From the NCBI GenBank assembly GCA_964541145.1, contig CAZIOX010000006.1, forward strand, positions 1,899 through 65,898: DNA of 64,000 nucleotides, read 5' to 3'. This document shows, one piece after another, positions 1 through 64,000 of this stretch. Numbering within the stretch: the first letter of the stretch is position 1; the number at the start of each line of letters is the position of its first letter. Both the position numbers and the translations under genes were made by a program. This stretch comes from an uncultured Candidatus Saccharibacteria bacterium. GTDB lineage: Bacteria > Patescibacteriota > Saccharimonadia > Saccharimonadales > UBA4665. Under the pieces are notes generated by a model. The model did no database searches. It was not told the DNA's origin and saw only the letters and a program-made list of their open reading frames with translations.

Positions 1-1279
<1,279 letters not shown>

Positions 1280-1553
1280 TCATATCGCACAGTACTCTTC
1301 CGGCTACATGTGCTACGTATGTCGTCGAAATAGAGAGAACTACATAGATTCAGTAGTGGTTATTACTACAAAAAAAATAGAAAGTGGGTTGATTCTTGAG
1401 TGTTTTCGGCTTACGCTTGTAGATAGTTCGTGCGCTTGCTTGAGCGGCGCTTGAAACAAAAATGCAACATACACAGCCAGAGTATCTATCGTATCGTTCG
1501 GTACTGGCACAGCGTTTCACACTCACCCGCCGCGGGTGGGCGCGCACGAAAAC

Positions 1554-1579
1554 AATCAGACCCGCTAGTGGGTCTGATT
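1554..1579. terminator. Hairpin between convergent ligA and the 970-aa gene
   Basis: aatcagaccc / gggtctgatt form a 10-bp stem with loop gctagt. The hairpin lies in the 343-nt convergent gap. The U-tract is weak. Confidence 0.4.
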
Positions 1580-1622
1580 GCATATAGGGGCACCCTCTTC
1601 TGTGCTCTGTGCGGGAGAATCG

Positions 1623-4535
1623 CTAGTCAACTTTGGTTCGCTGTGGGCCTACCTTGACGTCGTAGTTAAAGTGCCAAAATTCGCCGGAATATTGGTATAT
1701 GCCATATTTCCAACCATTCTCAACGAGAAATGTGTAGAATGCTCTGTTGGCACCCGGAACCTTGGGCAAGGAACATATCCCCCTCACCATAACACAATTT
1801 TTTCGGGTGATATCCACACCCAAATCCCAGTCGATCGCTATCCCCACTTCATGTTTTGAGCCGCCAGGGTACGACACCCCAGCAGGGCTGATTCGATTAC
1901 GGCATTCGTAGTTGTCTTCACAGAGCTCTTTCTGATGTAGAAAAGAACGATAGCTACTCTTAGCCTTGACAGTAAGGCCTGCTGCCTGAGCATCGGCAAC
2001 AAGTCGAGAAAACGCTTCCGATGCCTCAGCGCTCACTATAGCGTGTCTATCCGACCCAGGGATATAGTATTTTGAGTTTGGATTACTTTCATCGCTTGTG
2101 CTTGGCACTTCTGTGATAGCGCACAGCATAATCTCCCCAGTTTTTTTACCTTTTGAGTCAAGTACTGGGTAAAAGCCGAGACTAACTGTCCCAACTGCAC
2201 ATTCCTCTGGGCGCGTTGGTTTGGTGATTCCTTCGGCTGGGCTGGGCATAGGGGAGACAGTTTCAGCCGCACCGCTTGCTTTTTTCTGGAGTGCCTTGAC
2301 GAGTGCGGTGGCAAATCCGCGTCTGTCCTTGTCATTTTTCCCACCTGGCATTGAGTCTGCTGCCCGTTCATAATATCGGAGGGTAAGCGTGGCGGCCTCC
2401 TCGGCAGTTTTAGCATCTTTTATCTTGTTCCAGCCTTGGCCACCATTTTTTATTTCTTCCATGACAAAATCGAGCTGAACGTCTTCTGTGTCCCAAGGCA
2501 GACCTTTGGTTGCGGCAAACTTTTTCAAGGCTACGAGTCGAGGCCCCTCCCACTGAAACAGCCCTGCAGCCGGCCCGCCAACTTGATTTTTACCGGGTTC
2601 AAAGCTACTGTTTTCATCTCGTGCATTTGCCGAAAAACCTATGGCTATATGGGGGCTCATACCACGGTCTATGAGCTTCTTGGCTATGTTGGCTTGTTTT
2701 GCGAGATACTTGTCAATGCCTGCCATTACCTCGCTTAAACTCTTCAATGTTTGCTCTTTTGTCATTTTTTCTAACCCGCCTACAGAAGCTTGACTCGCGG
2801 AAGTACTTGTTTCTTTGGACTGTCCTGTACTTGGCGTCGGTGCTGGTGGCAACTGTTTCATCAGATTTTGGAGTTCAATATCGGGAAGAGTCGAAAGATC
2901 AACGGTAGCGAGCATGGCGACCATCAGTTTTCGTTGCTCGGGCGTAAAGCCTTCCCAGTTTTTGAATGAAGAATCTTTAAACTTTTCTTCGATCAGTTTT
3001 GACCGCTCTGCAATAAGCTGTTCGAGCCCCGTGCCGGTAGCCTCTAAAATGGCCTGCTGATCTTCGGGAGTAAATGATTCGCTGACGTTAAGAGTATTGG
3101 GTTTTTCCAACGCTGCTTGCAGGCGCGCTATAAGCTTAAGAGTGTTTTCTTTGCGTTCAGCTTGTGGTGTTTTGGCTTCATAGTCGGCCACTGTTTTTCT
3201 CAGCTCTGTATCGAGTGCTGGGTTTACTTCGGGCAGCTTCTTTTGATCAGCTTGAGCGGGTGTATCGTCGGCAATCTCTGCGCTTACTGCACTTGGACCA
3301 GCAGTGCTAGCGATAGCTGCGAGCCGCTCCTTGATGGTCAGCGGCTTCCCTGTATTGTTCTCCGGCACTTTTGACGTCGGTGCACTAACCACCGCAGTAC
3401 CCGAAACGGTCTTCAGTGTATCTTCGGGCGTAACTGTTACTGTAGGTGTTTCCTCTTGGTTCGTCTTCACGCCTCCCGTGACTACTAGTAACGGGGTATT
3501 CGTGCTGAATACCGGGAGAGTGGTGATGGCTTCCACTGTGCTCGGCGGCTGGGCGACGACCAGGCTTATCCCGGGTGTGAGGGAAGGGGTTTCGGCGGGC
3601 CTCCCCTCATTTGTCGCTGCCGCTGCGCTTGGGCTCAGCGCGACTTGGCCTACTATGCTGAGTCCGACTGCCGCCAGTGTTGCTTTCTTGGGTCCGATGT
3701 CATGAGCAACCTTACCCGCTGCCTGTGCCGTGCCTATGGCGTGTCCTGTCATACGAGTAACGCTTGACTCTGGTCGGGGTATAGACCCCAAAGATTTTAC
3801 TCCAACATACCCATGTCGTGCCAACTCGTCGTACACACCTTTTGGCAGATTACTCTCGGCTTGTTGAAGTAACAGCAGTAGGAGCTTGAGATCCTTTAGG
3901 GGGACATTTCGGATGGCACCAGGGAACTGAGCGATTCGACGCTCTAGCTCTGCGCCAGAGCCATCAACCCCACGAGAATTTGCAAGGTTTGACAGTGTAA
4001 GTGAATACGCTTCCACAATTTTTGGATCACCGTTTTTCTGCAGGGCAGCGGCCGCTTTTTCTATAAAGTGCTTTGTCGCCTGAAGAGCAGTTTCATCATC
4101 GACAGGTAACAGGCGCGCAACTTGAAGTGTTTCGTTGGTCACAGCGCCCTGTTCACAAAGTTCAATCTGTTTTCGGTACACGCCGCTCAGCAACGCATGC
4201 GGCCGCACTTTGGTATGGATATCCTTAACAAGAATTTGCAATTGATCGCCGCTATACAAGTCCTCAGGAAGCCCTTTTCCAGCAAGCGAATCCCTGTATC
4301 TACCAGTAATCGTCTTAACCGCTGGAACAACCACCTTCTTATGCACGGCCTCAGACCAGCCAATCCCCATGTCACGTGTATCGTATAGATCGCCGACCGT
4401 GTGCGGGAACCATCTCAGTCCATCAACAATTGCCGCCATACTCAGTTCCATAGCAGCTGTAGTAGCAGATGTAACGTGCTCTAACACCTCTGGTTGATAT
4501 ATTGTATGGGGAGAGAATGGAGCTTCGGTATGCAT
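1623..4535 (-). CDS. Membrane-anchored bifunctional cell-wall hydrolase (lysozyme-like domain plus peptidase M15/VanY-like domain), 970 aa
   Basis: About 290 aa at the N-terminus have no TM helix, followed by one hydrophobic helix (ATLAAVGLSIVGQVALSPSAAAA). Next come a T/P/S/V-rich linker and a K/E/Q coiled-coil-like stretch. A lysozyme-like block follows (GLFQWEGPRLVALKKFAATKGLPW..QLDFVMEEI), resembling the phage-tail-lysozyme family. The C-terminal M15 motifs are SKHEVGIAID (H-x6-D) and EFWHFNY. Confidence 0.75.
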   Translation of the reverse strand: MHTEAPFSPHTIYQPEVLEHVTSATTAAMELSMAAIVDGLRWFPHTVGDLYDTRDMGIGWSEAVHKKVVVPAVKTITGRYRDSLAGKGLPEDLYSGDQLQILVKDIHTKVRPHALLSGVYRKQIELCEQGAVTNETLQVARLLPVDDETALQATKHFIEKAAAALQKNGDPKIVEAYSLTLSNLANSRGVDGSGAELERRIAQFPGAIRNVPLKDLKLLLLLLQQAESNLPKGVYDELARHGYVGVKSLGSIPRPESSVTRMTGHAIGTAQAAGKVAHDIGPKKATLAAVGLSIVGQVALSPSAAAATNEGRPAETPSLTPGISLVVAQPPSTVEAITTLPVFSTNTPLLVVTGGVKTNQEETPTVTVTPEDTLKTVSGTAVVSAPTSKVPENNTGKPLTIKERLAAIASTAGPSAVSAEIADDTPAQADQKKLPEVNPALDTELRKTVADYEAKTPQAERKENTLKLIARLQAALEKPNTLNVSESFTPEDQQAILEATGTGLEQLIAERSKLIEEKFKDSSFKNWEGFTPEQRKLMVAMLATVDLSTLPDIELQNLMKQLPPAPTPSTGQSKETSTSASQASVGGLEKMTKEQTLKSLSEVMAGIDKYLAKQANIAKKLIDRGMSPHIAIGFSANARDENSSFEPGKNQVGGPAAGLFQWEGPRLVALKKFAATKGLPWDTEDVQLDFVMEEIKNGGQGWNKIKDAKTAEEAATLTLRYYERAADSMPGGKNDKDRRGFATALVKALQKKASGAAETVSPMPSPAEGITKPTRPEECAVGTVSLGFYPVLDSKGKKTGEIMLCAITEVPSTSDESNPNSKYYIPGSDRHAIVSAEASEAFSRLVADAQAAGLTVKAKSSYRSFLHQKELCEDNYECRNRISPAGVSYPGGSKHEVGIAIDWDLGVDITRKNCVMVRGICSLPKVPGANRAFYTFLVENGWKYGIYQYSGEFWHFNYDVKVGPQRTKVD

Positions 4536-4544
4536 GTGCTATTC

Positions 4545-6611
4545 CTATGTTACGGGTTGTTTCGGTGATGAAAGGAGTGAATGGAGTAGCTTTCTTATAC
4601 CCAACCTAAAGCCCTCGACCTGCTGGGGTAGTACTGCAGGCGCGACCGGGCGATCGAGAGGAGTCTCTGGCACTACCTGATCCTGCGGTTGCGGACTGCT
4701 AGAATCCCCGTCGGTCTTTGTTATGACAGGCGCATCTTGGAGTGGTTCGGAGTAGCTAGGGAGCGCAAGCACTTGACCCAGAAACTGCTCTGCGCTATCG
4801 ATGTTTGGGCGTGTGATCATAAGTATAGGATCAAGTCGTCGTACTTGACGCTCCAATGTTGCCGTAAAGGAGTCATGCGTCTCGGATGAAAGCGCAAGAA
4901 GCTCCCCTATCTCCCGATCGAGTCGTTCTACCTCTGCTTCTACTACACTATACTCAGTCCGATCTTTTTCGCGCACCTGCTCATAAGCACTCTTCGAGGC
5001 TTCGAGCTGCTTGATAGTCTGGTGGAGTTGTTCCAAGGTATCGGCAACTTCTACTGGTAGGTATCTGGAGCTATACGATTCATAGGTCATAAACAGGCGC
5101 CCCTTAGCATCTTCATCCCCGTGTTCCGCCCATTCTTCATCCGCCAACTGTTGGTCGTGCTGCGTTTGCAAATATGCACTACGGGTATCTACTTCGGTCT
5201 TTTTTGCTCGATGTATACCTGATATTTTCTCACCAATCTGCCGGGTGGCAGTTTGTATCTGATCATTGAGCTGCCGCAGGCGGGAGCTTGCCGCCTCCCA
5301 GGCTATATTCTTCTCCTGGCCAACCGCCAATAATCCTCGTAGTGTGCACCACGTCTCGTCTGCCATACCAGCGAGTTCTACATACCCTTCGCTGACAGCC
5401 CATACTTGCTGCTCCAGAGGTGTTAGTATTGCCAAATGTCGCTCAGACTCCGTTAAAATTTCACTAAGATAGCGTTTTTTCGTTTCTACTACAGTCATCT
5501 GCTCAGCTTCAAGCCTGGTGAGCACTCCGTCGACAACCTGCACGATAGCATATAGGTTGCTTATCTCCTCAGACATGCGAGCTGGTTGTTCTGGAATCTG
5601 TTGAGTATCACCACCGACACTGGATCCCGTCGCAGTCTCTCGTCCGAAAGATACGCCCAGCAGAAAACTCCGAACTCGATCCCTCTCTTCACTGCTTGGC
5701 GCCGCTGCAATATAGTCGAGTACCGGAATCTCTGGTAGCTCAGCCATATCTGGCATATCTAGCGTAGGGACTTCTTCTGAAGGGTAGCTTCCGCCTGTCA
5801 CAAAACTTTGGTATATACCCTGTAGGTCTTCGCTGTAGCGCTCTAGGGTAGCCAACAATACCTCACCGTATGCTCCAAACGTTTTTTCGCGTTCTGCGAG
5901 CGCCTGCTTCGCTTGCTGTACCACGGCACCGTGCTCAAGCCGAACTTTCTCTGCCTCTGCAAGATCATTTTCCGTACGACGGAGTTCCTTAATGCACTTT
6001 TCAGTCTTTGAAATGGTTTCTAGTACGTTGTTGTATGCACCTCCGTTGCCTTTTCCCTGACGCAACAAGTCACTCGCTGTTGCTGAGGCCGCATCTTGTT
6101 CCTGCTGGGTATCTGCACGAGCCTTATCAGTATCGGCCACGGCACGCTCGTGCTCTGTAGCACGGGTAGTGAGCTCGTTTTCGCAAACACCGACATGATC
6201 TCGTACTGCATCGTCCACGTTCCAGCCAAAGGCGAGTACTACCAAGCTCCCGCGTATGTCGCGTAGGGCTTCTTTTCGTGTCTTCAGAGCACAGTCAAAA
6301 CGATCCATCGCTTCTGTAACCGTCTGGCAGTCTGCTGTACATTTTTCTAAGATTGCCGCCGAAAGCTCGGTCAGACGCTTCCCCAATTCTAATGCCTCCT
6401 GAACTTTCTGAGCACACTGGATGGTTTCACCCGAAGCTTCTTCGGGGAGCATACCCACTCGCAGCATTGTTTTCCGGGTGGCGATCTCTTCTGGCGTAAA
6501 AATCCGGGGCGAAAAACAGTCAACCGGTCGCTCGATTTGTGTTGTAACGACCCTCGTATGACACGCCTCTGGGATCGGCATACCTAGGATTTCGGGTGCC
6601 TGTGTCGTCAT
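4545..6611 (-). CDS. Large coiled-coil protein, 688 aa, no TM helix seen
   Basis: I moved the start to ATG 6611 (MTTQAPEIL). It overlaps the upstream stop as ATGA (6608-6611) and is preceded by GGGAGG plus 7 nt. The protein has long E/A/L/R/Q heptad-like stretches and a P-rich C-terminus. Confidence 0.7.
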   Translation of the reverse strand: MTTQAPEILGMPIPEACHTRVVTTQIERPVDCFSPRIFTPEEIATRKTMLRVGMLPEEASGETIQCAQKVQEALELGKRLTELSAAILEKCTADCQTVTEAMDRFDCALKTRKEALRDIRGSLVVLAFGWNVDDAVRDHVGVCENELTTRATEHERAVADTDKARADTQQEQDAASATASDLLRQGKGNGGAYNNVLETISKTEKCIKELRRTENDLAEAEKVRLEHGAVVQQAKQALAEREKTFGAYGEVLLATLERYSEDLQGIYQSFVTGGSYPSEEVPTLDMPDMAELPEIPVLDYIAAAPSSEERDRVRSFLLGVSFGRETATGSSVGGDTQQIPEQPARMSEEISNLYAIVQVVDGVLTRLEAEQMTVVETKKRYLSEILTESERHLAILTPLEQQVWAVSEGYVELAGMADETWCTLRGLLAVGQEKNIAWEAASSRLRQLNDQIQTATRQIGEKISGIHRAKKTEVDTRSAYLQTQHDQQLADEEWAEHGDEDAKGRLFMTYESYSSRYLPVEVADTLEQLHQTIKQLEASKSAYEQVREKDRTEYSVVEAEVERLDREIGELLALSSETHDSFTATLERQVRRLDPILMITRPNIDSAEQFLGQVLALPSYSEPLQDAPVITKTDGDSSSPQPQDQVVPETPLDRPVAPAVLPQQVEGFRLGIRKLLHSLLSSPKQPVT

Positions 6612-7897
6612 CGTGAAGCCTCCCGAATATTTCCGCAGCTCCAATGAGTGTTGACCACTTTTATCCCAAGCTGATCGGCCGTTAGAGGCTTGTTGACTGC
6701 TGCATATACATCTGCTGGCGGAACAAAAGATCCAACATACACAACCTTCAGGCCGGGTGCTTGCTCACTCACCTGGGCAGCGAGCACTTTTTCTGCCGCC
6801 GCAGCTATGTCTGCGCCACAGGTAGTTTTACCCAGTGTCTTTAAGCCCTCTGCGGTAAGATATTTGAGATATTCTGTATTTTTTGGTTCAGCCGTGAGTC
6901 GTTTATTGAGGTTTTCTACTTCTTCTTTGGTAAAGATGGTTGGCCCGGTAGGCAGCGAAAACTGAGCATTCTCGTACCATGCCTGCGGGTTGGTAGCGCC
7001 CGTACCCGGAAGGGCGGCTAGTGAGATCAACGAACGGTTGATCGTTACCATGCCCTGGGCAGTATCTGCTTTGATAACATCGCCCACTGGCTTTTGTAAA
7101 CAGGCGGCAATTGGCACCGTACCCACATACCCGGCTTGCAGAAGACGCGCTTCTGTTGGTGGCTGCGGGGCGCTCGATGGGGCAGATGTGGCCGCTGGCG
7201 CACTCGTCGCGGCGCTGGCACCTGGACCTGGAGTGGTAGTGTGGGTGGATGGAGCTGGGTTGGCACTCGGCTTTTGGACATCTTTCGGCAGCAATAGACG
7301 TTGCAACTCAGGTTGGGTTTCGAAAAAGCCAGTTAGTACTTTGGGTTTATATGCGGGATCCGCCGCGGACTTTTGTACCTCTGCGTCAGTTGCTTTCACG
7401 GTTATTTTAAGTAACGAGTCGCCTTGGTAGTCGAGTGGTACGCTAACGATAGACTGTAGGCAGTCTGGCCCAACAATATTCGGTGCGCTTTGGGGAGGTT
7501 CTACGGGGATGAACTTTTCCTTTACAAAACTACGAGCTATTCCCAGAGCCTCACCTGGCGTCGTCTCTGTTTTGACGAGTGCTACGGTTCCGGCTACAGT
7601 CAGCCCCACGCACGCCACAGCCAGCCGTTTGCGAGCAGTCCCCCATAGCACTGGGCCTAGTGGACGCCGTCCTTCTTCTGTACTCACTTCATCTGGATTT
7701 GCTCGGCTGTCCCCCACGGGCATTCTCCGGGGGACTGCGATACCTGGAAATGGCTCTCCTCCAGTGTTACTTGAAGATGCAGGAGTCGACTGGTTTTGTA
7801 ATGCTTTAAAAAAGGCATCGAAAGACGCGGAATCATGAGCTGGGGTTCCGCTCTTTTCCTCTCCGTTAGGTCCATGTTGTTCGGGTCGAGTACTCAT
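6608..7897 (-). CDS. Single-pass membrane protein, 429 aa, unknown ectodomain
   Basis: The N-terminal ~90 aa look disordered, followed by a TM helix (LAVACVGLTVAGTVALV). The ectodomain contains an S/A/P/T low-complexity insert and several Cys. The gene starts 2 nt after the upstream stop. Confidence 0.7.
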   Translation of the reverse strand: MSTRPEQHGPNGEEKSGTPAHDSASFDAFFKALQNQSTPASSSNTGGEPFPGIAVPRRMPVGDSRANPDEVSTEEGRRPLGPVLWGTARKRLAVACVGLTVAGTVALVKTETTPGEALGIARSFVKEKFIPVEPPQSAPNIVGPDCLQSIVSVPLDYQGDSLLKITVKATDAEVQKSAADPAYKPKVLTGFFETQPELQRLLLPKDVQKPSANPAPSTHTTTPGPGASAATSAPAATSAPSSAPQPPTEARLLQAGYVGTVPIAACLQKPVGDVIKADTAQGMVTINRSLISLAALPGTGATNPQAWYENAQFSLPTGPTIFTKEEVENLNKRLTAEPKNTEYLKYLTAEGLKTLGKTTCGADIAAAAEKVLAAQVSEQAPGLKVVYVGSFVPPADVYAAVNKPLTADQLGIKVVNTHWSCGNIREASR

Positions 7898-7899
7898 AG

Positions 7900-8517
7900 C
7901 TAAAGACTCCGAACCATATTTATGCCATCGCCAATATAGTTGCGAATTTCGCTGATTGGGTCTGTGCTGCCGGTTGTCTTGGTATACACACCAACTGTAG
8001 TGCCGCTAACTAATATCACGCCAAGTACCACCGAGAACAGCCTCCGCACGATGGATCTCTGACGCCTCTCAGCAAATTTTGGCCGAGCAGCTCCGGTGTT
8101 TTGAGGCAGTCTATCTTGCCACGCACGATGGTGCGCTGAGGCAGAATCGGGCCGTCGAGCAACCACAACGTGATGAAAATGCTCGACGGAGTCTATGGCG
8201 GCACTGTCCGGCGCGGGCTGTCCATCACCTCTTGCCCTAGAACTGCCCATAAACGCACCGGCCACTGCTGCTCCACCTGCCGTAAGCGTTCCTTTAAGAT
8301 GGATTTCTACAGCGCTGCCATCTGATTCTGTTCGTTTTAAAACTAGTTTACTGTCTGTATTAGGGGTTGATGGAACTGTTGCTACGTGAGAAGCAGGGAG
8401 ATCCGAGCCCGGAGGAGGAGGCGACACTTGCTCCGTAGGTGTTAACACCGCTAGATGTTCGCCCAGCTCATTATGGTTGGGTATATACTCAAGCCAGTCG
8501 ATATTCTCGGATGTCAT
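7900..8517 (-). CDS. Single-pass membrane protein, 205 aa, C-terminal TM helix
   Basis: I moved the start to ATG 8517 (MTSENIDWLEY), which overlaps the upstream stop as ATGA (8514-8517). The TM helix LFSVVLGVILVSGTTVGV lies near the C-terminus. Confidence 0.6.
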   Translation of the reverse strand: MTSENIDWLEYIPNHNELGEHLAVLTPTEQVSPPPPGSDLPASHVATVPSTPNTDSKLVLKRTESDGSAVEIHLKGTLTAGGAAVAGAFMGSSRARGDGQPAPDSAAIDSVEHFHHVVVARRPDSASAHHRAWQDRLPQNTGAARPKFAERRQRSIVRRLFSVVLGVILVSGTTVGVYTKTTGSTDPISEIRNYIGDGINMVRSL

Positions 8518-9641
8518 AGCCGAGCCCCGCTTGTTGTTGCAGTGGGTGCGCTTTGGGGCGGCATGGAACACGTTATCTTTTCGTCCAGTATAGCTTCTTG
8601 ATGTGTGGTATTTACTCCTTTGTTTTTGAGATCTTCCATATACGTCTCATCAAACATCGGTGGCTCTGTCGTTGGATTGCCGTCTTTTGTGAACACCACC
8701 GTTACTGCTTTGCCGGCTGCACGATCGCCACCTGCCAAGCGTATCGCCTGACTTTCGTAGGCAGCAACGGTGTTTTTCTGAATCTCGGGCCAGTAGTTTG
8801 GTGAACACTTTTTCCGAATTGCATCCAAAATAAGACTCTCTCCCCGAGCAGACAGGTTTGCATCTATTGCGGCTCGATCCAATACTGTGAAGGATTTAAC
8901 AATACCATCACATATTTTTCCTCGATCCCCATTAAATATCAGAGCCCCAGTGCACGCTAGCTCCAGACCTGTTCCGTTCAGACCGGGGTTTTCGAGGAGC
9001 AGTTTGAGCGGGGCATCGTGATCGACTACGATCTCTCGCTCACCCGGCTTCATCACCGGTGCGACAATAACACTCAGTTTTTCCACTGGAACTTTAACCT
9101 CTACTGGAACGTACCTACTGTTTGGCGTTGCAGGTTTCTGAGTGATTTCTACGCTCTGCTTGAAAGCAGTCATGTCGCCTTTCTGGTCTATACAGTACGT
9201 TAAATTTATCAGTTCTTTTTTGGCGACTACGCTCGAGCCAAAGCCGGGTATCTCACGATCCATAACTTCCAGTCCGAATTGAGCCCGAGAGCCAGCAGCA
9301 TCGGCCAGCGCGTGGGTGGTACAGGCGAAGTCAACAGGCTCCAGCAAAAGCGTTTTTGCCTGTACGGCTGAGCTCTCTGGACGTAGCTCATTCTTGATTC
9401 CAGCATTATGCACAAACCCCAAACCCCAGCCTATTGCAGCGCCAGTAACGGCTAACGCGCCAACCGATCTTAAAAACTTGGAAGAAATCGTTCCCAGTTC
9501 GCGGTTTTGCCTAGCTACCTCTCCATCCAGGTTGCTTAGCATAGCATTTGTGGCAGCTGCCTCGCCAGTGGGATTTGCAGGAGGAAACTCATTTATTCCA
9601 GGCTGTTGTGGTGTCATGTTCAAACCTTTGTCATACGACAC
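8514..9641 (-). CDS. Single-pass membrane protein, 375 aa, Cys-containing ectodomain
   Basis: About 55 aa are cytoplasmic, followed by a TM helix (SVGALAVTGAAIGWGLGFV) and then a ~300-aa domain with 6 Cys. I recognised no family. Confidence 0.65.
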   Translation of the reverse strand: MSYDKGLNMTPQQPGINEFPPANPTGEAAATNAMLSNLDGEVARQNRELGTISSKFLRSVGALAVTGAAIGWGLGFVHNAGIKNELRPESSAVQAKTLLLEPVDFACTTHALADAAGSRAQFGLEVMDREIPGFGSSVVAKKELINLTYCIDQKGDMTAFKQSVEITQKPATPNSRYVPVEVKVPVEKLSVIVAPVMKPGEREIVVDHDAPLKLLLENPGLNGTGLELACTGALIFNGDRGKICDGIVKSFTVLDRAAIDANLSARGESLILDAIRKKCSPNYWPEIQKNTVAAYESQAIRLAGGDRAAGKAVTVVFTKDGNPTTEPPMFDETYMEDLKNKGVNTTHQEAILDEKITCSMPPQSAPTATTSGARL

Positions 9642-9716
9642 TTACGGCACTCTCTAGAGTGCGTCCAATCTGAAGGACCTTTATCTACGACAACTAGACA
9701 CGTGGACATAGTCGAC

Positions 9717-9730
9717 ACATCTATAGATGT
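9717..9730. promoter_or_regulatory. 14-nt perfect palindrome in the 348-nt gap upstream of the 375-aa gene
   Basis: acatctatagatgt is flanked by gtcgac on one side and gtcgtcc on the other. It is a possible operator, with no further support. Confidence 0.2.
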
Positions 9731-9989
9731 CGTCCATGCCGACTACCACGTGAGGGTAGTTGCATGGCCGGCAGATGGGAACCACCCCTTCATATCCACC
9801 GGTCATACAACTCTTGGCAATTGTGCTTTGCGCAAGTATGTTCTACAGTATACATTCATACGTTTTAGATGTCAATCATTTTTGTGTTGAGTCAAATGCA
9901 GTTCAATCGTATCGTTCAGCTAGATTATGACCACCTGGAAATACTGTGTGCAATCCACTACCTTTCAGAGCACGAGAAGGTTTGAAAAA

Positions 9990-11600
9990 TTATTTTTTAA
10001 GACCAGCCAGTACAGTGCAGGCCGTTGTGCCGATTGCGGCACTGTTGGCAATAGTTTTTTTAGCCAGTGCGTCTGTCTTCAAGGTGCCAGACTTGGCTTC
10101 TTCGACCCCCCTGCTGATAATGGCTTGTATCTGGGCTTCGAGAGAGCGTGCGGGAGTTTTGGCTTGGTCCTGGACATACAGTGGCATGGTAGCGCCCGCT
10201 TTTAGCGCGTCTATAAAATCTACCGGGAGGTTGCCACCGGCAGCTCGCGTGCCAATATCGTCCGTAAATATTGGCCCATTGAAGCCATACTGTTTTGCTA
10301 AGGTATAAAATACTGCTGACTTACTCGCAGGAATGCCTGCACCTTCACCGCTGCTGGGCATAAAGGCTCCCATCATGAGGCCGGTACGTTCATTTTTCGG
10401 CACAGAAACATATGGCACAAGATCACGCTTTTTCAGTTCAGTTAGAGGTGGAACTGTCCCCGGTGCATTGTCGGTGTTGTTCGTCATACCACCGCCACCA
10501 AAATGTTTATAGACTGGGTTTATACCGTTCCCAAGCATTGATTCAGCATAGACTGTGCCAAACTGTGCAGCCACAGCCGGATCGGCACTAAATATCCTTG
10601 TTTGACCGATGGCACTTTTTGAGCCATTCTGTGGTGTCACATCGAGAACGGGGGCAAAATTGGTGTTTATGCCATAGCTCTTGAGAAGCTTTGCCCGGGC
10701 ACTCATCAAAGTGGTGACTTCGCTCGTCGGTTTTTTTGCCATGTCTTGTTGTGATGGAAAGGATTTATTTGGCGCAGTCATAAACCGGTTGACTATTCCC
10801 CCCTCGTCATCGATAGCTATCACCAGCGGCACATCAACGGCTGCTGGTGCGGCGAGCGCACGAATACCACTGGTAGGTTCCGTCATCACGATGACACCTC
10901 CGATATCGTATTTTTGGATGAGTTTTATTACATTTTGCGCAGGTGTTTTTCCATCCATGCTACTGCCATCACCCCTCACTGGGATCATAATGGTTTGGGC
11001 GATAAGTTTTTCGATAGGCAAGGCAGCTAACTGTGTCTCACAAGAAGCGGGCGATGGAGCAATTGCGGCGCCAGGAACAGCCGTTTCATTTGGCACCGAT
11101 GGTACGCTAGGAGTGGCTGTAGTCGTCGGCTTGAGTTGGCTTGTTGCCGATGCAGAAGAGGTCGTACTCGGCATTGGACTGGTTGCGACGCTGGGACTGC
11201 CAGACAAAGAAGGATCGCTATATTTTTTTGACAACCAATAGCCTCCTGCTAGTAACGCGGCTACAGTTATCGCAGCTGCAGCCCTACGCCCCCCTCTTCC
11301 CGGCTGCAACTCCGACCCTGAAGAGTGCGGCGCAGATGACCAGGCCAGTTCAGTAGCGTTCTGTCGACCCATTTGTACGACAGTGGCGTACACCGCATCT
11401 GGCAAAAGTATTTTTCCAGTTTTAAAAAACGTTGCGAGTTGGTCTGGTTCAAGCATGTATCCATGCGCGGTAAGAGCATCTAAAACATCATTCGTTGATG
11501 GTTGCGACGTTTCTTCAGCAGTGATACCTGGCGAAATGTGTGACCCATCGCCTAGAAAAGTAATTGGTGAAACCGGTTGCTGGTTGGGTGTGTTCGGCAT
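9990..11600 (-). CDS. Membrane-anchored glycoside hydrolase family 3 (NagZ-like beta-N-acetylhexosaminidase fold) protein, 536 aa
   Basis: About 105 aa are cytoplasmic, followed by a TM helix (AAAAITVAALLAGGYWL) and an S/T/P linker. GH3 N-domain blocks are present: IGGVIVM, LVIAIDDEGG, NTNFAPVLDV, KHFGGGG and FNGPIFTDDIG. Confidence 0.8.
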   Translation of the reverse strand: MPNTPNQQPVSPITFLGDGSHISPGITAEETSQPSTNDVLDALTAHGYMLEPDQLATFFKTGKILLPDAVYATVVQMGRQNATELAWSSAPHSSGSELQPGRGGRRAAAAITVAALLAGGYWLSKKYSDPSLSGSPSVATSPMPSTTSSASATSQLKPTTTATPSVPSVPNETAVPGAAIAPSPASCETQLAALPIEKLIAQTIMIPVRGDGSSMDGKTPAQNVIKLIQKYDIGGVIVMTEPTSGIRALAAPAAVDVPLVIAIDDEGGIVNRFMTAPNKSFPSQQDMAKKPTSEVTTLMSARAKLLKSYGINTNFAPVLDVTPQNGSKSAIGQTRIFSADPAVAAQFGTVYAESMLGNGINPVYKHFGGGGMTNNTDNAPGTVPPLTELKKRDLVPYVSVPKNERTGLMMGAFMPSSGEGAGIPASKSAVFYTLAKQYGFNGPIFTDDIGTRAAGGNLPVDFIDALKAGATMPLYVQDQAKTPARSLEAQIQAIISRGVEEAKSGTLKTDALAKKTIANSAAIGTTACTVLAGLKK

Positions 11601-11612
11601 ATGCTATTTCTC

Positions 11613-12209
11613 CTATTGGCGAGCAGTTTCTTGGGTAAGCGGTACGGTCACTTGAGCTGTGTTGCGCACATTTGTTGGCACGGTGGGAGTAGGCAGTTTC
11701 GTAGGGTCTGAGGGAGGAGATGCTTTCGTGGGCAAAGGTGATCGTGTAGGTAGAGCCGGTTTTGTTGGTGTGGCCGAACGTGTAGGCGACTGAGTCGGAA
11801 CAGATTTTGGATAGTCGTCTTTTATGTCGATTGCGCTCAGTAAGCCGATGAAAGGCTCAAAAAAATTATTAATCACCCGTTCTGCGCGTACTTTTGGTAA
11901 ATCATGCACAGCGTTGACTCCAACATTGACACACGATGGTAAAAAGAACGTAGCTGCAACGAACCAGAAAACTCTACGTCCCTGGCCAGTTCGCTTCTCT
12001 GGTTTGGTACTTTGCTCAGCTAGGCGGATATCCCGAATAGCCTCTGCAATTAGCTGGATATCAGGACGCAGCACGAATCGACCTGTCTCTGTATAGATTT
12101 TATCTACCAGGTCATCCCCTACCGGCACACCACTAAACTCAAGAGCACCAATAACATCCGCTGGGTATAATGCTTCCTGACGATCTGCTTCTTTTCTCCG
12201 AAATCCCAT
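11613..12209 (-). CDS. Single-pass membrane protein, 198 aa, P/T-rich C-terminal tail
   Basis: AAGGAG lies 11 nt upstream of the ATG. The TM helix is VFWFVAATFFLPSCVNVGV, and the tail is PTRSATPTKPALPTRSPLPTK. This is the first gene after the promoter region, and its stop is 12 nt before the GH3 start. Confidence 0.65.
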   Translation of the reverse strand: MGFRRKEADRQEALYPADVIGALEFSGVPVGDDLVDKIYTETGRFVLRPDIQLIAEAIRDIRLAEQSTKPEKRTGQGRRVFWFVAATFFLPSCVNVGVNAVHDLPKVRAERVINNFFEPFIGLLSAIDIKDDYPKSVPTQSPTRSATPTKPALPTRSPLPTKASPPSDPTKLPTPTVPTNVRNTAQVTVPLTQETARQ

Positions 12210-12300
12210 GTAGTTCCGTGCTCCTTACTGGCGTTCTTTAGTGGCACCTAGACCTATTCGACTGTATTGAATTACTCTCTTTTCGTTGTTTGTCAAATAC

Positions 12301-12328
12301 ATTATACTCTCATGTGTATTTTTGACAA
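12301..12328 (-). promoter_or_regulatory. Sigma-70-like promoter candidate for the minus-strand cluster
   Basis: On the minus strand the sequence reads TTGTCA, 16 nt, TATAAT. It lies about 90 nt upstream of ATG 12209 in an AT-rich divergent gap. Confidence 0.4.
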
Positions 12329-12367
12329 GTCTACAATATTATTTAGTGAGCGTGTTTCTTGACAGAG

Positions 12368-12395
12368 TTGACTATTTTGATGTTTGTGGTATTAT
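12368..12395 (+). promoter_or_regulatory. Sigma-70-like promoter candidate for 12445..13248
   Basis: TTGACT, 16 nt, TATTAT, about 50 nt upstream of the ATG. Confidence 0.3.
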
Positions 12396-12444
12396 TTTGT
12401 ATATTGGTCAAATGTGTTTCCTGTAATAGAGAGTTGAGGTTTAT

Positions 12445-13248
12445 ATGTCTGGAAGTGATTTTGGTGGTAATTGGGCTGGGATAGATGTACATGGGATCAT
12501 GAGTAGGCTTGATGCATCGCAGCTTGCCGCGGCACCGGGCCGTACGTCCCAAGTACCTGACGAGGATCCTTACGAAGGCTTCTTTCATCACCCTGACCCT
12601 GATAGTTATGCCCGACCTATCCCCATTCAGCCGACAGGTGATGTCCACGGAGATGATAGGGGACTGCCAGTACCAATAGTTTTTGCGAGCGATGACGAAA
12701 ACCGAGAAACTGCGATTACCCCTAGTCTACCCGACCCAAAGCGCGGTTTTGGGCGACGTACGCCGATAGACACCGCTGCACCTCACATGCTGCCAAGACA
12801 ACCGAGTGCTGTCGGGCGACTCACGGCAGCAACTCGTGTAAAGTTGCTCGACAGTCTCAAGGGATGGCATACGCGCTATTCGCGCTACCTACTCGACCCG
12901 ACCGAAACCCGTCCCATGAAAATAACCCCCTATGCCCTCATAGGAGCACACGCCACAGCGCTTCTGGTGGACACGGGGAATACTCCTGTTGCGTCTACAC
13001 TCGACCGTTTCTTGAGCGAAGGCAGTACTATGACTTTTTCGGGCGGAGCGCTGGCAGCAACCATACTTTTTACTATGGCAGAAGTCCGCAACTACCCTGA
13101 CGAAAAACTCGAATCGCCCATCGCTCGCCGCGTTGCCGCTGCCGCTATCCGCAACACCCTACACCCTATCACGGCTCATAGAAAACGAACGGAAAATCGT
13201 ACCTACCGAAAAGAAGCCAAAACCTCCCATAAAGCCACCCTCATCTAA
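12445..13248 (+). CDS. Hypothetical protein, 267 aa, two hydrophobic segments in the C-terminal half
   Basis: GAGG lies 6 nt upstream of the ATG. The N-terminal half is P/D-rich, with hydrophobic segments ITPYALIGAHATALLV and GGALAATILFTMA. I recognised no family. Confidence 0.55.
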   Translation: MSGSDFGGNWAGIDVHGIMSRLDASQLAAAPGRTSQVPDEDPYEGFFHHPDPDSYARPIPIQPTGDVHGDDRGLPVPIVFASDDENRETAITPSLPDPKRGFGRRTPIDTAAPHMLPRQPSAVGRLTAATRVKLLDSLKGWHTRYSRYLLDPTETRPMKITPYALIGAHATALLVDTGNTPVASTLDRFLSEGSTMTFSGGALAATILFTMAEVRNYPDEKLESPIARRVAAAAIRNTLHPITAHRKRTENRTYRKEAKTSHKATLI

Positions 13249-13360
13249 TCGCACAGCTACATCAAGGCCATAGTTACCCTCTAAGGAGCACTATCAAACT
13301 AAATTTTTCTATATTCACGTAACATATGGTAAAGTTATTTATTATTAAGGAGGAAATGAA

Positions 13361-13798
13361 ATGATAGGCATGCGTGAAAGAGTAGTCGGTATGGGGCTTT
13401 TTGGTCTAGGTGCGTTAGGAACAGTGTATGTTGGTCAACTCGCTCTTGGAACAGTTTCGGACATTGATGCTATCCAAAACCGGCCAGCTCCAATTGTAGC
13501 TGCAACTGGAAGTGTGCCAGAAAATGTCTTTGGTACGACGCAAAATCTTGTGAAACGTTTTGGAGATATTGTGAGTGATGAATGGACAATGGCCCGGTCA
13601 GCAGTTAATTTGGGTACGCTCAGTACAAGTGAGAAGCAGATTGCATCAAAAACCGAACATGCCAACACACAGTTTTTCCTCGCCGGACTCTCAGCCGCAA
13701 TGTGTGTAGGTAGCGGTTTGGTCATTGCAGGCAAAAACCCTGCGCCACTTGCAAAAACTATCGTAAACCGTACACCTCTACTCCGCGGTCGTAGTTAG
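13361..13798 (+). CDS. Small membrane protein, 145 aa, 2 TM helices
   Basis: AAGGAGG lies 7 nt upstream of the ATG. The TM helices are GLFGLGALGTVYVGQLALG and FFLAGLSAAMCVGSGLVIAG. Confidence 0.6.
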   Translation: MIGMRERVVGMGLFGLGALGTVYVGQLALGTVSDIDAIQNRPAPIVAATGSVPENVFGTTQNLVKRFGDIVSDEWTMARSAVNLGTLSTSEKQIASKTEHANTQFFLAGLSAAMCVGSGLVIAGKNPAPLAKTIVNRTPLLRGRS

Positions 13799-13909
13799 CT
13801 TCGGCACGCTCTGTTATTCTAACTAGTCAGAAGTATCTTTTTCGCTATCTTTGGTAGGAACAGATGAAATACAGCATGCGAGCTCGAAGTCGTCCTGCCG
13901 CATTCGTTA

Positions 13910-13950
13910 CAAGATAAAACGACCAGTCGACGACTGGTCGTTTTATCTTG
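13910..13950. terminator. Bidirectional intrinsic terminator (41-nt perfect palindrome)
   Basis: caagataaaacgaccagtcg, a, cgactggtcgttttatcttg. The core is a GC-rich 10-bp stem followed by a U-tract on both strands. It abuts the CCA end of tRNA-Trp. Confidence 0.8.
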
Positions 13951-14023
13951 GCAGGGGCACGTGGAATCGAACCACGATCTAGGGTTTTGGAGACCCTTAT
14001 ACTAACCGTTGTACTATGCCCCT
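13949..14023 (-). tRNA. trnW: tRNA-Trp (anticodon CCA), CCA encoded
   Basis: The reverse complement is AGGGGCATAGTACAACGGTTAGTATAAGGGTCTCCAAAACCCTAGATCGTGGTTCGATTCCACGTGCCCCTGCCA. It folds as a cloverleaf with a 7-bp acceptor stem, anticodon loop CUCCAAA and T-loop TTCGATT. Confidence 0.95.
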
Positions 14024-14111
14024 TCGACAGGTTAGGTTAAACCGATTAAATTATAGCGTGTACTGCCCAGAATACCAACGCTGTAAAACAGTGGGGTATA
14101 CTATAAGTACT

Positions 14112-14792
14112 ATGAAATTCTCGACTCAACCAGTTGCAGCCGCAAATAAGGCAGTGTTTGATTTCCTCACAGCTCAGCTAACGACGGGTAAAAAAGTTTT
14201 ATGGCTGACGAGTGGCGGGTCATGTATTGCTCCTCAGGTAGACATCATGGAACGACTGAGACAAGCCAGCCCAAGCGTGTTACCAGCATTAACCATCCTC
14301 CCAGTTGACGAACGCTATGGCTCAAAAGGCCACAAACACTCAAACACAGCTCAGATGAGAACGGCTGGCTTTGATTCGTATACCGCCGCCTGGCATGATG
14401 TCCTCAAAAGAAATGAACCGGTGCAAGAAACAGTGTCATACTACTCTGAGCTTGTTTCAGACACACGTGCCGTCGCCGATGTAGTGGTGGCGACTCTTGG
14501 CATGGGTGCCGACGGCCATACCGCTGGCGTTTTACCCGGGAGCCCTGCCGTAACAGATACAGTTTCCACTGTGGTTGGGTATAGCTGGTCTGATTACGAG
14601 CGTATGACACTGGGCATATCCACACTTCTGAAGATCGACCATGTCTGGCTGCTCGCATACGGAGAAGGGAAAAAGCAAGCACTCGAACGGCTACATGCAA
14701 ACTCGGAGCCTATCGAAAAATTGCCTGCTAAAATCTTGTATGACATTGCGAACGTCACCGTCTATAATGACTACATAACTACGGAGGAATAG
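14112..14792 (+). CDS. pgl: 6-phosphogluconolactonase
   Basis: I moved the start to ATG 14112 (MKFSTQP) because the ORF-track start 14016 overlaps tRNA-Trp. Supporting motifs are LWLTSGGS, LPVDERYG and LGMGADGHTAGVLPGSP. Confidence 0.85.
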   Translation: MKFSTQPVAAANKAVFDFLTAQLTTGKKVLWLTSGGSCIAPQVDIMERLRQASPSVLPALTILPVDERYGSKGHKHSNTAQMRTAGFDSYTAAWHDVLKRNEPVQETVSYYSELVSDTRAVADVVVATLGMGADGHTAGVLPGSPAVTDTVSTVVGYSWSDYERMTLGISTLLKIDHVWLLAYGEGKKQALERLHANSEPIEKLPAKILYDIANVTVYNDYITTEE

Positions 14793-14795
14793 CGT

Positions 14796-15719
14796 ATGAA
14801 AATTGCCGTACACGGCCTGGGTCGGATGGGCATGCAGATTGCACGGAAGCTCGCCGAAAGTGGTGAACACGAAGTCTTTGCACACAACCGCAGTCCAGAG
14901 CCTATGGAGGTAGCATCTGGCTATGGGGCAAAACCCTTCCCTGTTGTAGACGATATCCCAGGTGCATTTGGTCAAGACCAGGCGGTGGTGTGGGTAATGC
15001 TGCCCGCTGAAATTACCGACCGAGTCGTCACTGAGTGGACGCAGCGATTGCCAGCTGGTTCAATCATCATCAACGGCGGCAACTCAGACTTTCGCAACAC
15101 ACGGACACTCAACGAAGCCGTGCGGGCAGCTGGTATGGAGCTGATCGACATCGGTGTAAGTGGTGGCATATGGGGGTACCAAAACGGCTTTCCGCTCATG
15201 TGTGGCAGCGACAGTGAAACGGCATTTGAGGTCATCAAACCCGCACTCGAAACCCTCGTTCGTCCGGGAGGAATGTACGCACGCTTCGGTGCCAGCGGCG
15301 CTGGACACTACGTAAAAATGGTACACAACGCTATCGAATACGGCATGATGCAAAGTCTCGGCGAAGGCTTCCGCCTCCTGCACGACGGCCACTATGCGGG
15401 ACAGATCGACCTGGCTGTGGCCGCAGACTTGTGGCAACACAACAGTGTTATTACGAGCTGGCTCACCGAACTCAGTCGTGACGCCCTCCGCGAAAATCCG
15501 GAACTCGAGGGCGTTTCGGGATACGTAGCAGAAAGTGGCGAAGCACGCTGGACACTCGAAGCCGCCAAAGAGCTCGGAATTGATCTGCCCGCTATTCAAG
15601 CCGCTTTCAATGTCCGACTGCGCTCACAACAGGGTGAAACCAACTTCGCTACCAAGGTCGTCGCCGCACAACGTAACAAGTTTGGCGGACACAATCTCAA
15701 CGGTGAAGGAGCGGCCTAA
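14796..15719 (+). CDS. gnd: 6-phosphogluconate dehydrogenase, short (~300 aa) decarboxylating type
   Basis: Rossmann N-terminus MKIAVHGLGRMGMQIARKL, plus GVSGGIWG and GAGHYVKMVHNAIEYG. Confidence 0.85.
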   Translation: MKIAVHGLGRMGMQIARKLAESGEHEVFAHNRSPEPMEVASGYGAKPFPVVDDIPGAFGQDQAVVWVMLPAEITDRVVTEWTQRLPAGSIIINGGNSDFRNTRTLNEAVRAAGMELIDIGVSGGIWGYQNGFPLMCGSDSETAFEVIKPALETLVRPGGMYARFGASGAGHYVKMVHNAIEYGMMQSLGEGFRLLHDGHYAGQIDLAVAADLWQHNSVITSWLTELSRDALRENPELEGVSGYVAESGEARWTLEAAKELGIDLPAIQAAFNVRLRSQQGETNFATKVVAAQRNKFGGHNLNGEGAA

Positions 15720-15745
15720 ATGACCGCCCGCGGAGAGGACGCATA

Positions 15746-17128
15746 GTGGACTACCGAGACAAACCGCTCCTGCTCGTCATTTTTGGAATTACCGGTGACC
15801 TCGCACAGCGCAAATTACTCCCTGCCCTGTACAATCTTAGACGCAAACATGCACTACCCGAACGCATTCGTATCGTTGGACTCAGTCGGCAAAGCGTCAG
15901 TACCAAAACAATTTACCAGGGGCTTACCGAACGTTTTGCGGGAACCGACTTTGACCCAGAGATTATCGACTATCTCACACGTATCACGGACATGGTGCAG
16001 CTCGACATGGCAAACCCAGACGATTACGCCCAGTTGCGGTTACAACTCCACGACATAACGAGAGAGCTCGGTGGTGGTGTCGGCCGGCTCTACTATCTTT
16101 CTATCCCCTCTCAGGCATTCAAGGAAGTCGTCACCCAGCTCGGTGCGACCGGTCACAATCAGCCGTTCGCTGAAGATGTCGACCAGCCGAGAATACTGGT
16201 CGAAAAGCCATTTGGCTACAACACAGCCTCTGCCAAAGAACTGATTGCCGCTATCGACAATAGCTTTGGCGAGCAACAAACATTTCGGATTGATCACTAC
16301 CTCGCAAAAGAAACAGCGCAAAATATCCTAACCTTTCGGTTCCGCAACCCGTTGTTCCAGGCCATGTGGAATACGCGGCACATCGACGCTATTCATCTAT
16401 CGGCTCGCGAAGCTATCGGTATAGAGGGGCGCTCGGGTTTTTATGAACAAACGGGCGCGCTCCGCGATATTTTGCAAAGCCATTTGCTGCAACTGCTCGC
16501 GCTGTTTACCATGGAAAGCCCTGCGCGGTTTACCAGCGCCGATATCCACCGAGCAAAACTACGGCTGCTCGACAGTGTTGCGACAATCGAACGTGAAGAG
16601 CTGTACGAAAAAGCCATTCGTGGCCAGTACTCAAGCTACCGTAGCGAGGTAAATAACCCTCATTCAAACACCGAAACGTATGCTAAGCTCCACCTGTCGA
16701 TCGACAATGAGCAGTGGCGAGGCGTCTCCGTCGTACTCGAAACTGGCAAGGCGCTGTCCGAAAAATGCACTGAGGTTACCATCCGTTTTCGACCGACGTC
16801 TGACATTTCTGGCACAAACGCGCTTATCTTCCGCCTGCAACCGAGAGAAGGCATAACGTTGAAGCTACAGGCCAAGCAACCCGGACTCGACAATGAAACC
16901 GAAGAAGTCGAAATGGACTTTGACTACGCAAAATCTTTTGGTGGCACCTCAGAAGCATACGAACGCGTCATCATCGATGCGGTTCGAGGTGACCAGGCAC
17001 TGTTCGCGTCGAGCGCGGAAGTGCTTTCTTCCTGGCGAATCGTAGAGAATGTTCTTGAAGCATGGTCCGAATCTGACAACGGATTACACCTGTACGAAAC
17101 TGGTGCATCGCCAGAAACAATTCTCTAA
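15746..17128 (+). CDS. zwf: Glucose-6-phosphate 1-dehydrogenase
   Basis: GTG start. Motifs are LVIFGITGDLAQRKLLPALYNL and RIDHYLAKE. Confidence 0.9.
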   Translation: MDYRDKPLLLVIFGITGDLAQRKLLPALYNLRRKHALPERIRIVGLSRQSVSTKTIYQGLTERFAGTDFDPEIIDYLTRITDMVQLDMANPDDYAQLRLQLHDITRELGGGVGRLYYLSIPSQAFKEVVTQLGATGHNQPFAEDVDQPRILVEKPFGYNTASAKELIAAIDNSFGEQQTFRIDHYLAKETAQNILTFRFRNPLFQAMWNTRHIDAIHLSAREAIGIEGRSGFYEQTGALRDILQSHLLQLLALFTMESPARFTSADIHRAKLRLLDSVATIEREELYEKAIRGQYSSYRSEVNNPHSNTETYAKLHLSIDNEQWRGVSVVLETGKALSEKCTEVTIRFRPTSDISGTNALIFRLQPREGITLKLQAKQPGLDNETEEVEMDFDYAKSFGGTSEAYERVIIDAVRGDQALFASSAEVLSSWRIVENVLEAWSESDNGLHLYETGASPETIL

Positions 17129-17155
17129 ATTTTGTAAAAATTTATACAAAAGCGC

Positions 17156-17184
17156 TTGTGCTTGTATGGGCTCGGGCGTACAAT
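17156..17184 (+). promoter_or_regulatory. Sigma-70-like promoter candidate for the alpha-glucan genes
   Basis: TTGTGC, 17 nt, TACAAT, about 45 nt upstream of ATG 17228. Confidence 0.3.
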
Positions 17185-17227
17185 GTATTCGTAAACACAA
17201 CAATCATACAAACATAGGGACGCGCAC

Positions 17228-18484
17228 ATGAGGGTACTAATGCTTGGGTGGGAACTTCCACCATACCACACCGGTGGTATGGGGATTATTTGTTATCAAA
17301 TGTGTAAACAGCTCGCCCGTAGCGGCGCAGATATTGAGTTCATCCTCCCCTTTACCGCAGATTTTTCGCACATCGATTTTATGCAAGTCAACCCGGCGCT
17401 TCCGGATGGGGTCGAGACCGTCATTGGTCAAACTGCTGGCAGTACCTATGATAGTCAGTATTTTGAATATGTTATGCCCGATGGTACGCGGCGCGGCGCG
17501 GCCATGTCCGAACACCAAACTGCGTATGCAAGCTATGTGAGTACACTGGTTCGGCGTAAAGAGTACGATGTCATCCATGCCCACGATTGGCTGACGTTCC
17601 GGGCAGCTCTCGCTGCCAAGCAAGCCACCGGTCTCCCCCTGTTCGTCCACATCCATTCCACCGAATATGATCGCTCAGGTGGCAACGAAGGCAACCCGCT
17701 GGTGCGCGAGATTGAGTACATTGGTCTACATCTCGCCGACAAAATTTTTGCCGTCAGTCAGGCCACCAAAGACACTATCGTCCGCGAGTATCACATCGAT
17801 CCAGAAAAGGTCGAAGTTGTTCACAATGCCATGGATTTTCAGCCGCACGAACTTGCCGAAGACAGCAGCGACAACTCCTTCCGCTACCTTCAGGCTATGC
17901 AGGCAGTCGGCTATGGTGTGGTGATCAGCGCCGGGCGCCTCACTATTCAAAAAGGCTTAACCCATTTACTCGAAGCCTTTCGTAAGGTGGTCGATATTCG
18001 TCCCAAAAGCTTATTGCTCATCGTCGGGTCGGGCGACCAATATCACGAGCTCCTTGAGCGAGCTGCCGACCTCGGCCTGAGCGGCAATGTCATTTTTACC
18101 CACCACCTCAACGGCACTGGGAAACAGTGGCGCGATGCGTTTCGAGTGGGGAACCTTTTTGTCATGCCAAGTGTGTCTGAGCCCTTTGGCATAACACCGT
18201 TCGAAGCACTTGCCTACGGCACGCCCGCTCTTGTCAGCTACCAAACGGGATCAAGTGAAATTCTCCACAATGTACTAAAAGTCGACTATTGGGACACCGA
18301 CGAAATGGCCAATCAAATCGTCGCCGTACTGAACAGCTCTGACCTTGCACAGAGCTTGACCGAAAACGGCCAACATGAACTGCATGCCCAAAACTGGGAA
18401 CATTCGGTGCAAACCATTACCCATCACTACCATCACCACACACCACGTCGCAAAACTCATGCAAGAGAGGCTGTGTATGCCTAA
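17228..18484 (+). CDS. GT-B glycosyltransferase (GT4/GT5-like, alpha-glucan/glycogen synthase-like)
   Basis: N-terminus MRVLMLGWELPPYHTGGMG and the C-terminal E-x7-E region PSVSEPFGITPFEALAYGTP. Confidence 0.75.
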   Translation: MRVLMLGWELPPYHTGGMGIICYQMCKQLARSGADIEFILPFTADFSHIDFMQVNPALPDGVETVIGQTAGSTYDSQYFEYVMPDGTRRGAAMSEHQTAYASYVSTLVRRKEYDVIHAHDWLTFRAALAAKQATGLPLFVHIHSTEYDRSGGNEGNPLVREIEYIGLHLADKIFAVSQATKDTIVREYHIDPEKVEVVHNAMDFQPHELAEDSSDNSFRYLQAMQAVGYGVVISAGRLTIQKGLTHLLEAFRKVVDIRPKSLLLIVGSGDQYHELLERAADLGLSGNVIFTHHLNGTGKQWRDAFRVGNLFVMPSVSEPFGITPFEALAYGTPALVSYQTGSSEILHNVLKVDYWDTDEMANQIVAVLNSSDLAQSLTENGQHELHAQNWEHSVQTITHHYHHHTPRRKTHAREAVYA

Positions 18485-19691
18485 CCAACGTGCCATAGTA
18501 CTGTACCTGCACGTCCACCAGCCCTACCGTGTGCGCCACTACACCATTTTTGACGCTGGCCGAAACCATGATTATTTCGACGCTCCAGCTGGTAGCCGCG
18601 AGTCAAACGCCGACATTGTGCGCAAAGTTGCACACAAGTCGTACGTCCCGACAAACCAGCGTTTACTCCGCATGCTGCACGAAAACCCCGCGTTCAAAGT
18701 ATCACTTTCTATCACCGGCACGGTACTTGAGCAGTTTGAACGGTATGCCCCCGATGTGCTCGCTAGTTTTCAGGAGCTCGTCGGTACTGGTCGTGTCGAG
18801 ATTGTCGCCGAAACGTACCATCACTCGCTGGCGTTTTTCTACAACCGCGACGAGTTTGAGGCACAGGTTGCCATGCACCGTGATATTATTCAGCGCTTGT
18901 TCGGCCTCACGCCCACCGCGTTTCGCAACACTGAGCTCAGCTACAACAACGATCTAGCCTACTGGGCAGACAAAGCGGGCTACAAGGCGATTTTGAGTGA
19001 AGGTTGGGATCCGGTACTGGGCTGGCGCAGTCCAAACTTCCTCTACCGTCCAGCGTATACCGAACACATCAAGCTTCTAACCAAAAACTACAAGCTAAGC
19101 GACGATATCGCCTTCCGTTTTAGCAACACTGCCTGGGAGGAACATCCTCTGACCGTCGACAAATTTATGTCCTGGACAAACGCGTCGTGGGAGCAGCCAC
19201 TCCTCAACCTGTTTATGGATTACGAAACGTTCGGTGAACACCAGTGGGAAGACAGCGGTATTTTTGACTTTCTCGAACACCTACCGAAGACATGGCTCGG
19301 CGTCGAAGGCCATACCTTCATGACTGTAACTGAAGCGGCCGAACACTTTGAACCCGCCGACACCATCGATTGCCCCCAGACGATTACCTGGGCAGATAAC
19401 GAACGTGATCTAACCGCCTGGCTCGGCAACTCTATGCAGCAAGGTGCCATACATAGTCTGTACGCCTTGGGTGAACAAATTACAGCTAGCCAAGACCTCG
19501 CACTGATCGAAGATTGGCGGAAGCTCCAAACGAGCGACCATTTCTACTACATGTGCACCAAATGGTTTAGCGATGGCGATGTCCATGCCTATTTCAGCCC
19601 ATATGCGTCGCCATACGAAGCGTATATTGCATTCATGAACGCCTATCATGACCTCAAATACCGTCTGGCCGAGAAAGGCATGGCAGTTTGA
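18477..19691 (+). CDS. Glycoside hydrolase family 57 (alpha-amylase/branching-enzyme-like)
   Basis: I moved the start to ATG 18477 (MPNQRAIVLYLHVHQPYR), which has an AGAGAGG SD and overlaps the previous gene by 8 nt. GH57-like blocks are HQPYR, FRNTELSY and MDYETFGEHQW. Confidence 0.75.
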   Translation: MPNQRAIVLYLHVHQPYRVRHYTIFDAGRNHDYFDAPAGSRESNADIVRKVAHKSYVPTNQRLLRMLHENPAFKVSLSITGTVLEQFERYAPDVLASFQELVGTGRVEIVAETYHHSLAFFYNRDEFEAQVAMHRDIIQRLFGLTPTAFRNTELSYNNDLAYWADKAGYKAILSEGWDPVLGWRSPNFLYRPAYTEHIKLLTKNYKLSDDIAFRFSNTAWEEHPLTVDKFMSWTNASWEQPLLNLFMDYETFGEHQWEDSGIFDFLEHLPKTWLGVEGHTFMTVTEAAEHFEPADTIDCPQTITWADNERDLTAWLGNSMQQGAIHSLYALGEQITASQDLALIEDWRKLQTSDHFYYMCTKWFSDGDVHAYFSPYASPYEAYIAFMNAYHDLKYRLAEKGMAV

Positions 19692-19790
19692 TGGCACGAG
19701 GGTGGCAGTGTTCTCTGGCTACTTTCGCCCTTTGGTGGACGCCACGTCGCAACGCAATCATACAACGTAATATAGAGAGGAGCCTTTCCC

Positions 19791-21722
19791 ATGGGTAGAC
19801 CTGTTATGCTCGGCAATGGCAGCCTCACCGTTGGTCTCAACGAACGGGGTCTTGTGCACGATTTTTATTATCCCTATGTCGGACTCGACAATCTGACGAC
19901 GGCACGAAGTACCCATCACAAGATTGGTGTGTATGTCGACGATCAATTTAGCTGGGTTGATGACCACAATTGGGAGCCAAGTGTCGACTTTGACACCGAC
20001 GCGCTGATCAGCCGAATTATCTTGCGAAACCCTTCTCTCCAAGTAGAACTAGAACTCCATGACTTCGTCGATCCCGAGTTCAACGCCTTTTGTCGGAAAG
20101 TTTTCGTGCGAAACCAGATAGACCAGACCCGTACCATCCGTGTCTTTTTTCACCAGGTGTTTGAAATATCACGAGGCGGCCGCGGCGACACTGCCCTGTA
20201 CGTACCCGATGGCAACTATTTGCTCGACTACAAAGGCCGCTGTAGCCTGCTCGTCTACAGCCAGACGGCCGACGGAGAAGCATTCGATCAGTACTCGGTC
20301 GGCAACTATGCTATCGAAGGTAAAGAAGGCACCTGGAAGGACGCTGAAGATGGCGAGCTCACCAATAACCCCATCGAGCATGGCGGTGTCGATTCTGTCA
20401 TTGCCAACACCCTTTCTATCCAGCCGCAATCAACTATGATCATCAACTACTGGGTCGTTGCGTCTGACTCGCAATACTCGGCTGAGCGCATCCATTTCCA
20501 GATTTTAAACCATGGCATGAACGCTCGCCTCGATAAAACCAAAGATTACTGGGCGGAATGGCTCTCCCAAGCCAACACTTCCATGGCAAACAGTCCTGAA
20601 CGAGACCTCAATGCTGTCAAAAAATCACTGATGGTTATCAAAGCGCACACTGATCGACGTGGCGGCATTATCGCCAGTTGTGACTCAAGCATATATAACT
20701 ACGGCCGGGACTACTACAGCTATGTCTGGCCTCGCGACGGCGCCTATGCCATGTGGCCGCTCATACGACTCGGTTACACTGAAGAGCCGAAAAAGTTTTT
20801 TGAATTTTGTCGCGACATCATGCACCCCGACGGTTACATGATGCACAAATATCAGCCCGATAAGGCCATCGGCAGTACCTGGCACCCGCTCATGCATGGC
20901 AAACGAGCCGAGTTGGCCATTCAAGAAGACGAGACCGCCATCGTTATTTTCATGCTGTCAGAGTTCTACAACGAAATCGGCGACCTAGATTTCGTCTCCT
21001 CTCTGTACACCACCCTCATCCAGCCAATGGCAAACTTTATGGCTGACTACATGGATGAGGAAACGGGCTTGCCCCACGCCAGCTACGACCTATGGGAAGA
21101 GAAATTCGCCACCCACACGTACACTGTCGCACTGACGCACCGTGCGCTCTTAGAAGCTGCTAATTTTGCTGATATGTTTGAGTATCCTGATAACGCGGTG
21201 CGTTGGCGTGAAACAGCCGAAAAAATCGCTCGTAACAGCGACATCTTCTTTGACCCCGAGAGACAGGCCTTCCGAAAAAGCTTTTTGCTCCAGCCAGATG
21301 GCTCACTCAGCTTTGACAACACGCTGGATATCTCAAGCGCATTTGGCGTCATGACGTACGCTCCTGCAACGTTTGGCAAAGAGCGCCTCCATAGTACCGT
21401 TAAGCTCATTGAAGAAACACTGCTCGACATTGCACCATCCGGCGGAACGTCTCGCTACGAACACGACCAGTACTTTGTGAGTGATCCAGCTTACCAGGGC
21501 AACCCCTGGTTCGTTACGACACTCTGGATCGCCCAATATTATTGCCGGGTTCAGAAAGAGCCTCGTGCCGCCGAGATCGTCAACTGGGCTCTCAGCAACA
21601 CTACCCCTAGTGGTGTGCTGGCCGAGCAAATCAACCCGAACACGGGAGCACCGCTGTCAGTTTTGCCACTCGTGTGGAGCCACGCCGAACTCATCAACAC
21701 CATTCTCGATCTGAAAAAATAG
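19791..21722 (+). CDS. Glycoside hydrolase family 15 (glucoamylase/glucodextranase-like)
   Basis: YSYVWPRDGAYA and SYDLWEEKFATHTYT, matching the GH15 catalytic-region motifs. 643 aa. Confidence 0.8.
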   Translation: MGRPVMLGNGSLTVGLNERGLVHDFYYPYVGLDNLTTARSTHHKIGVYVDDQFSWVDDHNWEPSVDFDTDALISRIILRNPSLQVELELHDFVDPEFNAFCRKVFVRNQIDQTRTIRVFFHQVFEISRGGRGDTALYVPDGNYLLDYKGRCSLLVYSQTADGEAFDQYSVGNYAIEGKEGTWKDAEDGELTNNPIEHGGVDSVIANTLSIQPQSTMIINYWVVASDSQYSAERIHFQILNHGMNARLDKTKDYWAEWLSQANTSMANSPERDLNAVKKSLMVIKAHTDRRGGIIASCDSSIYNYGRDYYSYVWPRDGAYAMWPLIRLGYTEEPKKFFEFCRDIMHPDGYMMHKYQPDKAIGSTWHPLMHGKRAELAIQEDETAIVIFMLSEFYNEIGDLDFVSSLYTTLIQPMANFMADYMDEETGLPHASYDLWEEKFATHTYTVALTHRALLEAANFADMFEYPDNAVRWRETAEKIARNSDIFFDPERQAFRKSFLLQPDGSLSFDNTLDISSAFGVMTYAPATFGKERLHSTVKLIEETLLDIAPSGGTSRYEHDQYFVSDPAYQGNPWFVTTLWIAQYYCRVQKEPRAAEIVNWALSNTTPSGVLAEQINPNTGAPLSVLPLVWSHAELINTILDLKK

Positions 21723-21861
21723 TCCTGTCAGTGCGCGGCACGGCCAGGACTGCTCAAGCTAACTAAGAGGGCCGCCCAAACTCGGTGTACATACCAAGTC
21801 GAGGGGGCAAATACGTTATATTTACCCATGAGTACTTAGCTTAGCCATGCGCCCTGCATGC

Positions 21862-21890
21862 AAAAAACCAGGAGGCGCTCCTGGTTTTTT
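21862..21890. terminator. Bidirectional intrinsic terminator between GH15 and rpmG
   Basis: aaaaaa ccaggag gcg ctcctgg tttttt. Confidence 0.8.
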
Positions 21891-21914
21891 GCAGTGCGTA
21901 GACCTAAGTCTGAC

Positions 21915-22118
21915 TTATTTTTTCGGTTTTACTTCGTTACGACCAAGGTTTTTCTTAGTTTCAGTAAAGATAACGTGCTTTCGTAGCTTTTTGCTGTACT
22001 TGCGGAGACTCAGCTTTTCCGGAGTGTTCATAGTATTCTTGGATGTGTAATATATACGCTCACCAGACTCTTCACTCACGAGCCCGATAAGTTTACGTTT
22101 TTCACCTTTTTTTGCCAT
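21915..22118 (-). CDS. rpmG: 50S ribosomal protein L33, Cys-less form with C-terminal extension
   Basis: [56 protein letters not shown] matches the L33 pattern. The protein contains no Cys. Confidence 0.8.
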
Positions 22119-22160
22119 ATCTGGTTCATTTTATCAGATATATGGTCGAATGTAAATAAA

Positions 22161-22185
22161 AATACCGAGTGATCAGCTCGGTATT
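22161..22185 (-). terminator. Hairpin plus U-tract downstream of tRNA-Thr(GGU)
   Basis: aataccgag / ctcggtatt form a 9-bp stem, and the minus strand continues TTTTATTT. It lies only about 40 nt upstream of rpmG. Confidence 0.45.
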
Positions 22186-22388
22186 ATTTATCCCCTGCAG
22201 GGAGGAGAATTTTTGCAAACGTTTCACTCTTGTTTAAGGAATGATAGGCTCGCTTCTGACAAAATCTGACCCGTTTTACCGTTTCAGCATGTCTCAGTAA
22301 GTGTTTTCGTTTTTACGCGACAATAGCTTACTAGTTCAAACATATCAAAGTACTTATGGTTTGTCAAGTACATTCCCAGGTAAGACCT

Positions 22389-22464
22389 TGGAGCCCCAAA
22401 CGGGATTCGAACCCGTGACCTCATCCTTACCATGGATGCGCTCTACCAACTGAGCTATCGGGGC
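22389..22464 (-). tRNA. trnT: tRNA-Thr (anticodon GGU), CCA encoded
   Basis: The reverse complement is GCCCCGATAGCTCAGTTGGTAGAGCGCATCCATGGTAAGGATGAGGTCACGGGTTCGAATCCCGTTTGGGGCTCCA. The cloverleaf is intact. Confidence 0.95.
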
Positions 22465-22533
22465 AAAAAAATTATGACTCATAAATAGTAGCAAAATCTT
22501 ACAGTTTTTGCTACACTTTGTATCTGAAAGCAT

Positions 22534-22610
22534 GCCACCTTAGCTCAGTTGGCCAGAGCGGCTGTTTTGTAAACAGCGGGTCGTGGGTTCGAATCCCTCA
22601 GGTGGCTCCA
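22534..22610 (+). tRNA. trnT: tRNA-Thr (anticodon UGU), CCA encoded
   Basis: GCCACCTTAGCTCAGTTGGCCAGAGCGGCTGTTTTGTAAACAGCGGGTCGTGGGTTCGAATCCCTCAGGTGGCTCCA. There is one U-U mismatch in the T stem. Confidence 0.9.
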
Positions 22611-22617
22611 TGTACAT

Positions 22618-22703
22618 GCAGGGTTAGTGAAGCGGTCAAACACGACAGACTGTAAATCTGTTGGCTTATGCCTTCGTAGGTTCGAATCCTACACCCTGCA
22701 CCA
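22618..22703 (+). tRNA. trnY: tRNA-Tyr (anticodon GUA), long variable arm, CCA encoded
   Basis: GCAGGGTTAGTGAAGCGGTCAAACACGACAGACTGTAAATCTGTTGGCTTATGCCTTCGTAGGTTCGAATCCTACACCCTGCACCA. Confidence 0.95.
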
Positions 22704-23044
22704 GCATCTTTTTGTCTACGTAGTAGATGAAAAGTTGCTGGAGCGGGCTGGAGGATGAGAACCGTACGGCGGAGCCGAGGTTCGTACAGGTGTGAGCGTG
22801 CAGGAGCTTGCTCCGAAAAGCGAATACCGTGCGAGCGAAGCGAATCCTACACCCTGCACCAGCATCTTTTTGTCTACGTAGTAGATGAAAAGTTGCTGGA
22901 GCGGGCTGGAGGATGAGAACCGTACGGCGGAGCCGAGGTTCGTACAGGTGTGAGCGTGCAGGAGCTTGCTCCGAAAAGCGAATACCGTGCGAGCGAAGCG
23001 AATCCTACACCCTGCACCAGCATCTTTTTGTCTACGTAGTAGAT
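22683..23044. repeat. Perfect tandem repeat, 158-bp unit, about 2.3 copies, beginning inside the T-loop of tRNA-Tyr
   Basis: Units start at 22683, 22841 and 22999 (the last is partial and ends near 23044). Each starts with cgaatcctacaccctgcacca, which is the last 21 nt of tRNA-Tyr. Copies 1 and 2 are identical by eye. Confidence 0.95.
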
Positions 23045-23240
23045 AAAGTCTATAAATATACCGCCCACTTTGCCGCAATCTTAAGCAAAGAGTCATGTGG
23101 GCACTGACGAATGAAATCGAATTATGTACCGTTCTACTGTACGTCGAAAGATTTATACCAAGGTACAAGGCACACCAATGCCGGTCGTAACTACTGCCGA
23201 TATTCCTTCGGGAAACGAAATAATCGCCATGAGCTGCTAA

Positions 23241-23894
23241 TCAGATAACAACTTTACGTGGACGGAGAATTCGACGGGGTTTACCGGATGGTACGATAAG
23301 CTTTTTGAGTTTTTCTGCGATTTCCTCTGCCTCGGCGTCCATACCGCGTTCGGCATAAGCTTTTTGTAGTAACGAATACGTTTCCTGATTGGGTTCCAGG
23401 TCTACCGCGCGTTTCAGGGCGTCGAACATCAGTTTTTCATTACCAAGCTTTTCACTCACTTTGGCGTACGCAACATGCCGCGCCGCGAGGTTTTCCTCTA
23501 GTTTTAGCGCTTGCTCAAAGGCAATCCCCGCTTTTTCATAATTTTCCGTTTCATAGTAGATGAGTCCAAGGTTGTGCAGGCTCGAGGGCGTCGCCTCTAT
23601 GCTGCTGGCTATCTCAAAACAGTCTATGGCGTCACGAAACTCTTTTTGCTTGGCATACAGTATACCGAGCCGGTTATAGGCGGCGGCGTTTTTTTCGTCA
23701 ATCTTCAGAATGGTCAGCAGTGCTTTCTCGGCGCGCAAGAAACGGTTTTCCCGCATACCTTGATGGGCAATATCCCACAATTTGCCAATTCTATCGCCGA
23801 CGCGCTTGGAAATATCACTATCTTCCTCGGCCTTTTTACGAGTGTGGAAGAGTCCCATAAAACCAAATGCGCTAACTAGTAAAAGCTCATACAC
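23241..23894 (-). CDS. TPR-repeat protein with N-terminal TM helix
   Basis: The N-terminal helix is MYELLLVSAFGFMGLF, followed by about five TPR-like 34-aa units (e.g. AAYNRLGILYAKQKEFRDAIDCFEIA). Confidence 0.7.
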   Translation of the reverse strand: MYELLLVSAFGFMGLFHTRKKAEEDSDISKRVGDRIGKLWDIAHQGMRENRFLRAEKALLTILKIDEKNAAAYNRLGILYAKQKEFRDAIDCFEIASSIEATPSSLHNLGLIYYETENYEKAGIAFEQALKLEENLAARHVAYAKVSEKLGNEKLMFDALKRAVDLEPNQETYSLLQKAYAERGMDAEAEEIAEKLKKLIVPSGKPRRILRPRKVVI

Positions 23895-24047
23895 AATGCG
23901 TACAGTATACCATACCCTCCCAACACGTCATTTCTCTGGACTAGACCACAAACGAGACGCTCTCTCGACCCCTGAATGTCGCCAGTTCACCGGTAGCTCT
24001 ATCCGCCACGCAATCCCGCAGCTAGCCAAAGACCAAGCACCGCACGA

Positions 24048-24917
24048 TTAGAGGCTCAGCAGTAGCTCATCGAGCACCAGTTTCGTATTTGCGTTTTTAG
24101 CCAAGCTGTCTTCTGCTACCAACGCTGCCCGCTGGACTTTCTCCCATCGCTGCACCTTGGCACCATCTGTACTTTGAACGCTCTGGGATAGCCCGGCCGC
24201 AGTTATCTTTAGCAGTGTTTGTACAAACTCACGCGCAGCTGCTTTATCCTTCAATACACCATCCACTAGTGTCAGTCGCTCAAAAACAGGTGATGACAGC
24301 GCCCGTTTGACGATATCGACTGGGAGTTTTTCACTCGACATCTCGCCGCTCAGCACTGCCCGCAGCGCCGAAATATCATCCCCCGCCAGCGCTTGTGCCC
24401 GAGTTACCTCTGCCGTAGAAAATCCCTGAGCAACAAAATATGTCGCGACATCAGCCGCTTCAGGCGCTAGAACCAATAGCCGTTGCACGCGCGAAAGAAT
24501 AGTTGGCAGAAGCTGAGCGGGTCGAGACGATGTCAAGATATAGACGGTTCCAAGCGGTGGTTCTTCGAGCAACTTTAGGAGAGCGTTCTGCGCTTCTCGG
24601 GTCATCATGTCGGCGTCCTGGAGAATGATTACACGGTTTATCTGGCTGTTAGACGGTACCTTCAAGCTCACAAATTGCTGAATTTCCCGGATGGCGGCAA
24701 TCGGTATTGCTCCGTCAACTGGCACGATAATTTTGCAGTAGGCATGCTGGTCGGTTTGTTCGGGCACAGTCTTCAGCAGTGAGACAGCGAGCTGACGCGC
24801 CAGCAAGGTTTTGCCAATCCCTTTTTTACCCGTTAACAGGGTTGCCTGAGATGGCGTCGCGCGATATTGATCGCAGGCTATAGCGGTGCGCTGGTGGAGG
24901 AGTAAGTCACTATTCAC
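24048..24917 (-). CDS. holB: DNA polymerase III delta' subunit (clamp-loader AAA+)
   Basis: LLTGKKGIGKTLLA (P-loop-like), DADMMTREAQNALLKLLEEPP and PTILSRV. Confidence 0.8.
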   Translation of the reverse strand: MNSDLLLHQRTAIACDQYRATPSQATLLTGKKGIGKTLLARQLAVSLLKTVPEQTDQHAYCKIIVPVDGAIPIAAIREIQQFVSLKVPSNSQINRVIILQDADMMTREAQNALLKLLEEPPLGTVYILTSSRPAQLLPTILSRVQRLLVLAPEAADVATYFVAQGFSTAEVTRAQALAGDDISALRAVLSGEMSSEKLPVDIVKRALSSPVFERLTLVDGVLKDKAAAREFVQTLLKITAAGLSQSVQSTDGAKVQRWEKVQRAALVAEDSLAKNANTKLVLDELLLSL

Positions 24918-25780
24918 GCCTCTACCTTTTCGCGAAAACTTGGTGGTGTTGGTACGCTAAACACTTTTCTTTCGTGTGTCACTGGCAGCGTACATTCGAG
25001 GGCATGCGCGTGCAAAAACATCCGGCCAGATGACTCTCCACCGTAGAGCACATCGCCGACGATCGGATGACCCTGGTGTGCCAGATGCACCCGGAGCTGG
25101 TGCGTCCGGCCAGTTTCTGGCTTGAGCTCGACTAGACTATAGCGGCCATCGGTAGATTCGGCGATTGTCCGGTAGACGGTAATAGCTGACTTTCCTTGAT
25201 TACCGACGCGAAACGTAGCTGGCGCTTTGGGATTGCGCTCGATAGGCATATCGATAACAGCTTCTATAGGATTCATGCGCCCTGCGACTACGGCATGGTA
25301 GGTCTTCTTTGTGCGACGCTGCGCAAACTGTTTTTGCAGCCAGCTGAGGGCTTCTGAAGTCTTGGCACAGATCATTACGCCACTGGTCGCTCGGTCAAGC
25401 CGATGAACAATACCTGCTCTACTGCCGTCCATATCTTTCAGTCGTGAACGAAGCCATGTTGCAACGGTGGGCTCTGGGTTGAAGACGCCTTTACTGTGGG
25501 TCAGTAGGCCGACGGGTTTGTTTACTACAACACAGTTGTCATCTTCGTATATTGTCTCGAGTTCAATGTCAGGAATCTGCGATTCAGCTGCCTCGTCGTA
25601 CTGAACTGTCACTACATCATCCGGCCGGAGTTTGTAGCCTACCTTCACCTGGGAACGGCCGTTTACAGAGACGCGTTCCGTCTCGATGAGTTTTGCTGCA
25701 TAGGCACGGCTCAGCTGCGGCAACATCGTCACCACCCGCTGATCCAACCGCTCTGCCCGACTCACTTCAAGATTTGACAT
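24914..25780 (-). CDS. rluD: RluA-family 23S rRNA pseudouridine synthase (RluD-like) with S4 domain
   Basis: I moved the start to ATG 25780 (MSNLEVSRAERLD). Supporting motifs are HRLDRATSGVMICAKT and GRTHQLRVHLAHQGHPIVGD. Confidence 0.8.
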   Translation of the reverse strand: MSNLEVSRAERLDQRVVTMLPQLSRAYAAKLIETERVSVNGRSQVKVGYKLRPDDVVTVQYDEAAESQIPDIELETIYEDDNCVVVNKPVGLLTHSKGVFNPEPTVATWLRSRLKDMDGSRAGIVHRLDRATSGVMICAKTSEALSWLQKQFAQRRTKKTYHAVVAGRMNPIEAVIDMPIERNPKAPATFRVGNQGKSAITVYRTIAESTDGRYSLVELKPETGRTHQLRVHLAHQGHPIVGDVLYGGESSGRMFLHAHALECTLPVTHERKVFSVPTPPSFREKVEA

Positions 25781-26159
25781 GCTTGTCCTTACTCTCACAA
25801 CACCAGAGATATGTATAGTCGTCATGAAACGGATCATGATCTGGAGACACTCCATGTTCAGCATCCGTTTTGTCGACAGCCTCACATAGATAGCCGATAG
25901 GTTCTTTAATGGCGCGAGTTGATTTCAACATATCTAGTACCATAGATGGCGTTAAGTTGCGGTCATCGTCAAATAGAAGATACGTAAGCCCATTTGAGCC
26001 AAAACAATACAAGCGGCTTGAAAATTGAACCGTATCAATCCAACCAATATTTGAAACAGATGATTTATGTATCTTTTCAGGTGTGATGAAATATTGCGCC
26101 ATTTCTGAAACATACTCAGAGTCTATAAGCCAATCCGTTTCAGTTATTATTATTTCCAT
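25767..26159 (-). CDS. Hypothetical protein, 130 aa, in a locally AT-rich segment
   Basis: The ORF is intact and overlaps the rluD start by 14 nt. The segment FGSNGLTYLLFDDD is faintly reminiscent of SUKH/SMI1-type immunity proteins, but this is a weak match made by eye only. Confidence 0.5.
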   Translation of the reverse strand: MEIIITETDWLIDSEYVSEMAQYFITPEKIHKSSVSNIGWIDTVQFSSRLYCFGSNGLTYLLFDDDRNLTPSMVLDMLKSTRAIKEPIGYLCEAVDKTDAEHGVSPDHDPFHDDYTYLWCCESKDKHVKS

Positions 26160-26185
26160 AGTGACATTTTAACAGAGGTGAAGAT

Positions 26186-27235
26186 TTATCGTAAGCCGAC
26201 GGCTTGCTGAATGCGTAGCAGAGTACCGGTCGCAATGTCGTTCATGGCACTTTCGTCGGATTGCAGTTTTTGCATAAGAACAGCGTCATCTACCTGCGAT
26301 AATCTTTGCTGAAAACTTACTAGAAAATCATGTACCTGTTCTGCTACTTCTTTCTTTAGATCCCCATAGCTTTCTTGACCATCGTGATGTGCAGCGACTG
26401 CTTCAATGGTTTCCCCCGAAAGCAGCGCGTGGAGCTGCAGCAAATTTGAGATTCCGGGTTGGTTTTCGTAGTCTAGGTGTACGGCGCCGATACAATCGGT
26501 TGTAGCGCTCATAATCTTTTTGGCGGCGGCATCCGGAGTGTCGCCGAGGAAAATTATGCCCTTGCCGGACTCTCCACTTTTACTCATCTTTTTTGTAGGG
26601 TCTTGAAGGTCCTTGATACGAAGTCCTTGATCCTTACCAAAAAATTCGTGCTGTTTCTGCACTGGCTCTGGCACCACAAATAGCTGACCATTAAACTTAT
26701 TATTCATTCTTTCAGCTATATCCCGCGCAAATTCCAGATGCTGTGTTTGGTCATCTCCCACCGGCACATACTTTGCCCCGTACAGCAAAATATCTGCCGC
26801 CATCAGCACTGGGTAGTCGAACAGCCCAACACTGATCGTGTCATTACTTAGTCGAGCAGATTTATCCTTGTACTGCGTCATACGCTCTAGCTGACCCATG
26901 CCAACGAACGAGTTTAGTATCACCGTCAGTTCTGAGTGAGCCGGCACGTAGCTCTGGCGGTAGATGTGCACGCTGGGGTTATCGAGCGGAAGACCAGCAG
27001 CCGCGTACAGTCGCAGATTGTGCATAATCTGGCTCTGGAGCTGACTATGGTCTATGGGCGTGGTAAAACTGTGTAGGTCAGGCACAAAAAGATGTACCGT
27101 ATATTCATCTGATCGTTTGCGCGCCATGTCTATGAGCGGCAGTAGCGCCCCAAAATAGTTGCCAATGTGTAGGTCGTTGTTTGCCCGCAGGCCTGTCAGG
27201 ATAACTGGTTTACTCATTTCTCTAGTATACCTCAT
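26186..27235 (-). CDS. trpS: Tryptophan--tRNA ligase
   Basis: HIGH-type motif DLHIGNYFG and KMSKS motif KKMSKS. An alternative start is ATG 27217 (MSKPVILTG). Confidence 0.9.
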   Translation of the reverse strand: MRYTREMSKPVILTGLRANNDLHIGNYFGALLPLIDMARKRSDEYTVHLFVPDLHSFTTPIDHSQLQSQIMHNLRLYAAAGLPLDNPSVHIYRQSYVPAHSELTVILNSFVGMGQLERMTQYKDKSARLSNDTISVGLFDYPVLMAADILLYGAKYVPVGDDQTQHLEFARDIAERMNNKFNGQLFVVPEPVQKQHEFFGKDQGLRIKDLQDPTKKMSKSGESGKGIIFLGDTPDAAAKKIMSATTDCIGAVHLDYENQPGISNLLQLHALLSGETIEAVAAHHDGQESYGDLKKEVAEQVHDFLVSFQQRLSQVDDAVLMQKLQSDESAMNDIATGTLLRIQQAVGLR

Positions 27236-27453
27236 GCAACTACTTCTGGCTCAACAGATGTACACGCTGCAATGGCTTCAGAGCATGCGCCCAGGCCTGC
27301 TTCTGTCGCCTCTTTTTTGAATATCATACTCTCTAGGGCTATGCCGGCAGCTGCTGGTATAGAAAGATTGTAGCGCGCAATATCAAACTCGCTCCCGCAC
27401 CGTCTCACACCCTCCAAGATGGCTTCAGCAACTCTGAGGCATGGCTCTTTCAA
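27232..27453 (-). CDS. Doubtful small ORF (73 codons, TTG start)
   Basis: The ORF is open and ends in an ATGA overlap with trpS. It has no ATG start and no recognisable motif. Confidence 0.2.
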   Translation of the reverse strand: MKEPCLRVAEAILEGVRRCGSEFDIARYNLSIPAAAGIALESMIFKKEATEAGLGACSEAIAACTSVEPEVVA

Positions 27454-27743
27454 AGCCGACAGCGGGCACAGTTCACACTAAAGTAGAGTTCTTGTTTTTA
27501 TTTCATGCACAGTACGTGGTGTTTTCAGGGTATTACCTATCTTTTTAGAATTATTAAAACCGCCTGGGTGGCGGTCTCTTTCGTGGGTTCAAATTTTTCA
27601 GCGCACAGAACAGACCGCCACAGAAGTGTCGGTAAACCAATAGAAACTGTCCTGAATGGCTTTCATTTCTCTACCATACCTGCCAGGCCATAAAAAGGCA
27701 GCTCAAACTCCCAAAAACCCCCAAAGAAATTTCTCATAAAACA

Positions 27744-27779
27744 TCAAAATAGATTGTCCGGCCGGACAATCTATTTTGA
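27744..27779. terminator. 36-nt perfect palindrome in a gene-free gap
   Basis: tcaaaatagattgtccgg / ccggacaatctattttga. The arms carry a U-tract in both directions. Confidence 0.5.
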
Positions 27780-27858
27780 ATCGGCGTGTCACTCGACACT
27801 ATAGATTTCTCCCGATGCACACTATTCACCATCACCACTCACAGTGGTCCAGTTGTTG

Positions 27859-28470
27859 TCAGCGGTACGCGACGGTGACCAAATCTGCAAAGTTTTGCAG
27901 TACAACTCTGGGTGAGTCTGGGGCTGGGCGAAACGTGGCTTGACGCAGGTCAGGCAGAACCGTGTATGCTACCTCTTCAGAACCTCCGCCCCGCGGCACT
28001 GTTGCGCGCAATGCACAAAGGGCGTCAAACAAATAGGCGGCGTTAGCGGTGACAATCTCCCCACTGTATTCGGCACAAATAACCTGCGTTTGTGGTGGTT
28101 GCCCAAGCCAAACTTGTGCGATCCGTCTCTGGATATCTGCTTTCCTGACATCTAGCGTCGGCAATTTCGGCATTCCGGGCACACGCATAACGGCTCCCAT
28201 AAAACCGTCCAGGCTACTTGCAACTCTTACGACCGTGCTGCCTAGCCCGTTGGGGTAACGAGCCAAATCTATCCCAACTGCGCGAAGCTCCTGATCCACT
28301 AGCTCCAGCATACTCGAGACCGAAAGCGACCCCGATGGTATGGTTTGCGTAACAACTGGAACATCTTTCAAGACCCTTCCAGCAAACATATCGATAGTCT
28401 CGAACGGGTCAAGGGTGGGTTTTTTGCGCATACTCTCTACGACTGCACTACATTCTGCACGAACAACCAT
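27859..28470 (-). CDS. Hypothetical protein, 203 aa
   Basis: Intact ORF directly downstream of rpsI on the same strand. No motif recognised. Confidence 0.5.
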   Translation of the reverse strand: MVVRAECSAVVESMRKKPTLDPFETIDMFAGRVLKDVPVVTQTIPSGSLSVSSMLELVDQELRAVGIDLARYPNGLGSTVVRVASSLDGFMGAVMRVPGMPKLPTLDVRKADIQRRIAQVWLGQPPQTQVICAEYSGEIVTANAAYLFDALCALRATVPRGGGSEEVAYTVLPDLRQATFRPAPDSPRVVLQNFADLVTVAYR

Positions 28471-28526
28471 GTGTAGTAAAAGAGCCTCTACGCAGAGGCT
28501 ATTTTACTATTCGGTTCAAGACCAGC

Positions 28527-28934
28527 TTAGCGTTTGGTGAACTGGCGTTGTTTGCGGGCGCCTTTGAGACCAAACTTCTTGCGTTCGCGTTCACGACTGT
28601 CGCGGCCAAGTAGCTCGGCGCGGCGAAGGGTTGCTTTGTAGTTTTCGTCTTTTTCGACGAGAGCTTTGGCAATCCCTAGTCGAATAGCGTCAGCCTGTCC
28701 AGCATGACCACCACCACTGACGACTACGGTGACATCGTAATCCTTCAGGGGAAGTTCAAGCACGCTAAACGGCTTCTGGATCTCTCCCACTAGCAGTTTG
28801 CTCTCGGCAAAATATTCGCCGACTGGCTTTTCATTTATCGTTATGTTGCCCTTGCCGTTCATAAGGCGTACTCGTGCAGTAGCGCTTTTACGACGGCCGA
28901 GAGCGTAGTAATAATGACCTTTTGCTTCAGCCAT
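28527..28934 (-). CDS. rpsI: 30S ribosomal protein S9
   Basis: MAEAKGHYYYALGRRK...GGGHAGQADAIRLGIAKAL...KQRQFTKR. Confidence 0.95.
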   Translation of the reverse strand: MAEAKGHYYYALGRRKSATARVRLMNGKGNITINEKPVGEYFAESKLLVGEIQKPFSVLELPLKDYDVTVVVSGGGHAGQADAIRLGIAKALVEKDENYKATLRRAELLGRDSRERERKKFGLKGARKQRQFTKR

Positions 28935-28936
28935 AG

Positions 28937-29377
28937 TTATTTCGCTCCTTTCAGGCTCAAAGTTTCTGGTTTCTGTGCGGCGTGATTGTGTTCGGCTCCA
29001 GCATAGATTTTCAAACGCGCCAGACGCCCATCACGCAGCTTGTTGACGGGTAGCATGCCGCGGACGGCTTTCATGATGACTTCAGTCGAATCGTTTGCCA
29101 TCAGGTCTTTCAGCTGACGCTCGCGGAGTCCACCTGGAAAACCACTGTGGTTGTAGTACATTTTTTTCTCTTCTTTACCGCCCGTCACTTGCAGATGATC
29201 GGCATTGATTACGACGACAAAGTCGCCACAGTCGATATGTGCAGTAAACATTGGCTTGCCTTTACCGGTGAGCAGTGTGGCGACATGGGTCGCTACACGA
29301 CCTAAGGTTGCCTCGGAGGCGTCAACGACGTACCACTTTCGGGTCACGTCACTGGGTTTTGCGGAATAGGTTTTCAT
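28937..29377 (-). CDS. rplM: 50S ribosomal protein L13
   Basis: MKTYSAKPSDVTRKWYVVDASEATLGRVAT. Confidence 0.95.
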   Translation of the reverse strand: MKTYSAKPSDVTRKWYVVDASEATLGRVATHVATLLTGKGKPMFTAHIDCGDFVVVINADHLQVTGGKEEKKMYYNHSGFPGGLRERQLKDLMANDSTEVIMKAVRGMLPVNKLRDGRLARLKIYAGAEHNHAAQKPETLSLKGAK

Positions 29378-29922
29378 TAGCGTTCACCACTCTTTCTAAC
29401 CTGAACCGCTGGCTTGTGGCTCAAGTGTTTATCGGCTGCCTTAACCGTGCGGCTTGCACCGGGAGTAGCCTTTTTAACTGGGGTGGATTTTACTTCGTCT
29501 TGTTTATGGTGCTGTTTAGCTGGCGCTTTCGTAGCGACCTCTTTCGCCACCGGAGCACTCTGAATGTCATCGACAAAGCTCACGCGTGCCATTTCAGCAT
29601 TGTCGCCGCGACGGTTATCTTCACGAGTAATCCGTAAATGCCCGCTCGTGCGGCCACCGAGTTTGGGCGTAATCTCATCGACTAGTCGATGAGCCGTGCT
29701 AACCGTCTGGAGCGACGCCAAAATCTGCCGACGATTGTGTAGGTCGCCTTTTTTGGCCTTGGTAATCAGTCGCTCCACATATGGTACAACAGCTTTTGCT
29801 TTCGGCAGGGTTGTAACAATTGAACCGTGAATAATGAGCGCTTCTGCAAGACTCTCGATGAGAGCTTCGCGCTGGTCACGCTCGCGGTGAAACTTCGTTC
29901 CTTTATATCCGTGTCTGTGCAT
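29377..29922 (-). CDS. rplQ: 50S ribosomal protein L17 with C-terminal extension
   Basis: MHRHGYKGTKFHRERDQREAL. Its stop overlaps the rplM start as TAATG. Confidence 0.9.
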   Translation of the reverse strand: MHRHGYKGTKFHRERDQREALIESLAEALIIHGSIVTTLPKAKAVVPYVERLITKAKKGDLHNRRQILASLQTVSTAHRLVDEITPKLGGRTSGHLRITREDNRRGDNAEMARVSFVDDIQSAPVAKEVATKAPAKQHHKQDEVKSTPVKKATPGASRTVKAADKHLSHKPAVQVRKSGER

Positions 29923-30861
29923 TTAAAGCTCCAATTCCGCCAGCTTATCTTTGACTTCGTCGAGTGCTTTGCTGCCAAAACCCTTGAGATCACGGAGTTC
30001 AGTGTCGCTCAAGGCAAACAAATCCTGGATGGTATGGATGTCGTTGTTTACCAGCGCGTTGGTCGTACGTGCTGTCAAGTTTAGGTCTTCGATAGAAGTG
30101 TTCAGCATAGAAGCGTCGTCTCCCATGAGGTCTATCTTTTCGGTGGCAGCTACAGCGGCCTCCTGGACAGGTAGCCGGGTTTTGCCAGCGAGAGCAGCAT
30201 ATTGATTGACAAGAATTGCGGCTGCTTCTTCGAAGGCATCACGTGGGGTGATCGTCTGGTCAGTGTCGACCGTAATACTGAGTTTGTCGAGGTCAGTGAC
30301 CTGTCCAACACGGGTCTTTTCTACCTTGTAGCGGACTCGTAGGACTGGGCTAAAGATTGCGTCAATCGCCACAAAATCACTTTGCTTTTTAGCGGTACTT
30401 TCTTCGATAGTTCGATAGCCGCGGCCGGTTTCGACGACGAGATCAATGGTTAGGCCAGCTTTATCATCGTCGATAGTGGCGATACTTTGCTCGGTGTTGA
30501 CGACTTCAATATCAGCATTACCCTGAATGTCTTTACCGGTAACCGCGCCTTTGCCTTTTTTGACAATTCGGATGGTTTGCGCGTCTTCACCATACACACG
30601 GAAGCGAAGCTGTTTGAGGTTGAGCATAATAGCCACCACATCTTCTTTGACGCCTTTGACGGTTGTAAATTCGTGCGTCACGCCATCAATTTTGAAGCTC
30701 GTGACAGCCGCCCCACTTATACTCGAAAGCAGTACGCGGCGCAAGCTGTTGCCAAGAGTCATGCCATAACCGCCCTGAATAGGCTCAATGACAAAGGTAC
30801 TGCTGGTAGCGCTATGGTCGTCTACGGCAACTAGTCCTGGTGTGTGAATCATTTTTGACAT
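29923..30861 (-). CDS. rpoA: DNA-directed RNA polymerase alpha subunit
   Basis: 312 aa. N-domain LGNSLRRVLLSSI and C-terminal-domain LNLTARTTNALVNNDIHTIQDL. Confidence 0.95.
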   Translation of the reverse strand: MSKMIHTPGLVAVDDHSATSSTFVIEPIQGGYGMTLGNSLRRVLLSSISGAAVTSFKIDGVTHEFTTVKGVKEDVVAIMLNLKQLRFRVYGEDAQTIRIVKKGKGAVTGKDIQGNADIEVVNTEQSIATIDDDKAGLTIDLVVETGRGYRTIEESTAKKQSDFVAIDAIFSPVLRVRYKVEKTRVGQVTDLDKLSITVDTDQTITPRDAFEEAAAILVNQYAALAGKTRLPVQEAAVAATEKIDLMGDDASMLNTSIEDLNLTARTTNALVNNDIHTIQDLFALSDTELRDLKGFGSKALDEVKDKLAELEL

Positions 30862-30881
30862 AGTTTCTTAGTGTCCTCCCT

Positions 30882-31499
30882 TTAGCGTGAGTAGTACTCG
30901 ACGATTAGTTGTTCATGTATCTCGGGTTCAGCGTCTTCGCGCACTGGCAAGCCCGTGACGGTAAACTGTACTTTTTTACGATCAATAGTTTGCCAACCAA
31001 CATTGGTGGTCGGAGCGGGGCTCACTTCGTCAAGCTTCTTGAAATATTCGTTAGCTTTACTGTGTTCGCGCAGCTCAATTTTATCGCCCAGCTTGAGACG
31101 AATAGAGGGTATGTCTACTCGGCGGCCATTGAGCATAAAATGTCCGTGGGTAACCAGCTGTCGTGCAGCCCGACGACTGGGAGCGAACCCAGCACGGTAT
31201 ACAGCGTTATCCAGCCTTCTCTCGAGAAAAACGAGTAGAATTGCACCTGACTGGCCTGGCATGCGATCGGCTTCGGCCATGAGGTTACTAAACTGTTTTT
31301 CGAGTAAGCCATACAGGCGCTTGACCTTCTGCTTTTCTCGCAGCTGCAAGGCATACTGGCTGGGCTTGTTGCGCATACGAGCGTTGGCGGCCTGGCCTGG
31401 CATGCTTGTCCGCTTCGCAAGTGCTTTGTGTGCTTTCGGGTGCAGTGCATAGCCTTCGCGCCGCGACATTTTGACGATAGAATGTGTATCCCGTGCCAT
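30882..31499 (-). CDS. rpsD: 30S ribosomal protein S4
   Basis: I moved the start to ATG 31499 (MARDTHSIVKMSRREG), which overlaps the rpsK stop as TAATG. The 287-aa ORF-track version runs through rpsK. Confidence 0.9.
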   Translation of the reverse strand: MARDTHSIVKMSRREGYALHPKAHKALAKRTSMPGQAANARMRNKPSQYALQLREKQKVKRLYGLLEKQFSNLMAEADRMPGQSGAILLVFLERRLDNAVYRAGFAPSRRAARQLVTHGHFMLNGRRVDIPSIRLKLGDKIELREHSKANEYFKKLDEVSPAPTTNVGWQTIDRKKVQFTVTGLPVREDAEPEIHEQLIVEYYSR

Positions 31500-31900
31500 T
31501 AGACCCTCCGTGCTTTCTTCGGTCGGACACCACCATGTGGCACGCCCGTAACGTCTAAAATACTGTCGACCTGAATACCAACGGTTTGCATAGCACGTAT
31601 GGCTGCATCGCGGCCAAGTCCAACGCCCTTTACAAAAACATTCACTCGGGCAAGACCATAGGCTTGTTTTGCAAGGTTGCCTGCCTTCTCGGCAGCGACT
31701 TGTGCGGCGTAGGCTGTGCCTTTTTTGGAACCACGGAAGCCACACGCTCCTGCGCTTGAAGCCGCCAGGGCTCCGCCGTGAGCATCGGTCAGAGTAACAA
31801 TCGTATTGTTGAACGTAGCTTGAATATGAAGCTGGCCAGCAGAGACACTGCGCTTTGCTTTTTTCTTCTTTGCTACTGGAGTAGTTGTTGCGTCTGCCAT
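31499..31900 (-). CDS. rpsK: 30S ribosomal protein S11
   Basis: IQATFNNTIVTLTDAHGGALAASSAG...GVPHGGVRPKKARRV. Confidence 0.95.
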   Translation of the reverse strand: MADATTTPVAKKKKAKRSVSAGQLHIQATFNNTIVTLTDAHGGALAASSAGACGFRGSKKGTAYAAQVAAEKAGNLAKQAYGLARVNVFVKGVGLGRDAAIRAMQTVGIQVDSILDVTGVPHGGVRPKKARRV

Positions 31901-31901
31901 A

Positions 31902-32288
31902 TTAGGTCTTTGAAGCTACTTTCTTAGCGGTACCACCGACAGTTATCTTGCGTCCTCGCCGAGTTCGCGCATTGGTTTTAGTGCGCTGGCCACGTGATGG
32001 CAGGTTGTTTTTATGACGTATGCCTCGGTAGCTACCGATGTCTTTCAGCCGCTTAATATTGCCACTGATAATCCGCTGGAGCTCACCTTCTACGGTGTAC
32101 TGTTCGTTGATATAGTCTTGAATGCGGCCTATTTCAGCGTCGGTCAAATCCTTGGTGCGAACGGTTCTCTCGACCTTGGCGGCTTCGAGTATGGTATCTG
32201 CGGTCTTTGGCCCAATGCCATACACATACGTCAAAGCAACCCAGATTTGCTTCTCAGCTGGAATAGTAACGCCTGATATACGCGCCAT
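31902..32288 (-). CDS. rpsM: 30S ribosomal protein S13
   Basis: MARISGVTIPAEKQIWVALTYVYGIG. Confidence 0.95.
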   Translation of the reverse strand: MARISGVTIPAEKQIWVALTYVYGIGPKTADTILEAAKVERTVRTKDLTDAEIGRIQDYINEQYTVEGELQRIISGNIKRLKDIGSYRGIRHKNNLPSRGQRTKTNARTRRGRKITVGGTAKKVASKT

Positions 32289-32290
32289 AC

Positions 32291-32407
32291 TTACCCCTGC
32301 CTCTGCTTATGCTTAGGTTTAAATTTGTTGATAACATACAGACGCCCCTTGCGACGAACTATCTTGTCGTCGGGGCTGATTTTCTTGACACTGGCACGTA
32401 CTTTCAT
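32291..32407 (-). CDS. rpmJ: 50S ribosomal protein L36, Cys-less form (38 aa; below the ORF-track length cutoff)
   Basis: My hand translation is [38 protein letters not shown] followed by a stop. GGTGGAG lies 5 nt upstream of the ATG. Confidence 0.9.
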
Positions 32408-32655
32408 TGCACTCCACCTTGGACTGCAAACGAGTTCCGTTCACTTGTTAGTTGGTATTTCATAGCTTTGGCACGTATATGACATTTGTTGCGACTGCAA
32501 CGAGTGGTCATCGTACGGATCGTACTCCCTTTCTTGGTGTTACGACACACTGCTTAATAGTTAATAATCGTGGTAGAACTTCAAGAGGATTGATCCGTAC
32601 TTCGGCTACTACGCTGTTCGTATAGCCCGTCCGGATGAACCAATCCCAAAGAAGT

Positions 32656-32877
32656 TCAACCTTTGCGGTACGTGATCCGTCCTTTGGACAGATCGTAGGG
32701 CGTGAGCTCTACCGTCACCGCGTCGCCCGGTACAATACGGATAAAGTGTTTCCGCATTTTACCAGCAACATGAGCTATAATCTGATGGCCGTTTTCAAGC
32801 TCGACTCGAAACTGAGTACCCGGGAGGGTCTCGACGATAACGCCGCTTAGCTCGATGACTTCTTTATTACCTGCCAT
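32656..32877 (-). CDS. infA: Translation initiation factor IF-1
   Basis: [43 protein letters not shown]. Confidence 0.95.
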
Positions 32878-32895
32878 AAATTATAACTTCAAGCC

Positions 32896-32925
32896 ATTAT
32901 AGCAGTTTTTACTACGAGCTGTAAA
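32896..32925 (-). promoter_or_regulatory. Internal promoter candidate for infA
   Basis: On the minus strand the sequence reads TTTACA, 18 nt, TATAAT, with the -10 element ending 18 nt before the ATG. No SD lies in between. Confidence 0.4.
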
Positions 32926-32938
32926 GAGTAAAATGGGG

Positions 32939-34453
32939 TTACTTTTGCTTCCGAGTGGATTTTTTTCGGTGCGGAAGGAACTTGAGCCGCTTTCCTGTCA
33001 CTGCACCCGACTCGCCGCCACCGGCACTGTCGTAGAAAAAGTCGTCTCTACTGTACTGATCATAAGTTATCATGAGGGCACGCGACTCGACGGCACGCAG
33101 TGTTTCGAGCGAGACAGCGACCAAGATCAATATGCTCGTACCCCCGAGACCCACGGCGATATTTGATGGTACAAAGAGCTGCGCCACGATGGGCAACAAC
33201 GCCAGGAGCCCCAGACTAATAGCGCCAAATAAGGTGATCTTGTTGACTGTTTTAGCAAGGTACCGCTCGGTCTGAGAGCCAGAGCGGACTCCTTCCAGGA
33301 AGCCGCCTTGCTTCTGAAGATTTTCGGCGATTTCTTTACTGTTAAACGTAATACTTGTATAGAAAAAGGTGAAAAGAAATACCAGCATAAAGTATGTGAC
33401 AGGATAGATGTAGGCGTGCCAGTCAGCGCTGGCAAATGTCTGAGCAGTCGGACTCTGGAACCAGGTTACCAGGTTTTGCCCTAATTGCTGCCACTGCGCG
33501 TTACTGTGCCCTGTCAAAAGCTGGCCGACGAAGCTCGGTACACTCAGAAAAGCCAGGGCAAAAATGACTGGCACCACCCCAGCAGTAATGAGTTTTACGG
33601 GAAGGGTCGTCGTGACTCCTCCGTAGGCTCGATTACCCTGGACGCGCTTGGCGTAGTTTATAGTAAGCCGACGAGAAGCTTCGTTTAGCATGACGACGAC
33701 CCAGGTTATCAAAATAACTGCCATCAGTATTGCGAGGGCATACCAGAACGACTTTTCATTGATAGGCAGCTCTCGACCAAAAATTTGCCATTTGTTCTGT
33801 TTGTCGTATATGCTTGAGGCGATCTGACTGATGGTGGCTGGTAGCGCGCTTACTATACCTACTGTAATAAGTAGTGAGATACCGTTGCCAACCGATTTTT
33901 CTGTGACAAGCTCACCCATCCACATGAGCAGCATCGAACCACCGGTTAGTGCGGCGACCATCAGGATCCATTGTGAGAGTGATGTGTTGGCAGTAATGTC
34001 GCCAATCCCGCCGACACTTTGAGCGTACTGGCGAACGAGATAAATAGACCCCACTGCCTGGACTATCGCCAGTGGTAAGGTAAGTAACCGAGTATATTGA
34101 TTGATCTTTTTTTGACCAGATTCGCCGTCTTTACGCATGTTTTCGAGTTTCGGAAGTGCTTTAGTGAGCAGCTGCATGATAATACTGGCGTTAATGTATG
34201 GCCCAAGCCCAGCAATCATTATGGAGAAGTTTGCCAGTGCGCCACCACTCAGAACGTTGATGAAGCTCAAAAACTGAGGAGTGTTTTGTGAAGAAAAAAG
34301 ATTTGTCAGCACTTGCTTGAGCGTCTCTGGATCGGCCAGAGGCACGGGTATGTGCGCCAAAATTCGAAATATGAGCAGTATACCCAACACCCCAAAAATA
34401 CGTTTACGCATATCGCCTTGTTTAAACGATGCGCCAATAACCTTCCAGTTCAC
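32939..34453 (-). CDS. secY: Preprotein translocase SecY with ~50-aa C-terminal extension
   Basis: GTG start with a GAGGGG SD. 504 aa and 10 TM helices. The tail reads DQYSRDDFFYDSAGGGESGAVTGKRLKFLPHRKKSTRKQK. Confidence 0.95.
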   Translation of the reverse strand: MNWKVIGASFKQGDMRKRIFGVLGILLIFRILAHIPVPLADPETLKQVLTNLFSSQNTPQFLSFINVLSGGALANFSIMIAGLGPYINASIIMQLLTKALPKLENMRKDGESGQKKINQYTRLLTLPLAIVQAVGSIYLVRQYAQSVGGIGDITANTSLSQWILMVAALTGGSMLLMWMGELVTEKSVGNGISLLITVGIVSALPATISQIASSIYDKQNKWQIFGRELPINEKSFWYALAILMAVILITWVVVMLNEASRRLTINYAKRVQGNRAYGGVTTTLPVKLITAGVVPVIFALAFLSVPSFVGQLLTGHSNAQWQQLGQNLVTWFQSPTAQTFASADWHAYIYPVTYFMLVFLFTFFYTSITFNSKEIAENLQKQGGFLEGVRSGSQTERYLAKTVNKITLFGAISLGLLALLPIVAQLFVPSNIAVGLGGTSILILVAVSLETLRAVESRALMITYDQYSRDDFFYDSAGGGESGAVTGKRLKFLPHRKKSTRKQK

Positions 34454-34494
34454 ACGTAACCCCTCGTTGTTATTTGATAGTGTATCTTTCTGTT

Positions 34495-34523
34495 AGTATA
34501 CACGCTTCGTTTCGGTCTGCAAA
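34495..34523 (-). promoter_or_regulatory. Promoter candidate for secY
   Basis: On the minus strand the sequence reads TTTGCA, 17 nt, TATACT, in the 111-nt gap after the transporter gene. Confidence 0.4.
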
Positions 34524-34564
34524 ACCCACACCTCTGGCAAATGTTCGCTATGTGCGACATGGTT

Positions 34565-35485
34565 TTAGTGCGAGCGCATCACATGGTGATGTTTATGATG
34601 AGACGAATCTTTGTACTGCACGATAAATACGCCCAGCAATATGCAGGTACCGCCGGCCACCATCGCCACCGACATTGTTTCGTGGAGAAATAGTATTGGC
34701 AGCAGTACAGCAACGAGTCCCTCCAAATACACCAGTGCGCTGATTGTGGCCGAACCGATTCGCTCATATGACCAGACAGTCAAAATACGCGAGACGAGTG
34801 AAACGGCCGCAAAACTATATGCAATCGCAAGCAGCCCGCTTGTAGTGATACGTGGCGCTTCCATGTGGCCTATCGACAGCCATAACACGCCGCTCACTGC
34901 CGCAACCACACCGCTCATTGCACCCGTCAGTGCGATGAGCGATACACCATGTACTTGGTTTGCTCTGCTCATCGCAATCGAAACCATGGGGTAACTCAAG
35001 GCATTTATGACACCGCACAGTGTTGCGAAGGGGTAAAACACAAAGGTTCCTTTGTGTTGCAGGGCAAAAGGCAGAAGCGCGACCATCGTTGCTCCGGCTG
35101 CAGCCAGTGTAATCCCTGCAATCGCCCGTCGAGAGACACGCTCGCCATTGAGTTTTACTGAGTACCACACTAACACCACGGGCGAAAGCAGCTGCAAAAT
35201 ACTGACATAACTCGCCTGACTATGCTGTAGCCCTAAAATAAACGCTAAAGATGCAATCGTCATCGCCGCACCAGCTGCCGCTGTCGGGGACAATGCTCGG
35301 CCAAACATAGCCGCGCGTTCACGCCATATCCAAGGCAAACACACTACTGCGACAGCCCCAAATCGTAGTGCATTAAGCAAAAACGGATGCCAGTCTGCAA
35401 CCGCATACCGCATAAACATTGCGTTGGGTGCAGCCAGCAAAACCCCAACCAGCGCAATGATAAACCATGTTTGTTTTGTTTTCAT
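34565..35485 (-). CDS. EamA/DMT-family transporter (10 TM) inserted between rplO and secY
   Basis: I moved the start to ATG 35485 (MKTKQTWFIIALVGVLLAAP). The protein shows two repeats of five hydrophobic helices and ends in a His-rich tail (KDSSHHKHHHVMRSH). Confidence 0.75.
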   Translation of the reverse strand: MKTKQTWFIIALVGVLLAAPNAMFMRYAVADWHPFLLNALRFGAVAVVCLPWIWRERAAMFGRALSPTAAAGAAMTIASLAFILGLQHSQASYVSILQLLSPVVLVWYSVKLNGERVSRRAIAGITLAAAGATMVALLPFALQHKGTFVFYPFATLCGVINALSYPMVSIAMSRANQVHGVSLIALTGAMSGVVAAVSGVLWLSIGHMEAPRITTSGLLAIAYSFAAVSLVSRILTVWSYERIGSATISALVYLEGLVAVLLPILFLHETMSVAMVAGGTCILLGVFIVQYKDSSHHKHHHVMRSH

Positions 35486-35550
35486 GCTATGTCCAGTATA
35501 GCACCACGCAACTCCAAACTCGATATGATGGCGAACACGGTAGAGACAGA

Positions 35551-35603
35551 ACACGCCCAGTGTGATGTACGAGGTCTAACCTCGTACATCACACTGGGCG
35601 TGT
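35551..35603. other. Perfect 24-bp hairpin (5-nt loop) upstream of the transporter gene
   Basis: acacgcccagtgtgatgtacgagg, tctaa, cctcgtacatcacactgggcgtgt. Confidence 0.9.
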
Positions 35604-35630
35604 GTAGGAGTGGGGTGATTAAATATAAAA

Positions 35631-35655
35631 AACAGCGCCTGTGACAGGCGCTGTT
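35631..35655 (-). terminator. Intrinsic terminator after rplO
   Basis: aacagcgcctg, tga, caggcgctgtt form an 11-bp stem. The minus strand continues TTTTATATTT. Confidence 0.7.
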
Positions 35656-35673
35656 TGAGGACGCAATATCGTC

Positions 35674-36141
35674 TTAGTTTTCGGTCTTTGCGATTTTTTG
35701 ACGCATAGGGCGTGGAACAATCGTGACACTTCCACCAGCCTTTTGGACAGCTTCGATCGCGTTGACACTTGCCCCCTGTAGCTGAACAGCAACGTTTTTT
35801 GTAACATCACCCCTGAAGAGCAGTTTAACGCGTGTAAATTCGCTCGTTACCAAACCTGCTTGTGCAAGCGTAGCGTTTGTTACCGTATCGGTGAAGGCAT
35901 TAAGCTGTTCGGTATACACATTTTCTGCCTTTGGCTTCAGACTACGAAACCCCCGGAGTTTTGGCAATCGCTGCATGAGTGGGTTCTGACCCCCTTCAAA
36001 CCCTGGCTTTTTGCTTGAACCAGTTCGCGCACCCTGACCTTTGGTACCGCGTCCGGCAGTTTTCCCCTGTCCAGCAGCAATACCACGACCAACGCGTCTC
36101 GCAGACTTTTTTGGTGCAGAAATCAGTTCATGGTATTTCAT
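35674..36141 (-). CDS. rplO: 50S ribosomal protein L15
   Basis: MKYHELISAPKKSARRVGRGIAAGQGKTAGRGTKGQ. Confidence 0.95.
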   Translation of the reverse strand: MKYHELISAPKKSARRVGRGIAAGQGKTAGRGTKGQGARTGSSKKPGFEGGQNPLMQRLPKLRGFRSLKPKAENVYTEQLNAFTDTVTNATLAQAGLVTSEFTRVKLLFRGDVTKNVAVQLQGASVNAIEAVQKAGGSVTIVPRPMRQKIAKTEN

Positions 36142-36233
36142 TTCTTTACTCCTCGTCCAATTTTTGTTGCGATTTTATCGCTGAAAGCAACAATCATACC
36201 TACAGCTTCTGAGTCAGATGTATGCTGTGTCAT
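36138..36233 (-). CDS. Bridging micro-ORF (31 aa) in the slot where rpmD (L30) normally sits
   Basis: My hand translation is MTQHTSDSEAVGMIVAFSDKIATKIGRGVKK followed by a stop. Its ATG overlaps the rpsE stop (ATGA) and its TGA overlaps the rplO ATG (ATGA). Confidence 0.35.
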   Translation of the reverse strand: MTQHTSDSEAVGMIVAFSDKIATKIGRGVKK

Positions 36234-37000
36234 ATCTTAGACTCCTTCTTTGGGGCGGTTTTTTTGACTACTGGCTTTGTAGGAGTAATTGCCGTTTTCA
36301 CCTCGGATGGTTTTTTAACAGGGAATTCTTTTGCTTCATTTTGTACTGCGGAAACTTTGGTGTCAGCTTTTTTGCCCGCTTGTAAACTAGCGCGATGCTT
36401 TGTGGTTATCCAGTTTTTGCTGGGTACCAATGCTTCGAGTGCTTGAATAGTAGCGTAGGCAATATTCGTTTTGTTGCTGCTGCCCAGTGATTTGCTGAGC
36501 GCATTGCTGACGCCTGCAACTTCTAAAATCGTTCGCACAACGCCACCCGCGATCAAACCAGTACCAGCTGAAGCTGGCATAATGAGTATACGTGCGCCAG
36601 CAACCTTTGCTTCGACCTCGTGTGGCAGCGTGTCTTTGTAGAGCACCACTTTTACGAGGTGTTTTTTGGCGACTTCAGTCGCTTTGCTGACGGCGGCTGT
36701 AACATCTGCGCCTTTGGCAGTGCCAATCCCTACCTTGCCCTTACGGTCACCAACAACCACAAGTGCACGGAACCGGAACCGACGGCCACCCTTCACTACG
36801 CGGGCAACGCGATCAATGTGCACGACTCTTTCGTCGAAAGCTTTTTCTTCGGGAGCTTGCTGATTGCGATTGTCGCGTCGCGAACCACGGCCACTGCCGC
36901 CACCCCTTTGACCACCACGCTGCCCACCACCGTAGCGTCCACCCTGATTTTGTGCAGCCTGTTCGGCTGCAGCTTGTGCAACCTGTGCTTCTTCGGCCAT
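36230..37000 (-). CDS. rpsE: 30S ribosomal protein S5 with G/R-rich N-terminal and K-rich C-terminal extensions
   Basis: The core is ERVVHIDRVARVVKGGRRFRFRALVVVGD. The protein is 256 aa, against about 170 aa for a typical S5. Confidence 0.95.
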   Translation of the reverse strand: MAEEAQVAQAAAEQAAQNQGGRYGGGQRGGQRGGGSGRGSRRDNRNQQAPEEKAFDERVVHIDRVARVVKGGRRFRFRALVVVGDRKGKVGIGTAKGADVTAAVSKATEVAKKHLVKVVLYKDTLPHEVEAKVAGARILIMPASAGTGLIAGGVVRTILEVAGVSNALSKSLGSSNKTNIAYATIQALEALVPSKNWITTKHRASLQAGKKADTKVSAVQNEAKEFPVKKPSEVKTAITPTKPVVKKTAPKKESKI

Positions 37001-37001
37001 A

Positions 37002-37355
37002 TTAGAACTCCAATCCTTTCTCGCGCGCTGCGTCAGCCAAAGCTTTTATGCGGCCATGGTATTTACGACCACTCCGGTCAAATACTATTTTATCAATCTT
37101 GGTTTTTTTGGCACGACTTGCGATCTCTGCGCCAACCCACGTAGCCTTTTCGGTCATCGTTCCAACGGCGTCTTTTGCACCAACAGTTGTAACAGCAACA
37201 AGAGTTTTGTGAGTTGTGTCGTCAATAATCTGAGCGCTGATATTGGCGTTACTTATCGAGACGCTCAGTCGTGGGCGCTCACTCGTGCCCTTCAGGGTTG
37301 CACGAATGCGGTTTTTTCGCTGAGCGCGCTGGACTAATTTTTGGCTAAGGCTCAT
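37002..37355 (-). CDS. rplR: 50S ribosomal protein L18
   Basis: RPRLSVSISNANISAQIIDD...GRKYHGRIKALADAAREKGLEF. Confidence 0.95.
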   Translation of the reverse strand: MSLSQKLVQRAQRKNRIRATLKGTSERPRLSVSISNANISAQIIDDTTHKTLVAVTTVGAKDAVGTMTEKATWVGAEIASRAKKTKIDKIVFDRSGRKYHGRIKALADAAREKGLEF

Positions 37356-37356
37356 G

Positions 37357-37896
37357 CTATTTATCCTTTCCTGACTTACCGGACTTACGCAATATGCGTT
37401 CGTCGACGTACTTTATACCTTTGCCCTTGTACGGTTCTGGTTTCTTAAGGGCACGAATTTCAGCAGCGACCTGGCCGACCTGTTGTTTGTCTATGCCGCT
37501 AATGGTCATTTTGTTCTGCTCCACTACAACCTGGACACCTTGCGGTACTTTATAGATGACATCGTGGCTGAAGCCAATATTGAGCTTCAGGTCGGTGCCC
37601 TGCATAGCCACGCGGTAGCCGACACCGTTTAGTTCAAGCTGCTTGCTGAAGCCTTGGCTGACGCCTTGCACCATGTTGTGTATGAGGGCGCGCATGAGGC
37701 CGTGGGCGGCACGTACCTTGGGCATATCATTTGCCCGGGCGACAGTGAGGACACCGTCCTCAACCTTTACGGTAATATTCTCCAATTGTGGAGTTTCCAG
37801 ATTACCGTTCGCCCCAGACACTTTGATAGCGTCTGAGTCGACAGTGATTGTCACACCGCTTGGGATCTGGATGGGTAGTTTTCCTACTCGACTCAT
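37357..37896 (-). CDS. rplF: 50S ribosomal protein L6
   Basis: MSRVGKLPIQIPSGVTITVD. Confidence 0.95.
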   Translation of the reverse strand: MSRVGKLPIQIPSGVTITVDSDAIKVSGANGNLETPQLENITVKVEDGVLTVARANDMPKVRAAHGLMRALIHNMVQGVSQGFSKQLELNGVGYRVAMQGTDLKLNIGFSHDVIYKVPQGVQVVVEQNKMTISGIDKQQVGQVAAEIRALKKPEPYKGKGIKYVDERILRKSGKSGKDK

Positions 37897-37907
37897 TATG
37901 ATTTAGA

Positions 37908-37975
37908 GTTAAGAAGTATGAGTTATGAGTTAAGAGTTTTATGCTCTTATCTCTTTTCTCTTATCTCTTATCTCT
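37908..37975. repeat. Imperfect inverted repeat built from GAGTTAAGAG / CTCTTATCTC motifs
   Basis: The arms are gagttaagaagtatgagttatgagttaagag and ctcttatctcttttctcttatctcttatctct, with about 22 of 31 positions pairable and a perfect inner 9/10 stem. The motif is the same as in the repeats flanking the four-helix-bundle gene at 53.4-53.8 kb. Confidence 0.7.
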
Positions 37976-38113
37976 CCTTTCCTTTAGTTTACGATTCTTA
38001 TTCATGGAACGTATTATACCGGCCACTGCTCCTGCTATAATTACTGCCCCGAGTAAAATTCCAATAAATGCTTCTTGTCGAACATTATCCATAGCAGTCG
38101 TGGCAAAGTACAT
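37961..38113 (-). CDS. Small membrane protein candidate (50 aa, 1 TM) between rpsH and rplF
   Basis: My hand translation is MYFATTAMDNVRQEAFIGILLGAVIIAGAVAGIIRSMNKNRKLKERRDKR followed by a stop. The ATG lies 4 nt after the rpsH stop, and no SD is seen. Confidence 0.4.
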   Translation of the reverse strand: MYFATTAMDNVRQEAFIGILLGAVIIAGAVAGIIRSMNKNRKLKERRDKR

Positions 38114-38117
38114 AGTA

Positions 38118-38519
38118 TTAGTACACTTGGCAGATTAATTCTCCGCCAACTCCTTGTGCTTTAGCTTCTTCACCGGTCATTAAACCCTTACTCGTTGAAA
38201 TGATGAGCACGCCACGACCTCGTTTGACCTGTGGTACTTCGCGGGCATTTGTGTAGGCGCGGCGACCAGGCTTGCTGAGGCGTTTGATTTCTGTAATCTT
38301 GGCGTTTTCGCCGTCTAGATTGATGGTGATGTGGAGTCGCTTGCCAACAGTAAGGTCTTCGGTGCGAACATCGTGCAGGAAGCCGTTGTTACGCAAGGAA
38401 ATTGCCACATTTTCTTTAATCTTACTGTGCGGTAAGCTTACCTCGTTTTTGCCGACGGCAATTGCGTTGCGGACACGGGTGAGCATGTCGGATATAGGAT
38501 CGGTAGTCGTTACGCTCAT
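38118..38519 (-). CDS. rpsH: 30S ribosomal protein S8
   Basis: MSVTTTDPISDMLTRVRNAIAVGK. Confidence 0.95.
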   Translation of the reverse strand: MSVTTTDPISDMLTRVRNAIAVGKNEVSLPHSKIKENVAISLRNNGFLHDVRTEDLTVGKRLHITINLDGENAKITEIKRLSKPGRRAYTNAREVPQVKRGRGVLIISTSKGLMTGEEAKAQGVGGELICQVY

Positions 38520-38617
38520 ACGTTATCTCCTTTCTGATTTAGCAGAGAGCAGGTAGTAGATGGCAGAAATGCAGCATCCTGATACTTGTTATCTGAAGAA
38601 TGAAGTAAAGCGTTCAT
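38516..38617 (-). CDS. Bridging micro-ORF (33 aa), S14 stop to S8 start
   Basis: My hand translation is [33 protein letters not shown] followed by a stop. Its ATG overlaps the rpsN TAA (TAATG) and its TGA overlaps the rpsH ATG (ATGA). Confidence 0.3.
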   Translation of the reverse strand: MNALLHSSDNKYQDAAFLPSTTCSLLNQKGDNV

Positions 38618-38886
38618 TACCAGCTCGCTTTCGTTACACCAGGGATTTCGCCCTTGCTTGCATGTTCACGGAAGGACAAACGGCTCAGGCCGAACTGTCG
38701 CATGTAAGCATGTGGTCGGCCGGTTTCGACACAGCGGTTCTTCTTACGGGTCGGTGAAGAGTTGCGTGGCAGTTTCGCCAAACCTTCGTAATCACCAAGC
38801 TCTTTCAGTTCTTTACGCTTCGCAGCGTACTGCTCTATCATCTTCAGGCGTTTTTTATCGCGGGCTAGGTTCGATTTTCGTGCCAT
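38617..38886 (-). CDS. rpsN: 30S ribosomal protein S14, long Cys-poor form (89 aa)
   Basis: I moved the start to ATG 38886 ([20 protein letters not shown]). The C-terminus is [27 protein letters not shown]. Confidence 0.9.
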
Positions 38887-38996
38887 TATATAGCTCCTTT
38901 CAGTCGTAGAGTCATGAAGCATGAAGCACCAGTCATGAAATCTGCTTTGCAGCTGGTAACCATACCTTGTCTCTTGTTTCTTGTCTCTTGTCTCAT
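38886..38996 (-). CDS. Bridging micro-ORF / 111-nt repeat element copy 1 (36 aa), L5 stop to S14 start
   Basis: My hand translation is [36 protein letters not shown] followed by a stop. It has an ATGA overlap with the rplE stop and a TAATG overlap with the rpsN start. It is about 80% identical, without gaps, to 43527..43637. Confidence 0.4.
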
Positions 38997-39592
38997 TTTG
39001 ATTCCTTTTCAAACGGCATACCAAACTTCTGCAGCAGTGCCTTACTGTGAGCCTTGTCTTCGCACTTCACGACAAATACAGCTTGCAAGCCGTGCGGCGT
39101 GGTCGTTTCCTCAAAGGTCAGCTCCGGGAAGACGCTCTGATCGGTCAGGCCAATACTGTAGTTCCCTTGCTTGTCAAATGCTTTTAGTTTCACCCCGCGG
39201 AAGTCGCGCAGACGCGGAAGTACGATGTTGATGAGTCTGTCCATAAACTCGTACATTCGCTCGCCCCGTAGTGTCAATCTTAACCCAATCATATTGCCTT
39301 CGCGCAACTTAAAGCCGGCGATAGAGTTTTTTGCGACGGTTTCAACTGGTTCCTGACCAGTGACTTTACGCAGCGTGTTTTTGGCGGCTTCAATCGTCTT
39401 CTTGTCTTCTTTGGCTCGACCAAGACCGACATTGACTACAATTTTTTCGAGCTTCGGCACCTGATGGGCGTTTTTCAGCCCAAGCTCTTTCATAAGCTCT
39501 GCCGCAAACTTCTCGTTGTACTCATTTTTCAGACGAGCAACATACGGTTTTATTGCCTTCTTGGGAGCAGGTTTTTTTGTCGTTTCAGCCAT
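38993..39592 (-). CDS. rplE: 50S ribosomal protein L5
   Basis: [39 protein letters not shown]. Confidence 0.95.
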
Positions 39593-39963
39593 TATAGTAC
39601 CTTCGCTCCTTTCTTAGTCGCAGGCTTCTTTGCTAGAACTTCGACCTTGATTTCCTTGCCGGTTGCCTTGTAGATGCGGGTTTTGCCGCCATCTTTATCG
39701 AGCGTGTAGCCTATGCGTGTTGGCTTCTTGGTGCTTGGATCGACCACAGCAACCTTGCTTACCCAAATAGGTTTCGTAATCTCTAGAATACCGCCTTGCG
39801 GATGTGCTTGGTTCGGCTTCTGGTGCTTTTTGACGATGTTTATACCTTCGACAGTCACCTTATTTTCGGCAGCGTGCGTGGTCAGGACCTTGCCTTGTTT
39901 GCCCTTGTACTTGCCGCTCAGAACTTGTACTACATCACCCTTCTTTAGTCGTATCTTGTACAT
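39592..39963 (-). CDS. rplX: 50S ribosomal protein L24 (possible 12-codon N-terminal extension to 39999)
   Basis: MYKIRLKKGDVVQVLSGKYKGKQGKV starts at ATG 39963. An in-frame ATG at 39999 overlaps the rplN stop (TAATG) and would add [12 protein letters not shown]. Confidence 0.9.
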   Translation of the reverse strand: MYKIRLKKGDVVQVLSGKYKGKQGKVLTTHAAENKVTVEGINIVKKHQKPNQAHPQGGILEITKPIWVSKVAVVDPSTKKPTRIGYTLDKDGGKTRIYKATGKEIKVEVLAKKPATKKGAKVL

Positions 39964-39998
39964 TTTCTTGTCTCTTGTTTCTTGTCTCTTGCTTGTCA

Positions 39999-40367
39999 TT
40001 ACAGTACCTCCGGTGCAAGGCTGATGATTTTGGCATAGCCCATGTCGCGCAGTTCGCGAGGTACCGGTCCAAAAATACGTGTTGCCTTTGGCTGCTTGTC
40101 GTCACCGACAATGACCGCTGCATTATCGTCAAACTTTATGGTGCTGCCATCTTTACGCTTGATTTCTTTCGTGGTGCGTACCACTACGGCACGTACCACT
40201 GATTTCTTTTTTACCCCACCACTTGGGTTCGCTTGCTTGACCGTGGCGGTTATGATGTCACCCACTCGAGCATATCGCCGACGCGTTCCACCAAGCACAC
40301 GTATGCAGAGAATTTCCTTGGCGCCGCTATTGTCGCAGACGACGAGGCGCGTTTCTTGCTGAATCAT
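39999..40367 (-). CDS. rplN: 50S ribosomal protein L14
   Basis: [27 protein letters not shown]. Confidence 0.95.
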
Positions 40368-40480
40368 TATTTGGCTCCTTCTAGTCGCAGAATCATGCAG
40401 CTTGAGTCTTGAGACAGGACAGCTGTTTTAGGGCTGAGAAGCGTTAACCGATGAGACATACTGCTTGATTTGTCATTCAT
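40367..40480 (-). CDS. Bridging micro-ORF (37 aa), S17 stop to L14 start
   Basis: My hand translation is [37 protein letters not shown] followed by a stop. It has ATGA and TAATG overlaps. Its 3' 30 nt resemble the 111-nt elements. Confidence 0.35.
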
Positions 40481-40788
40481 GATTCAGTCTCCTTTTTTGG
40501 CTTATCAGTTACGCCTGGCACTTCTACGGCAGCTTCGACGTGCTTCACTTCGGCAGTTTCAATGATGGATTGCAATGTAAACCTTTTTCGCTTGCTGATT
40601 GGTCGTGTTTCGACCACCACCACCTTGTCGCCGAGCTTTGCTTCGTTCTTTTCGTCATGCGCGATAAACTTTTTGCTCGTAGTATATTGCTTTCGGTAAA
40701 GCGGATGGGTCTTTTTCTCACGAACGGTAATGACAATGGTCTTGTCTGACTTGTCGCTGGAGACGACACCGGTAATTGTCTTGGCCAT
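40477..40788 (-). CDS. rpsQ: 30S ribosomal protein S17
   Basis: GVVSSDKSDKTIVITVREKKTHPLYRKQ. Confidence 0.95.
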   Translation of the reverse strand: MAKTITGVVSSDKSDKTIVITVREKKTHPLYRKQYTTSKKFIAHDEKNEAKLGDKVVVVETRPISKRKRFTLQSIIETAEVKHVEAAVEVPGVTDKPKKETES

Positions 40789-40988
40789 TATTTTGCCTCC
40801 TTGACTAGGTTATCGCTTAAGACGGTCAGCATACGAGCAAGATCCTTGCGCTTATTGCGAACGGTTCGCACATTTCGGTTGTCACCCATGTAAATGTGGC
40901 GACGCAGTTCGGCTATTTCGTCTTTTAACTTGGTTGTTTCTTTCGTGAGCTCAGCCGTGCTGAGTTTGCGAATATCAGCAATTTTCAT
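40788..40988 (-). CDS. rpmC: 50S ribosomal protein L29
   Basis: [35 protein letters not shown] overlaps occur at both ends. Confidence 0.9.
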   Translation of the reverse strand: MKIADIRKLSTAELTKETTKLKDEIAELRRHIYMGDNRNVRTVRNKRKDLARMLTVLSDNLVKEAK

Positions 40989-41401
40989 TATGCGCCCTCC
41001 TTCACCAAGAATTTTGTCTTTACGGGCAATTTATGACTTGCTAGACGCATGGCTTCTCGGGCGGTTTCTTCCGAAACGCCTTGCATTTCAAACAGCACCG
41101 TACCGGGTCGTACTTTGGCCACGAAAAACTCTGGGCTTCCTTTGCCACTACCCATTTTGACGTCAAGTGGCTTACGGGTAACTGGTGTATGCGGGAAAAT
41201 TCTGATCCAGATTTTGCCACCACGCTTGATATAGCGAGTCATGGCCTGACGGCTTGCCTCGATCTGTCGGCTCGTAATGCGTTCGTGCCCTTGTGCCTGC
41301 AGTGCGTATTCACCGTAAGCAATGTAGTTTCCAGCTGTCGCCACTCCACGAACTTTGCCTTTGCGAACTTTGCGGAATTTGGTTCTCTTTGGTAGTAACA
41401 T
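40988..41401 (-). CDS. rplP: 50S ribosomal protein L16
   Basis: I moved the start to ATG 41401 ([19 protein letters not shown]). Confidence 0.95.
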
Positions 41402-41402
41402 C

Positions 41403-42029
41403 TTAGTTTTCCCCCTTGTAGATCCAGACCTTGACGCCGATAACGCCGGCAATGGTCTGAGCCTGTACGCTGGCGAAGTCAATATTGGCACGGATAGTGT
41501 GCAGTGGCACTGACCCAACCGCTTCTTTTTCGCGACGTGACATTTCTGCGCCGTTCAAGCGACCAGCCACTTCTATACGCACACCCTTTGCGCCAGCGCG
41601 CATGGTAGCGGCGCTCGCACTTTTAATTGCTCGGCGGAAACTCATACGGCGTTCGAGCTGATGAGCAATGTTCTCGGCGACAAGCTTTGCATACATCTCT
41701 GGTTTTTTGACTTCCTCGATGTTGACACGAGCTGGTACGGCATAGATTTTTTCGATAGCTGCTTTGAGCTCCTGGGCACCTTGGCCACCACGGCCAATCA
41801 CCACACCAGCCTTGGCCGTTGCGATAGTGACTGTCACGAGGTTCGGTGAGCGCTCTATATCTACTTTATTGATTGCGCCACGTGAACCAAACTTGGCTTG
41901 GATTAGCTTGCGAACCTTGAGATCTTGAGCGAGGTAGTCAGCGTACTGACGCTTGCCAACGAACCACTTACTTCGCCAATCTTTGTTGGCCTGCAAGCGC
42001 ATAGAAATAGGATTTACTTTCTGGCCCAT
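41403..42029 (-). CDS. rpsC: 30S ribosomal protein S3
   Basis: [23 protein letters not shown]. Confidence 0.95.
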
Positions 42030-42418
42030 TACTTGCTCTCCTTCTTTACAGTCGGTTTCTCGACTGCTGGTTTTTTAGCAGGTCGTTGCTCGCCGTCTAC
42101 GAGTACGCGGATGTGTGAGGAACGCTTCATATAGGGCAATGCTCGCCCCATAGCCGCCGGTCGGAAACGCTTCATGCGAGGGCCATGATTTACTGTGATT
42201 TCAGTTATACGAAGTGTGTCTGCCTTGTAGTTGTGATTATGGGCAGCATTTGCCTGTGCACTTTTGACCGTCTTTAGAACGGATAGTGCAGCGCGGCGTG
42301 GGGTGTGTTCAAGGATAACGATGGCGTCTGCAACCGTGCGGCCACGAATGAGTGCCGCAACTGCTGCAACCTTACGTGGGCTCAAACGAACGCCTTTAGC
42401 TTCTGCTTTTACACTCAT
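42029..42418 (-). CDS. rplV: 50S ribosomal protein L22
   Basis: AKGVRLSPRKVAAVAALIRGRTVADAIVILEHTPRRAA. Confidence 0.95.
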   Translation of the reverse strand: MSVKAEAKGVRLSPRKVAAVAALIRGRTVADAIVILEHTPRRAALSVLKTVKSAQANAAHNHNYKADTLRITEITVNHGPRMKRFRPAAMGRALPYMKRSSHIRVLVDGEQRPAKKPAVEKPTVKKESK

Positions 42419-42420
42419 GT

Positions 42421-42693
42421 CTATTTGCCCTTCGCTAACTTCCCGCCATGAGAGCGGAACTTACGGGTTGGGCTGAATTCGCCCAGTTTGTGACCAACCA
42501 TGTTTTCTGTCACGAAAACTGGTACATGCACCTTACCATTATGAACGGCAAAAGTTTTGCCAACAAAGTCCGGTGCAATCGTGCTGGCACGCGCCCAAGT
42601 TTTTATAATGGTGCGATCCTCTGAGCCAAGCGCCGCAACTTTTTTCGCGAGCTTCGGATCGATAAATGGCCCTTTCTTCAGTGAACGACTCAT
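42421..42693 (-). CDS. rpsS: 30S ribosomal protein S19
   Basis: [19 protein letters not shown]...[17 protein letters not shown]. Confidence 0.95.
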
Positions 42694-42696
42694 AGC

Positions 42697-43527
42697 TTAT
42701 TTCCTCTTGGCCGCGTGGCGGCTTCTTACGATCATATTGCTTGTACTCTTACGTCGGCGCGTCTTAAACCCAAGTGTCTTCTGACCCCAAGGGGTACGAG
42801 GCGCTTTGGCCATACGGTGACGACCACCATCACCACCACCGTGCGGGTGATCGACTGCGTTCATGACGACACCACGGACACCAGGGCGCTTTCCCAGATG
42901 ACGGTTGCGGCCGGCTTTACCAATTTTGACATTTTGGTGCTGTTCATTGCCTACGACACCGACAGAGGCAGTGCACACGAGCGCAACTTTCCGAACCTCA
43001 CCACTCGGCATGCGTACCTGGGCATAGTCACCTTCTTTTGCCATCAACATAGCACTGTTGCCGGCACTGCGGACAGCTTGGGCGCCACGACCAGGCTTGA
43101 GTTCGAGTGCGTGAATGGTGGTGCCAACTGGTATATTTTTAAGCGGTAGCCGGTTGCCCATCTCAATAGCGGCCTCGGCGTGAGCTACAAGCTTTTGACC
43201 CTGATGCATGCCACCAGCTGCAAGCACATAGTGGTAGACACCTTTGTCGTCTTTGACGCGGGCAATACGAGCACTGCGGTTGGGATCGTATTCGATGTGT
43301 TCGACAACGCCTTCACCAGAAAAACTGAAGTTTACCACTCGGTAGTGCCGACGGGCACCACCGCCCTGGTGGCGAGTCGTTATGCGACCCTGGTTATTGC
43401 GACCACTGCCGCGCTTCATACTTTTTACAAGTGAGCGTACAGGTTTTTTAGTCGTCACGCCAGAGAAATCTTGACTAGACATACCGCGTCGACCTGGAGT
43501 CGTTGGGTTGTACTGTTTAATCGCCAT
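42697..43527 (-). CDS. rplB: 50S ribosomal protein L2
   Basis: I moved the start to ATG 43527 (MAIKQYNPTTPGRRGMS). Also present: VMNAVDHPHGGGDGG. Confidence 0.95.
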   Translation of the reverse strand: MAIKQYNPTTPGRRGMSSQDFSGVTTKKPVRSLVKSMKRGSGRNNQGRITTRHQGGGARRHYRVVNFSFSGEGVVEHIEYDPNRSARIARVKDDKGVYHYVLAAGGMHQGQKLVAHAEAAIEMGNRLPLKNIPVGTTIHALELKPGRGAQAVRSAGNSAMLMAKEGDYAQVRMPSGEVRKVALVCTASVGVVGNEQHQNVKIGKAGRNRHLGKRPGVRGVVMNAVDHPHGGGDGGRHRMAKAPRTPWGQKTLGFKTRRRKSTSNMIVRSRHAAKRK

Positions 43528-43637
43528 TATGCAGCTCCTTTCAGTCGCAGAGTCATGAAGCATGAGTTACGAGTCATGACAGATGCCATGCAGATGTTCT
43601 CTAGTTCTTGTCGGCTGTCTCTTGTTTCTTGTCTCAT
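43527..43637 (-). CDS. Bridging micro-ORF / 111-nt repeat element copy 2 (36 aa), L23 stop to L2 start
   Basis: My hand translation is [36 protein letters not shown] followed by a stop. It has an ATGA overlap with the rplW stop and a TAATG overlap with the rplB start. Confidence 0.4.
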   Translation of the reverse strand: MRQETRDSRQELENICMASVMTRNSCFMTLRLKGAA

Positions 43638-44059
43638 TTTGATTCCTTCTTACCGACGAGTTTTTTCAGACCCTTCGGCTTGGATACGTTTTCTTCAGAC
43701 TTTTTGTCTGCTTTCTTCGCAGCTTTGGCCTTTTCAGCTTCAGCTTTGGCAAGTTCTTCTTCGGCCGCGGCAAAAAATGGCAAATGGCTTCCGGCTTCCA
43801 GGGTCACATAGGCTTTTTTGGTGTCGGGCTGTGTACCTTTGCGATTGCTGCTGCGTTTGCCAGTTGTATTCATGACGCGCTTTACTTTGCCCTTGCGATT
43901 GACAACTCGAACGCTTTGTACCTTGACGTCAAACTGCTTTTCAACCGCATCTGCCACTTCGTATCTGTTGATTTCACTTGGGATGTCAATAACAAAGGTG
44001 TTCGTCGTTTGGCTTAGACCAAAGGCCTTCTCACTCAGTCGTGGTTTGAGAGTATGCAT
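43634..44059 (-). CDS. rplW: 50S ribosomal protein L23 with K/A/E-rich C-terminal extension
   Basis: I moved the start to ATG 44059 (MHTLKPRLSEKAFGLSQ), 1 nt after the rplD stop. Confidence 0.9.
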   Translation of the reverse strand: MHTLKPRLSEKAFGLSQTTNTFVIDIPSEINRYEVADAVEKQFDVKVQSVRVVNRKGKVKRVMNTTGKRSSNRKGTQPDTKKAYVTLEAGSHLPFFAAAEEELAKAEAEKAKAAKKADKKSEENVSKPKGLKKLVGKKESK

Positions 44060-44060
44060 A

Positions 44061-44720
44061 TTATTTCTCCTCCTTCGCGACTTTTGCGACTGGCTTGAGC
44101 CAAGATTCAACTGTTTTAAGTGCATCGGTCGTCAGCACAATGTGGTCGGCATTCAAAATGTCGAATACGTTGAGGTAGCTGGCGCTCACCAGCATGACAT
44201 TTTGGAGGTTAGCAGTCGCGTTTACGAGTTCTGGTGTTTTACTATCCACGACGACGAGAGCGTCGCGCGTGACACCGAGTTTGATGAGCAGTTTTGCCAT
44301 TTCGGCAGTTTTACCTTCTTTGCTCGAAAGTTTTTCGACGACAATGAGTTTGCCATTTTGATTGGCTAAGCTCAGTGCCTGTCGCAGCGCCACGCGCTTG
44401 CTGGTAGTGGAAATCTTGACAGTGTAGTTTTCTAGTCCAGTAGGACCAAAGACAATACCACCGCCACGCCAAATTGGGTTGCGTGAGCTACCGAAACGCG
44501 CCCGACCGGTGCCCTTCTGCTTCCATGGCTTCTTACCGCCACCACGAACGAGTCCACGAGTTTTTACGACGGCGAGATTCTCGCGACCATTTGCAAGATA
44601 CGCATCATAGGCTTGTTTGAGTAACTGATGGTTTTTTACTTCCACGCCGAACACTTCACGGCTTAGTTTGGCTGCGGTTGCAGCTTTGGTGCCTGCAGCA
44701 CTAAATGTAGGAGTAGCCAT
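44061..44720 (-). CDS. rplD: 50S ribosomal protein L4
   Basis: [29 protein letters not shown]. Confidence 0.95.
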
Positions 44721-44869
44721 TAGAACGCACCTCCTTTTTGGATTAGCGTGTCACCTCTGACCTGTGTGGTAACAGTAGTAATGAACCTGTCACTATTGGT
44801 GCGAGATTCATGACTAATGGTTACAGGCGAATGTTTGGTGACAGGTAACAGGGAAATGGATAATTTCAT
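44720..44869 (-). CDS. Bridging micro-ORF (49 aa), L3 stop to L4 start
   Basis: My hand translation is MKLSISLLPVTKHSPVTISHESRTNSDRFITTVTTQVRGDTLIQKGGAF followed by a stop. The ATG lies 2 nt after the rplC TAA, and the TAA overlaps the rplD ATG (TAATG). Confidence 0.3.
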   Translation of the reverse strand: MKLSISLLPVTKHSPVTISHESRTNSDRFITTVTTQVRGDTLIQKGGAF

Positions 44870-44871
44870 AG

Positions 44872-45492
44872 TTATTTCTCCTCCCCGCGGATAACAACGA
44901 TCCCTTTACGTGGACCAGGCACGGCACCGACGACGCCGATGTAGCCTTTTTCTGCGTCAACGATAGCTACCGTAAGATTACGTACCGTAACTTGGTCGTG
45001 TCCAAGGTGACCCGCCATTTTTTTACCAGGTAAAATATGCTGTGGATACATAGAACCGATAGAACCAGGCCGGCGATAGCTGCGACCACCGTGCGTTTTG
45101 CGTCCACGGTGGAAGTTGTGGCGACGGATAGTGCCAGCCCATCCCTTGCCTTTGCTTGTGCCAGTCACATGCACGGTGTCCCCAACTGAAAAGACCTCGG
45201 CGTTGATGGTTTCTCCAACTTTGAGGTCTCCGGTGATTTGTGGGACGCGAAACTCGCGCATAATACGCACGACCTGCTTAGCTCCCTTAAGATGTCCGAC
45301 TTGCGGCTTTGCTACTTTGTGTTCTTTTACTTCCTCGCAGCCGATTTGGATGGCAGTATAGCCGTCTACTTCATCGGTTTTCACCTGTGTAATCACACAG
45401 GGACTAGCGGAAAGCAAGGTGACAGCCTGTAGAGTACCGTCGCTACCGATGGTACTTGTCATGCCAACCTTTCTCGTAATGAGTGCCTTCAT
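44872..45492 (-). CDS. rplC: 50S ribosomal protein L3
   Basis: MKALITRKVGMTSTIG starts at ATG 45492. An alternative in-frame ATG at 45510 would add MTWCKT. Confidence 0.95.
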   Translation of the reverse strand: MKALITRKVGMTSTIGSDGTLQAVTLLSASPCVITQVKTDEVDGYTAIQIGCEEVKEHKVAKPQVGHLKGAKQVVRIMREFRVPQITGDLKVGETINAEVFSVGDTVHVTGTSKGKGWAGTIRRHNFHRGRKTHGGRSYRRPGSIGSMYPQHILPGKKMAGHLGHDQVTVRNLTVAIVDAEKGYIGVVGAVPGPRKGIVVIRGEEK

Positions 45493-45745
45493 AGTTTTGC
45501 ACCACGTCATATGCTACCAGATGACGTGCTCCTTTATGGTTAATATTTGTCGAACGGCTGCTTTTTGGATCTTGTACACTGATACAAAAAACGTGGTGGT
45601 CGACGGTTTCTACCCCTGTTACGAGCGGACCTTTCCGACATCACCAACACAACGAGTGTTCGTACGTACCTTACAGATTACCATGTAAAGATAACACCTG
45701 TCAACCTGTTGTATAAACTACATGATCTAAGCGGTCAAACACTGC

Positions 45746-46066
45746 CTATAGCGTTATAAAAAGTCCAAACGGAGCCAAGAACCCAAAAAATCCCGCTATG
45801 ATCAATACGGCAATTTCTATACGCCGTTCCATCCGAAAATGTTCGTGAGAGGCAAAAAACAGCCCTACGGCTAAACCAATCGGCAGAGGTACGTGCAAGT
45901 TGCTGCCAGTTTTTGTTATTTTGATCCACAGAGATGCCAAGATAACATACAAGGTTAGTTTTAGCACAAAAGCTCCATCGCTGTTTGAAGTCTTTTTGCT
46001 AGCAGGTTTTTTTGAGGCGGCAACCTTAGAAACAGATTTTGTACCATTTTTTTTGTTTTTGTTCAT
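45746..46066 (-). CDS. Small membrane protein, 106 aa, K-rich N-terminus, about 3 TM
   Basis: MNKNKKNGTKSVSKVAASKKPASKK is followed by LTLYVILASLWI, LPIGLAVGLFFA and IAVLIIAGFFGFLAPFGLFI. Confidence 0.6.
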   Translation of the reverse strand: MNKNKKNGTKSVSKVAASKKPASKKTSNSDGAFVLKLTLYVILASLWIKITKTGSNLHVPLPIGLAVGLFFASHEHFRMERRIEIAVLIIAGFFGFLAPFGLFITL

Positions 46067-46148
46067 CTACAAACAGTATACCAGGTCATCACTCTCATCT
46101 CAAGGCATTGACGCTTACCAGTTATGAGACTACCCACACCTGCGTGGA

Positions 46149-47657
46149 CTAGGCGGCTCTATCAAGTAGCTCGTCGAGTTCATACGACTTTTGTTTCGAG
46201 TAGCCGATAATGCCGGCGCCGATGTTGTTGACGCGTTTCTGTATACACTTCAGCCCTCCCAATCGTTCTCCGCCTACCTTGTAGCCGTCATGTGAAGCGC
46301 GTTTGCCGACACGAGCACGGTGACGATCGGCTCTTGTTTGAATCATGATCTCGACTGGCGTGCCATCGAAGTCAATTGCAGCCTTGACAACTCGAAATTC
46401 TTTTTTATGCGTTCTTAGATCCTCTTTGATCGTACTGACATCGAGTCCAACTTCGCACATCTCATTTTTGATTGTTTCGATATAGGCCTTGTCGCCACGA
46501 ACATCGAGACCGGCTACGGTTGGGTCGTTCGACGCCAGGGTGGCATGGTTGCTTTCATAAATGTTTAGCTGCATTTGGCAGAATACATCACAGAGCTGCG
46601 TCATATTATCTACGACAATAGTCAGCCCAACCATGTCCAGCACTTTTTGTCCTGGTCGCTTAAACATTTTCATGGCATATGATCCGAGCGATTTTCGTCT
46701 CCAAACCACTTGAAACGGATCCTCACCCTGTATATCACGCTGGAGCCTAGATTCACCGACAATGATGTCGTGGTCGGTGTTATCTTCAAAGCAGTGTTTG
46801 CTGACGAGAGAACCGCCAAATATGTCGTGTAGAACGCTATCGACGATCTGTAGGGTTTCCTTGCGATCATACGGCTCAAGTCTCTTTTGAGCTTCCTCGA
46901 CAACACTGTGTAGACCCAGCTTTTTGAGACGAAGCACGTTTGCGGCGCTCCTGAGAGCCATTGCAACACCATCAAAGCCCATTGCTTCGTTTATCTTTGC
47001 AAACACCTGGGAGTCAAAAATGTGACGGAGAATCGTTGTGTCTTTGCGCGCTGGCGTTTTCAGCCTATCGATATGCCTGATAGATTCTTTATTAACTGCT
47101 TCGACATTCACGTGATTCAACATGGCATCAATACGTTCAAGGGGCGCGGGAGGCAAGTCAAAGTTCCATAGCGCCTTTGAGACAGGTTCATCATCGTTTG
47201 AGTCGATAATGCTTGCGATCTCTGTTCCTTGTAGTGTGTGGTCACGGATTACATCGAGATGCGTACGAAGCTCTCGACCGTCAACCAAAAAAGCAGCTGT
47301 TTTACGCCATCGTTTGGGTGGTTGAGTACTCCGATATTCACGCAATGCTTGTATTGCCAGTGTCTGCTCACTAACCTCAATTTCTGAGCTTGGCTGGCTC
47401 ATTACCGCTTCACCGATCGCCTGGAGTAGCGTAGCCCGCTTAATACCCTTTCCAATGCCCTTTCCATCGCTAAAATCGCATAATTCTACATACGTACGTA
47501 GTGTATATTGCAAAATACGCAGCGCTGAATCTGGATCATTGAGTTCATCCGTGTAGCCTACGAGTGTTTTCACCTCTGGGAGAAAGTCAGGTGCGACGTG
47601 CTCAAGCGAGGCCACTACGCCTTCTGTACCAGGCAGATCAAACCTTGAAATAGCCAT
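46149..47657 (-). CDS. Divergent RelA/SpoT-like (alarmone-synthetase-fold) nucleotidyl/pyrophosphotransferase with a ~330-aa unknown N-terminal region
   Basis: The C-terminal third carries synthetase-type blocks: RRKSLGSYAMKMFKR (R-x-K-x3-S-x3-K), LDMVGLTIVV (D-x2-G), PVEIMIQTR (the EIQIRT equivalent) and ASHDGYK (H-x2-YK). The GY-x-S-x-H block is replaced by EFRVVK. No HD hydrolase motif is seen. Confidence 0.65.
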   Translation of the reverse strand: MAISRFDLPGTEGVVASLEHVAPDFLPEVKTLVGYTDELNDPDSALRILQYTLRTYVELCDFSDGKGIGKGIKRATLLQAIGEAVMSQPSSEIEVSEQTLAIQALREYRSTQPPKRWRKTAAFLVDGRELRTHLDVIRDHTLQGTEIASIIDSNDDEPVSKALWNFDLPPAPLERIDAMLNHVNVEAVNKESIRHIDRLKTPARKDTTILRHIFDSQVFAKINEAMGFDGVAMALRSAANVLRLKKLGLHSVVEEAQKRLEPYDRKETLQIVDSVLHDIFGGSLVSKHCFEDNTDHDIIVGESRLQRDIQGEDPFQVVWRRKSLGSYAMKMFKRPGQKVLDMVGLTIVVDNMTQLCDVFCQMQLNIYESNHATLASNDPTVAGLDVRGDKAYIETIKNEMCEVGLDVSTIKEDLRTHKKEFRVVKAAIDFDGTPVEIMIQTRADRHRARVGKRASHDGYKVGGERLGGLKCIQKRVNNIGAGIIGYSKQKSYELDELLDRAA

Positions 47658-47902
47658 ACTTATATTTTAGCATACTATCCTGATTTTGTCCAGTTTCTAT
47701 ATCCGTCCACCATACATTGGACTGTTGTATTGGTAATCGTAACAAGTCCTATAAGTTCAGATTAGCTTTTTTGGCACTGAGCCCTAGGTAGCACATAGCA
47801 CGCGTCAAATGATCCCATATGACCTGATTCTCATCAAATAAAATGGAAGACAGTATCCATACTCATAAACTTGAGAAATGTTCATGTAAGATGCTATGTG
47901 TA

Positions 47903-48346
47903 TCATAGTTGTTTCTGGTATTCATCACCCAATCTCTTACTGGGCATGTAGCCAAATGAACGGAGTAAGTCTCTCATCCCAACTCTTTCTTCTTCTACGC
48001 TTGCACGCACAATATTGGTTCCACTAGCCAGTGCCGCCGCCTCGATCGCTTCTAGAAGGTTTTTTGCCCGACCTTCGCGCTGGTTTTTTGGGTTCGTGGC
48101 TAAGAACACTATTTCCAATGCCTCACCTATTGTATGGGTGGCCGCAGCAGCAGCTGTGACACACCCACTTGTTGGATCTTCCACTATAAATAAATCTGTA
48201 GCGACACATTCTCCAAGGGTTCTTAATAGACCTTCGTCCATCCCAAACGGCTCACGGAAAAGTTCGAGTACACCATTAAAAAGGTTTTGATCCGTTAAAA
48301 ATTTTTCGGAGCCAATATTTTTGACAACTGAATTTAATTCAGACAT
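47903..48346 (-). CDS. GNAT-family N-acetyltransferase, 147 aa
   Basis: The acetyl-CoA motif-A-like block is IVFLATNPKNQREGRAKNLLEAIEAAA (Q/R-x-x-G-x-A). Confidence 0.65.
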   Translation of the reverse strand: MSELNSVVKNIGSEKFLTDQNLFNGVLELFREPFGMDEGLLRTLGECVATDLFIVEDPTSGCVTAAAAATHTIGEALEIVFLATNPKNQREGRAKNLLEAIEAAALASGTNIVRASVEEERVGMRDLLRSFGYMPSKRLGDEYQKQL

Positions 48347-48449
48347 GAAACTTATTGTATCATGTTTTTTTATTTTTGTCTACTAAACTGCCTATATGAC
48401 GCGTACCGGCTATTGTCTTTACGCAAGCTTTTCGTGTTTTCCAAGAATG

Positions 48450-48782
48450 TTACATCTTGATTTCGACGTCGCAGCCAGCGGGGAGGGAGAGGTTCATGAG
48501 GCTGTCGATGGTCTTTGGAGTCGGTTCAAACACGTCGATGAGGCGCTTGTGGACGCGCATTTCGAACTGTTCACGGCCTTTTTTATAGACGTGCGGGCTT
48601 TTTACCACCGTAAAGGTACTTTTGCGCGTGGGTAGTGGTATAGGTCCAGCAAGGCTAGCGCCAGTGCGCAAGGCTGTGTCGACAATCTGCTTGGCTGCTT
48701 GGTCAATGATTTTGTGGTCGTAGGCCTTCAGGCGTATACGAATACGTTGTTTGCCTGTTGGTGCTTGGGTGGCGTCTGCCAT
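48450..48782 (-). CDS. rpsJ: 30S ribosomal protein S10
   Basis: [41 protein letters not shown]. Confidence 0.95.
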
Positions 48783-48996
48783 GGTAAAACCTCCGGTTTT
48801 TTTAGGTTACTGGTTATAGACTATAGGTTATGGGCTTCATTCCCACAAAAGCTATTGCCTGGTGCAAACGGCCGGCTTCACCCGACTGGGCTTTGTAACA
48901 CCTTACGAATCCACCTGGGAACACGCACGGCTTTTAGTCAAAGCTACTAGTTTACCTGTGTATCGTATCATTTTTGTTAGATAAAAGCAAAGCCGC

Positions 48997-49407
48997 CTAG
49001 CGTTGCTTCTTGCGAAAGCGTATAACATGGGCAGCTTTTTTGTGGATTGACCGCTTGGGCGGTTGCGCAGAATATTCGGCGAAGATGGTGTCGATAAAGT
49101 CATCCATTTCTGTGTCAGTCATATCTGAGGCAGCCCCTTCGCCACCAAGATCGTCACGGTACTCTACCGTAGCTATACCAGTGCGAAAACTGTGCATGCG
49201 GTCGTAGGCACGACGAGCAACGGGGTCTTTGAGGGTGGCGTACGCTTTATTGAGCTGCTGCATATGTTCTAGCGACCCTCCTGCATCAGGGTGCTGGTGT
49301 TTGGCGAGTTTCATAAAAGCAGCTCGAATCTCAGTAGGCAAAGCACCCGGCTCTACCCCTAACAACTTGTACAGGTCAATAAAACTTTCGTAAGCTCCCT
49401 CTGCCAT
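48997..49407 (-). CDS. J-domain (DnaJ-like) protein, 136 aa, no Zn-finger or C-terminal DnaJ domains
   Basis: DLYKLLGVEPGALPTEIRAAFMKLAKHQHPDAGG, which contains the HPD motif. The acidic middle is followed by a basic tail (RFRKKQR). Confidence 0.8.
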   Translation of the reverse strand: MAEGAYESFIDLYKLLGVEPGALPTEIRAAFMKLAKHQHPDAGGSLEHMQQLNKAYATLKDPVARRAYDRMHSFRTGIATVEYRDDLGGEGAASDMTDTEMDDFIDTIFAEYSAQPPKRSIHKKAAHVIRFRKKQR

Positions 49408-49512
49408 AACGTCTTAGTATACTCGACTTATGTAAAAATCGCGCTATCTTCAGGCGCCGCCACGAGTGATAGAAGTTTTTGCTATGTTAAGTTTAGCCTG
49501 CTTCAGCACGAA

Positions 49513-49550
49513 AGAGAAGCGCTCTGTCAAATGAGACGGAGCGCTTCTCT
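49513..49550 (-). terminator. 12-bp hairpin after tuf
   Basis: agagaagcgctc / gagcgcttctct with a 14-nt loop. The U-tract on the minus strand is weak. Confidence 0.4.
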
Positions 49551-49575
49551 GTTCTGGGATGACTCCCAGGTGAAA

Positions 49576-50760
49576 CTATTTCGTGATAGCGGTCACGACG
49601 CCGGCACCAACAGTGCGACCACCTTCGCGAATAGCGAAGCGTAGACCCTGCTCCATTGCAATAGGAGCAAGTAGTTTGACTTTGAAGGTGATAGTGTCAC
49701 CCGGCATGACCATTTCTTTGTCAGCTGGGAGCTCAACTTCACCAGTCACGTCCGTGGTGCGGAAGTAGAACTGAGGCTTGTAGCCCTTGAAGAATGGCGT
49801 GTGACGACCACCTTCTTCTTTGCTAAGGATGTAAACCTCGGCGTCAAATTCGGTGTGAGGGGTGATTGTACCTGGCTTGGCAAGTACTTGACCGCGCTCG
49901 ATGTCATCGCGCTCAATACCGCGTAGTAGTACACCGGCATTGTCGCCGGCTTGACCTTGGTCAAGAGATTTCTTGAAGGCTTCTATACCTGTTACGACAG
50001 ACTTCGTGGTTGGGCGAATACCGACAATTTCTACTTCGTCGTTTATCTTGACAATACCTTGTTCAATACGGCCAGTTGCGACGGTGCCGCGACCCTTGAT
50101 ACTGAACACGTCTTCGATAGGCATAATGAACGGCTTGTCAAGGTCTCTGGTTGGCTCTGGAAGGTAGTCGTCCATGGCCTGTACCAGTTCCATAACGGCG
50201 TCTTCATTTGCGGCATCGCCTTCGACAGCCTTGGCTGCTGAACCCTTGATGATTGGACAGTCCCGATCGAAACCATTTTTCTCGAGAAGTTCGCGAATTT
50301 CTTCTTCAACGAGTTCGACGAGGTCGGCGTCAGCGAGATCCATTTTGTTCATGAAGACCAAGATCTTTGGTACACCAACCTGACGCGCAAGCAGTACGTG
50401 CTCGCGAGTTTGCGGCATAGGGCCGTCGGCAGCAGAAACGACGAGGATTGCGCCGTCAACCTGAGCAGCACCGGTAATCATGTTCTTGACATAGTCGGCG
50501 TGGCCCGGCATGTCGACGTGTGCGTAGTGGCGCTTTTCGCTTTCGTACTCTTGGTGAGAGGTGGCGATGGTTATACCGCGAGCCTTTTCTTCTGGGGCGT
50601 TGTCGATTTGCGCGTAGTCAACCTTTTTGTTGGTGTCGCTGGGAAGTTTTTTCGCCAATACAGAAGTGATAGCAGCGGTTAGTGTTGTTTTGCCGTGGTC
50701 GACGTGACCCATCGTACCAACGTTGACGTGCGGCTTGCTTCGGTCAAATGTTCCTGCCAT
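49576..50760 (-). CDS. tuf: Elongation factor Tu
   Basis: [18 protein letters not shown] and NKMD motifs. 394 aa. Confidence 0.98.
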
Positions 50761-50971
50761 AAAAGGTAGTACTCCTAATATTATGTTAATAGTTGTTCAC
50801 GCGGTCCATATTGCTCTGCTGTACTTTTCTCATACGCTCGTACATACCACAGCAACGCCCTCACGCGAGATACGGTGTTATTGTACCGTAGGACGCCTAC
50901 AGAAAGCAAGGCATTTTGGCTGACTAATCGTATTGTATTTTTAGATCGAGTTTATCAGCTATTTGGAAGAT

Positions 50972-51226
50972 TCACTTTTCCAGACGATCTTGTTGGTTGT
51001 CTCGTGCCACATTGTCGGAAATGATGTCTTCTATGCGCTTCATGTGCGAGTCAAGTACGCTGTATATATGGTTGAGCTTACTGTCTATCTCGTCAAACCA
51101 CTTGTCGTGTTGAACCAGCTTTTGTTCAACGCCGAACAAGCGGGTGTCCATGGCATCAAATCGATTATTTACCAAAGTGAACTGTTCAGAAATGGTCTGC
51201 GACACGTCAGACACGACTCCAATCAC
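50972..51226 (-). CDS. Small coiled-coil protein candidate, 84 aa, GTG start
   Basis: The sequence is heptad-like (FDAMDTRLFGVEQKLVQHDKWFDEIDSKLNHIYSVLDSHMKRIEDI). It lies between fusA and tuf, in the same frame as the fusA stop. Confidence 0.4.
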   Translation of the reverse strand: MIGVVSDVSQTISEQFTLVNNRFDAMDTRLFGVEQKLVQHDKWFDEIDSKLNHIYSVLDSHMKRIEDIISDNVARDNQQDRLEK

Positions 51227-51274
51227 ACCATCAAGATCTGTCGGGTTTTGCCCATAGTAGGGTAGCGCTTCGTC

Positions 51275-53362
51275 TTATTTCGAGTTTTTGGCGATGATGG
51301 CTTCGGCGACATTGTTAGGTACGTCGGCGTAGTGCGCAAGCTCCATGCTTGAGCTGGCTCGGCCTTGGCTCATCGAGCGCAGGTTTGTGGTGTAGCCAAA
51401 CATCTCTCCAAGTGGAACGAACGCTGTAATTTCCTTGATCCCAGACGAAAGATCCTCCATGGACTCGATGCGCCCGCGCTTGCTGTTTAGGTCGCCTATG
51501 ACGTCGCCCATAAACTCTTCAGGGGTGACGACGACGACTTTCATAACTGGCTCAAGCAGAACGGGGCCAGCTTTTTTGAAGCCGTCCTGGAAGCCCATAC
51601 TACCGGCTATGCTAAAGGCCATTTCGTTACTATCGACTTCGTGGTAACTGCCGTCGTACAACTCAACTTTCACGTCTACGACCGGGTAGCCAGCGATAAC
51701 ACCGTTGCTCATGGCTTCTTCTATACCCTTGCGCACGGCGGGGATGTATTCGGAAGGCACCACGCCACCCTTGATAGAGTTTATGAACTCAAAGCCAGCG
51801 CCCTGTTCGTTTTGACTCAGTCGCAACCAGACATCACCGTACTGACCGCGTCCACCACTCTGGCGGACAAACTTGCCTTGGGCTTCCACGGCATCTTTAC
51901 GGATGGTTTCACGGTAAGCCACTTGTGGCTGTCCGATGTTGGCCTCCACGCTAAACTCGCGTTTCATACGGTCGACGAGGATTTCGAGGTGTAACTCACC
52001 CATGCCAGAGATGATAGTCTGGCCGGTTTCGTCGTCAACACGAACGCGGAAAGTGGGGTCTTCTTCGGCGAGTCGCTGGAGTGCGAGGCTCATTTTCTCT
52101 TGGTCGGCCTTGGTCTTTGGCTCGATGGCAATAGACACGGGTGGCTCTGGGAAGGTAATGTTTTCGAGCTGAATGGGGTGTGCTGGGTCGCAGAGTGTAT
52201 TGCCAGTGGTCGTGCCTTTGAGGCCTACGATAGCAGCGATGTCACCAGCGACTACTTCGGTCACGTCTTCGCGCTTGTCGGCTTGCATGCGGACAATGCG
52301 ACCGACACGCTCTTTTTCGCCCGTTGAGCTGTTCAGCACATATGAGCCGGCCTGAAGTACGCCGGAATACACACGGAAGTAGGCGAGCTTACCAACAAAT
52401 GGGTCGGTGGTGATTTTGAAGGCCAGGCCAGCGAGCGGTTCGCTCGTGTCGTGTTTGCGCTCGATCTCTTCACCAGTTTTCGGGTGCACGCCCCAGGCGT
52501 TGCTGCGGTCATCTGGTGCTGGTAGATAATCGTTGACCATGTCTAGCACTTTTTCGACGATGACGCCGCGGCCATCACCACCGGTGACGGCATAGAATTT
52601 ACCGCTCAGCACCGCACTGCGTATGGCTTGCTTGATATCTTCCACGCTCAAACCTTCTTCGCCAACCTCAAAGTACTTTTCGAGCATGGCTTCGTCTTCG
52701 GCGACAGCGTTTTCGATAAGCAGACTGCGGTATCGCTTCACCTGTTCCATCATGTCAGCCGGAATATCACCCTCGACGAGTTCGTGGTCGTGGAACTCGG
52801 TGTAGGTGTAGCTCTTCATCGCGACAAGGTCGACAACTCCATTAATACTCTGTTCAAAACCGATGGGGAGATGTACGGGGAAGGCACGCTTGCTCAACCG
52901 GTTATGAATACTCTCGAGCGATTTGTAGAAGTCGCCACCAGTTTGGTTGATTTTATTGATGAAACAGATACGTGGCACACCGTACTTGTCTGCCTGACGC
53001 CAAACCGTTTCGGATTGGCTTTCGACGCCCATTTTGCCGTCGAAAACCACACAGGCTCCGTCGAGAACACGAAGTGAACGTTCCACTTCGGCAGTAAAGT
53101 CGATGTGGCCTGGCGTGTCGATAATGTTGATCTGCTTGCCCTTCCAAAAGCAGGTCACAGCAGCTGACACGATGGTAATGCCGCGTTCACGCTCCTGGTC
53201 CATCCAGTCGGTTGTAGTGCCACCTTCGTGCACGGCACCAATTTTGTGCTTCAGACCCGTTCGGTACAAAATACCTTCGGTCGTCGTCGTTTTGCCCGCG
53301 TCGATGTGGGCTATGATACCCATGTTGCGGATGTCTTTCATCAAAACTTTTTTATCTGCCAT
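51275..53362 (-). CDS. fusA: Elongation factor G
   Basis: AHIDAGKTTTTE, DTPGHIDF and NKIN motifs. 695 aa. Confidence 0.98.
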   Translation of the reverse strand: MADKKVLMKDIRNMGIIAHIDAGKTTTTEGILYRTGLKHKIGAVHEGGTTTDWMDQERERGITIVSAAVTCFWKGKQINIIDTPGHIDFTAEVERSLRVLDGACVVFDGKMGVESQSETVWRQADKYGVPRICFINKINQTGGDFYKSLESIHNRLSKRAFPVHLPIGFEQSINGVVDLVAMKSYTYTEFHDHELVEGDIPADMMEQVKRYRSLLIENAVAEDEAMLEKYFEVGEEGLSVEDIKQAIRSAVLSGKFYAVTGGDGRGVIVEKVLDMVNDYLPAPDDRSNAWGVHPKTGEEIERKHDTSEPLAGLAFKITTDPFVGKLAYFRVYSGVLQAGSYVLNSSTGEKERVGRIVRMQADKREDVTEVVAGDIAAIVGLKGTTTGNTLCDPAHPIQLENITFPEPPVSIAIEPKTKADQEKMSLALQRLAEEDPTFRVRVDDETGQTIISGMGELHLEILVDRMKREFSVEANIGQPQVAYRETIRKDAVEAQGKFVRQSGGRGQYGDVWLRLSQNEQGAGFEFINSIKGGVVPSEYIPAVRKGIEEAMSNGVIAGYPVVDVKVELYDGSYHEVDSNEMAFSIAGSMGFQDGFKKAGPVLLEPVMKVVVVTPEEFMGDVIGDLNSKRGRIESMEDLSSGIKEITAFVPLGEMFGYTTNLRSMSQGRASSSMELAHYADVPNNVAEAIIAKNSK

Positions 53363-53374
53363 AGAAGCTCCTTG

Positions 53375-53404
53375 GAGTTAAGAGATAGGAGATAAGAGAT
53401 AAGA
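53375..53404. repeat. Inverted repeat, left arm (3 nt from the stop of the four-helix-bundle gene)
   Basis: gagttaagagataggagataagagataaga. 28 of 30 positions match the reverse complement of 53774..53803. Confidence 0.9.
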
Positions 53405-53407
53405 CTC

Positions 53408-53773
53408 TTATTTCGTACCATTTGTTTTGTTAATTAAGCCTGTTAGTACTTTGTGGCACGCTATGCTCGCTTCATCCAGCTCTTGGTATACATGATTTTG
53501 TATATAGCGAACGTCCTTTGCCACCAATAGCTGCGCTTGAACCTCATGCAATGAAGCCCGCGCCATATCGTAAAAGTGCGTTCGATCTGCCATAGTTCTT
53601 CGGCCAAATCCTTCTGCTATATTCGAAACAATTGATACGGTTGATCGCCGGATTTGATTGGTAAGACCGAAAATCTCATCTTTTGGAAAATCTTTGGTAA
53701 TCTTATAGATTTCTAAAGTTAAAGCATGTGACTTTTGCCAAGCAATGAGGTCTCGAAATGTATGGATGCTCAT
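53408..53773 (-). CDS. Four-helix-bundle protein of the '23S rRNA intervening-sequence protein' family
   Basis: FRDLIAWQKSHALTLEIYKITKDFPKDEIFGLTNQIRRSTVSIVSNIAEGFGR matches the family signature (W-Q-K-A, Q-x-R-R-A-x-x-S-I-x-x-N-I-A-E-G). 121 aa. Confidence 0.8.
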   Translation of the reverse strand: MSIHTFRDLIAWQKSHALTLEIYKITKDFPKDEIFGLTNQIRRSTVSIVSNIAEGFGRRTMADRTHFYDMARASLHEVQAQLLVAKDVRYIQNHVYQELDEASIACHKVLTGLINKTNGTK

Positions 53774-53803
53774 TCTTAACTCTTATCTCATATCTCTTAA
53801 CTC
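53774..53803. repeat. Inverted repeat, right arm (abuts the ATG of the four-helix-bundle gene)
   Basis: tcttaactcttatctcatatctcttaactc. Confidence 0.9.
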
Positions 53804-53818
53804 TACTCTTTTGCGGCT

Positions 53819-54298
53819 TTAGCCCCTAGCAAAATGCGCGAACGCACGGTTCGCTTCGGCCATGCGGTGGGTGTCTTCACGCTTTTTCACTGCACTGCCC
53901 TGGTTGTTGTAGGCGTCCATGAGTTCTAGAGCGATGCGGTCAGCCATGCTCATGCCTTTACGGGCGCGGGCAGCAGCTACGAACCACATCGTAGTGAGGT
54001 GGTTTTGACGCTGACCCTTTACCTCAAATGGAATCTGGTAGTTGGCACCACCGACACGGCGAGAGCGAGTCTCGACATTGGGGCGGATGTTACTGAAAGC
54101 CTGCTCGAACACGTCGAGTGGGTTGTCTACCTTTAGTTTTTTGGCAGCAGTTTCCATGCCCGTGTAGACGAGGCGTTCGGCGACTTGCTTTTTACCATCG
54201 CGCATAACGCGGTTTATCAGCCGCTGCACGGGTACGCTGTTGTACACGCGGTCAGCGGGAATATCACGAACAAGTGAGGCGGTTACTTTCCTAGGCAT
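53819..54298 (-). CDS. rpsG: 30S ribosomal protein S7
   Basis: MPRKVTASLVRDIPADRVYNSVPVQRLINRVMRDGKK. Confidence 0.95.
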   Translation of the reverse strand: MPRKVTASLVRDIPADRVYNSVPVQRLINRVMRDGKKQVAERLVYTGMETAAKKLKVDNPLDVFEQAFSNIRPNVETRSRRVGGANYQIPFEVKGQRQNHLTTMWFVAAARARKGMSMADRIALELMDAYNNQGSAVKKREDTHRMAEANRAFAHFARG

Positions 54299-54465
54299 TA
54301 TTTTTTTCCTCCATTTTTCATTTGGGCAACAATTTTGTCTGACTCTGACACAATAGCCACACCGATAATCACCCCTAGAACACGTACCATGTCTGAGACA
54401 GCGAGCAGCGAAACGGCGACAACTATAGCAGCACCTAAGAATACAATAAGGTACTTAGCGTTCAT
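54298..54465 (-). CDS. Small 2-TM membrane protein B (55 aa) between rpsL and rpsG
   Basis: My hand translation is MNAKYLIVFLGAAIVVAVSLLAVSDMVRVLGVIIGVAIVSESDKIVAQMKNGGKK followed by a stop. AAGGAG lies 8 nt upstream of the ATG. The TAA overlaps the rpsG ATG, and the last codons carry the GGAGG SD for rpsG. Confidence 0.55.
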   Translation of the reverse strand: MNAKYLIVFLGAAIVVAVSLLAVSDMVRVLGVIIGVAIVSESDKIVAQMKNGGKK

Positions 54466-54628
54466 GCTTCTTCTCCTTCTGCGCATCAGTGATCCATGCG
54501 ATAGATAGCAGGACAATTATAAGAACGAGAGCGATCTGTAGCCAACGAAGCTTTTGTGCCGAAGTCACTATGAGCACCGTATTGAGTGCAAGAATGCTTA
54601 CGAGTCGCTGAATGTCTTTCGGGCTCAT
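54455..54628 (-). CDS. Small 2-TM membrane protein A (57 aa) between rpsL and rpsG
   Basis: My hand translation is [57 protein letters not shown] followed by a stop. The ATG overlaps the rpsL TAA (TAATG), and the SD AAGGAGAG lies within the last rpsL codons. Confidence 0.55.
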   Translation of the reverse strand: MSPKDIQRLVSILALNTVLIVTSAQKLRWLQIALVLIIVLLSIAWITDAQKEKKHER

Positions 54629-55041
54629 TATTTGCTCTCCTTCTTAGCGCCATATTTGCTGCGGCCTTGTTTGCGGTTTTGGACTCCTTGGAGATCGAGG
54701 GTGCCGCGGACGATGTGGTAGCGTACGCCCGGAAGATCCTTCACGCGACCGCCACGAATCATAACGACGGCGTGTTCTTGCAAGTTGTGGCCTTCGCCGC
54801 CAATATATGCCCAGACTTCGTAGCCATTGCCAAGACGCACGCGGGCAACCTTACGCAGAGCTGAGTTTGGTTTCTTTGGGGTTTTGGTAGTGACCTTCAC
54901 ACACACGCCACGCTTAAACGGTGCAGCTTTCTCGTAATGTTTTGTTTTTAAGTTGTTGGTGACGCGCATAAGCGCTGGTGACTTCGTTTTGTGAGTCACC
55001 TTGGTGCGCGGTTTGCGTACCAATTGGTTGATTGTAGGCAC
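54628..55041 (-). CDS. rpsL: 30S ribosomal protein S12
   Basis: GTG start. [12 protein letters not shown]...[15 protein letters not shown]. Confidence 0.95.
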
Positions 55042-55552
55042 TGAGCCCTTCCTTTCTGCGGATAAACATTGTATGGTACCGCCCTCTCGAACTTGTTCAA
55101 GGATCTATACGGTATACCCGACGGCTATGGGTGTATGCATACATGCTGAAATAAATTCAATATGATACCCCATACAGCTCTTGTTTTTTCCGATATTACA
55201 TTCGTGAAGAGAAATCTATATCAGGCAAACGTACGAAGCGCCTGAACAGAAACATCTCCTCTGCCGCCAATCTTTCCCGGCATATTGCCATGAAAGAAGC
55301 TCGAATTTGATATAACCTGCATATTGTACCAGTAAGTGCACCCCTACGCAAGGCATCCATTGGACATTTTACGTATTGTTAGTCTGCGAATCACCACGGA
55401 AATAAGCGTTTTTCTCACAAGATTTGAAAAAACTTGAGAGCCGCTCGAAAGAGAAGTCACTCACTCTGGTAAAAGGAGTGCCTCGCCCGCACTAGTGGAA
55501 TGTCGTGACGGGGTGAGTACTTGATCATCGTCGAAATACGTTCTTTGTCGTA

Positions 55553-55581
55553 CAGAAGCCCCGGACTGGCCGGGGCTTCTG
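55553..55581 (-). terminator. 12-bp GC-rich hairpin 50 nt after the rpoC stop
   Basis: cagaagccccgg, actgg, ccggggcttctg. No clear U-tract. Confidence 0.4.
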
Positions 55582-55631
55582 CGATTGTTTGTATGTTACC
55601 TGCCGGGGATGCTCAGACGAGCTCTTCCGGC

Positions 55632-58600
55632 TTAGTTTGAGCCGTCGCCCGAACCGTCAGAAATACCATCGGCAATGCTTTCGACATCCTGAGGTTCGTC
55701 ATCGTCGATGTCTGGCCGCATGTCGGCGACCATAACCGTTGGCTCCTCGACTTGCTGCCGAGCAACAAACTGTTCTCCCTCATAGCTGTCGTCACCTTCA
55801 TCGAGTGCGTTGGAAGCGCCGTACCCAGTACCAACTGGGATTTTGCGACCCAAAATGACATTTTCTTTGAGGCCGAAGAGCTTATCGATGCGACCACTAG
55901 TCGCAGCACCAATCAAAACACGAGTCGTGTCCTGGAAGCTTGCGGCACTCAAGAACGAGTCAGTTGACAAGCTTGCTTTGGTGATACCAAGTAGCAGCTG
56001 GTTGACCTTAGCAGGCTGTTGGGAGGCCGCAACAAGGGCTTCGTTCGCCTCGGCTACAGCGAGCTTGCTGACTACGTCACCCGTTACGAACTCGCTATCT
56101 CCCGCATCTTCCACCTGCACGCGACTGAACATCTGGCGAACGATAATCTCGAGGTGCTTGTCTGAGATATTTTGTCCCTGACCAGCAAAAATACCAAGAA
56201 TTTCGTTCATGATGTATCGCTGCGTTGCCTCAACACCCTGCAGGCGAACCAAATCGTGCAAGTTGATCGAACCGTTCGTCAAACGCTGACCAGCGACGAC
56301 GGTGTCACCATCCTGGATAAGCATTTGCTTGAACCCTGGTATTTCGTAGCGCACCAGGCTCTTGGCGGTCGGGGTAATGATGACTGACTTATCAGTAAAC
56401 TCAGCCTTACCTGCCATCGGTGAGATAACCGGTTCTGCCCCACCCTCGTGACTAGCCAGAACATCGCCAATCGCCACATCTGAGCCAGTTGCAATCGACG
56501 GCTGACGACCGGTGAGTTCAATCTCAACCTTTTCTTGGTCGTCGGCTGTCACCTGGACGATGTAATGATCGCCTTCCTCCCAGGTGTTAGCGACACCAGC
56601 GATGTCAGTCAGGTACGCCTGACCTTTTGGCTGGCGGGCTTCAAAGAGTTCTTCGATACGACTGAGCCCCTGGGCAGTATCGTCGGCGACCGCAGCACCA
56701 GACCGGTGCTTGGAGTCGAGCGACAGCTGCGTACCAGGCTCGCCGATGGACTGCGCCGCAATGACACCAATCGGGTTATGACTGGCTACCAAATGCCCTG
56801 TCGCTGGGTCAACCCCATAGCTCTTTTGCGGCACACCATGTACTGAAGTAGCGCTGAGAGCACTTCGGATCTTGACACCATCGAGTTTTTCGTCGGCGTC
56901 AACTGCCTCCGCAATGTCTTTCGTAAAGACTTCTCCGGCAGCAATATAACCCGCTACCTCTTCAGCAGCATAGCGGCCTTCGAGTCGAGATGCGTACGAC
57001 ACGCCGATAGCGGCAGCATCTTCGCGAAGCATCTTGAAACCTGGATCTGTTGCGTCGTCCGCATCATCATCAATGGTAAAGACGTCTTGCGAAACATCAA
57101 CGAGACGGCGCGTCAGGTAGCCTGCGTCAGCAGTCTTTAGGGCAATGTCAATGACCGCTTTTCGGGTACCGCGGGTACCAGTAAAGTACTCGAGTGGGTT
57201 CAGCCCGTGCATATAACCAGCCTTAACCGGTAGTTCAATGATATGCCCGGCAGCATCCTGGAACACACCCAGCATACCGACTGACATTTTCATCTGGGAA
57301 ATATTGCCGCGGGCGCCAGAAGTAATAGCGATGGCCATTGAACCGTCTTGCCCCTGCATTTGTTCGGAAAGCATGTTTTGGACGCGGGTATCTATTTTTG
57401 TCCAGTTTTCGACGGTCAAACGGTGTCGTTCGTCGTCGGTAATGAAGCCCTGGTCGTATTGATCGGAGATGTTAGCACTCTTCGTTTCACCCTCATCGAT
57501 AACCTTTTCGAGTCCATCGATTGGTACGAAGTCGCCCATGCCCATACTGAGTCCCGACATCGTAGCGTAGCGAAAACCGAGATCTTTGAGGTCATCGGCG
57601 ATTTGCGCGGTCTTTTCCTGGCCGTATTTCTGGTACACAGCTGCCATGACTTTTTGCAGTCGCTTTTTGGTCATTGGCTCATCATGGAACGTAAAATCTT
57701 CTGGGAAAATTTCGTTGAAGTAAATTCGACCAAGGGTGGTGTCACGGATTTCGCCCCTAAACTGCACTTTTACACGGTCCTGTAGGTTGATGACATTGGC
57801 ATCAAACGCCATCGAAGCTTCATCAAGGCTTGAAAAGGCTCGTGGAGTTTGGGCTGCATTTGGGCGCTCGTATGTCAGATAGTAGCAGCCGAGAACTATG
57901 TCTTGTTCGATGTGCAGAATAGGCGAGCCATCGGCTGGCTTGAGCAAATTACGGCTGGCCGACATAATATCGCGGGCCTCTGCTTGAGCAGCATCGCTCA
58001 GTGGCAAATGTACCGCCATCTGGTCGCCGTCAAAGTCAGCATTGAAACCTTTACATACCAAGGGGTGTAGCTGAATAGCGCGCCCTTCGATAAGTACCGG
58101 CTGAAATGCCTGAATACTGAGTCGGTGCAGCGAAGGAGCACGGTTCAAAAGCACATATTTGCCTTTGATGACATCGTCAAGGGCGTCCCACACTTCGGTT
58201 TCACCCGTTTCAATCATGCGGGTAGCGCTCCGAATATTGTGGGCTTGTTCACGGAAAATAAGCTCACCGATGACAAATGGTTTGAACAGTTCCAGCGCCA
58301 TCATCTTCGGCAGACCACATTGGTTTATCGTCAGCTCTGGCCCCGCAACGATGACAGAACGTCCAGAGTAATCGACACGCTTGCCGAGCAAGTTTTGGCG
58401 GAATCGACCCTGCTTACCTTTGAGCATGTCGCTCAGGCTCTTGAGCCGACGGCGCTGGCCGGTTGCGGCGACCGCACGTCCACTACGGGCATTGTTGTTG
58501 TCGATCAGCGCATCGACCGCTTCTTGTAGCATTCTCTGCTCATTTCGTCTAATGACCTCTGGGGCATTTAACTCCATCAATTTTTTCAGACGGTTGTTGC

Positions 58601-59591
58601 GGTTGATGACGCGGCGATACAGGTCGTTGAGGTCGCTAGTGGCAAATCGACCGCCAGTGAGCTGCACCATTGGACGGAGGTCCGGGGGAATGACCGGCAG
58701 AACGCTGAGGCACATGCTTTCAGGCTTTATGCCAGCTCGCTCCATACTTTCGAGGAGGCGCAAACGCTTCATGAGCTTCTTCTTGCGCTGTCCCTTTGCC
58801 TCTTCGGCCTCGGTAGTCAGGTTGGCAATAAGTTCGGCAAGATCGATCTCCTGCAGCAGGTCGCGTAGTGCGGCGCCACCCATGCCGACGGTAATCATAG
58901 CGCGCAGTTCGCTCGGCAAGTTGCGGTAATCGGTCTCGTTCATGAGGCTCAGTTTGACCAGACTATCGAGTTGAGTTTTGAGCAGTTCCCAGTCAGTATC
59001 GAGCGCTTCGAGTTCTTTCGTCTGAGCTTCCGCCAAAGCCTTGACATCGGCACCTTCGGCCGCTGCCTCTGTTTCGTACCGAAGTTTAATGGCCTGCTGT
59101 GCGGCTTGCCACTCAGCTTCTTTGTCCGCCCTGTATTGATCTCGGAGGGCTTCGTTGACACTCTTGACGATGTAGCTTGCAAAATACGCCACACGTTCGA
59201 GGTTTTTCACCGTCATACCGAGCAGTAGCCCTACAGCACTCGGGGTGCCACGCAGGAACCAAATGTGGGCAACAGGAACAGCCAAGTTGATGTGACCCAT
59301 GCGTTCACGTCGGACAATGCTGCGCGTTACCAGCTCACCGTTTTTGTCGACAGCGGCTTCGCGAGAACGAACACCTTTGTATTTGGCATCGTGTGGGTTG
59401 ATGTCTTTAACTGGTCCAAAGATGCGTTCGCAGAACAAGCCGTCCCGCTCTGGTTTTTGCGTACGGTAGTTAATGGTTTCTGGCTTGAGAACCTCACCGT
59501 AGCTCCAGTCTTCGATGTCGCGACTACTTGCGACGGCCAAGCGTACTGCATCAAAATCGGCAATATTTGTTCCGTAAGAATAGCGACGCAT
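55632..59591 (-). CDS. rpoC: DNA-directed RNA polymerase beta' subunit
   Basis: 1319 aa, with NADFDGDQMAVHLPLS. The start abuts the rpoB stop. Confidence 0.98.
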   Translation of the reverse strand: MRRYSYGTNIADFDAVRLAVASSRDIEDWSYGEVLKPETINYRTQKPERDGLFCERIFGPVKDINPHDAKYKGVRSREAAVDKNGELVTRSIVRRERMGHINLAVPVAHIWFLRGTPSAVGLLLGMTVKNLERVAYFASYIVKSVNEALRDQYRADKEAEWQAAQQAIKLRYETEAAAEGADVKALAEAQTKELEALDTDWELLKTQLDSLVKLSLMNETDYRNLPSELRAMITVGMGGAALRDLLQEIDLAELIANLTTEAEEAKGQRKKKLMKRLRLLESMERAGIKPESMCLSVLPVIPPDLRPMVQLTGGRFATSDLNDLYRRVINRNNRLKKLMELNAPEVIRRNEQRMLQEAVDALIDNNNARSGRAVAATGQRRRLKSLSDMLKGKQGRFRQNLLGKRVDYSGRSVIVAGPELTINQCGLPKMMALELFKPFVIGELIFREQAHNIRSATRMIETGETEVWDALDDVIKGKYVLLNRAPSLHRLSIQAFQPVLIEGRAIQLHPLVCKGFNADFDGDQMAVHLPLSDAAQAEARDIMSASRNLLKPADGSPILHIEQDIVLGCYYLTYERPNAAQTPRAFSSLDEASMAFDANVINLQDRVKVQFRGEIRDTTLGRIYFNEIFPEDFTFHDEPMTKKRLQKVMAAVYQKYGQEKTAQIADDLKDLGFRYATMSGLSMGMGDFVPIDGLEKVIDEGETKSANISDQYDQGFITDDERHRLTVENWTKIDTRVQNMLSEQMQGQDGSMAIAITSGARGNISQMKMSVGMLGVFQDAAGHIIELPVKAGYMHGLNPLEYFTGTRGTRKAVIDIALKTADAGYLTRRLVDVSQDVFTIDDDADDATDPGFKMLREDAAAIGVSYASRLEGRYAAEEVAGYIAAGEVFTKDIAEAVDADEKLDGVKIRSALSATSVHGVPQKSYGVDPATGHLVASHNPIGVIAAQSIGEPGTQLSLDSKHRSGAAVADDTAQGLSRIEELFEARQPKGQAYLTDIAGVANTWEEGDHYIVQVTADDQEKVEIELTGRQPSIATGSDVAIGDVLASHEGGAEPVISPMAGKAEFTDKSVIITPTAKSLVRYEIPGFKQMLIQDGDTVVAGQRLTNGSINLHDLVRLQGVEATQRYIMNEILGIFAGQGQNISDKHLEIIVRQMFSRVQVEDAGDSEFVTGDVVSKLAVAEANEALVAASQQPAKVNQLLLGITKASLSTDSFLSAASFQDTTRVLIGAATSGRIDKLFGLKENVILGRKIPVGTGYGASNALDEGDDSYEGEQFVARQQVEEPTVMVADMRPDIDDDEPQDVESIADGISDGSGDGSN

Positions 59592-62500
59592 TTAGGCCTC
59601 CTTCCCTTCTTCTGTGTCTGTTGTATCATCGTCGTTTCCATCGGTGGTTGCTGCAACAAATGACGGCTCATCACTGAAATCGCTTGCTACATCACCTTCT
59701 TCAAACTCAAACCCTTCGCTAGCTGCTTCTTCGTCGCTGACATCGATATCAGAAATAGCCGATGTTGGAACCTCGAGTGTTGCAGGGTGGGTTGCTTCTT
59801 CGTGAATGTTGGTCGAAAGAATCGCCTCGGCATCAACCACGTGGTCGCTCGCCACGAGATCAACCTTGAGTCCAAGTCCTTGTAGCTCTTTTACTAAGAC
59901 GTTGAAGCTTTCTGGCACTTTTGGTCCGACGATCTCGGTCTTCTTGATGATACTTTCGTATGCTTTTGATCGACCGTAAACATCGTCTGATTTGATTGTC
60001 AACATTTCCTGCAAAGTATTCGCAGCACCGTAGGCTTCGAGCGCCCAGACTTCCATTTCACCGAAGCGTTGACCACCGTTTTGAGCTTTACCGCCCAATG
60101 GTTGCTGCGTCACCATGGTGTATGGACCAGTTGAACGGGCGTGGATTTTGTCGGCCACCATGTGGTTGAGCTTGATCATGTACATGCTACCGACAGTGGT
60201 GCGCTCTTTGTAGGCACCTCCCGTACGACCGTCGTAGAGCTGCTGTTTGCCGTCTTCGGGGAAGCCAGCCTCTTTCAGGAGTTCTTTGATCTTTGCCATA
60301 GGTACGCCATTGAAACTTGGGCTTGCCACTTTCATGCCAAGCGCTCGAGCAGCCATGCCTAAATGGGTTTCAAAAAGCTGTCCAATGTTCATACGACTTG
60401 GCACGCCGAGCGGGTTCAAAATGATGTCGACTGGAGTGCCATCCTCAGTAAAGGGCATGTCCTCCACAGGCAAAATCCGCGCAATCACACCTTTGTTACC
60501 GTGCCGACCACCCAGCTTGTCGCCCACGCTAATTTTGCGCATTTGAGCGACGAACACCTGGATCTGCATAAGAACACCTGCTTTGAGCTCATGACCGTTT
60601 TCGCGTGAGAAAATCTTCACACCGACCACTTTACCGTGCTTGCCATTGCTCATGCGCTGTGAGGTATCCCGAACTTCTTTGGCTTTTTCACCAAAAATTG
60701 CGCGTAGGAGACGTTCTTCACTGCTAAGCTCTTGTTCGCCTTTTGGCGTGATTTTACCAACCAGGATATCACCAGGGTGTACCTCGGCTCCAATCCGGAC
60801 GATTCCTTCGTCATCGAGATGCCGCAGTGCGTCTTCGGATACGTTCGGGATGTCACGCGTAACGATCTCTGGACCAAGTTTGGTTTCTCGCACCTCAATC
60901 ATGTAGTCGACGATATGCACCGATGTCAGCGTGTCGTCTTCGACCAACTTACGGCTGATGATGATTGCATCTTCAAAGTTGTATCCAGCCCATGGCATAA
61001 ATGCTACGAGCAAATCTTTGCCCAGCGCGAGCTCGCCGCCCTCTACACTCATACCTTCGATCAAGGGATCGCCCGCTTTCACTGCGTCGCCTGTATTCAC
61101 AACAACAAACTGATTTATACTGGTTCCTTCGTTGCTACGGACAAAATGCTGCGGTTCATAGGTGACCGTGCCGTCTTTGTACTTCACTACGACTTGGTCG
61201 GCATCGGCTTTGGTAACCTGACCATCTTGATCAGCTAGCACAAGCTGACCGGTGTTACGAGCAGCAGCTGCCTCCACCCCAGTTCCGACAATGGGACTCT
61301 GGGGACGAATAAGCGGCACAGCCTGCCGTTGCTGGTTACTACCCATCAGCGCACGGTACACGTAGTTTTTCTCGATAAACGGAATTAGCCCAGCGCTAGA
61401 ACCTATAATCTGATTCTTAGCCGCGTCGATGTGTGTCACATCCTCTCTGTCGACAGTGGCGGACTTCAAGCCGGCCCGTGCACTAACGCGTTCCTGAGCG
61501 ATCTTTCCGTTCTTATCAAGCTCGACACCGGCGCCCGCAATCACCGACTGTTCTTCGGCAGCCGCATCGAGGTATACAATCTCTTCGGTGACTTTGCTGT
61601 TCACTACCTTGCGGTAGGGTGTTTCGATAAATCCATAATCGTTAATACGCGCAAAGTTCGCGAGGTTCAAAACCAAGCCAACGTTTGCCCCCTCAGGAGT
61701 TTCAACAGCGCAAATGCGGCCGTAATGTGTTGCGTGCGCGTCGCGAACTTCAAACCCAGCTCGTTCTCGGCTCAAACCGCCTGGCCCCATTGAGCTAAGA
61801 CGACGCTTATGAGCGAGTTCGGAAAGCGGATTGATCTGATCCATAAACTGCGAAAGCTGCGAACTCGCGAAAAACTCGCGTACTGCTGCCACCACTGGAC
61901 GAGCATTGATAAGCTGACCGGGTTGTACCGTCTCGATTTCGCTCATACTCATGCGGTCTTGAGTGTTACGAACCATGCGCAGCAGGCCAATCCGGAACTG
62001 ACGCTGCACAAGCTCACCCACCATCTTTATACGTCGGTTGCTGAGGGAGTCGATGTCATCGCCCGGCTCCTGCGTAACATTCATGCGAATAAGTTCAGCG
62101 ATGATCGCGACCAGATCCTCGAGCCGCATAATTCGGTTTTCGGCCGTGTTTGCAACATCCAGACCCAAGCGCTGGTTGATCTTGTAACGTCCGACTCGAG
62201 AGAAATCAAACCGCTTGAAGTTGTAGAACATATTTTCAAGCAGGGTGCGCGCGTTGTCCACAGTAGCCAGGTCGCCAGGTCGCAGGCGTCGGTACACTTC
62301 GATCAGGGCTTCAGCGTGCCCCTTGCTAGGATCTTTGTCGAGCGTTGCTTCCAGGAAACTACCCTTTGACTGGTCAACATGTTTGAAGGCTTCTTTCATG
62401 CTGGCTTCGGTCATACCAAGGGCGCGTAGCAGTGTCGTAACGGGGATTTTGCGCTTCCGGTCAATCTTGACATACATCGCACTATTTGCGGCAGTCTCAA

Positions 62501-63011
62501 ACTCGAGCCAGGCGCCACGTCCAGGTATGACTTTTGCGCTGTAGAGGTTGCGCGTGCCATGAAGTTCAGCAGTATAAAATACGCCAGCCGAGCGAATCAA
62601 CTGGCTTACGACAACACGTTCTGCGCCATTGATGATGAACGTGCCGCGCTTGGTCATCCAGGGGTAATCACCCAAGTAAATCTCGTGTTCTTTTACTTCG
62701 CCGGTGACTTTATTTGTTAGCTCAACAGTTGCCTTGAGTGGCGCTTCATAACTCACATTGTTTTCTCGAGCTTCCCCCTCGGTCATTTTGGGATCTTCAA
62801 AATGATACTGTTTAAACGTTAAGCTCAGCTTTGTGCCAGTGTAGTCATCTACTGGACTTATCTCCGCCAAAAGCTCACCTAGGCCTTCATCTATCAGCCA
62901 TTGAAACGACTTGTTTTGGTGGTCTACAAGATTTGGCAAGTCAAGACCTGAGTCCTGGTTGTCAGTAAAGTAGACACGAGTTGTCTTGCTCGAACCTGTC
63001 GATTTTGCCAT
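59592..63011 (-). CDS. rpoB: DNA-directed RNA polymerase beta subunit
   Basis: I prefer the start at ATG 63011 (MAKSTGSSK), with AAGGAG 11 nt upstream. The GTG at 63023 sits too close to the SD. The acidic C-terminal tail is DDDTTDTEEGKEA. Confidence 0.97.
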   Translation of the reverse strand: MAKSTGSSKTTRVYFTDNQDSGLDLPNLVDHQNKSFQWLIDEGLGELLAEISPVDDYTGTKLSLTFKQYHFEDPKMTEGEARENNVSYEAPLKATVELTNKVTGEVKEHEIYLGDYPWMTKRGTFIINGAERVVVSQLIRSAGVFYTAELHGTRNLYSAKVIPGRGAWLEFETAANSAMYVKIDRKRKIPVTTLLRALGMTEASMKEAFKHVDQSKGSFLEATLDKDPSKGHAEALIEVYRRLRPGDLATVDNARTLLENMFYNFKRFDFSRVGRYKINQRLGLDVANTAENRIMRLEDLVAIIAELIRMNVTQEPGDDIDSLSNRRIKMVGELVQRQFRIGLLRMVRNTQDRMSMSEIETVQPGQLINARPVVAAVREFFASSQLSQFMDQINPLSELAHKRRLSSMGPGGLSRERAGFEVRDAHATHYGRICAVETPEGANVGLVLNLANFARINDYGFIETPYRKVVNSKVTEEIVYLDAAAEEQSVIAGAGVELDKNGKIAQERVSARAGLKSATVDREDVTHIDAAKNQIIGSSAGLIPFIEKNYVYRALMGSNQQRQAVPLIRPQSPIVGTGVEAAAARNTGQLVLADQDGQVTKADADQVVVKYKDGTVTYEPQHFVRSNEGTSINQFVVVNTGDAVKAGDPLIEGMSVEGGELALGKDLLVAFMPWAGYNFEDAIIISRKLVEDDTLTSVHIVDYMIEVRETKLGPEIVTRDIPNVSEDALRHLDDEGIVRIGAEVHPGDILVGKITPKGEQELSSEERLLRAIFGEKAKEVRDTSQRMSNGKHGKVVGVKIFSRENGHELKAGVLMQIQVFVAQMRKISVGDKLGGRHGNKGVIARILPVEDMPFTEDGTPVDIILNPLGVPSRMNIGQLFETHLGMAARALGMKVASPSFNGVPMAKIKELLKEAGFPEDGKQQLYDGRTGGAYKERTTVGSMYMIKLNHMVADKIHARSTGPYTMVTQQPLGGKAQNGGQRFGEMEVWALEAYGAANTLQEMLTIKSDDVYGRSKAYESIIKKTEIVGPKVPESFNVLVKELQGLGLKVDLVASDHVVDAEAILSTNIHEEATHPATLEVPTSAISDIDVSDEEAASEGFEFEEGDVASDFSDEPSFVAATTDGNDDDTTDTEEGKEA

Positions 63012-63310
63012 ACGCGCGTGCACTCCTTCGAGAGTTATAATTTATACTAGTTTATCCACATCAAGCATGAACGTTGCCGATCTCAGAGGAGATATGGTAC
63101 GCATGATCGATGTTAGTTTTGCTCGAAGATACCTAAGTGGGAGATTTTGGTGCTGATACCCCTCGGTGAGGGTAAACACTGCTTTGGCGCCACAGCAGCA
63201 CAGCCCAACTTACACTACTTCTTACATATAGCATACAGAGTCAAGCAAAGTGAGTCAAGGATTTCGGTGATATACATCACAGCTTTTCCAATACACCCCG
63301 CTTCTGCCGC

Positions 63311-63410
63311 CACCTATCAGCCAACCTATCGTACCTATACCTATCGGGTACGACCCGATAGGTTAGGCTGGGTTATAGACCTATTGGGTACGACCCGATA
63401 GGTGGCTGGG
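63311..63410. repeat. Array of ACCTATC motifs plus two 40-nt-spaced stem-loops between clpP and rpoB
   Basis: acctatc or acctata occurs at 63311, 63323, 63332 and 63338. The hairpins are ctatcggg tacga cccgatag (63341-63361) and ctattggg tacga cccgatag (63381-63401), each followed by gt..gctggg. Confidence 0.85.
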
Positions 63411-63430
63411 TATCAGGTTCTCTCACAGGA

Positions 63431-64000
63431 CTAATGTTTTGGGGGTGTAGAGATGACTTTATCGACAATGCCGTATTTGAGCGCCTCCTGGGCGGTCATC
63501 CAGCGGTCACGTTCCATGTCTTCATGGATTTTTTCGGGCTTTTGGCCAGTATTTTTTGCCATGATGCATTCAAGCAGTTTCTTTATGCGCAGAGACTCAC
63601 GCAGGTCAATTTCCTGGTCAGTCACCTTTCCGCGCGTGCCGCTGCTGGGCTGATGAATCATAACTGTCGCGTTTGGCAACAGATAACGCTTTCCTTTCGT
63701 TCCGCTACTCAGTAGAAAAGCAGCAGCACTTGCCTGCACCCCAATACCGACCGTTTGCACGTCGTTTGCGATGTACTGCATAGTATCGTAGATAGCTAGC
63801 GCGTCGTAGACACTGCCGCCGGGACTATTTATGTATAGGTATATATCTTTTTTTGCGTCCTCACTCTGTAGAAACAAGAGTTGTGCCACGATAAGGTTCG
63901 CCGTGGCTTCGTTGACATCGCTTCCCAGGAATATTATTCGCTCCTTCAAGAGACGGCTAAATATATCATAGGCGCGCTCATAGCGACCTTCGCTTTCGAT
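63431..64000 (-). CDS. clpP: ATP-dependent Clp protease proteolytic subunit (5' end outside window)
   Basis: The frame stays open to the window end (..[22 protein letters not shown]). Also present: YINSPGGSV, a Ser in GVQASAAAF, a His in MIHQP, and [11 protein letters not shown]. Confidence 0.9.

Follow-up and report, generated by a model that had tools for sequence, protein, structure and literature searches.

Seven consecutive open reading frames, named here g7 to g1 in the direction of transcription, were confirmed on the minus strand between positions 12209 and 1623 of the window, by which we mean the whole 64,000-nt stretch of DNA that was analysed (Table 1). The junctions from g7 to g1 are, in order, 12 nt, 348 nt, ATGA, 2 nt, ATGA, and 9 nt, which is how an earlier note on this DNA had described them. 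For six of the seven genes, the predicted product is identical to a protein in the public collection, and the start of g5 was placed at the ATG at 9617, giving 367 aa, and not at the GTG at 9641. The surroundings are those of a chromosomal core, with ligA on one side and pentose-phosphate and ribosomal genes on the other.

Table 1. Coordinates of the genes, promoters, leader, and motifs (window positions)
Feature	Positions	Strand	Description
g7-g6 promoter candidate, TTGTCA-16-TATAAT	12301..12328	-	11/12 consensus positions; consensus match only
g7, 198 aa	11613..12209	-	N-in bitopic, P/T-rich tail
g6, 536 aa	9990..11600	-	membrane-anchored GH3 N-terminal domain, LpqI/NagZ type, variant acid/base motif
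ALTAHGY motif, cytoplasmic, g6 residues 42-48	11457..11477	-	pattern [AE]L..HG[YF]
Second promoter, TTGACA-17-TATACT, for the five-gene operon	9847..9875	-	11/12 consensus positions
Structured 5' leader RNA, ~190 nt, four helices	9655..9843	-	covariance model R1
g5, 367 aa	8514..9617	-	N-in bitopic, Cys-containing ectodomain of ~300 residues
g4, 205 aa	7900..8517	-	mainly cytoplasmic, P/S-rich, C-terminal TM anchor
g3, 429 aa	6608..7897	-	N-in bitopic, two ecto-modules with a P/T/S/A linker between
g2, 688 aa	4545..6611	-	cytoplasmic coiled coil without TM helix
g1, 970 aa	1623..4535	-	cytoplasmic domain, TM helix, linker, lysozyme, VanY/M15B peptidase
ELARHGY motif, cytoplasmic, g1 N-terminal domain residues 237-243	3807..3827	-	pattern [AE]L..HG[YF]

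The earlier note had set all seven genes behind one promoter as a single unit. The promoter candidate that it named upstream of g7 was recovered, but an equally good one lies in the 348-nt gap between g6 and g5 and is followed by a leader RNA; both hexamers of this second promoter are kept in L001, L003/L004, and L007 (L numbers denote relatives). Because the second promoter and the leader separate g7-g6 from g5-g1, and because g6 adjoins the operon nowhere but in the window and L001, the latter with no g7 at that position, the seven genes are not one unit, and the locus is made up of two adjacent transcription units, g7-g6 and then the five-gene operon g5-g1.

Positive residues lie N-terminal to every TM helix. 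The layout previously ascribed to six of the seven products (a cytoplasmic stub, one TM helix, a low-complexity linker, and an ectodomain) was retained in part: g4 is tail-anchored, g7 is without a folded ectodomain, and the supposed stub of g1 is a cytoplasmic N-terminal domain of 286 residues. In agreement with what had been claimed, Pfam, NCBIfam, and PHROGs assigned none of the seven proteins to an ATPase, pilin, transposase, or phage structural family.

The leader RNA upstream of g5

Alignment of the leader, which comprises five to seven sequences only, gave a consensus structure of 49 pairs, 16 of them with compensatory changes (RNAalifold). The share of paired cells was 90.6%, against 31-41% in slid controls, the minimum free energy z-scores were -4.6 and -5.6, and conservation of the leader exceeds that of the coding sequence. 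Two mutually exclusive pairings are possible for one segment, CCAUGCAAC. The covariance model scored 184 bits at the window leader and matched a single copy 5' of each g5 homologue in L001, L003/L004, L007, and L008; it also gave 25 bits (E 2e-6) on L009, which was outside the training set, and a weak match of 12 bits on L010. The leader is kept upstream of the g5 homologue in these six further metagenomic lineages, with one copy per locus that always accompanies this operon.

No match to the leader was found among the 4227 families of Rfam 15 or in viral contig collections, and no terminator, ligand, or clear Shine-Dalgarno-sequestering helix (anti-Shine-Dalgarno platform) was recognised in it. 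It resembles riboswitches and other cis-regulatory leaders in its place behind a conserved promoter and ahead of an operon's first gene and in its multi-helix structure with compensatory changes and an alternative pairing, and differs from them in being without an Rfam family, a recognised ligand, or a terminator. We regard the leader as a candidate cis-regulatory RNA, previously unlisted in Rfam, that probably makes expression of the operon conditional.

The hydrolases and their known counterparts

Three hydrolase domains had been reported at the locus, and all three were borne out by Pfam matches above the gathering score: in g1, a gp13-type lysozyme (Phage_lysozyme2, PF18013; residues 615-745, nt 2693-2301, 5.5e-22) and a VanY domain (residues 834-958, nt 2036-1662, 1.4e-11), and in g6, a GH3 N-terminal domain (residues 200-492, 1e-35). 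A long linker and a conserved helical module stand between the TM helix of g1 (nt 3677-3621) and its lysozyme. The catalytic motifs fared differently in the two proteins when aligned, holding in g1 and failing at one position in g6. E641 of g1 is aligned to the Glu in the QSES segment of phi29 gp13, which we take to be the catalytic Glu45, and the VanY residues H895, D902, E952, and H955 are all intact, with PDB matches of the LdcB type.

By sequence, the nearest solved structure for the g1 lysozyme is phi29 gp13 (E 0.017), the domain matches PHROG 9570, and most of the relatives that tblastn returned are annotated as tail-tip lysozymes of phages, as tape-measure proteins, or as other phage enzymes that hydrolyse peptidoglycan; almost no relatives were found on plasmids. 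The tail-knob protein gp13 (PDB 3csq/3csr) likewise carries a glycan cutter and a peptide cutter on one polypeptide, whereas g1 is chromosomal, membrane-anchored, and cellular, its peptidase is M15B and not M23, and its cluster contains no phage structural genes. The L009 homologue of g1 has Phage_lysozyme2 and, where VanY would be, a weak match to CHAP/NlpC, a Cys-His peptidase, and this replacement of the peptidase while the lysozyme was kept shows selection for the pairing of a glycan cutter with a peptide cutter. As predicted from these domains, g1 is a membrane-anchored peptidoglycan hydrolase with a gp13/PrgK-type lysozyme and a peptide-cutting domain.

The earlier note had proposed an undescribed system, and for the large hydrolase precedents exist. 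PrgK of Enterococcus faecalis pCF10, a DELTA-class peptidoglycan hydrolase of Gram-positive type IV secretion systems (T4SS), is built from an intracellular domain followed by a TM helix (residues 254-274), then a gp13-like muramidase and CHAP (bioRxiv 10.1101/2024.02.15.580431). The two proteins share the order of parts, from an intracellular domain of ~250-290 residues through a TM helix to a gp13-type muramidase and a peptidase, and a CHAP/NlpC-like peptidase is present in the L009 homologue of g1 as well. Their similarity is weak (BLASTP E 0.004; hhalign E 0.021, with a probability of only 2%) and confined to the lysozyme domain, the intracellular domains not being detectably related. In further contrast to PrgK, g1 is without LytM, its peptidase is VanY/M15B in place of CHAP, its linkers are far longer, and it has unrelated orphans for partners, with no VirB4, VirB6, PrgI, VirB8-like, or coupling protein nearby. 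The second precedent is the enzyme pair of 'Ca. Southlakia epibionticum' ML1, a member of the same phylum-level lineage, whose T4SS cluster encodes a PF18013 + Cys-peptidase protein and a ~1100-aa protein whose C-terminus carries an M15 DD-peptidase (PMC10633639 Table S2); SEML1_0006 and SEML1_0007 were later reported to be essential for epibiotic growth (PMC12102498). Compared by published description, the PF18013 + M15 toolkit is the same, but SEML1_0006/0007 are two proteins beside virB4, virB6, prgI, and pilin genes, whereas g1 is one fusion in an operon without T4SS core genes.

These likenesses in part order and enzyme pair, together with the report that VirB1-like hydrolases occur in most Patescibacteria classes without tight linkage to virB4 (PMC12102498), would agree with the operon being the wall-opening module of a monoderm-type T4SS encoded elsewhere, with g1 as the equivalent of PrgK or SEML1_0006-0007 and g5-g2 as divergent channel or assembly factors. 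We consider this improbable, given that the seven proteins, the window flanks, and the five operon proteins of L009 gave no Pfam match to VirB4, VirB6, PrgI, or a T4SS pilin, that none appears in the precomputed annotations downstream in L009, that comparison of the g5, g3, and g4 families with pCF10 PrgD-PcfB by hhalign gave probabilities of <=1.2%, that the g5 structural model has no VirB8/NTF2-like match, and that g1 and PrgK are not detectably similar in their N-terminal domains.

The nearest PDB relatives of g6 are 4yyf and LpqI (6gfv). In common with the peptidoglycan-recycling enzymes LpqI and NagZ, g6 has a single GH3 N-terminal domain that is extracytoplasmic and membrane-tethered, its putative TM segment being only moderately hydrophobic (KD 1.28), and the DDEGG, R272, and K365-H366 regions and the nucleophile region FTDDIG (445-450) are conserved. 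It departs from them at the motif KH(F/I)PG(H/L)Gx4D(S/T)H, where it carries KHFGGGGMTNNTDN in place of KHFPGHGxxxxDSH, so that g6 is without the histidine that completes the Asp-His dyad in NagZ, and the same holds for the GH3 homologue of L001. Judged by this motif, g6 may be inactive or of different specificity, as it lacks the canonical acid/base histidine.

A further difference from LpqI and NagZ is the cytoplasmic tail of g6, of ~100 residues, which bears the motif ALxxHGY. The pattern [AE]L..HG[YF], which was defined post hoc after the motif had been seen, occurs only twice in the 128,000 six-frame residues of the window, in the tails of g6 and g1; the GH3 homologue of L001 carries it too, and it reads ELLAHGF in the g1 homologue of L009. 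The product of g7 (TM helix at residues 80-98) gave no family match in Pfam, NCBIfam, or PHROGs; it has a degenerate motif, ALEFSGV, resembles the g6 tail weakly, and may have arisen by decay from a copy of the g6 N-terminal part.

Breakdown of peptidoglycan to monosaccharides, as the earlier note envisaged it, is weakened because g6 is without the Asp-His histidine and scores 90 bits against NCBIfam NagZ, far under the equivalog cut-off of 207. In its full form, this explanation has a tethered complex of all seven proteins taking host peptidoglycan entirely to monosaccharides and peptides as nutrition; the clustering of three wall-active domains, the P/T-rich linkers, which could be long enough to extend past the cell's own wall, and the probable epibiotic lifestyle speak for it. 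It is nonetheless distinctly improbable in our judgement: besides the deficiencies of g6, the genes are not one unit, the cluster is without an amidase, a transporter, or a gene for MurNAc/GlcNAc catabolism, the operon has no GH3 gene linked to it in L003 or L007, and one muramidase with one carboxypeptidase fits local cutting better than bulk digestion.

Conservation and accessory proteins of the operon

The operon of five genes, g5-g1, makes up the conserved core of the locus. All five genes are found in the same order in L009, at ~25% identity for g5 and g1, where the positional homologue of g2 has 751 aa and N-terminal similarity (E about 1e-5). L001 has a GH3 gene, with no g7 homologue upstream of it, followed by homologues of g5, g4, and g3, and the latter three are also present in L010; g3 identity is 51% in L001 and 27.6% in L009. 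In L001, L009, and L010, the gene after the g5 homologue encodes a protein laid out like g4, and partial copies occupy this place in L005, L007, L008, and L011. Full five-gene synteny was seen in one additional contig only, owing to the shortness of the remaining related contigs. The expectation that the genes stay together in relatives was thus upheld for these five and not for g7 or g6, the GH3 gene being adjacent in just two genomes (the window and L001).

The accessory proteins g5, g4, g3, and g2 remain orphans without a recognisable fold or family. The first of them, g5, is the founder of a small orphan family with 17 representatives among 1.84 billion proteins, in which C222, W276, A291, F309, and G313 never vary and C236 almost never does, both cysteines lying in the ectodomain; its AF2 model (pLDDT 71) gave no PDB or BFVD fold match with Foldseek, and neither a PDB sequence search nor the viral contig collections yielded a match. 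The TM helix of g4 spans residues 160-178 of 205, after RRQRSIVRR, leaving ~27 residues outside, and that of g3 spans residues 92-110; g3 has neither a PDB nor a Pfam match, and its AF2 model was unsuccessful (pLDDT 28). A TM segment is absent from g2 (maximum KD 0.91), which has a weak SMC coiled-coil match. For the four orphans, no conjugation, divisome, or sporulation match came from Pfam, NCBIfam, PHROGs, or the sequences in the PDB, and together with the negative g5-model and PrgD-PcfB comparisons, these results sustain the earlier view that they are not components of such machines.

That four of the seven proteins are without a detectable family, that low-complexity sequence makes up a large share of the orphans, and that related contigs are few might indicate hydrolase genes and fast-evolving membrane-protein genes that are neighbours with no common function. 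This explanation, already disfavoured, is highly improbable in view of the five-gene order, which persists at ~25% identity and with junctions that are tight or overlap, the conserved leader and promoter, and the cytoplasmic motif common to both hydrolases.

A stronger candidate, which we nevertheless rate as unlikely, is that the genes encode housekeeping autolysins acting on the cell's own wall. Here the coiled coil, as a cytoskeletal protein, would place a hydrolase at the septum or pole for daughter-cell separation, budding, or wall turnover, with the NagZ-like enzyme recycling released muropeptides, as a functional analogue of RipA/RpfB or of FtsEX-PcsB control. Coiled-coil proteins commonly organise wall growth zones, and the chromosomal core setting, the nearest GH3 relatives (Actinobacteria recycling enzymes such as LpqI), and the resemblance of the g1 VanY domain to the LD-carboxypeptidase LdcB are all in keeping with such a role. 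A core division function would, however, be expected to be widespread in Saccharibacteria, and the rarity of the g5 family therefore points to an accessory rather than a core function; moreover, the g1 lysozyme belongs to the phage-tail/PrgK type, which serves to pierce walls locally, the cluster has neither FtsE/FtsX nor another divisome gene next to it, and the dedicated structured leader suggests conditional expression.

The reading that we prefer, and hold with evenly balanced confidence, is a scaffold-positioned wall-piercing complex without an ATPase, alongside which the GH3 enzyme is recruited, and whose target is either the cell's own wall or that of a host. Transcription from the operon's own conserved promoter would pass through the leader into g5-g1, and g1 would act as a 'hole-punching' hydrolase, with its enzyme domains outside the cell on long flexible linkers and its N-terminal domain in the cytoplasm. 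From their topology and co-inheritance, we infer that g5, g4, g3, and g2 form a trans-membrane scaffold that sets where, and perhaps when, g1 acts, such that localisation would take the place of the ATPase of FtsEX-type or type IV secretion systems. The GH3 protein g6 is probably recruited to the site of g1, with which it has the ALxxHGY motif in common, and would trim the glycan products. The lineage that carries the operon is a rare one of tiny, epibiotic-type bacteria, for which an epibiotic lifestyle is probable because the closest relative is affiliated with Saccharimonadales; in these cells, the products of the operon would form a complex under scaffold control that cleaves the wall locally rather than in bulk.

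Gene cluster and its conserved part

The seven consecutive minus-strand open reading frames, here g7 to g1 in order of transcription, span positions 12209-1623, and the reading frames and their junctions (12 nt, 348 nt, ATGA, 2 nt, ATGA, and 9 nt) agree with those listed in the earlier note. Six of the seven gene calls are present as exact matches in the public protein collection, all on one 75-kb NCBI contig, and the matched proteins belong to clusters that, at 90% identity, contain just one or two proteins; the start of g5, the first gene downstream of the 348-nt gap, is the ATG at 9617 (367 aa), in agreement with the database entry P0002. The cluster is flanked by core genes of the chromosome (ligA, tRNAs, genes of the pentose-phosphate pathway and of glycogen, and then ribosomal genes and rpoBC), and the closest relatives are labeled Candidatus Saccharimonadales. 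A 267-aa orphan with no family match is divergent to g7, its promoter candidate standing back to back with that of g7. Also in the flanks, the first codons of a 6-phosphogluconolactonase-like ORF overlap a tRNA gene, and for that reason the true start of this ORF probably lies further downstream. Paralogy among the seven proteins was rejected, as their matches to one another were confined to low-complexity linkers, and a prophage origin was rejected, as PHROG matches were confined to the lysozyme domain of g1.

Coordinates of features in the window and in related contigs
Feature	Position	Strand	Remark
Second promoter match	9875-9847		within the 348-nt gap
Leader RNA	9655-9843	-	~190 nt, four helices; no Rfam match
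uORF within leader	9700-9806	-	stop position and length vary; L008 has no uORF there
Leader in relatives	L001 2036-2226; L003 1004-1199; L007 1234-1437; L008 1-199; L009 1-166
g5 (structure model m7d869edad46f)	8514-9617
g6 variant of KHFPGHGxxxxDSH, KHFGGGGMTNNTDN	10467-10508	-	residues 365-378; identical in the L001 homologue
ALTAHGY	11457-11477	-	g6 tail, 59 residues before the TM helix
ELARHGY	3807-3827	-	g1 tail, 44 residues before the TM helix
267-aa orphan	12445-13248	+	divergent to g7
Promoter candidate of the 267-aa orphan	12368-12395
tRNA gene	13952-14023	-
6-phosphogluconolactonase-like ORF	14016-14792	+
g1 homologue	L009 5839-9006
Tat-signal lipoprotein gene	L007 56-1156		upstream of leader and g5 homologue

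Five of the proteins (the 688-aa coiled coil g2, along with g3, g4, g5, and g7) had no significant match in Pfam, NCBIfam, or PHROGs. The earlier note had ascribed a common layout of cytoplasmic stub, transmembrane (TM) helix, linker, and ectodomain to all of the proteins except g2. A hydropathy scan placed one TM helix in each of g1, g3, g4, g5, and g7 and a weaker candidate in g6 (KD 1.28), and basic residues precede each TM segment, which fits an N-in orientation; this much of the layout stands, and three proteins depart from the remainder. The g4 protein is tail-anchored, residues 160-178 of its 205 forming the TM helix, g7 has a P/T-rich tail alone outside the membrane, and the cytoplasmic part of g1 is a 286-residue domain rather than a stub.

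The g5 family is small and coherent, with 17 representatives recovered from 1.84 billion clustered proteins in an exhaustive HMMER search, among which C222, W276, A291, F309, and G313 are invariant and C236 is nearly so. A word-indexed homologue search, limited to 8000 candidates, returned at least one match for g3 and at least two for the g5 profile; for g1 with its linkers masked, none was among the candidates covered. A scan of a genome collection found nothing beyond the single metagenome-assembled genome (MAG) already known, and two metagenome scans (for the g5 family and for the GH3 pair) came back empty, as did searches of viral sequences with the leader pattern and with the g5 family. 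A fold match for the structure model of g5 (pLDDT 71) was found neither in the PDB nor in BFVD, and the predicted structure of g3, built from two sequences, reached a pLDDT of 28. The top PDB Foldseek matches of the g5 model (SPLUNC1, LBP, a carotenoid-binding protein, and the ORD of OSBP) were non-significant (E of at least 0.14, TM of at most 0.26); they hint at a lipid-binding-like shape of a sheet plus a long helix, intriguing in a lipid-auxotrophic lineage, and are far too weak to use as evidence.

Related contigs carrying g5-family members were compared for gene content. A Saccharimonadales MAG (L001) carries the GH3 gene, g5, a g4-like gene, and g3 at 44-62% identity, and a distant 13.5-kb Logan contig (L009) carries a g5-like gene, a tail-anchored g4-like gene, a g3-like gene (27.6%), a gene for a 751-aa coiled-coil protein that has no TM helix and resembles g2 at its N terminus, and a gene for a 1055-aa homologue of g1. 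On L010, g5 is accompanied by g4-like and g3-like genes; on four short contigs (L005, L007, L008, and L011), a g4-like gene overlaps the g5 stop; and one distant g5-family member (L006) lies in a different gene context. The conserved unit is therefore the leader followed by g5-g4-g3-g2-g1. The GH3 gene (g6) lies upstream only in the window and in L001, and g7 is not upstream of the L001 GH3 gene. Synteny, which the earlier note asked to have checked, holds for the five genes g5 to g1. In L003, a gene for a polytopic membrane protein precedes the leader and the g5 homologue. In L007, the product encoded at this place is a Tat-signal lipoprotein that matches GH25 muramidase weakly (E 0.001, below cut-off), another wall glycosidase by the operon in place of GH3.

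Wall hydrolases and the shared tail motif

The three hydrolase domains that had been proposed from the sequence were confirmed by Pfam as Phage_lysozyme2 and VanY in g1, the 970-aa double hydrolase, and a GH3 N-terminal domain in g6, the 536-aa protein. Phage_lysozyme2 (PF18013) matches residues 615-745 of g1 with 78.9 bits (cut-off 28.2; 5.5e-22) and the L009 homologue with 59.7 bits. Among solved structures, phi29 gp13 (3csr) is nearest to this domain; the Glu of its QSES, presumably the catalytic Glu45, aligns with E641 of g1 (RDENSSF). This alignment is weak (E 0.017), and E641 is invariant between g1 and the L009 homologue. In tblastn searches, the relatives of the lysozyme domain were phage tail-tip lysozymes and tape-measure proteins, with almost none among 72,556 plasmids. 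The VanY domain (M15B; 44.7 bits against a cut-off of 25, 1.4e-11) aligns with LdcB-type structures, SKHEVGIAID (H895, D902) and EFWH (E952, H955) falling on SEHQTGLAMD and EPWH of 4ox3, with the zinc ligands H-x6-D...H and the catalytic Glu complete. The hydrolase motifs of g1 hold up in these alignments.

The L009 homologue of g1 keeps the cytoplasmic domain, the TM helix and the SAAAAT segment that follows it, a helical KNW-G-T module, and the lysozyme domain, and has a Cys-His peptidase (a weak CHAP/NlpC-P60 match) instead of VanY. This swap indicates modular exchange of the peptide-cutting domain.

The GH3 domain of g6 scored 124 bits (1e-35), its nearest structures are actinobacterial NagZ/LpqI, and its nucleophile region FTDDIG aligns with YTDDL/FSDDL of 4yyf/6gfv. 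The NagZ signature KH(F/I)PG(H/L)Gx4D(S/T)H, which is also visible in both aligned PDB sequences, presumably carries the Asp-His catalytic dyad. When KHFGGGGMTNNTDNAPG of g6 is set against KHFPGHGHASGDSHTGG, His is lacking in either alignment register, as it is in the L001 homologue; the His of the dyad is absent from g6, an Asp stands at its expected place, and D377 may substitute for it. The NCBIfam NagZ equivalog score (90.3 bits) is below the cut-off of 207. The earlier description of g6 as GH3/NagZ-like holds for the domain and the nucleophile and falls short at the dyad motif and the equivalog score, and enzymatic activity is plausible.

The two hydrolase proteins share a short motif. 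The pattern [AE]L..HG[YF], defined after being seen, has just two occurrences across the six frames of the window, both in cytoplasmic tails (those of g6 and g1), and is found again in the L001 GH3 homologue and the L009 g1 homologue; g7 carries a degenerate copy, ALEFSGV. Its position and conservation suggest a common cytoplasmic docking site of g1 and g6.

Two known systems resemble g1. PrgK of pCF10 consists of an intracellular domain, a TM helix (254-274), LytM, a muramidase, and CHAP, and gp13 is the sole PDB structural homologue of its muramidase (bioRxiv 10.1101/2024.02.15.580431). The order of parts (intracellular domain, TM helix, muramidase, peptidase) is common to PrgK, g1, and the L009 homologue, although similarity between PrgK and g1 is detectable in the lysozyme domains only. 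The type IV secretion system (T4SS) cluster of Southlakia encodes SEML1_0006, with a glucosaminidase, PF18013, and a Cys peptidase, and SEML1_0007, of ~1100 aa with a C-terminal M15 peptidase, adjoining VirB4, PrgI, VirB8-like, VirB6-like, and pilin genes (PMC10633639 Table S2), and these two hydrolases are reported to be essential for epibiotic growth of 'Ca. Southlakia epibionticum' (PMC12102498).

These resemblances raise the reading that g1 and its partners serve a T4SS encoded elsewhere, which we consider improbable. The Southlakia toolkit is common to this locus, but here it comes without a T4SS core gene: no VirB4, VirB6/PrgH, PrgI/VirB3, or T4SS pilin was found by Pfam and NCBIfam among the seven proteins, the flanks to 25.9 kb, and the five L009 operon proteins, and the precomputed Pfam annotations of the genes downstream in L009 comprise AA_kinase and Exo_endo_phos only. 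Membership of the g5, g3, and g4 families in such a system is disfavored, as they reached hhalign probabilities of 1.2% or less against ten pCF10 proteins (PrgD-PcfB, PrgL included); the g5 model had no NTF2/VirB8 match in the PDB. A match of the orphans to a conjugation machine, which the earlier note had named as a refutation, did not appear for these three families. Control of the FtsEX type differs likewise in that no ABC ATPase or permease (FtsE/FtsX) was found in this cluster by Pfam or NCBIfam.

Promoter and structured leader upstream of g5

The 348-nt gap, listed in the earlier note as internal to the cluster, contains a promoter and a structured leader. The promoter scan returned a second 11/12 match there (TTGACA-17-TATACT), and alignment of the regions upstream of g5 homologues in other assemblies showed that this promoter and long stretches of the ~190 nt after it are conserved in L001, L003/L004, L007, and L008 in addition to the window, with L009 sharing the 3' part of the leader. 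The g5 proteins of the leader-bearing lineages are 25-45% identical to that of the window. RNAalifold predicted four helices with 49 pairs, 16 of which have changes on both sides; standard pairs fill 90.6% of the pair cells, compared with 31-41% when the partners are slid by 1-3 columns, and 0 of 500 shuffles reached the observed covariation, the test having used five sequences (five to seven are available overall) and a structure derived from that same alignment. Relative to shuffles, the fold of the leader is better by 4.6 standard deviations in the window and by 5.6 in L003. A covariance model of the leader hit the 64-kb window at a single site (9843-9655) and found one copy upstream of each g5 homologue, including the L009 leader, which was outside the training set (25 bits, E 2e-6), and a diverged leader in L010 matched weakly over its full length.

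Rfam 15 gave no match to the leader at gathering score, and permissive settings (E 10) gave noise only (E 0.97 or worse); a T-box or other known riboswitch was rejected on this basis. A terminator downstream and a clear helix sequestering the Shine-Dalgarno sequence were looked for in the leader and not found. For the invariant segment CCAUGCAAC, the predicted partner is an upstream strand in the minimum-energy fold of the window but the downstream GCAUGG in that of L003, which hints at alternative structures.

Four leaders contain an ATG-initiated upstream ORF (uORF; MT..EGVV..PCN; MTGGYEGVVPICRPCNY...) starting at ATGACC inside helix P2. Conservation of the region as a small peptide gene is disfavored by the variable stop, by the lack of this uORF in L008, and by substitutions that are non-synonymous yet compensate base pairs; we therefore read the conservation of the leader as that of RNA structure, and the uORF is probably incidental rather than a leader peptide. 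Given its conserved structure, its compensatory changes, and its fixed site, always upstream of homologous genes, the leader has the features of a structured cis-regulatory RNA, a designation drawn from comparative sequence.

Function and significance

The operon is real, conserved, and lineage-restricted, with four orphan partners and a structured leader that has no Rfam entry, and it represents a variation on membrane-anchored wall hydrolases with two enzymatic domains. The single seven-gene wall-harvesting machine envisaged in the earlier note is supported only in part, as the second promoter and leader split it and the linkage of the GH3 gene and g7 is not conserved.

For the locus as a whole, the reading we favor, at about even odds, is that it encodes a scaffold-positioned, ATPase-less, wall-piercing complex. 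Under such a mechanism, glycan and peptide would be cut locally by g1, which g5 and g3 on the outer side of the membrane, the tail-anchored g4, and the coiled coil g2 on the inner side would position or gate; the shared tail motif would recruit g6, and the leader RNA would set expression. The complex, its local action, and its regulation are what we infer from the observed parts, namely the order of the genes, their domains and catalytic residues, the promoter with its leader, and the tail motif. Remodeling of the cell's own wall by the same enzymes is a rather unlikely alternative: the accessory proteins are rare and the lysozyme is of the phage-tail/PrgK type, both of which lean toward a specialized function, possibly host-directed. 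In an own-wall role, this would be an autolysin system specific to the lineage and of modest interest in general. To a more far-reaching version of the wall-piercing complex we give little credence: that a small clade of Saccharimonadales would open the Gram-positive wall of its host at the contact site with an ATPase-less trans-envelope apparatus of four relative-less proteins and a PrgK/gp13-type double hydrolase, which would recruit a variant NagZ via a shared cytoplasmic docking motif and which a riboswitch of a new class (sensing, for example, a wall- or host-derived metabolite) would turn on.

For the question of how epibiotic Patescibacteria cross, or feed across, a thick host wall, the essential hydrolase pair in the Southlakia T4SS cluster has been the sole genetic handle so far. 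Here this pair of enzymes is joined in a single membrane-anchored protein, encoded in a compact conserved operon that lacks secretion ATPases, and the locus offers two testable hooks, the cytoplasmic tail motif, which may dock both hydrolases to a scaffold, and the structured leader, for which Rfam has no entry. Should the leader prove to be a riboswitch, the ligand it binds would reveal the signal that triggers wall opening, and if the accessory proteins form a complex, they would represent a new way for a cell to control, from within, hydrolases that act outside it.

Follow-up and report, generated by a model that had tools for sequence, protein, structure and literature searches.

A predicted two-enzyme peptidoglycan hydrolase at the end of a conserved, ATPase-less gene cassette in a Saccharimonadales genome

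The locus and its terminal hydrolase gene

The window analysed here, that is, the whole stretch of 64,000 nucleotides, belongs to a 1.02 Mb Saccharimonadales MAG. Near one end of it lies gene E, which is read on the minus strand (from window position 4535 down to 1623) and whose 970-aa product we call P0001 (Table 1). The first-pass annotation described a 970-aa open reading frame carrying two different wall hydrolases, and both Pfam and the coding-frame score bear this out; it also treated P0001 as standing alone, whereas gene E is in fact the last gene of a cassette with the conserved order A-B-C-D-E and no ATPase. In this order, the first three genes encode single-pass membrane proteins (A, B and C), the fourth a helical protein of the cytoplasm (D) and the last the long hydrolase (E); the whole gene set, which is patchy in its distribution, comprises five to seven genes.

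The gap from the stop of the upstream gene to the start of gene E is 9 nt, an AGGA box lies 7-8 nt 5′ of the ATG, and codon-usage scoring favours the frame from end to end, the N-terminal 261 codons included. We considered and rejected a true start at an internal Met directly preceding the hydrophobic segment, given the short gap, the codon usage and the basic n-region that homologues have upstream of any such Met. A terminator and promoter scan 3′ of the gene E stop found nothing.

Table 1. Features of the locus, in window coordinates
Feature	Position	Strand	Basis
Gene E (P0001), predicted exported bifunctional peptidoglycan hydrolase, 970 aa	1623..4535	-	ORF and translation, Pfam, coding-frame score
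VanY/LdcB-like LAS zinc peptidase (PF02557, MEROPS M15), aa 834-958 of P0001	1662..2036	-	Pfam, LdcB alignment
phi29-gp13-type lysozyme domain (PF18013), aa 615-745 of P0001	2301..2693	-	Pfam, profile match to PDB
Conserved helical mid-domain, aa 441-560 of P0001	2856..3215	-	identity to P0002, alignment A1
T/P/A/V-rich extended linker, aa 308-440 of P0001	3216..3614	-	composition
Internal signal-peptide-like segment, aa 281-307 of P0001	3615..3695	-	hydropathy, anatomy common to E-type proteins
N-terminal ~280-aa hydrophilic all-helical domain of P0001, predicted cytoplasmic, orphan	3696..4535	-	searches, AF2 model
Gene D, 688-699-aa cytoplasmic helical/coiled-coil protein, translationally coupled to E	4545..6644	-	weak coiled-coil-type matches
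Gene C, 429-aa single-pass protein (TM ~aa 90) with ectodomain	6608..7897	-	hydropathy, homologues, family HMM
Gene B, ~205-223-aa protein, C-terminal TM (aa ~173-197)	7900..8571	-	hydropathy, family HMM
Gene A, 375-aa single-pass protein (TM ~aa 59), Cys-containing ectodomain	8514..9641	-	homology, alignment A3, AF2
Accessory enzyme gene, 536 aa: cytoplasmic N-tail, TM, S/T/P linker, GH3/NagZ-like domain	9990..11600	-	Pfam, NCBIfam
First gene of run, 198-aa single-pass protein (TM ~aa 80), P/T-rich tail	11613..12209	-	hydropathy

Both enzymatic modules proposed from the letters, one glycan-cleaving and lysozyme-like and the other a peptide-cleaving M15 domain, were recovered in family HMM searches with their catalytic residues present, and the motifs quoted for them lie where they had been placed (GLFQWEG, 658-664; QLDFVMEEI, 687-695; SKHEVGIAID, 893-902; EFWHFNY, 952-958). 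The first matches Phage_lysozyme2 (E=5.5e-22, 78.9 bits against a cut-off of 28.2) over profile positions 4-136 of 140, and a profile of the module matches the N-terminal lysozyme of the phi29 tail-tip protein gp13 (PDB 3CSR/3CSQ) with E=4.6e-12. In gp13, Glu45 is catalytic and Gln54 stabilises the substrate (PMC10394673). E641 of P0001, which is invariant in alignment A4, aligns to the former and Q651 to the latter; the predicted catalytic and substrate-stabilising residues are intact, and we classify the module as a predicted muramidase and a member of PF18013.

The second module matches VanY (E=1.4e-11, 44.7 bits against a cut-off of 25) over profile positions 4-129 of 132. R863, H895, D902, E952 and H955 match the LdcB structures 4OX3, 4MPH and 4JID residue by residue, so that P0001 has the zinc ligands (H-x6-D...H), the ExxH catalytic Glu and the Arg of SxYRS that binds the substrate, and the LdcB-type motifs SYRS, SxHxxGxAxD and ExWH are intact. 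With the NCBIfam models NF041194 and NF000380 (LdcB, VanXY), P0001 scores 18.0 and 20.9 bits against equivalog cut-offs of 275 and 250, and thus it is a superfamily-level member only and not an LdcB/VanXY orthologue. Relatives of the LdcB/VanY type frequently act as carboxypeptidases, which trim stem peptides, and not as lytic endopeptidases; the peptidase of P0001 may therefore trim and not break cross-links.

Upstream of the enzymes, the composition of the linker (T 17%, P 12%, A 11%, V 11%) and of the mid-domain, rich in L/E/T/K/A, agrees with the earlier description of a T/P/V-rich spacer followed by a K/E segment. The mid-domain belongs to no Pfam family, but two of its motifs, AILxGTGTGxE (495-505) and LATxDL (542-547), are invariant columns in alignment A1. 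A word-indexed protein search with full-length P0001 returned one relative, P0002, which is 48% identical from aa 468 onward. The same search with alignment A1 as the query found nothing, and back-translated pattern scans of genome_contigs and metagenome_contigs gave only the G025 locus, or nothing.

That the N-terminal domain has no nameable relative had already been suspected, and our searches agree. An exhaustive HMMER search with the N-terminal 310 aa gave 0 matches among 1.84 billion representative proteins, and the AF2 model, all-alpha and of low confidence (pLDDT 53), had no fold match in the PDB better than E=0.1. Generic helical repeats and 14-3-3 were the best PDB matches (E>=0.1), and we discarded them as meaningless. 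Within the cassette family, the domain can be aligned weakly (23% identity) to its counterparts in the L093 and L096 orthologues; homology between the N-domains of the family f1 and family f32 E proteins was undetectable (hhalign probability 0.1%).

The proposed TM helix needs a more qualified description. The hydrophobic segment exists, flanked by PKK before it and by acidic, T/P-rich sequence after it, but it is borderline (aa ~283-307; Kyte-Doolittle 1.54 over 19 residues) and consists of PKK, a 16-residue h-region and SPSAAAA, with the signal-peptide anatomy GPKK-ATLAAVGLSIVGQVAL-SPSAAAA|TNEG. A stable anchor is therefore not the sole reading, and the segment may be a cleavable internal signal peptide. 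All 11 E proteins (11/11) have a single hydrophobic segment in which P-K/R-K/R precedes 15-18 hydrophobic residues, and AxA follows it in 10/11 of them against 8/73 control proteins, although the segment is internal, ~280 aa in. Given this appearance in all 11, the ectodomain of E proteins may be cleaved off rather than anchored. An export segment behind a cytoplasmic domain of 180-420 aa, recurring in this way, is an unusual build for a secreted enzyme.

As for the other genes, A is the best marker of the cassette (31% identity to a 368-aa protein of locus L093, E=7e-46), and in the word-indexed search its protein found only itself. Its ectodomain was modelled with a pLDDT of 70-90 and had no fold match in the PDB, VirB8-like structures included, or among the viral folds of BFVD, which leaves its assignment as a VirB8/TcpC-like NTF2 protein unsupported. 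The gene B family HMM matches the same-position genes of L093, L096 and L108, and gene C is 27% identical to a 444-aa protein of L093 (E=5e-22) and 50% identical to a 462-aa protein of L108. The idea that A and C are distant paralogues was rejected (hhalign probability 0.2%). Gene D, which has no TM segment, shows a weak match to the 825-aa protein that L093 encodes in the corresponding place; it was also considered as a degenerate VirB4 and rejected (hhalign probability 0.04%, no Walker A motif). The accessory enzyme matches Glyco_hydro_3 in Pfam (E=1e-35) and, below the cut-off, an NCBIfam beta-N-acetylhexosaminidase model (E=1e-25). The 198-aa protein has a counterpart in the same relative place in L097, a 190-aa protein with its TM at aa 80.

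Cassettes and exchanged heads in relatives

We defined the cassette by a terminal long E protein (N-domain, internal export segment, linker and peptidoglycan hydrolase heads) that follows TM-less helical and A-type proteins, which is the arrangement found in the window. Synteny was judged by the homology of A, B and C where detectable and elsewhere by matching TM positions and gene order. By these measures the cassette occurs in about a dozen relatives, with syntenic loci L093, L096, L108, L097, L109, L111, L113 and L099-L101. The order A-B-C-D-E is found in the window, L093, L096, L097, L109 and L111, while L099-L101 have A-A'-D-E, L113 has A-D-E after an unclassified 460-aa gene, and L108 is partial. 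The catalytic heads of E are exchanged among these cassettes: lysozyme2 is combined with VanY, with C39_2, with CHAP, or with glucosaminidase and VanY, and other E proteins carry glucosaminidase and CHAP, NlpC/P60 or SLT. The upstream enzyme is exchanged too, since L093 has a polysaccharide deacetylase in place of the GH3 enzyme found here and in L108 (60% identical). The partner genes are conserved and do not vary together with the heads.

Marker A was found in 11/310 genomes of the same family, in 4/23 of a second family and in 5/401 across the order, figures that are lower bounds because diverged cassettes (e.g. that of G020) escape the marker HMM, so the word "accessory" may overstate the case. 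The marker can be both present and absent within single genera. The interval between ligA and pgl measures 12.7 kb here, while in three relatives of the same genus it holds unrelated cargo of 2-7 kb. In its GC content the cassette does not stand out, and thus there is no sign of recent transfer.

Separation from the type IV secretion system and comparison with known systems

The first-pass annotation likened P0001 to the VirB1-like hydrolases of Gram-positive conjugation systems and to phage tail-tip lysins, while seeing no adjacent conjugation or phage genes. Family and PHROG searches of the neighbours confirm the latter statement. The likeness is apt at the domain level, given the gp13 match and a Lactobacillus gasseri (pHL20_1) conjugation module in which a PF18013 gene directly follows a VirB4-like ATPase, but it does not extend to the role of a T4SS hydrolase. 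This genome has a complete T4SS locus, which lies on another contig (C7) and includes, right after virB4, two hydrolase genes of its own, for a VanY-tipped 991-aa protein and a glucosaminidase+M23 protein of 445 aa; P0001 is thus not in the VirB1 slot. No VirB4, VirB6, VirD4 or other T4SS family was found among the cassette neighbours, and the other cassettes also lack virB4. In every one of the dozen or so genomes, the cassette lies away from virB4 and has its own conserved partner genes.

Several known systems share part of this design. In phi29 gp13 (the tail-knob "morphogenesis protein 1" and type of PF18013), the lysozyme is of a homologous fold family with Glu45/Gln54 equivalents conserved, and, as in P0001, a glycan cutter precedes a metallopeptidase on a flexible linker; gp13 acts on a wall from outside, as P0001 probably does. 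However, gp13 is a 365-aa soluble virion protein with an M23/LytM peptidase, while P0001 is a 970-aa protein with an M15 (VanY/LdcB-like) domain that adds the N-domain, export segment, stalk and mid-domain and is encoded on the chromosome with no phage genes nearby. PrgK (pCF10), TraG (pIP501) and TcpG resemble P0001 in combining glycosidase and peptidase domains on a membrane-associated protein, and such VirB1-like hydrolases, in which the PF18013 module is also used, open peptidoglycan locally for an envelope machine; nevertheless, their genes belong to T4SS clusters and their anchor is N-terminal, whereas the hydrophobic segment of P0001 is ~280 aa from the N-terminus and its cassette, on a contig other than that of the T4SS, has neither an ATPase nor VirB6. 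The Saccharibacterial T4SS-slot hydrolases share the lineage, the habit of head swapping and VanY heads 28-40% identical to that of P0001. Still, the C7 T4SS-slot protein has a ~100-aa N-tail, a TM and further hydrophobic segments but no lysozyme2 domain, its neighbours are different, and the T4SS locus is present in every relative examined while the cassette is patchy. The catalytic domains of LdcB/YodJ LD-carboxypeptidases and VanY are homologous to that of P0001, with metal-binding and catalytic residues kept, although P0001, which is large, multidomain and predicted to be exported, carries this domain as its C-terminal head. By analogy only, Bacillus SpoIID/SpoIIM/SpoIIP also combine membrane-anchored hydrolases and non-enzymatic partners, without an ATPase, at a two-cell interface; they have no sequence or fold relation to the cassette and act within one organism, where mother cell and forespore meet.

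It is conceivable that P0001 is a VirB1-like helper that was relocated from the T4SS locus and acts in trans, opening the wall for the T4SS or a pilus. The closest similarity of its VanY head (32-40% identity) is with the VanY heads of proteins encoded right after virB4 in the same genus, PF18013 hydrolases occupy that slot in the Lactobacillus module, and hydrolases adjoining virB4 were reported to be essential in Ca. Southlakia epibionticum ML1 (PMC12102498). Nonetheless, we consider this improbable, as the T4SS locus here is already supplied with two hydrolase genes, D is unrelated to VirB4, A shows no fold match in the PDB, VirB8-like structures among them, and the cassette keeps its own partners apart from virB4 throughout. 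Much less credible still is an origin as a prophage or integrative-element remnant, with a domesticated tail-tip lysin or tape-measure fragment. The lysozyme module does match phage tail and tape-measure PHROGs in addition to gp13, and the stretch between ligA and pgl, where the cassette sits, is variable. However, PHROGs match only this module of P0001 and 0/8 neighbouring proteins, tblastn against phages gave <=40% identity over part of one domain, the run contains no integrase, tRNA or capsid/tail gene, P0001 is not encoded in a phage structural module, the GC content is native, and the gene order recurs in about a dozen genomes without phage genes. A prophage or defence island was likewise rejected, PADLOC having given one weak, coiled-coil-type LmuB match.

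Possible functions and their significance

The most likely role of P0001 is extracellular peptidoglycan cleavage, and its target is probably the host wall. In the explanation that we favour, to which we give about even credence, an exported two-enzyme hydrolase from an ATPase-less cassette would act on peptidoglycan outside its own sacculus, most likely that of the host; an epibiontic life, the patchy distribution and the swapping of heads between relatives all point in this direction. The ~280-aa helical N-domain would stay in the cytoplasm, and the Sec-type segment (aa 281-307) would thread the remaining ~660 residues outward: a ~130-aa T/P-rich stalk, the mid-domain, the muramidase-fold domain (E641) and the zinc peptidase (H895, D902, H955, E952). 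The lysozyme module would cut the glycan strand and the VanY module the stem peptide. We infer that D, interacting with E, and the cytoplasmic N-domains might place or gate the export of the enzymes at one site, so that the host wall would be cut where the cells touch, for breaching, for the harvest of wall sugars and peptides, or for both.

Head swapping and patchiness would also be compatible with a set of autolysins or with a weapon against competitors. The former, which we regard as doubtful but a serious candidate, would be a membrane-tethered set that opens or recycles the cell's own sacculus during growth, budding or the insertion of surface machines, with D and the N-domains coupling the hydrolases to the state of the cell, as in FtsEX-PcsB/RipC or SpoIID/M/P. 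All of the enzymes (muramidase, peptidase, NagZ-like) are of housekeeping autolysin types, and LdcB-like enzymes and NagZ serve in muropeptide trimming and recycling in Firmicutes. Furthermore, cytoplasmic tails are present in all of the ectodomain proteins, alongside a cytoplasmic partner, and the L093 peptidoglycan deacetylase is typical of self-wall modification. On the other hand, most genomes of the same genus and of the family lack the marker, which would be strange if it served a core function in growth, close cassettes have swapped their catalytic heads, and for reaching one's own wall a ~130-aa extended stalk plus mid-domain seems excessive. As a contact-dependent weapon, which we think quite improbable, the hydrolase, exported or tethered, would lyse rivals such as other epibionts or non-hosts, with a membrane partner or wall-modifying enzyme protecting the producer. 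The polymorphic heads and patchiness do resemble polymorphic toxin loci, and the L093 deacetylase could shield the producer's own glycan from the lysozyme, but we found no recognisable immunity gene, known toxin-delivery domain or secretion ATPase, and the partner genes are conserved without co-varying with the heads.

The favoured host-directed activity could also take a more elaborate form, which we consider rather unlikely: an undescribed, ATPase-less Saccharibacterial envelope device, with D as a scaffold and a hydrolase released by signal peptidase, that breaches host peptidoglycan or harvests it. D would bind the cytoplasmic N-domains and tails of A, B, C and E and so fix the site of insertion, the ~660-aa hydrolase would pass through Sec and be cut by signal peptidase after AxA, and the N-domain would be left behind as a cytoplasmic "address label". 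The released, species-specific pair of heads would then act on host peptidoglycan, and thus swapped heads would be determinants of host range.

Attachment to host bacteria is the way of life of Saccharibacteria and other Patescibacteria, and, to our knowledge, it is not known how they pass the host wall or feed on it. Attention has so far been on type IV pili and on T4SSs with adjacent hydrolases. The cassette points to a second, separate set of genes that would present peptidoglycan-cleaving enzymes, with conserved membrane and cytoplasmic partners of its own and with heads exchanged between relatives. If it is an autolysin set for the cell's own wall, it would represent an ordinary function in an unusual package; if it is directed at the host, it would yield candidates for host-range determinants and for the harvesting of wall-derived nutrients.

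Architecture and catalytic residues of P0001

The first-pass annotation had described P0001, the 970-aa product of gene E, as a protein ending in a lysozyme-like and an M15 module in tandem, and this observation was confirmed, given that the reading frame, both Pfam domains (each above its cut-off), the motifs quoted for them, the T/P/V-rich spacer and the L/E/K-rich segment were all found (see table). The ATG lies 9 nt past the stop of the upstream gene, with an AGGA box 7-8 nt 5' of it, and, in codon-usage log-odds, the frame beats the other two in each sixth of the gene, its first 261 codons included.

The catalytic residues are also in place once aligned. For the lysozyme, the profile of an alignment of five modules from P0001 and its relatives (A4) was run against solved structures and matched phage phi29 gp13 at its N-terminal lysozyme (3CSR/3CSQ, E=4.6e-12). 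E641, the invariant Glu of A4, lands on gp13 Glu45, and the structure-profile alignment pairs Q651 with Gln54; in gp13, these are the proposed catalytic residue and a substrate-stabilising residue, respectively (PMC10394673). The VanY module, aligned residue by residue to the LdcB/YodJ structures 4OX3, 4MPH and 4JID, retains the arginine of the SxYRS motif (R863), the H-x6-D pair (H895 and D902) and the ExWH motif (E952 and H955). Since it scores far under the LdcB and VanXY equivalog cut-offs, we regard it as a LAS/M15 peptidase that is an orthologue of neither. Judged by these alignments, both wall-cleaving modules of P0001 are intact, and they differ in bond class.

Coordinates of P0001, its cassette and the loci compared with it
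Feature	Sequence	Position	Details
P0001 (gene E)	window, minus strand	1623-4535	970 codons
T/P/V-rich spacer	P0001	aa 308-440	
L/E/K-rich segment	P0001	aa 441-560	
PF18013 Phage_lysozyme2	P0001	aa 615-745	Pfam, E=5.5e-22, 78.9 bits, cut-off 28.2
PF02557 VanY	P0001	aa 834-958	Pfam, E=1.4e-11, 44.7 bits, cut-off 25
Genes A to C (A and C with the ectodomains compared)	window	6608-9641	A 375 aa, C 429 aa
Gene A	window	8514-9641	
Gap before five-gene core	window	9642-9989	348 nt
198-aa and GH3 proteins	window	9990-12209	
ligA-pgl interval	window	1280-14015	12.7 kb
Polysaccharide deacetylase	metagenome contig L093	1280-2791	
A, tandem duplication	second-family locus L100	10830-11852	family HMM, E=4e-8
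A, tandem duplication	second-family locus L101	6998-8185	family HMM, E=1e-6
T4SS locus	contig C7 of source genome (outside window)	46463-60850	in order: VirB6-like 1075 aa, 398 aa, 288 aa, VirB4-like 642 aa (ATPase), 991 aa, 445 aa, 503 aa
pLS20-type conjugation module (L107)	Lactobacillus gasseri plasmid pHL20_1, NZ_CP072179.1	6421-13191	VirB6-like TM protein, two small genes, ATPase, 'phage tail tip lysozyme'

N-domain and internal hydrophobic segment

The large N-terminal domain, for which the annotation could name no match, has kept that status in both sequence and structure searches: a search with aa 1-310 through 1.84 billion representative proteins gave nothing at E<=0.001, and the AlphaFold model of the domain (three sequences), which is all-helical and weak (pLDDT 53, pTM 0.50), found no Foldseek match better than E=0.1. 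Alignment of the N-domains from the three closest E proteins gave about 23% identity, and no similarity between second-family N-domains and those of the P0001 type was detectable.

All 11 E proteins carry a single hydrophobic segment of the same build, 180-420 residues from the N-terminus, in which one or two basic residues, often preceded by Pro, are followed by a run of 15-18 Ala, Gly, Val or Leu residues and a small-residue motif ending in A-x-A, after which comes a T/S/P/E-rich linker. An A-x-A follows the segment in 10 of the 11, compared with 8 of 73 controls (those proteins of the source genome that have one hydrophobic segment, placed internally), while the corresponding counts for AAA are 8/11 and 3/73. 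In its residue pattern, the segment is built like a Sec signal peptide carrying a signal-peptidase-I site, but in an internal position. It may anchor the protein in type II fashion, as was assumed at first, or cleavage there may release an enzyme of about 660 aa. An internal start codon in P0001 is unlikely, given that the basic n-region of the homologues lies upstream of the nearest Met and that the whole frame is coding.

The cassette and its relatives

P0001 is encoded by the last of seven closely packed minus-strand genes, whose products measure 198, 536 (GH3/NagZ-like), 375, 223, 429, 699 and 970 aa, the last five being A to E. Six of the seven proteins have a hydrophilic N-terminal tail and then one hydrophobic segment; the 699-aa D protein has no such segment and gave only weak matches of coiled-coil type. 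In all D-position proteins examined, E, Q, K, R, L and A make up 48-55% of residues, and none has a Walker A motif; profile comparison rejected D as a VirB4 relative. The A ectodomain, which carries conserved cysteines, was modelled with fair confidence (pLDDT 70-90, on a shallow alignment, as for the N-domain model) and consists of a beta-sheet region and, after it, a long helical hairpin. Since no fold match was found in PDB or BFVD, it may represent a new fold family confined to these cassettes. The A and C ectodomains are not detectable as distant paralogues (hhalign probability 0.2%).

The 198-aa and GH3 proteins have a common motif of about 40 aa in their cytoplasmic N-tails (DV..AL...G....D.L....TG...L.PD), and a like stretch, ALNTVLYQYGYGSPQERKDIILGIQAGTPADPQLIRDAL, opens a polysaccharide deacetylase in the same cassette position of the metagenome contig L093. 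This N-tail handle seems to follow cassette position, not enzyme. The gap between these two genes and the five-gene core is filled in L093 by a 248-aa multi-TM protein, with a homologous 289-aa protein in locus L096; the gene is absent in the window.

One homologue of P0001, the 987-aa P0002, was found in a 5.8-billion-protein index; over aa 468-762 the two are 48% identical. P0002 is laid out like P0001, with Peptidase_C39_2 in place of the terminal VanY, and the 14-kb L093, on which it is encoded, keeps the gene order of the window cassette, with a 368-aa A (31% identical to the 375-aa A, E=7e-46), a 444-aa C (27% identical to the 429-aa C, E=5e-22), a TM-less 825-aa protein just ahead of the hydrolase and the deacetylase in GH3's place. 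Within the genus, one relative (G025) has a cassette with a lysozyme2+CHAP head, and another (G021) has a partial cassette whose A and GH3 proteins are 42% and 60% identical. Further cassettes share the gene order and the placing of TM segments, also where their sequences no longer match. They were found in G020, G613 and G666, in three second-family genomes (G262, G408, G166; loci L099-L101) in a shortened A-A'-D-E form with A duplicated in tandem, and in G534, from the source genome's own family, in a related shortened form. The terminal proteins of the cassettes bear wall-cleaving heads in all cases, with types that vary and also include glucosaminidase+CHAP, NlpC/P60, SLT, VanY and glucosaminidase+lysozyme2+VanY. 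The gene just 5' of the shortened cassette is uvrA in both L100 (Pfam-confirmed) and L101; the same four genes follow the cassette in L099-L101, which belong to three different genera, and other genomes of those genera have no cassette.

A profile of A, used as a marker, was found in 11/310 genomes of the family and 4/23 of the second family, and a single-sequence search found it in 5/401 across the order, all lower bounds that depend on a fast-evolving marker, since the G020 cassette escapes the profile. The marker is both present and absent inside single genera. Furthermore, the ligA-pgl interval that holds the cassette here measures 2.1, 3.8 and 6.7 kb in three same-genus relatives, in all of which it ends in the same pgl-gnd-zwf genes. 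Their cargo is unrelated and, judged by eye, comprises a Fic-like, an alpha/beta hydrolase-like and a kinase-like protein as well as membrane proteins. Given the patchy presence within genera and the differing cargo, the cassette behaves as an accessory gene set placed in a variable interval; atypical GC content was not found for it.

Relation to the T4SS and likely target

The source genome (1.02 Mb, 21 contigs, 50% GC) encodes an EF-G whose best match, at 97% identity, comes from a Candidatus Saccharimonadales MAG, the next-best matches all being Saccharibacteria, whose cultivated members are obligate epibionts of Actinobacteria (PMC10633639). The annotation likened P0001 to VirB1-like hydrolases and phage lysins. 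At the domain level, this analogy is sound, since, besides the gp13 match, pHL20_1 has a PF18013 gene straight after its VirB4-like ATPase, which shows that a lysozyme of this type does fill a VirB1-like slot elsewhere. The gene order of that module is the core order of the Saccharibacterial T4SS. P0001 itself lies outside any T4SS locus, and we rejected it as a T4SS hydrolase, because the T4SS locus, which is complete, sits on contig C7 with hydrolases of its own, a 991-aa membrane protein with VanY at its end and a 445-aa glucosaminidase+M23 protein, and because P0001 shares only its VanY module (28-40% identity) with the VanY-tipped ORFs of about 1000-1150 aa that a genus-wide search found, all in the slot straight after virB4. 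Eight genus relatives keep the C7 gene order, with VirB4 88-93% identical and the post-VirB4 protein just 25-54%. P0001 is less likely to be a T4SS helper acting in trans, a weapon against competitors or what remains of a phage, and its neighbour genes contain no T4SS, phage or defence families, which bears out the annotation's remark that conjugation and phage genes are missing nearby.

From sequence comparison, we consider established for P0001 its separation from the T4SS, the conservation of its partners and the swapping of heads, and its layout would place both modules on the outer side of the membrane. Charge distribution and linker composition point to an N-in/C-out topology, in which D and the cytoplasmic tails would form a scaffold that places or gates the enzymes. 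The substrate would be peptidoglycan outside the cell's own sacculus, most probably that of the host. The main rival is a set acting on the cell's own wall, an autolysin or recycling system under cytoplasmic control. Given the epibiotic lifestyle, patchy distribution, head exchange and long stalk, we favour wall cutting aimed at the host; the GH3/NagZ-like partner would fit the harvesting of wall sugars.

Neither the enzyme modules nor their combination into a two-enzyme design is new, since other systems, namely phi29 gp13, VirB1 analogues of the PrgK/TraG type and the Saccharibacterial T4SS hydrolases, are well known for them. As far as our searches show, what has not been described is the scaffold of a large cytoplasmic N-domain, an internal export segment, a stalk and a conserved mid-domain, together with a dedicated hydrolase cassette lacking an ATPase and head swapping beyond the T4SS. 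These observations would gain in interest should the segment prove to be an internal signal peptide or the host's wall prove to be the target.

Follow-up and report, generated by a model that had tools for sequence, protein, structure and literature searches.

Why does the 3′ end of a tRNA-Tyr gene recur twice, letter for letter, just downstream of the intact gene? The locus that raises this question lies within a 64,000-nt stretch of DNA from an uncultured Saccharibacterium (the whole of which is referred to here as the window), and it had been singled out in an earlier note, made from the sequence alone, as a perfect 158-bp repeat following tRNA-Tyr. The host is a member of the Patescibacteria with a genome of about 1 Mb in which tRNAs are single-copy, and the genome carrying the array (G000) is available as a short-read metagenome-assembled genome (MAG) of ~1.02 Mb in 21 contigs.

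Here, we describe the array, the modules related to it in other Saccharimonadales, and the explanations that can be offered for its origin. The 158-bp repeat is a recently doubled, structured trailer module, built like the tyrT/rtT repeats of Escherichia coli; homology with RtT is not demonstrated.

Anatomy of the array behind tRNA-Tyr

Tandem Repeats Finder confirms the repeat, reporting 22683-23044 as one tandem array with a period of 158, 2.3 copies (a figure that comes from one short-read MAG assembly), 100% matches, no indels and a score of 724. Such perfect periodicity over 362 nt cannot be chance. By exact string positions the layout is X-Y-X-Y-X, with X of 46 nt and Y of 112 nt (Table 1). 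The array starts at C56 of tRNA-Tyr, and the last 21 nt of the gene (cgaatcctacaccctgcacca; 22683-22703) form the first part of X and return at 22841-22861 and 22999-23019. The earlier note was thus correct that the duplicated segment runs from the T-loop to CCA and that the third copy breaks off after about 46 nt, and its reading of the perfect identity between copies as the mark of a very recent event also stands.

Table 1. Features of the tRNA-Thr/tRNA-Tyr locus and of the array, in window coordinates.
Feature	Position	Strand	Description	Basis
tRNA-Thr(TGT)	22534..22610	+	First gene of likely Thr-Tyr transcription unit	ARAGORN; Rfam tRNA, 66.5 bits
tRNA-Tyr(GTA)	22618..22703	+	Intact, CCA encoded	ARAGORN; Rfam tRNA, 64 bits
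X copy 1	22683..22728	+	46 nt: tRNA-Tyr nt C56-A76 plus first 25 nt of trailer; direct repeat bracketing the module	Exact strings; Tandem Repeats Finder
Trailer hairpin	22704..22738	+	AU-rich; second copy 22862-22896	Fold
Y copy 1	22729..22840	+	112 nt, non-repeated body of module 1	Exact strings
RtT-aligned stretch	22734..22861	+	Matched end to end by Rfam RtT (RF00391), positions 1-130 of 130, ending at CCA; likewise 22892-23019	15.7 bits, far below gathering score of 45; E 0.69-2.5
a′	22739..22756	+	TGGAGCGGGCTGGAGGAT, degenerate inverted copy of tRNA-Tyr 3′ end; second copy 22897-22914	MFE fold
H1	22757..22784	+	Hairpin GAGAACCGTACGGCGGAGCCGAGGTTCG, GAACC/GGTTC stem, GNA-type tip; second copy 22915-22942	Pattern search
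H2	22784..22832	+	Conserved 49-nt hairpin; second copy 22942-22990	RNAalifold; covariation; model R1
X copy 2	22841..22886	+	Opens with 21 nt (22841-22861) that form the tRNA-like 3′ end of the module, CCA included	Exact strings
Y copy 2	22887..22998	+	Same sequence as Y copy 1	Tandem Repeats Finder; exact strings
X copy 3	22999..23044	+	Divergence into unique downstream flank beyond it	Exact strings

A whole-genome search found no further occurrence of the 158-bp unit in the 1.02 Mb. An Rfam scan of the region returned only tRNA above threshold, with no match to group II intron, ribozyme or riboswitch models, and neither a terminator nor a promoter on the + strand was called from tRNA-Tyr to the end of the array. 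The trailer hairpin carries its U-run on the 5′ side and its A-run on the 3′ side and is therefore not a canonical intrinsic terminator; in most other modules the same slot holds a canonical A-tract/GC-stem/T-tract terminator.

The unit is rich in hairpins, as had been noticed (H1, H2 and the trailer hairpin), and it has a predicted fold of -66 kcal/mol (z -3.98). In the MFE fold 16 positions of the 5′ segment pair with the 3′ copy, such that a′ and the copy of the tRNA 3′ end close the module. H2, with the pattern GTAC-A-GGNNT-GA-GC-GTGCA-GGAG-CTTG-CTCC-GAAAA-GC-GA-ANNCC-GTGC, takes the place at which the copied 3′ third of the tRNA is interrupted in its T-loop.

A patchy family of modules that end in a copy of their own tRNA's 3′ end

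The core of the unit is matched in 25 of 81 relatives, at several loci per genome, and nearly all of these matches lie just 3′ of a tRNA on the same strand. The modules follow tRNA genes directly and always in the tRNA sense orientation, and they share one order from 5′ to 3′: a hairpin or terminator, a′, H1, H2 at the T-loop position, and a direct copy of nt ~59-76 of the module's own tRNA, with discriminator and CCA included. The last 17 nt before CCA are recopied 134-160 nt downstream with 0-3 mismatches for Tyr, Arg-GCG, Asp, Met, Leu-CAA, Val, Pro and Gln, and the same cognate-end rule applies within the array-bearing genome itself to Met-i, Lys, Pro-TGG, Arg-TCG and Phe. An independent check in other families (G307, G326 and G217) finds it again for Ala, Met, Leu-TAG, Arg-TCT, Arg-GCG and Asp, with 0-2 mismatches over 18 nt in each case; in all, at least 13 tRNA species have a module with a cognate end behind them. 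For Arg and Asp, the 3′ strand of H1 also repeats tRNA nt 44-57, a repeat that is degenerate in Met.

A model of the H2 core (R1) matches the window at 22777-22847 and 22935-23005 with 96.4 bits, and it detects the core in 31 of 301 Saccharimonadales genomes, belonging to 29 of 218 genera, at 1-9 copies per genome; no match was found in ~285 genomes sampled outside the order. Scores are near the maximum in other families as well. A search of about 185,000 species genomes finds the exact H1 pattern, which contains one N, solely in 12 Saccharibacteria/Patescibacteria MAGs, and seven of the 11 loci scanned for tRNAs lie just downstream of one, the others being at contig ends or without a nearby tRNA call.

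The family is patchy, being present in about 10% of the genomes of the order. Whether the unit is simply the normal trailer in relatives, as the earlier note had wondered, has a divided answer. It is a member of an order-wide family, but not the standard trailer of tRNA-Tyr: the orthologous site is empty in G004, G025, G023 and G007 and occupied by modules of other types elsewhere, even where tRNA-Tyr itself is identical (it is 100% identical in eight congeners).

Conservation of H2 is conservation of structure. RNAalifold predicts 15 pairs, six of them with double compensatory changes, and 96.6% of the cells in the alignment are paired; the covariation score is 0.419 compared with 0.193 in shuffles (0/500) and at most 0.096 in slid controls. 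The fold is specific to the tRNA-sense strand owing to conserved U.G wobbles, so that H2 shows what is generically expected of a structured non-coding RNA, namely compensatory changes above controls and on one strand only. Its unpaired nucleotides (GA/GA, GUGCA/GAAAA and CUUG) are conserved more than hairpin formation requires. H2 is a new structured RNA motif, absent from Rfam.

Because the whole-module MAFFT alignment (A2) is too poor in its 5′ part for pairs to be counted, the closing helix was evaluated by energy- and fold-based tests. Across modules, the duplex of a′ with the tRNA 3′ end has an energy of -11.3 kcal/mol for cognate and -8.6 kcal/mol for non-cognate combinations (p about 1e-5). 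A closing helix of at least 8 bp is predicted in the MFE of 14 of 18 modules, and the mean number of closing-helix pairs is 10.2, versus 5.9 with shuffled 5′ segments (p 0.002).

Origin of the second unit and competing explanations

We assign a probability of roughly 0.6 to the following reading, taken as a whole: one tRNA-trailer module, a member of the order-wide family, makes up the 158-bp array in two complete copies followed by its terminal repeat; unequal recombination between X repeats, or slippage from one to another, most likely gave rise to the extra unit; and the module would be expressed by read-through as an RNA with a tRNA-like end. Every module is bracketed by direct repeats – the 46-nt X in the window – and unequal homologous recombination or replication slippage between X copies could thus add or delete whole 158-bp units. 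An ancestral X-Y-X would have become X-Y-X-Y-X by one very recent event. The single-unit X-Y-X is the form of the tRNA-Tyr locus in the sister species (G010), is reproduced exactly as in G010 by an independent JGI metagenome contig, and is present also at L012, L027 and the Lys locus of G000. Over long times the H1/H2 cassette may also spread from one tRNA locus to another, and the universally conserved T-loop boxes on either side of it might be where the exchange takes place.

At the RNA level, we infer that read-through from the promoter of the Thr-Tyr tRNA unit carries transcription into the module, and the transcript is predicted to fold as a three-way junction in which the closing helix, formed by a′ and the 3′ copy, presents a tRNA-like ...ACCA end. 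With such an end, tRNA-processing enzymes could release the module RNA. The expressed tRNA-linked repeat RNA that had been listed among the earlier alternatives comes close to the reading favoured here, in which transcription is predicted.

Two further routes to the inverted and direct copies were weighed, namely hairpin-primed (snap-back) copying at the terminator and CRISPR/casposon-like repeat duplication; the terminator loops in young X repeats are identical and not reverse-complemented, which argues against a simple double snap-back. A retro-mechanism in which the tRNA 3′ end serves as an analogue of a primer-binding site was rejected: there is no RVT_1 in the array-bearing genome, and RVT_1 is found in only 14 of 81 relatives.

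The modules could instead be selfish, non-autonomous DNA repeats of a MITE- or REPIN-like kind without RNA function, with hairpins that act as single-stranded or cruciform DNA, a putative enzyme that mobilises them, and tRNA-end copies that represent terminal inverted repeats or long target duplications. Patchiness, together with the many 3′ copies in decay, is less suggestive of a core function than of an element that is dispensable or selfish, and such elements would also account for the presence of up to nine copies in one genome, the fast gain and loss at the Tyr locus, the near-maximal model scores in other families, and the lineage-specific compensatory variant common to all copies within G307 and G326, which points to spread or homogenisation within lineages. 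The strand-specific G.T pairs would suit a single-stranded-DNA mechanism too. The modules further resemble REPINs and MITEs in being small, hairpin-forming, extragenic and multi-copy, and every genome of the genus has RAYT genes; the array-bearing genome encodes five HUH transposases of the RAYT type and shows genome-wide enrichment of GAGCGAAGCG-type motifs. However, the RAYT-like genes are flanked by their own unrelated REP palindromes and some genomes have modules without any Y1 hit (G058, G065 and G067), so that mobilisation by a RAYT/REP system is unsupported. Recent intragenomic spread in the genus was likewise rejected, since copies in the same genome are ~78% identical in the core, no closer than the background, as would not follow from recent bursts. 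Terminal inverted repeats or REP hairpins common to all copies and to the ends or flanks of a transposase gene, short target-site duplications of fixed length (or none at all) and numerous near-identical copies within a genome, as expected of MITEs and REPINs, were all lacking: the modules are few and diverged, strictly tRNA-linked and fixed in the orientation of the tRNA, their arms or ‘terminal repeats’ derive from the local tRNA and change with it from copy to copy, and the duplicated segments vary from 17 to 63 nt, unlike the target duplications of transposases. The constraint on the unpaired nucleotides of H2 is a further difficulty, and we regard a purely selfish repeat as unlikely.

A different objection concerns the second unit alone, which would be an assembly artefact if the organism had a single unit (X-Y-X) and the assembler looped once too often. 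The two units are 100% identical, the source is a short-read MAG in 21 contigs, the sister species and the independent contig have one unit, and runs of N interrupt two other module arrays of the same assembly, at initiator tRNA-Met (C17) and tRNA-Phe (C19); unless these runs reflect masking, tandem modules are a recurrent assembly difficulty in this genome. Nonetheless, the Y-X-Y junction must span the 46-nt X, and k-mers longer than 46 – a value of k that we assume – would provide this path only if it were present in the reads. Tandem doubles that have diverged, and are hence certainly real, are common in relatives (Met x2 in L020, Arg x2 in L006 and L030, and Tyr x2 in G016 and G013). We therefore consider an artefact quite improbable, and it would alter only the copy number and not the nature of the module.

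The first interpretation offered for the locus was that of a tyrosine-integrase scar or satellite at a tRNA attB site. Such a miniature element would be similar to a CIME, a cis-mobilisable element lacking an integrase, and would have been enlarged by tandem accretion through repeated site-specific integration. T-loop crossover sites are classical for tRNA-targeting integrases, and X-Y-X-Y-X with X extending from the T-loop past the tRNA 3′ end is formally equivalent to attL/attR with tandem accretion; attL/attR and CIMEs similarly have such direct repeats, leave the tRNA intact and can occur in tandem. An integrase was sought elsewhere in the genome, and exactly one tyrosine recombinase (PF00589) was found, a conserved Xer-type gene (XerC/XerD/XerA models) that is syntenic in 39 of 41 relatives irrespective of whether modules are present. 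One integrase/attP pair, which would use one or a few attB tRNAs, cannot produce modules at 13 or more tRNA species with their own 3′ ends. The spacing between repeats is steadily about 110-140 nt, which is not the pattern of independent deletion remnants, the one long tRNA-module gap that was examined proved to be an IS insertion rather than an integrase island, and no larger, integrase-bearing version of the module was seen. The array also departs from att elements and CIMEs in having a body of only about 110 nt, an inverted copy of the tRNA end inside the module, and a conserved RNA-type structure. Integrase-mediated origin is thus very improbable, and a T-loop-to-CCA repeat should not always be taken as an integrase scar.

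A last suggestion, that the unit encodes an arginine-rich small peptide like E. coli Tpr (ORF 22755-22916), draws on an ATG inside GGATGAGAACC that occupies the position equivalent to the tpr start in the window (frame MRTVRRSRGS...), L004, L023 and L028, and is rejected because neither start codon nor frame is conserved: the start triplet is ACG, AAT, GCG or ATT in five of nine Saccharibacterial modules, frames shift or hold stops, the period of 158 is not divisible by 3, and GGAGG is just 1 nt from the ATG.

Relation to tRNA-like minihelices and the tyrT repeats

tRNA-like minihelix elements are familiar as processing signals, for example in viral tRNA-like 3′ ends and mascRNA-type elements. 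The modules are minihelix-like in having a helix of acceptor-like and T-stem-like strands that ends in NCCA, which could be recognised by RNase P and 3′-end trimming enzymes. They are unlike minihelices in that the module CCA can pair with an upstream UGG, and about 85 nt (H1 plus H2) stand in for the ‘T-loop’.

Knowledge of the E. coli tyrT repeats goes back to the late 1970s, and rtT has an old link with the stringent response. The system comprises the 178-bp repeats of the tyrT operon, the gene rttR, the Rfam family RF00391 (RtT) and the overlapping tpr ORF. A single tyrT repeat unit gives rise to the rtT RNA, whose mode of action is described as unknown (PMC3318445; bioRxiv 10.1101/2024.07.17.603846); where PMC3318445 cites Bosl and Kersten (1991), rtT is given as a stable RNA released from the tRNA primary transcript.

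In both E. coli and the window, tandem units lie 3′ of tRNA-Tyr on the same strand, without a canonical terminator between tRNA and repeats, and the last copy is fractional (178 bp x3.1 and 158 bp x2.3, respectively). Each unit terminates in the tRNA-Tyr 3′ end, T-loop to CCA, which pairs with an upstream inverted copy of the T-arm/acceptor segment (GGGGAAGGATGAGAAGC against GGAGGATGAGAACC) to form a predicted closing helix. After the inverted copy come, in both, an AGGTTCG hairpin and then, at the T-loop position, an inserted hairpin rich in GC; a GAGCGAAGCG-type motif immediately precedes AATCC...CCA. The central hairpin differs, being H2 with a CUUG loop and GA/GA motifs in the window and GUUGCC-GCAG-GCAAC in E. 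coli.

Sequence comparison does not demonstrate homology with E. coli RtT, and the full-length alignments listed in Table 1 fall short of the RF00391 gathering score. The E. coli units score 133-137 bits with this model, and E. coli alone among 14 control genomes is above the cut-off, whereas a whole-genome search with RF00391 gave no match at E≤10. Comparison of the window with E. coli RtT by nhmmer was not significant in either direction (best E 0.77 and 0.07), nor was local alignment of the non-tRNA interiors without the 3′ copy (z 1.2-3.0; pairwise z 1-3). The shared motifs are explained largely by both systems being built out of tRNA-Tyr pieces.

A broader reading, to which we give little credence at present, is that the modules are genes of an unlisted class of tRNA-cognate RNAs, an ‘RtT superfamily’ extending from Enterobacteria to Patescibacteria, whose members would each mimic, in minihelix-like form, the acceptor/T-arm of their own tRNA, with H2 as an effector hairpin in place of the T-loop and an internal anti-3′-end segment. 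Cut out by the tRNA-processing machinery, such an RNA could sense or titrate the cognate tRNA 3′ end, for example that of uncharged tRNA, at which the stringent-response link may hint; alternatively, it could titrate enzymes or toxins that act on the tRNA 3′ end.

The modules explain why certain ‘partial tRNA genes’ and perfect tandem repeats turn up to confuse the assembly and annotation of MAGs, and they turn an isolated curiosity into a comparative problem. RtT was examined here at the tyrT locus of E. coli; its building plan is now seen in a very distant, genome-reduced lineage, where it serves 13 or more tRNA species, each with a cognate end, and obeys a clear rule – an inverted and then a direct copy of the cognate tRNA 3′ third, with a covarying hairpin at the T-loop position. 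Were the superfamily real, the question of what the tyrT repeats do, now 45 years old, could be tested directly with comparative data from dozens of tRNA species.

The tRNA-Tyr array and its module family

The array downstream of tRNA-Tyr in the window consists of a doubled module whose family is order-wide, tied to tRNA genes and characterized by a copy of the cognate tRNA 3' end and a covarying hairpin. Tandem Repeats Finder identifies a single array at 22683-23044 with a period of 158, 2.3 copies, 100% identity and no indels as assembled, and exact string matching gives the order X-Y-X-Y-X; these results bear out the repeat as the earlier note described it. The 158-bp unit has no second locus in the window's own genome (G000; 1.02 Mb, 21 contigs), and the full 158-nt unit has a fold energy of -66 kcal/mol (z -3.98). 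The sister species (G010) and one independent metagenome contig retain an X-Y-X form, and the extra unit was probably gained in such an ancestor, when its 46-nt X repeats slipped or recombined unequally.

Coordinates of features in the window and of HUH/Y1 genes elsewhere in G000
Feature	Position	Strand	Details
tRNA-Thr(TGT)	22534-22610	+	Rfam tRNA 66.5 bits
tRNA-Tyr(GTA)	22618-22703	+	Rfam tRNA 64 bits
X repeat, 46 nt	22683-22728, 22841-22886, 22999-23044		tRNA nt C56 to A76 + 25 nt trailer
Y segment, 112 nt	22729-22840, 22887-22998		
Five paralogous HUH/Y1 proteins	C11:8032-8259, C1:28847-29071, C11:22990-23214, C3:92952-93182, C4:22213-22437		~206-222 aa

Two other G000 arrays outside the window, after the initiator tRNA-Met (contig C17:8755-9200) and a tRNA-Phe (C19:2600-3193), are broken by runs of ~100 Ns falling exactly within the second unit, either scaffold gaps or masked stretches; such arrays are thus difficult to assemble, unless the runs reflect masking. 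On contig C19 (9,977 bp) there is an additional tRNA-Phe(GAA) and an additional tRNA-Gly(CCC), unlike those of C3 and C18; the contig may belong to another strain or have been binned here as a contaminant.

The 137-nt unit as a query matches 25 of 81 relatives, frequently at several loci per genome and nearly always directly 3' of a same-strand tRNA gene. All well-preserved modules carry a copy of their own tRNA's final 17 nt ahead of CCA, with 0-3 mismatches, 134-160 nt past the genuine 3' terminus, as is the case for Tyr, Arg-GCG, Asp, Met, Leu-CAA, Val, Pro and Gln. For an independent test we turned to three genomes from other families, none of which had contributed to forming the idea; there, modules follow tRNA-Ala, Met, Leu-TAG, Arg-TCT, Arg-GCG and Asp, and the copies have 0-2 mismatches over 18 nt. 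A 17-mer with one mismatch or fewer is expected ~2e-6 times per 600 nt. In G000, 3'-end copies follow seven of the 42 tRNAs (Tyr, initiator Met, Lys, Pro-TGG, Arg-TCG, Phe and, weakly, Ser-TGA).

One module is an 'orphan' because a 328-aa IS-transposase-like ORF with an N-terminal zinc-finger (CRVC...CPVC) separates it from tRNA-Arg(GCG) (locus L013:375-1361, relative G023). At L009:1240-1500 (G003:C1 ~596,100-596,420) the module is preceded by a broken tRNA-Asp, in which 5 nt of the anticodon loop (CTGTC) are duplicated and everything past the T-loop is missing. In module 2 behind tRNA-Asp at L017 (G070), a 29-nt perfect hairpin splits the 3'-end copy (CATCCGGTC, then bracketed TGCCCTCCCGAAGCTTTAGCGAAGGAGGG, then TCGGGCCCGCCA), nested within it as an insertion where T-stem and acceptor meet.

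Module anatomy and structural constraint

The first part behind the tRNA is a hairpin, mostly a canonical terminator (A-tract, GC-stem, T-tract) with the stem lengthened by ACCA...TGGT; in G000 (22704-22738) and G010 (L004 trailer) it is reversed, with a U-run 5' and an A-run 3' of the stem, and receives no terminator call. The second part, a', repeats the tRNA 3' end in inverted, degenerate form, and is more complementary to the cognate end than to non-cognate ends, at -11.3 vs -8.6 kcal/mol (Wilcoxon p ~1e-5, which overstates independence because many loci are orthologous). Hairpin H1 follows. One form is the near-invariant GAGAACCGTACGGCGNAGCCGAGGTTCG, an exact pattern present in only 12 Saccharibacteria/Patescibacteria MAGs among ~185,000 species genomes and lying directly 3' of a tRNA wherever the fetched stretch contains one; in the other (Asp, Arg, degenerate Met) the 3' strand is tRNA nt 44-57 and the 5' strand its complement. 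Hairpin H2 (49 nt) is inserted between T-loop nt 57 and 58/59, followed by a direct copy of nt ~59-76 with CCA. Modules lacking H2 also occur; in these, a small hairpin and then GCAGTC stand between the inverted copy and a direct copy that begins at T54. The 5' segment forms at least 8 closing pairs with the 3' copy in the MFE structures of 14/18 modules, with a mean of 10.2 vs 5.9 for shuffled 5' segments (p 0.002).

H2 is structurally constrained on the tRNA-sense strand. RNAalifold, applied to 20 aligned cores that are all non-identical and stem from different genomes and tRNAs, predicts 15 pairs, six with double compensatory changes, and 96.6% of cells are paired; the covariation score is 0.419 vs 0.193 for shuffled alignments (0/500 reach it), and slid partners give at most 0.096. 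The apical stem with its CUUG loop occurs as GGAG/CUCC, GGUG/CACC, GAAA/UUUC, GAAG/CUUC, GAUG/CAUC, GCUG/CAGC and others, and unpaired residues (tandem GA/GA, GUGCA/GAAAA) are also conserved. Conserved U.G pairs would become C.A mismatches on the opposite strand, which assigns the fold to the tRNA-sense strand.

Because no terminator or promoter was called inside the window module, it would presumably be transcribed by read-through from the tRNA and, if active at all, would act as an RNA with a tRNA-like end. Speculatively, a module might acquire both copies, inverted and direct, of another tRNA's end if the H1/H2 cassette were exchanged between pre-existing palindromes of the tRNA 3' third, through the conserved T-loop boxes on either side of it.

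Distribution, dynamics and candidate mobilising enzymes

Covariance model R1, built from the H2 core, detects 1-9 copies each in 31/301 sampled genomes of the order (29/218 genera, ~20 families), and gives no match in those sampled elsewhere in the phylum. The array is not a conserved tRNA-Tyr trailer, the reading that the earlier note set against integration, since congener sites are empty or differently filled. The tRNA-Tyr is 100% identical in nine species of the genus (G000 included) and their downstream sites vary. The site is empty in G004 and G025, and also in G023 and G007 (tRNA-Tyr 97-98% identical); it holds one H2-less module in G015 and G017, two in G016 and G013, an H2-less plus an H2 module in G018, one window-type unit in G010 and 2.3 in G000, and a different H2 subtype in G012 (tRNA-Tyr 86% identical). 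Three of these relatives (G017, G015, G023; L050, L051, L059) have a short ORF for a zinc-ribbon protein (M.CPKC.K.MRKVRWEI.NNFKVG...Y.C) 3' of tRNA-Tyr and ahead of tRNA-Thr(GGT); G000 has none at the corresponding position.

Within the genus, cores of different tRNAs in the same genome are 78.1% alike vs a background of 78.3%, and the figure rises slightly, to 81.5% (p 0.05), for cores of the same tRNA in different genomes; recent bursts are therefore absent. Every copy in G307 and G326 has the lineage-specific compensatory variant GAAC...GUGA replacing GAGC...GCGA, indicating that the cassette spread or was homogenised within lineages over long times.

The proposal that the repeat is a tyrosine-integrase attB scar is rejected: the sole PF00589 match in G000 is a recombinase of 302 aa and Xer type (XerC/XerD/XerA models), which 39/41 relatives conserve in a syntenic position. 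Several genomes of the genus have the Xer gene at a distance of 4-5 kb from their tRNA-Asp module, and in G003 (C1:591286-591812) it is split in two, ~5 kb from the broken tRNA-Asp and module.

RVT_1 has no match in G000. Y1_Tnp matches five ~210-aa genes, which are not supported as movers of the modules, as the perfect palindromes around each gene are particular to it and bear no relation to the modules, and some module-bearing genomes carry no such gene. The PF00589, RVT_1 and Y1_Tnp searches yield no candidate mobilising enzyme. The five proteins have YYH..., NHxHL and YIHLNP motifs, with REP-associated tyrosine transposases as best NCBIfam match, below cut-off. Their perfect palindromes lie on both sides (e.g. 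CTCAAGGACTGTCCTTGAG, GGGAGGACTGTCCTCCC, GACCTATCGGGTCGTACCCGATAGGT), and they may drive palindromic insert families of G000. Such genes number 1-7 in every genome of the genus. Another hairpin-rich repeat family outside the window (C2:~83004, C4:~96825, C5:~34465) has the GAGCGAAGCGA motif in common (…GAGCGAAGCGAT gaattcaccgcaagaggggcgagcccctcttgcg…), and GAGCGAAGCG occurs 11 times in G000 vs ~2 expected.

Comparison with the E. coli tyrT operon

The MG1655 locus comprises tyrT, tyrV, rttR and tpr, with 178 bp repeats in 3.1 copies, and rttR is the product of one tyrT operon repeat unit (PMC3318445). The Rfam RtT model scores 133-137 bits on the E. coli units and 15.7 bits on the window units, against a gathering score of 45, and a genome-scale search with it reports nothing; an RF00391 assignment is therefore rejected. 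Sequence profiles of E. coli RtT and the window modules are not significant in either direction. With the model below its gathering score and the profiles non-significant, the relation is one of architecture, with homology neither shown nor excluded. A tpr-like ORF is rejected, as none is conserved among the Saccharibacterial modules.

On the tRNA strand, the E. coli unit consists, from first to last, of the trailer, GGGGAAGGATGAGAAGC (acceptor and T-arm in inverted copy), AAGGTTCGA, a GC-rich hairpin, a GAGCGAAGCG-type motif and AATCCTTCCCCCACCACCA. The inverted segment pairs with the 3' copy as a closing helix in the RtT consensus structure, the GC-rich hairpin occupies the T-loop position, and a TC-to-GA change is common to GGGGAAGGATGAGAAGC and GGAGGATGAGAACC of the window. 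The RtT model covers both window units over its full length (1-130 of 130), ending exactly at CCA.
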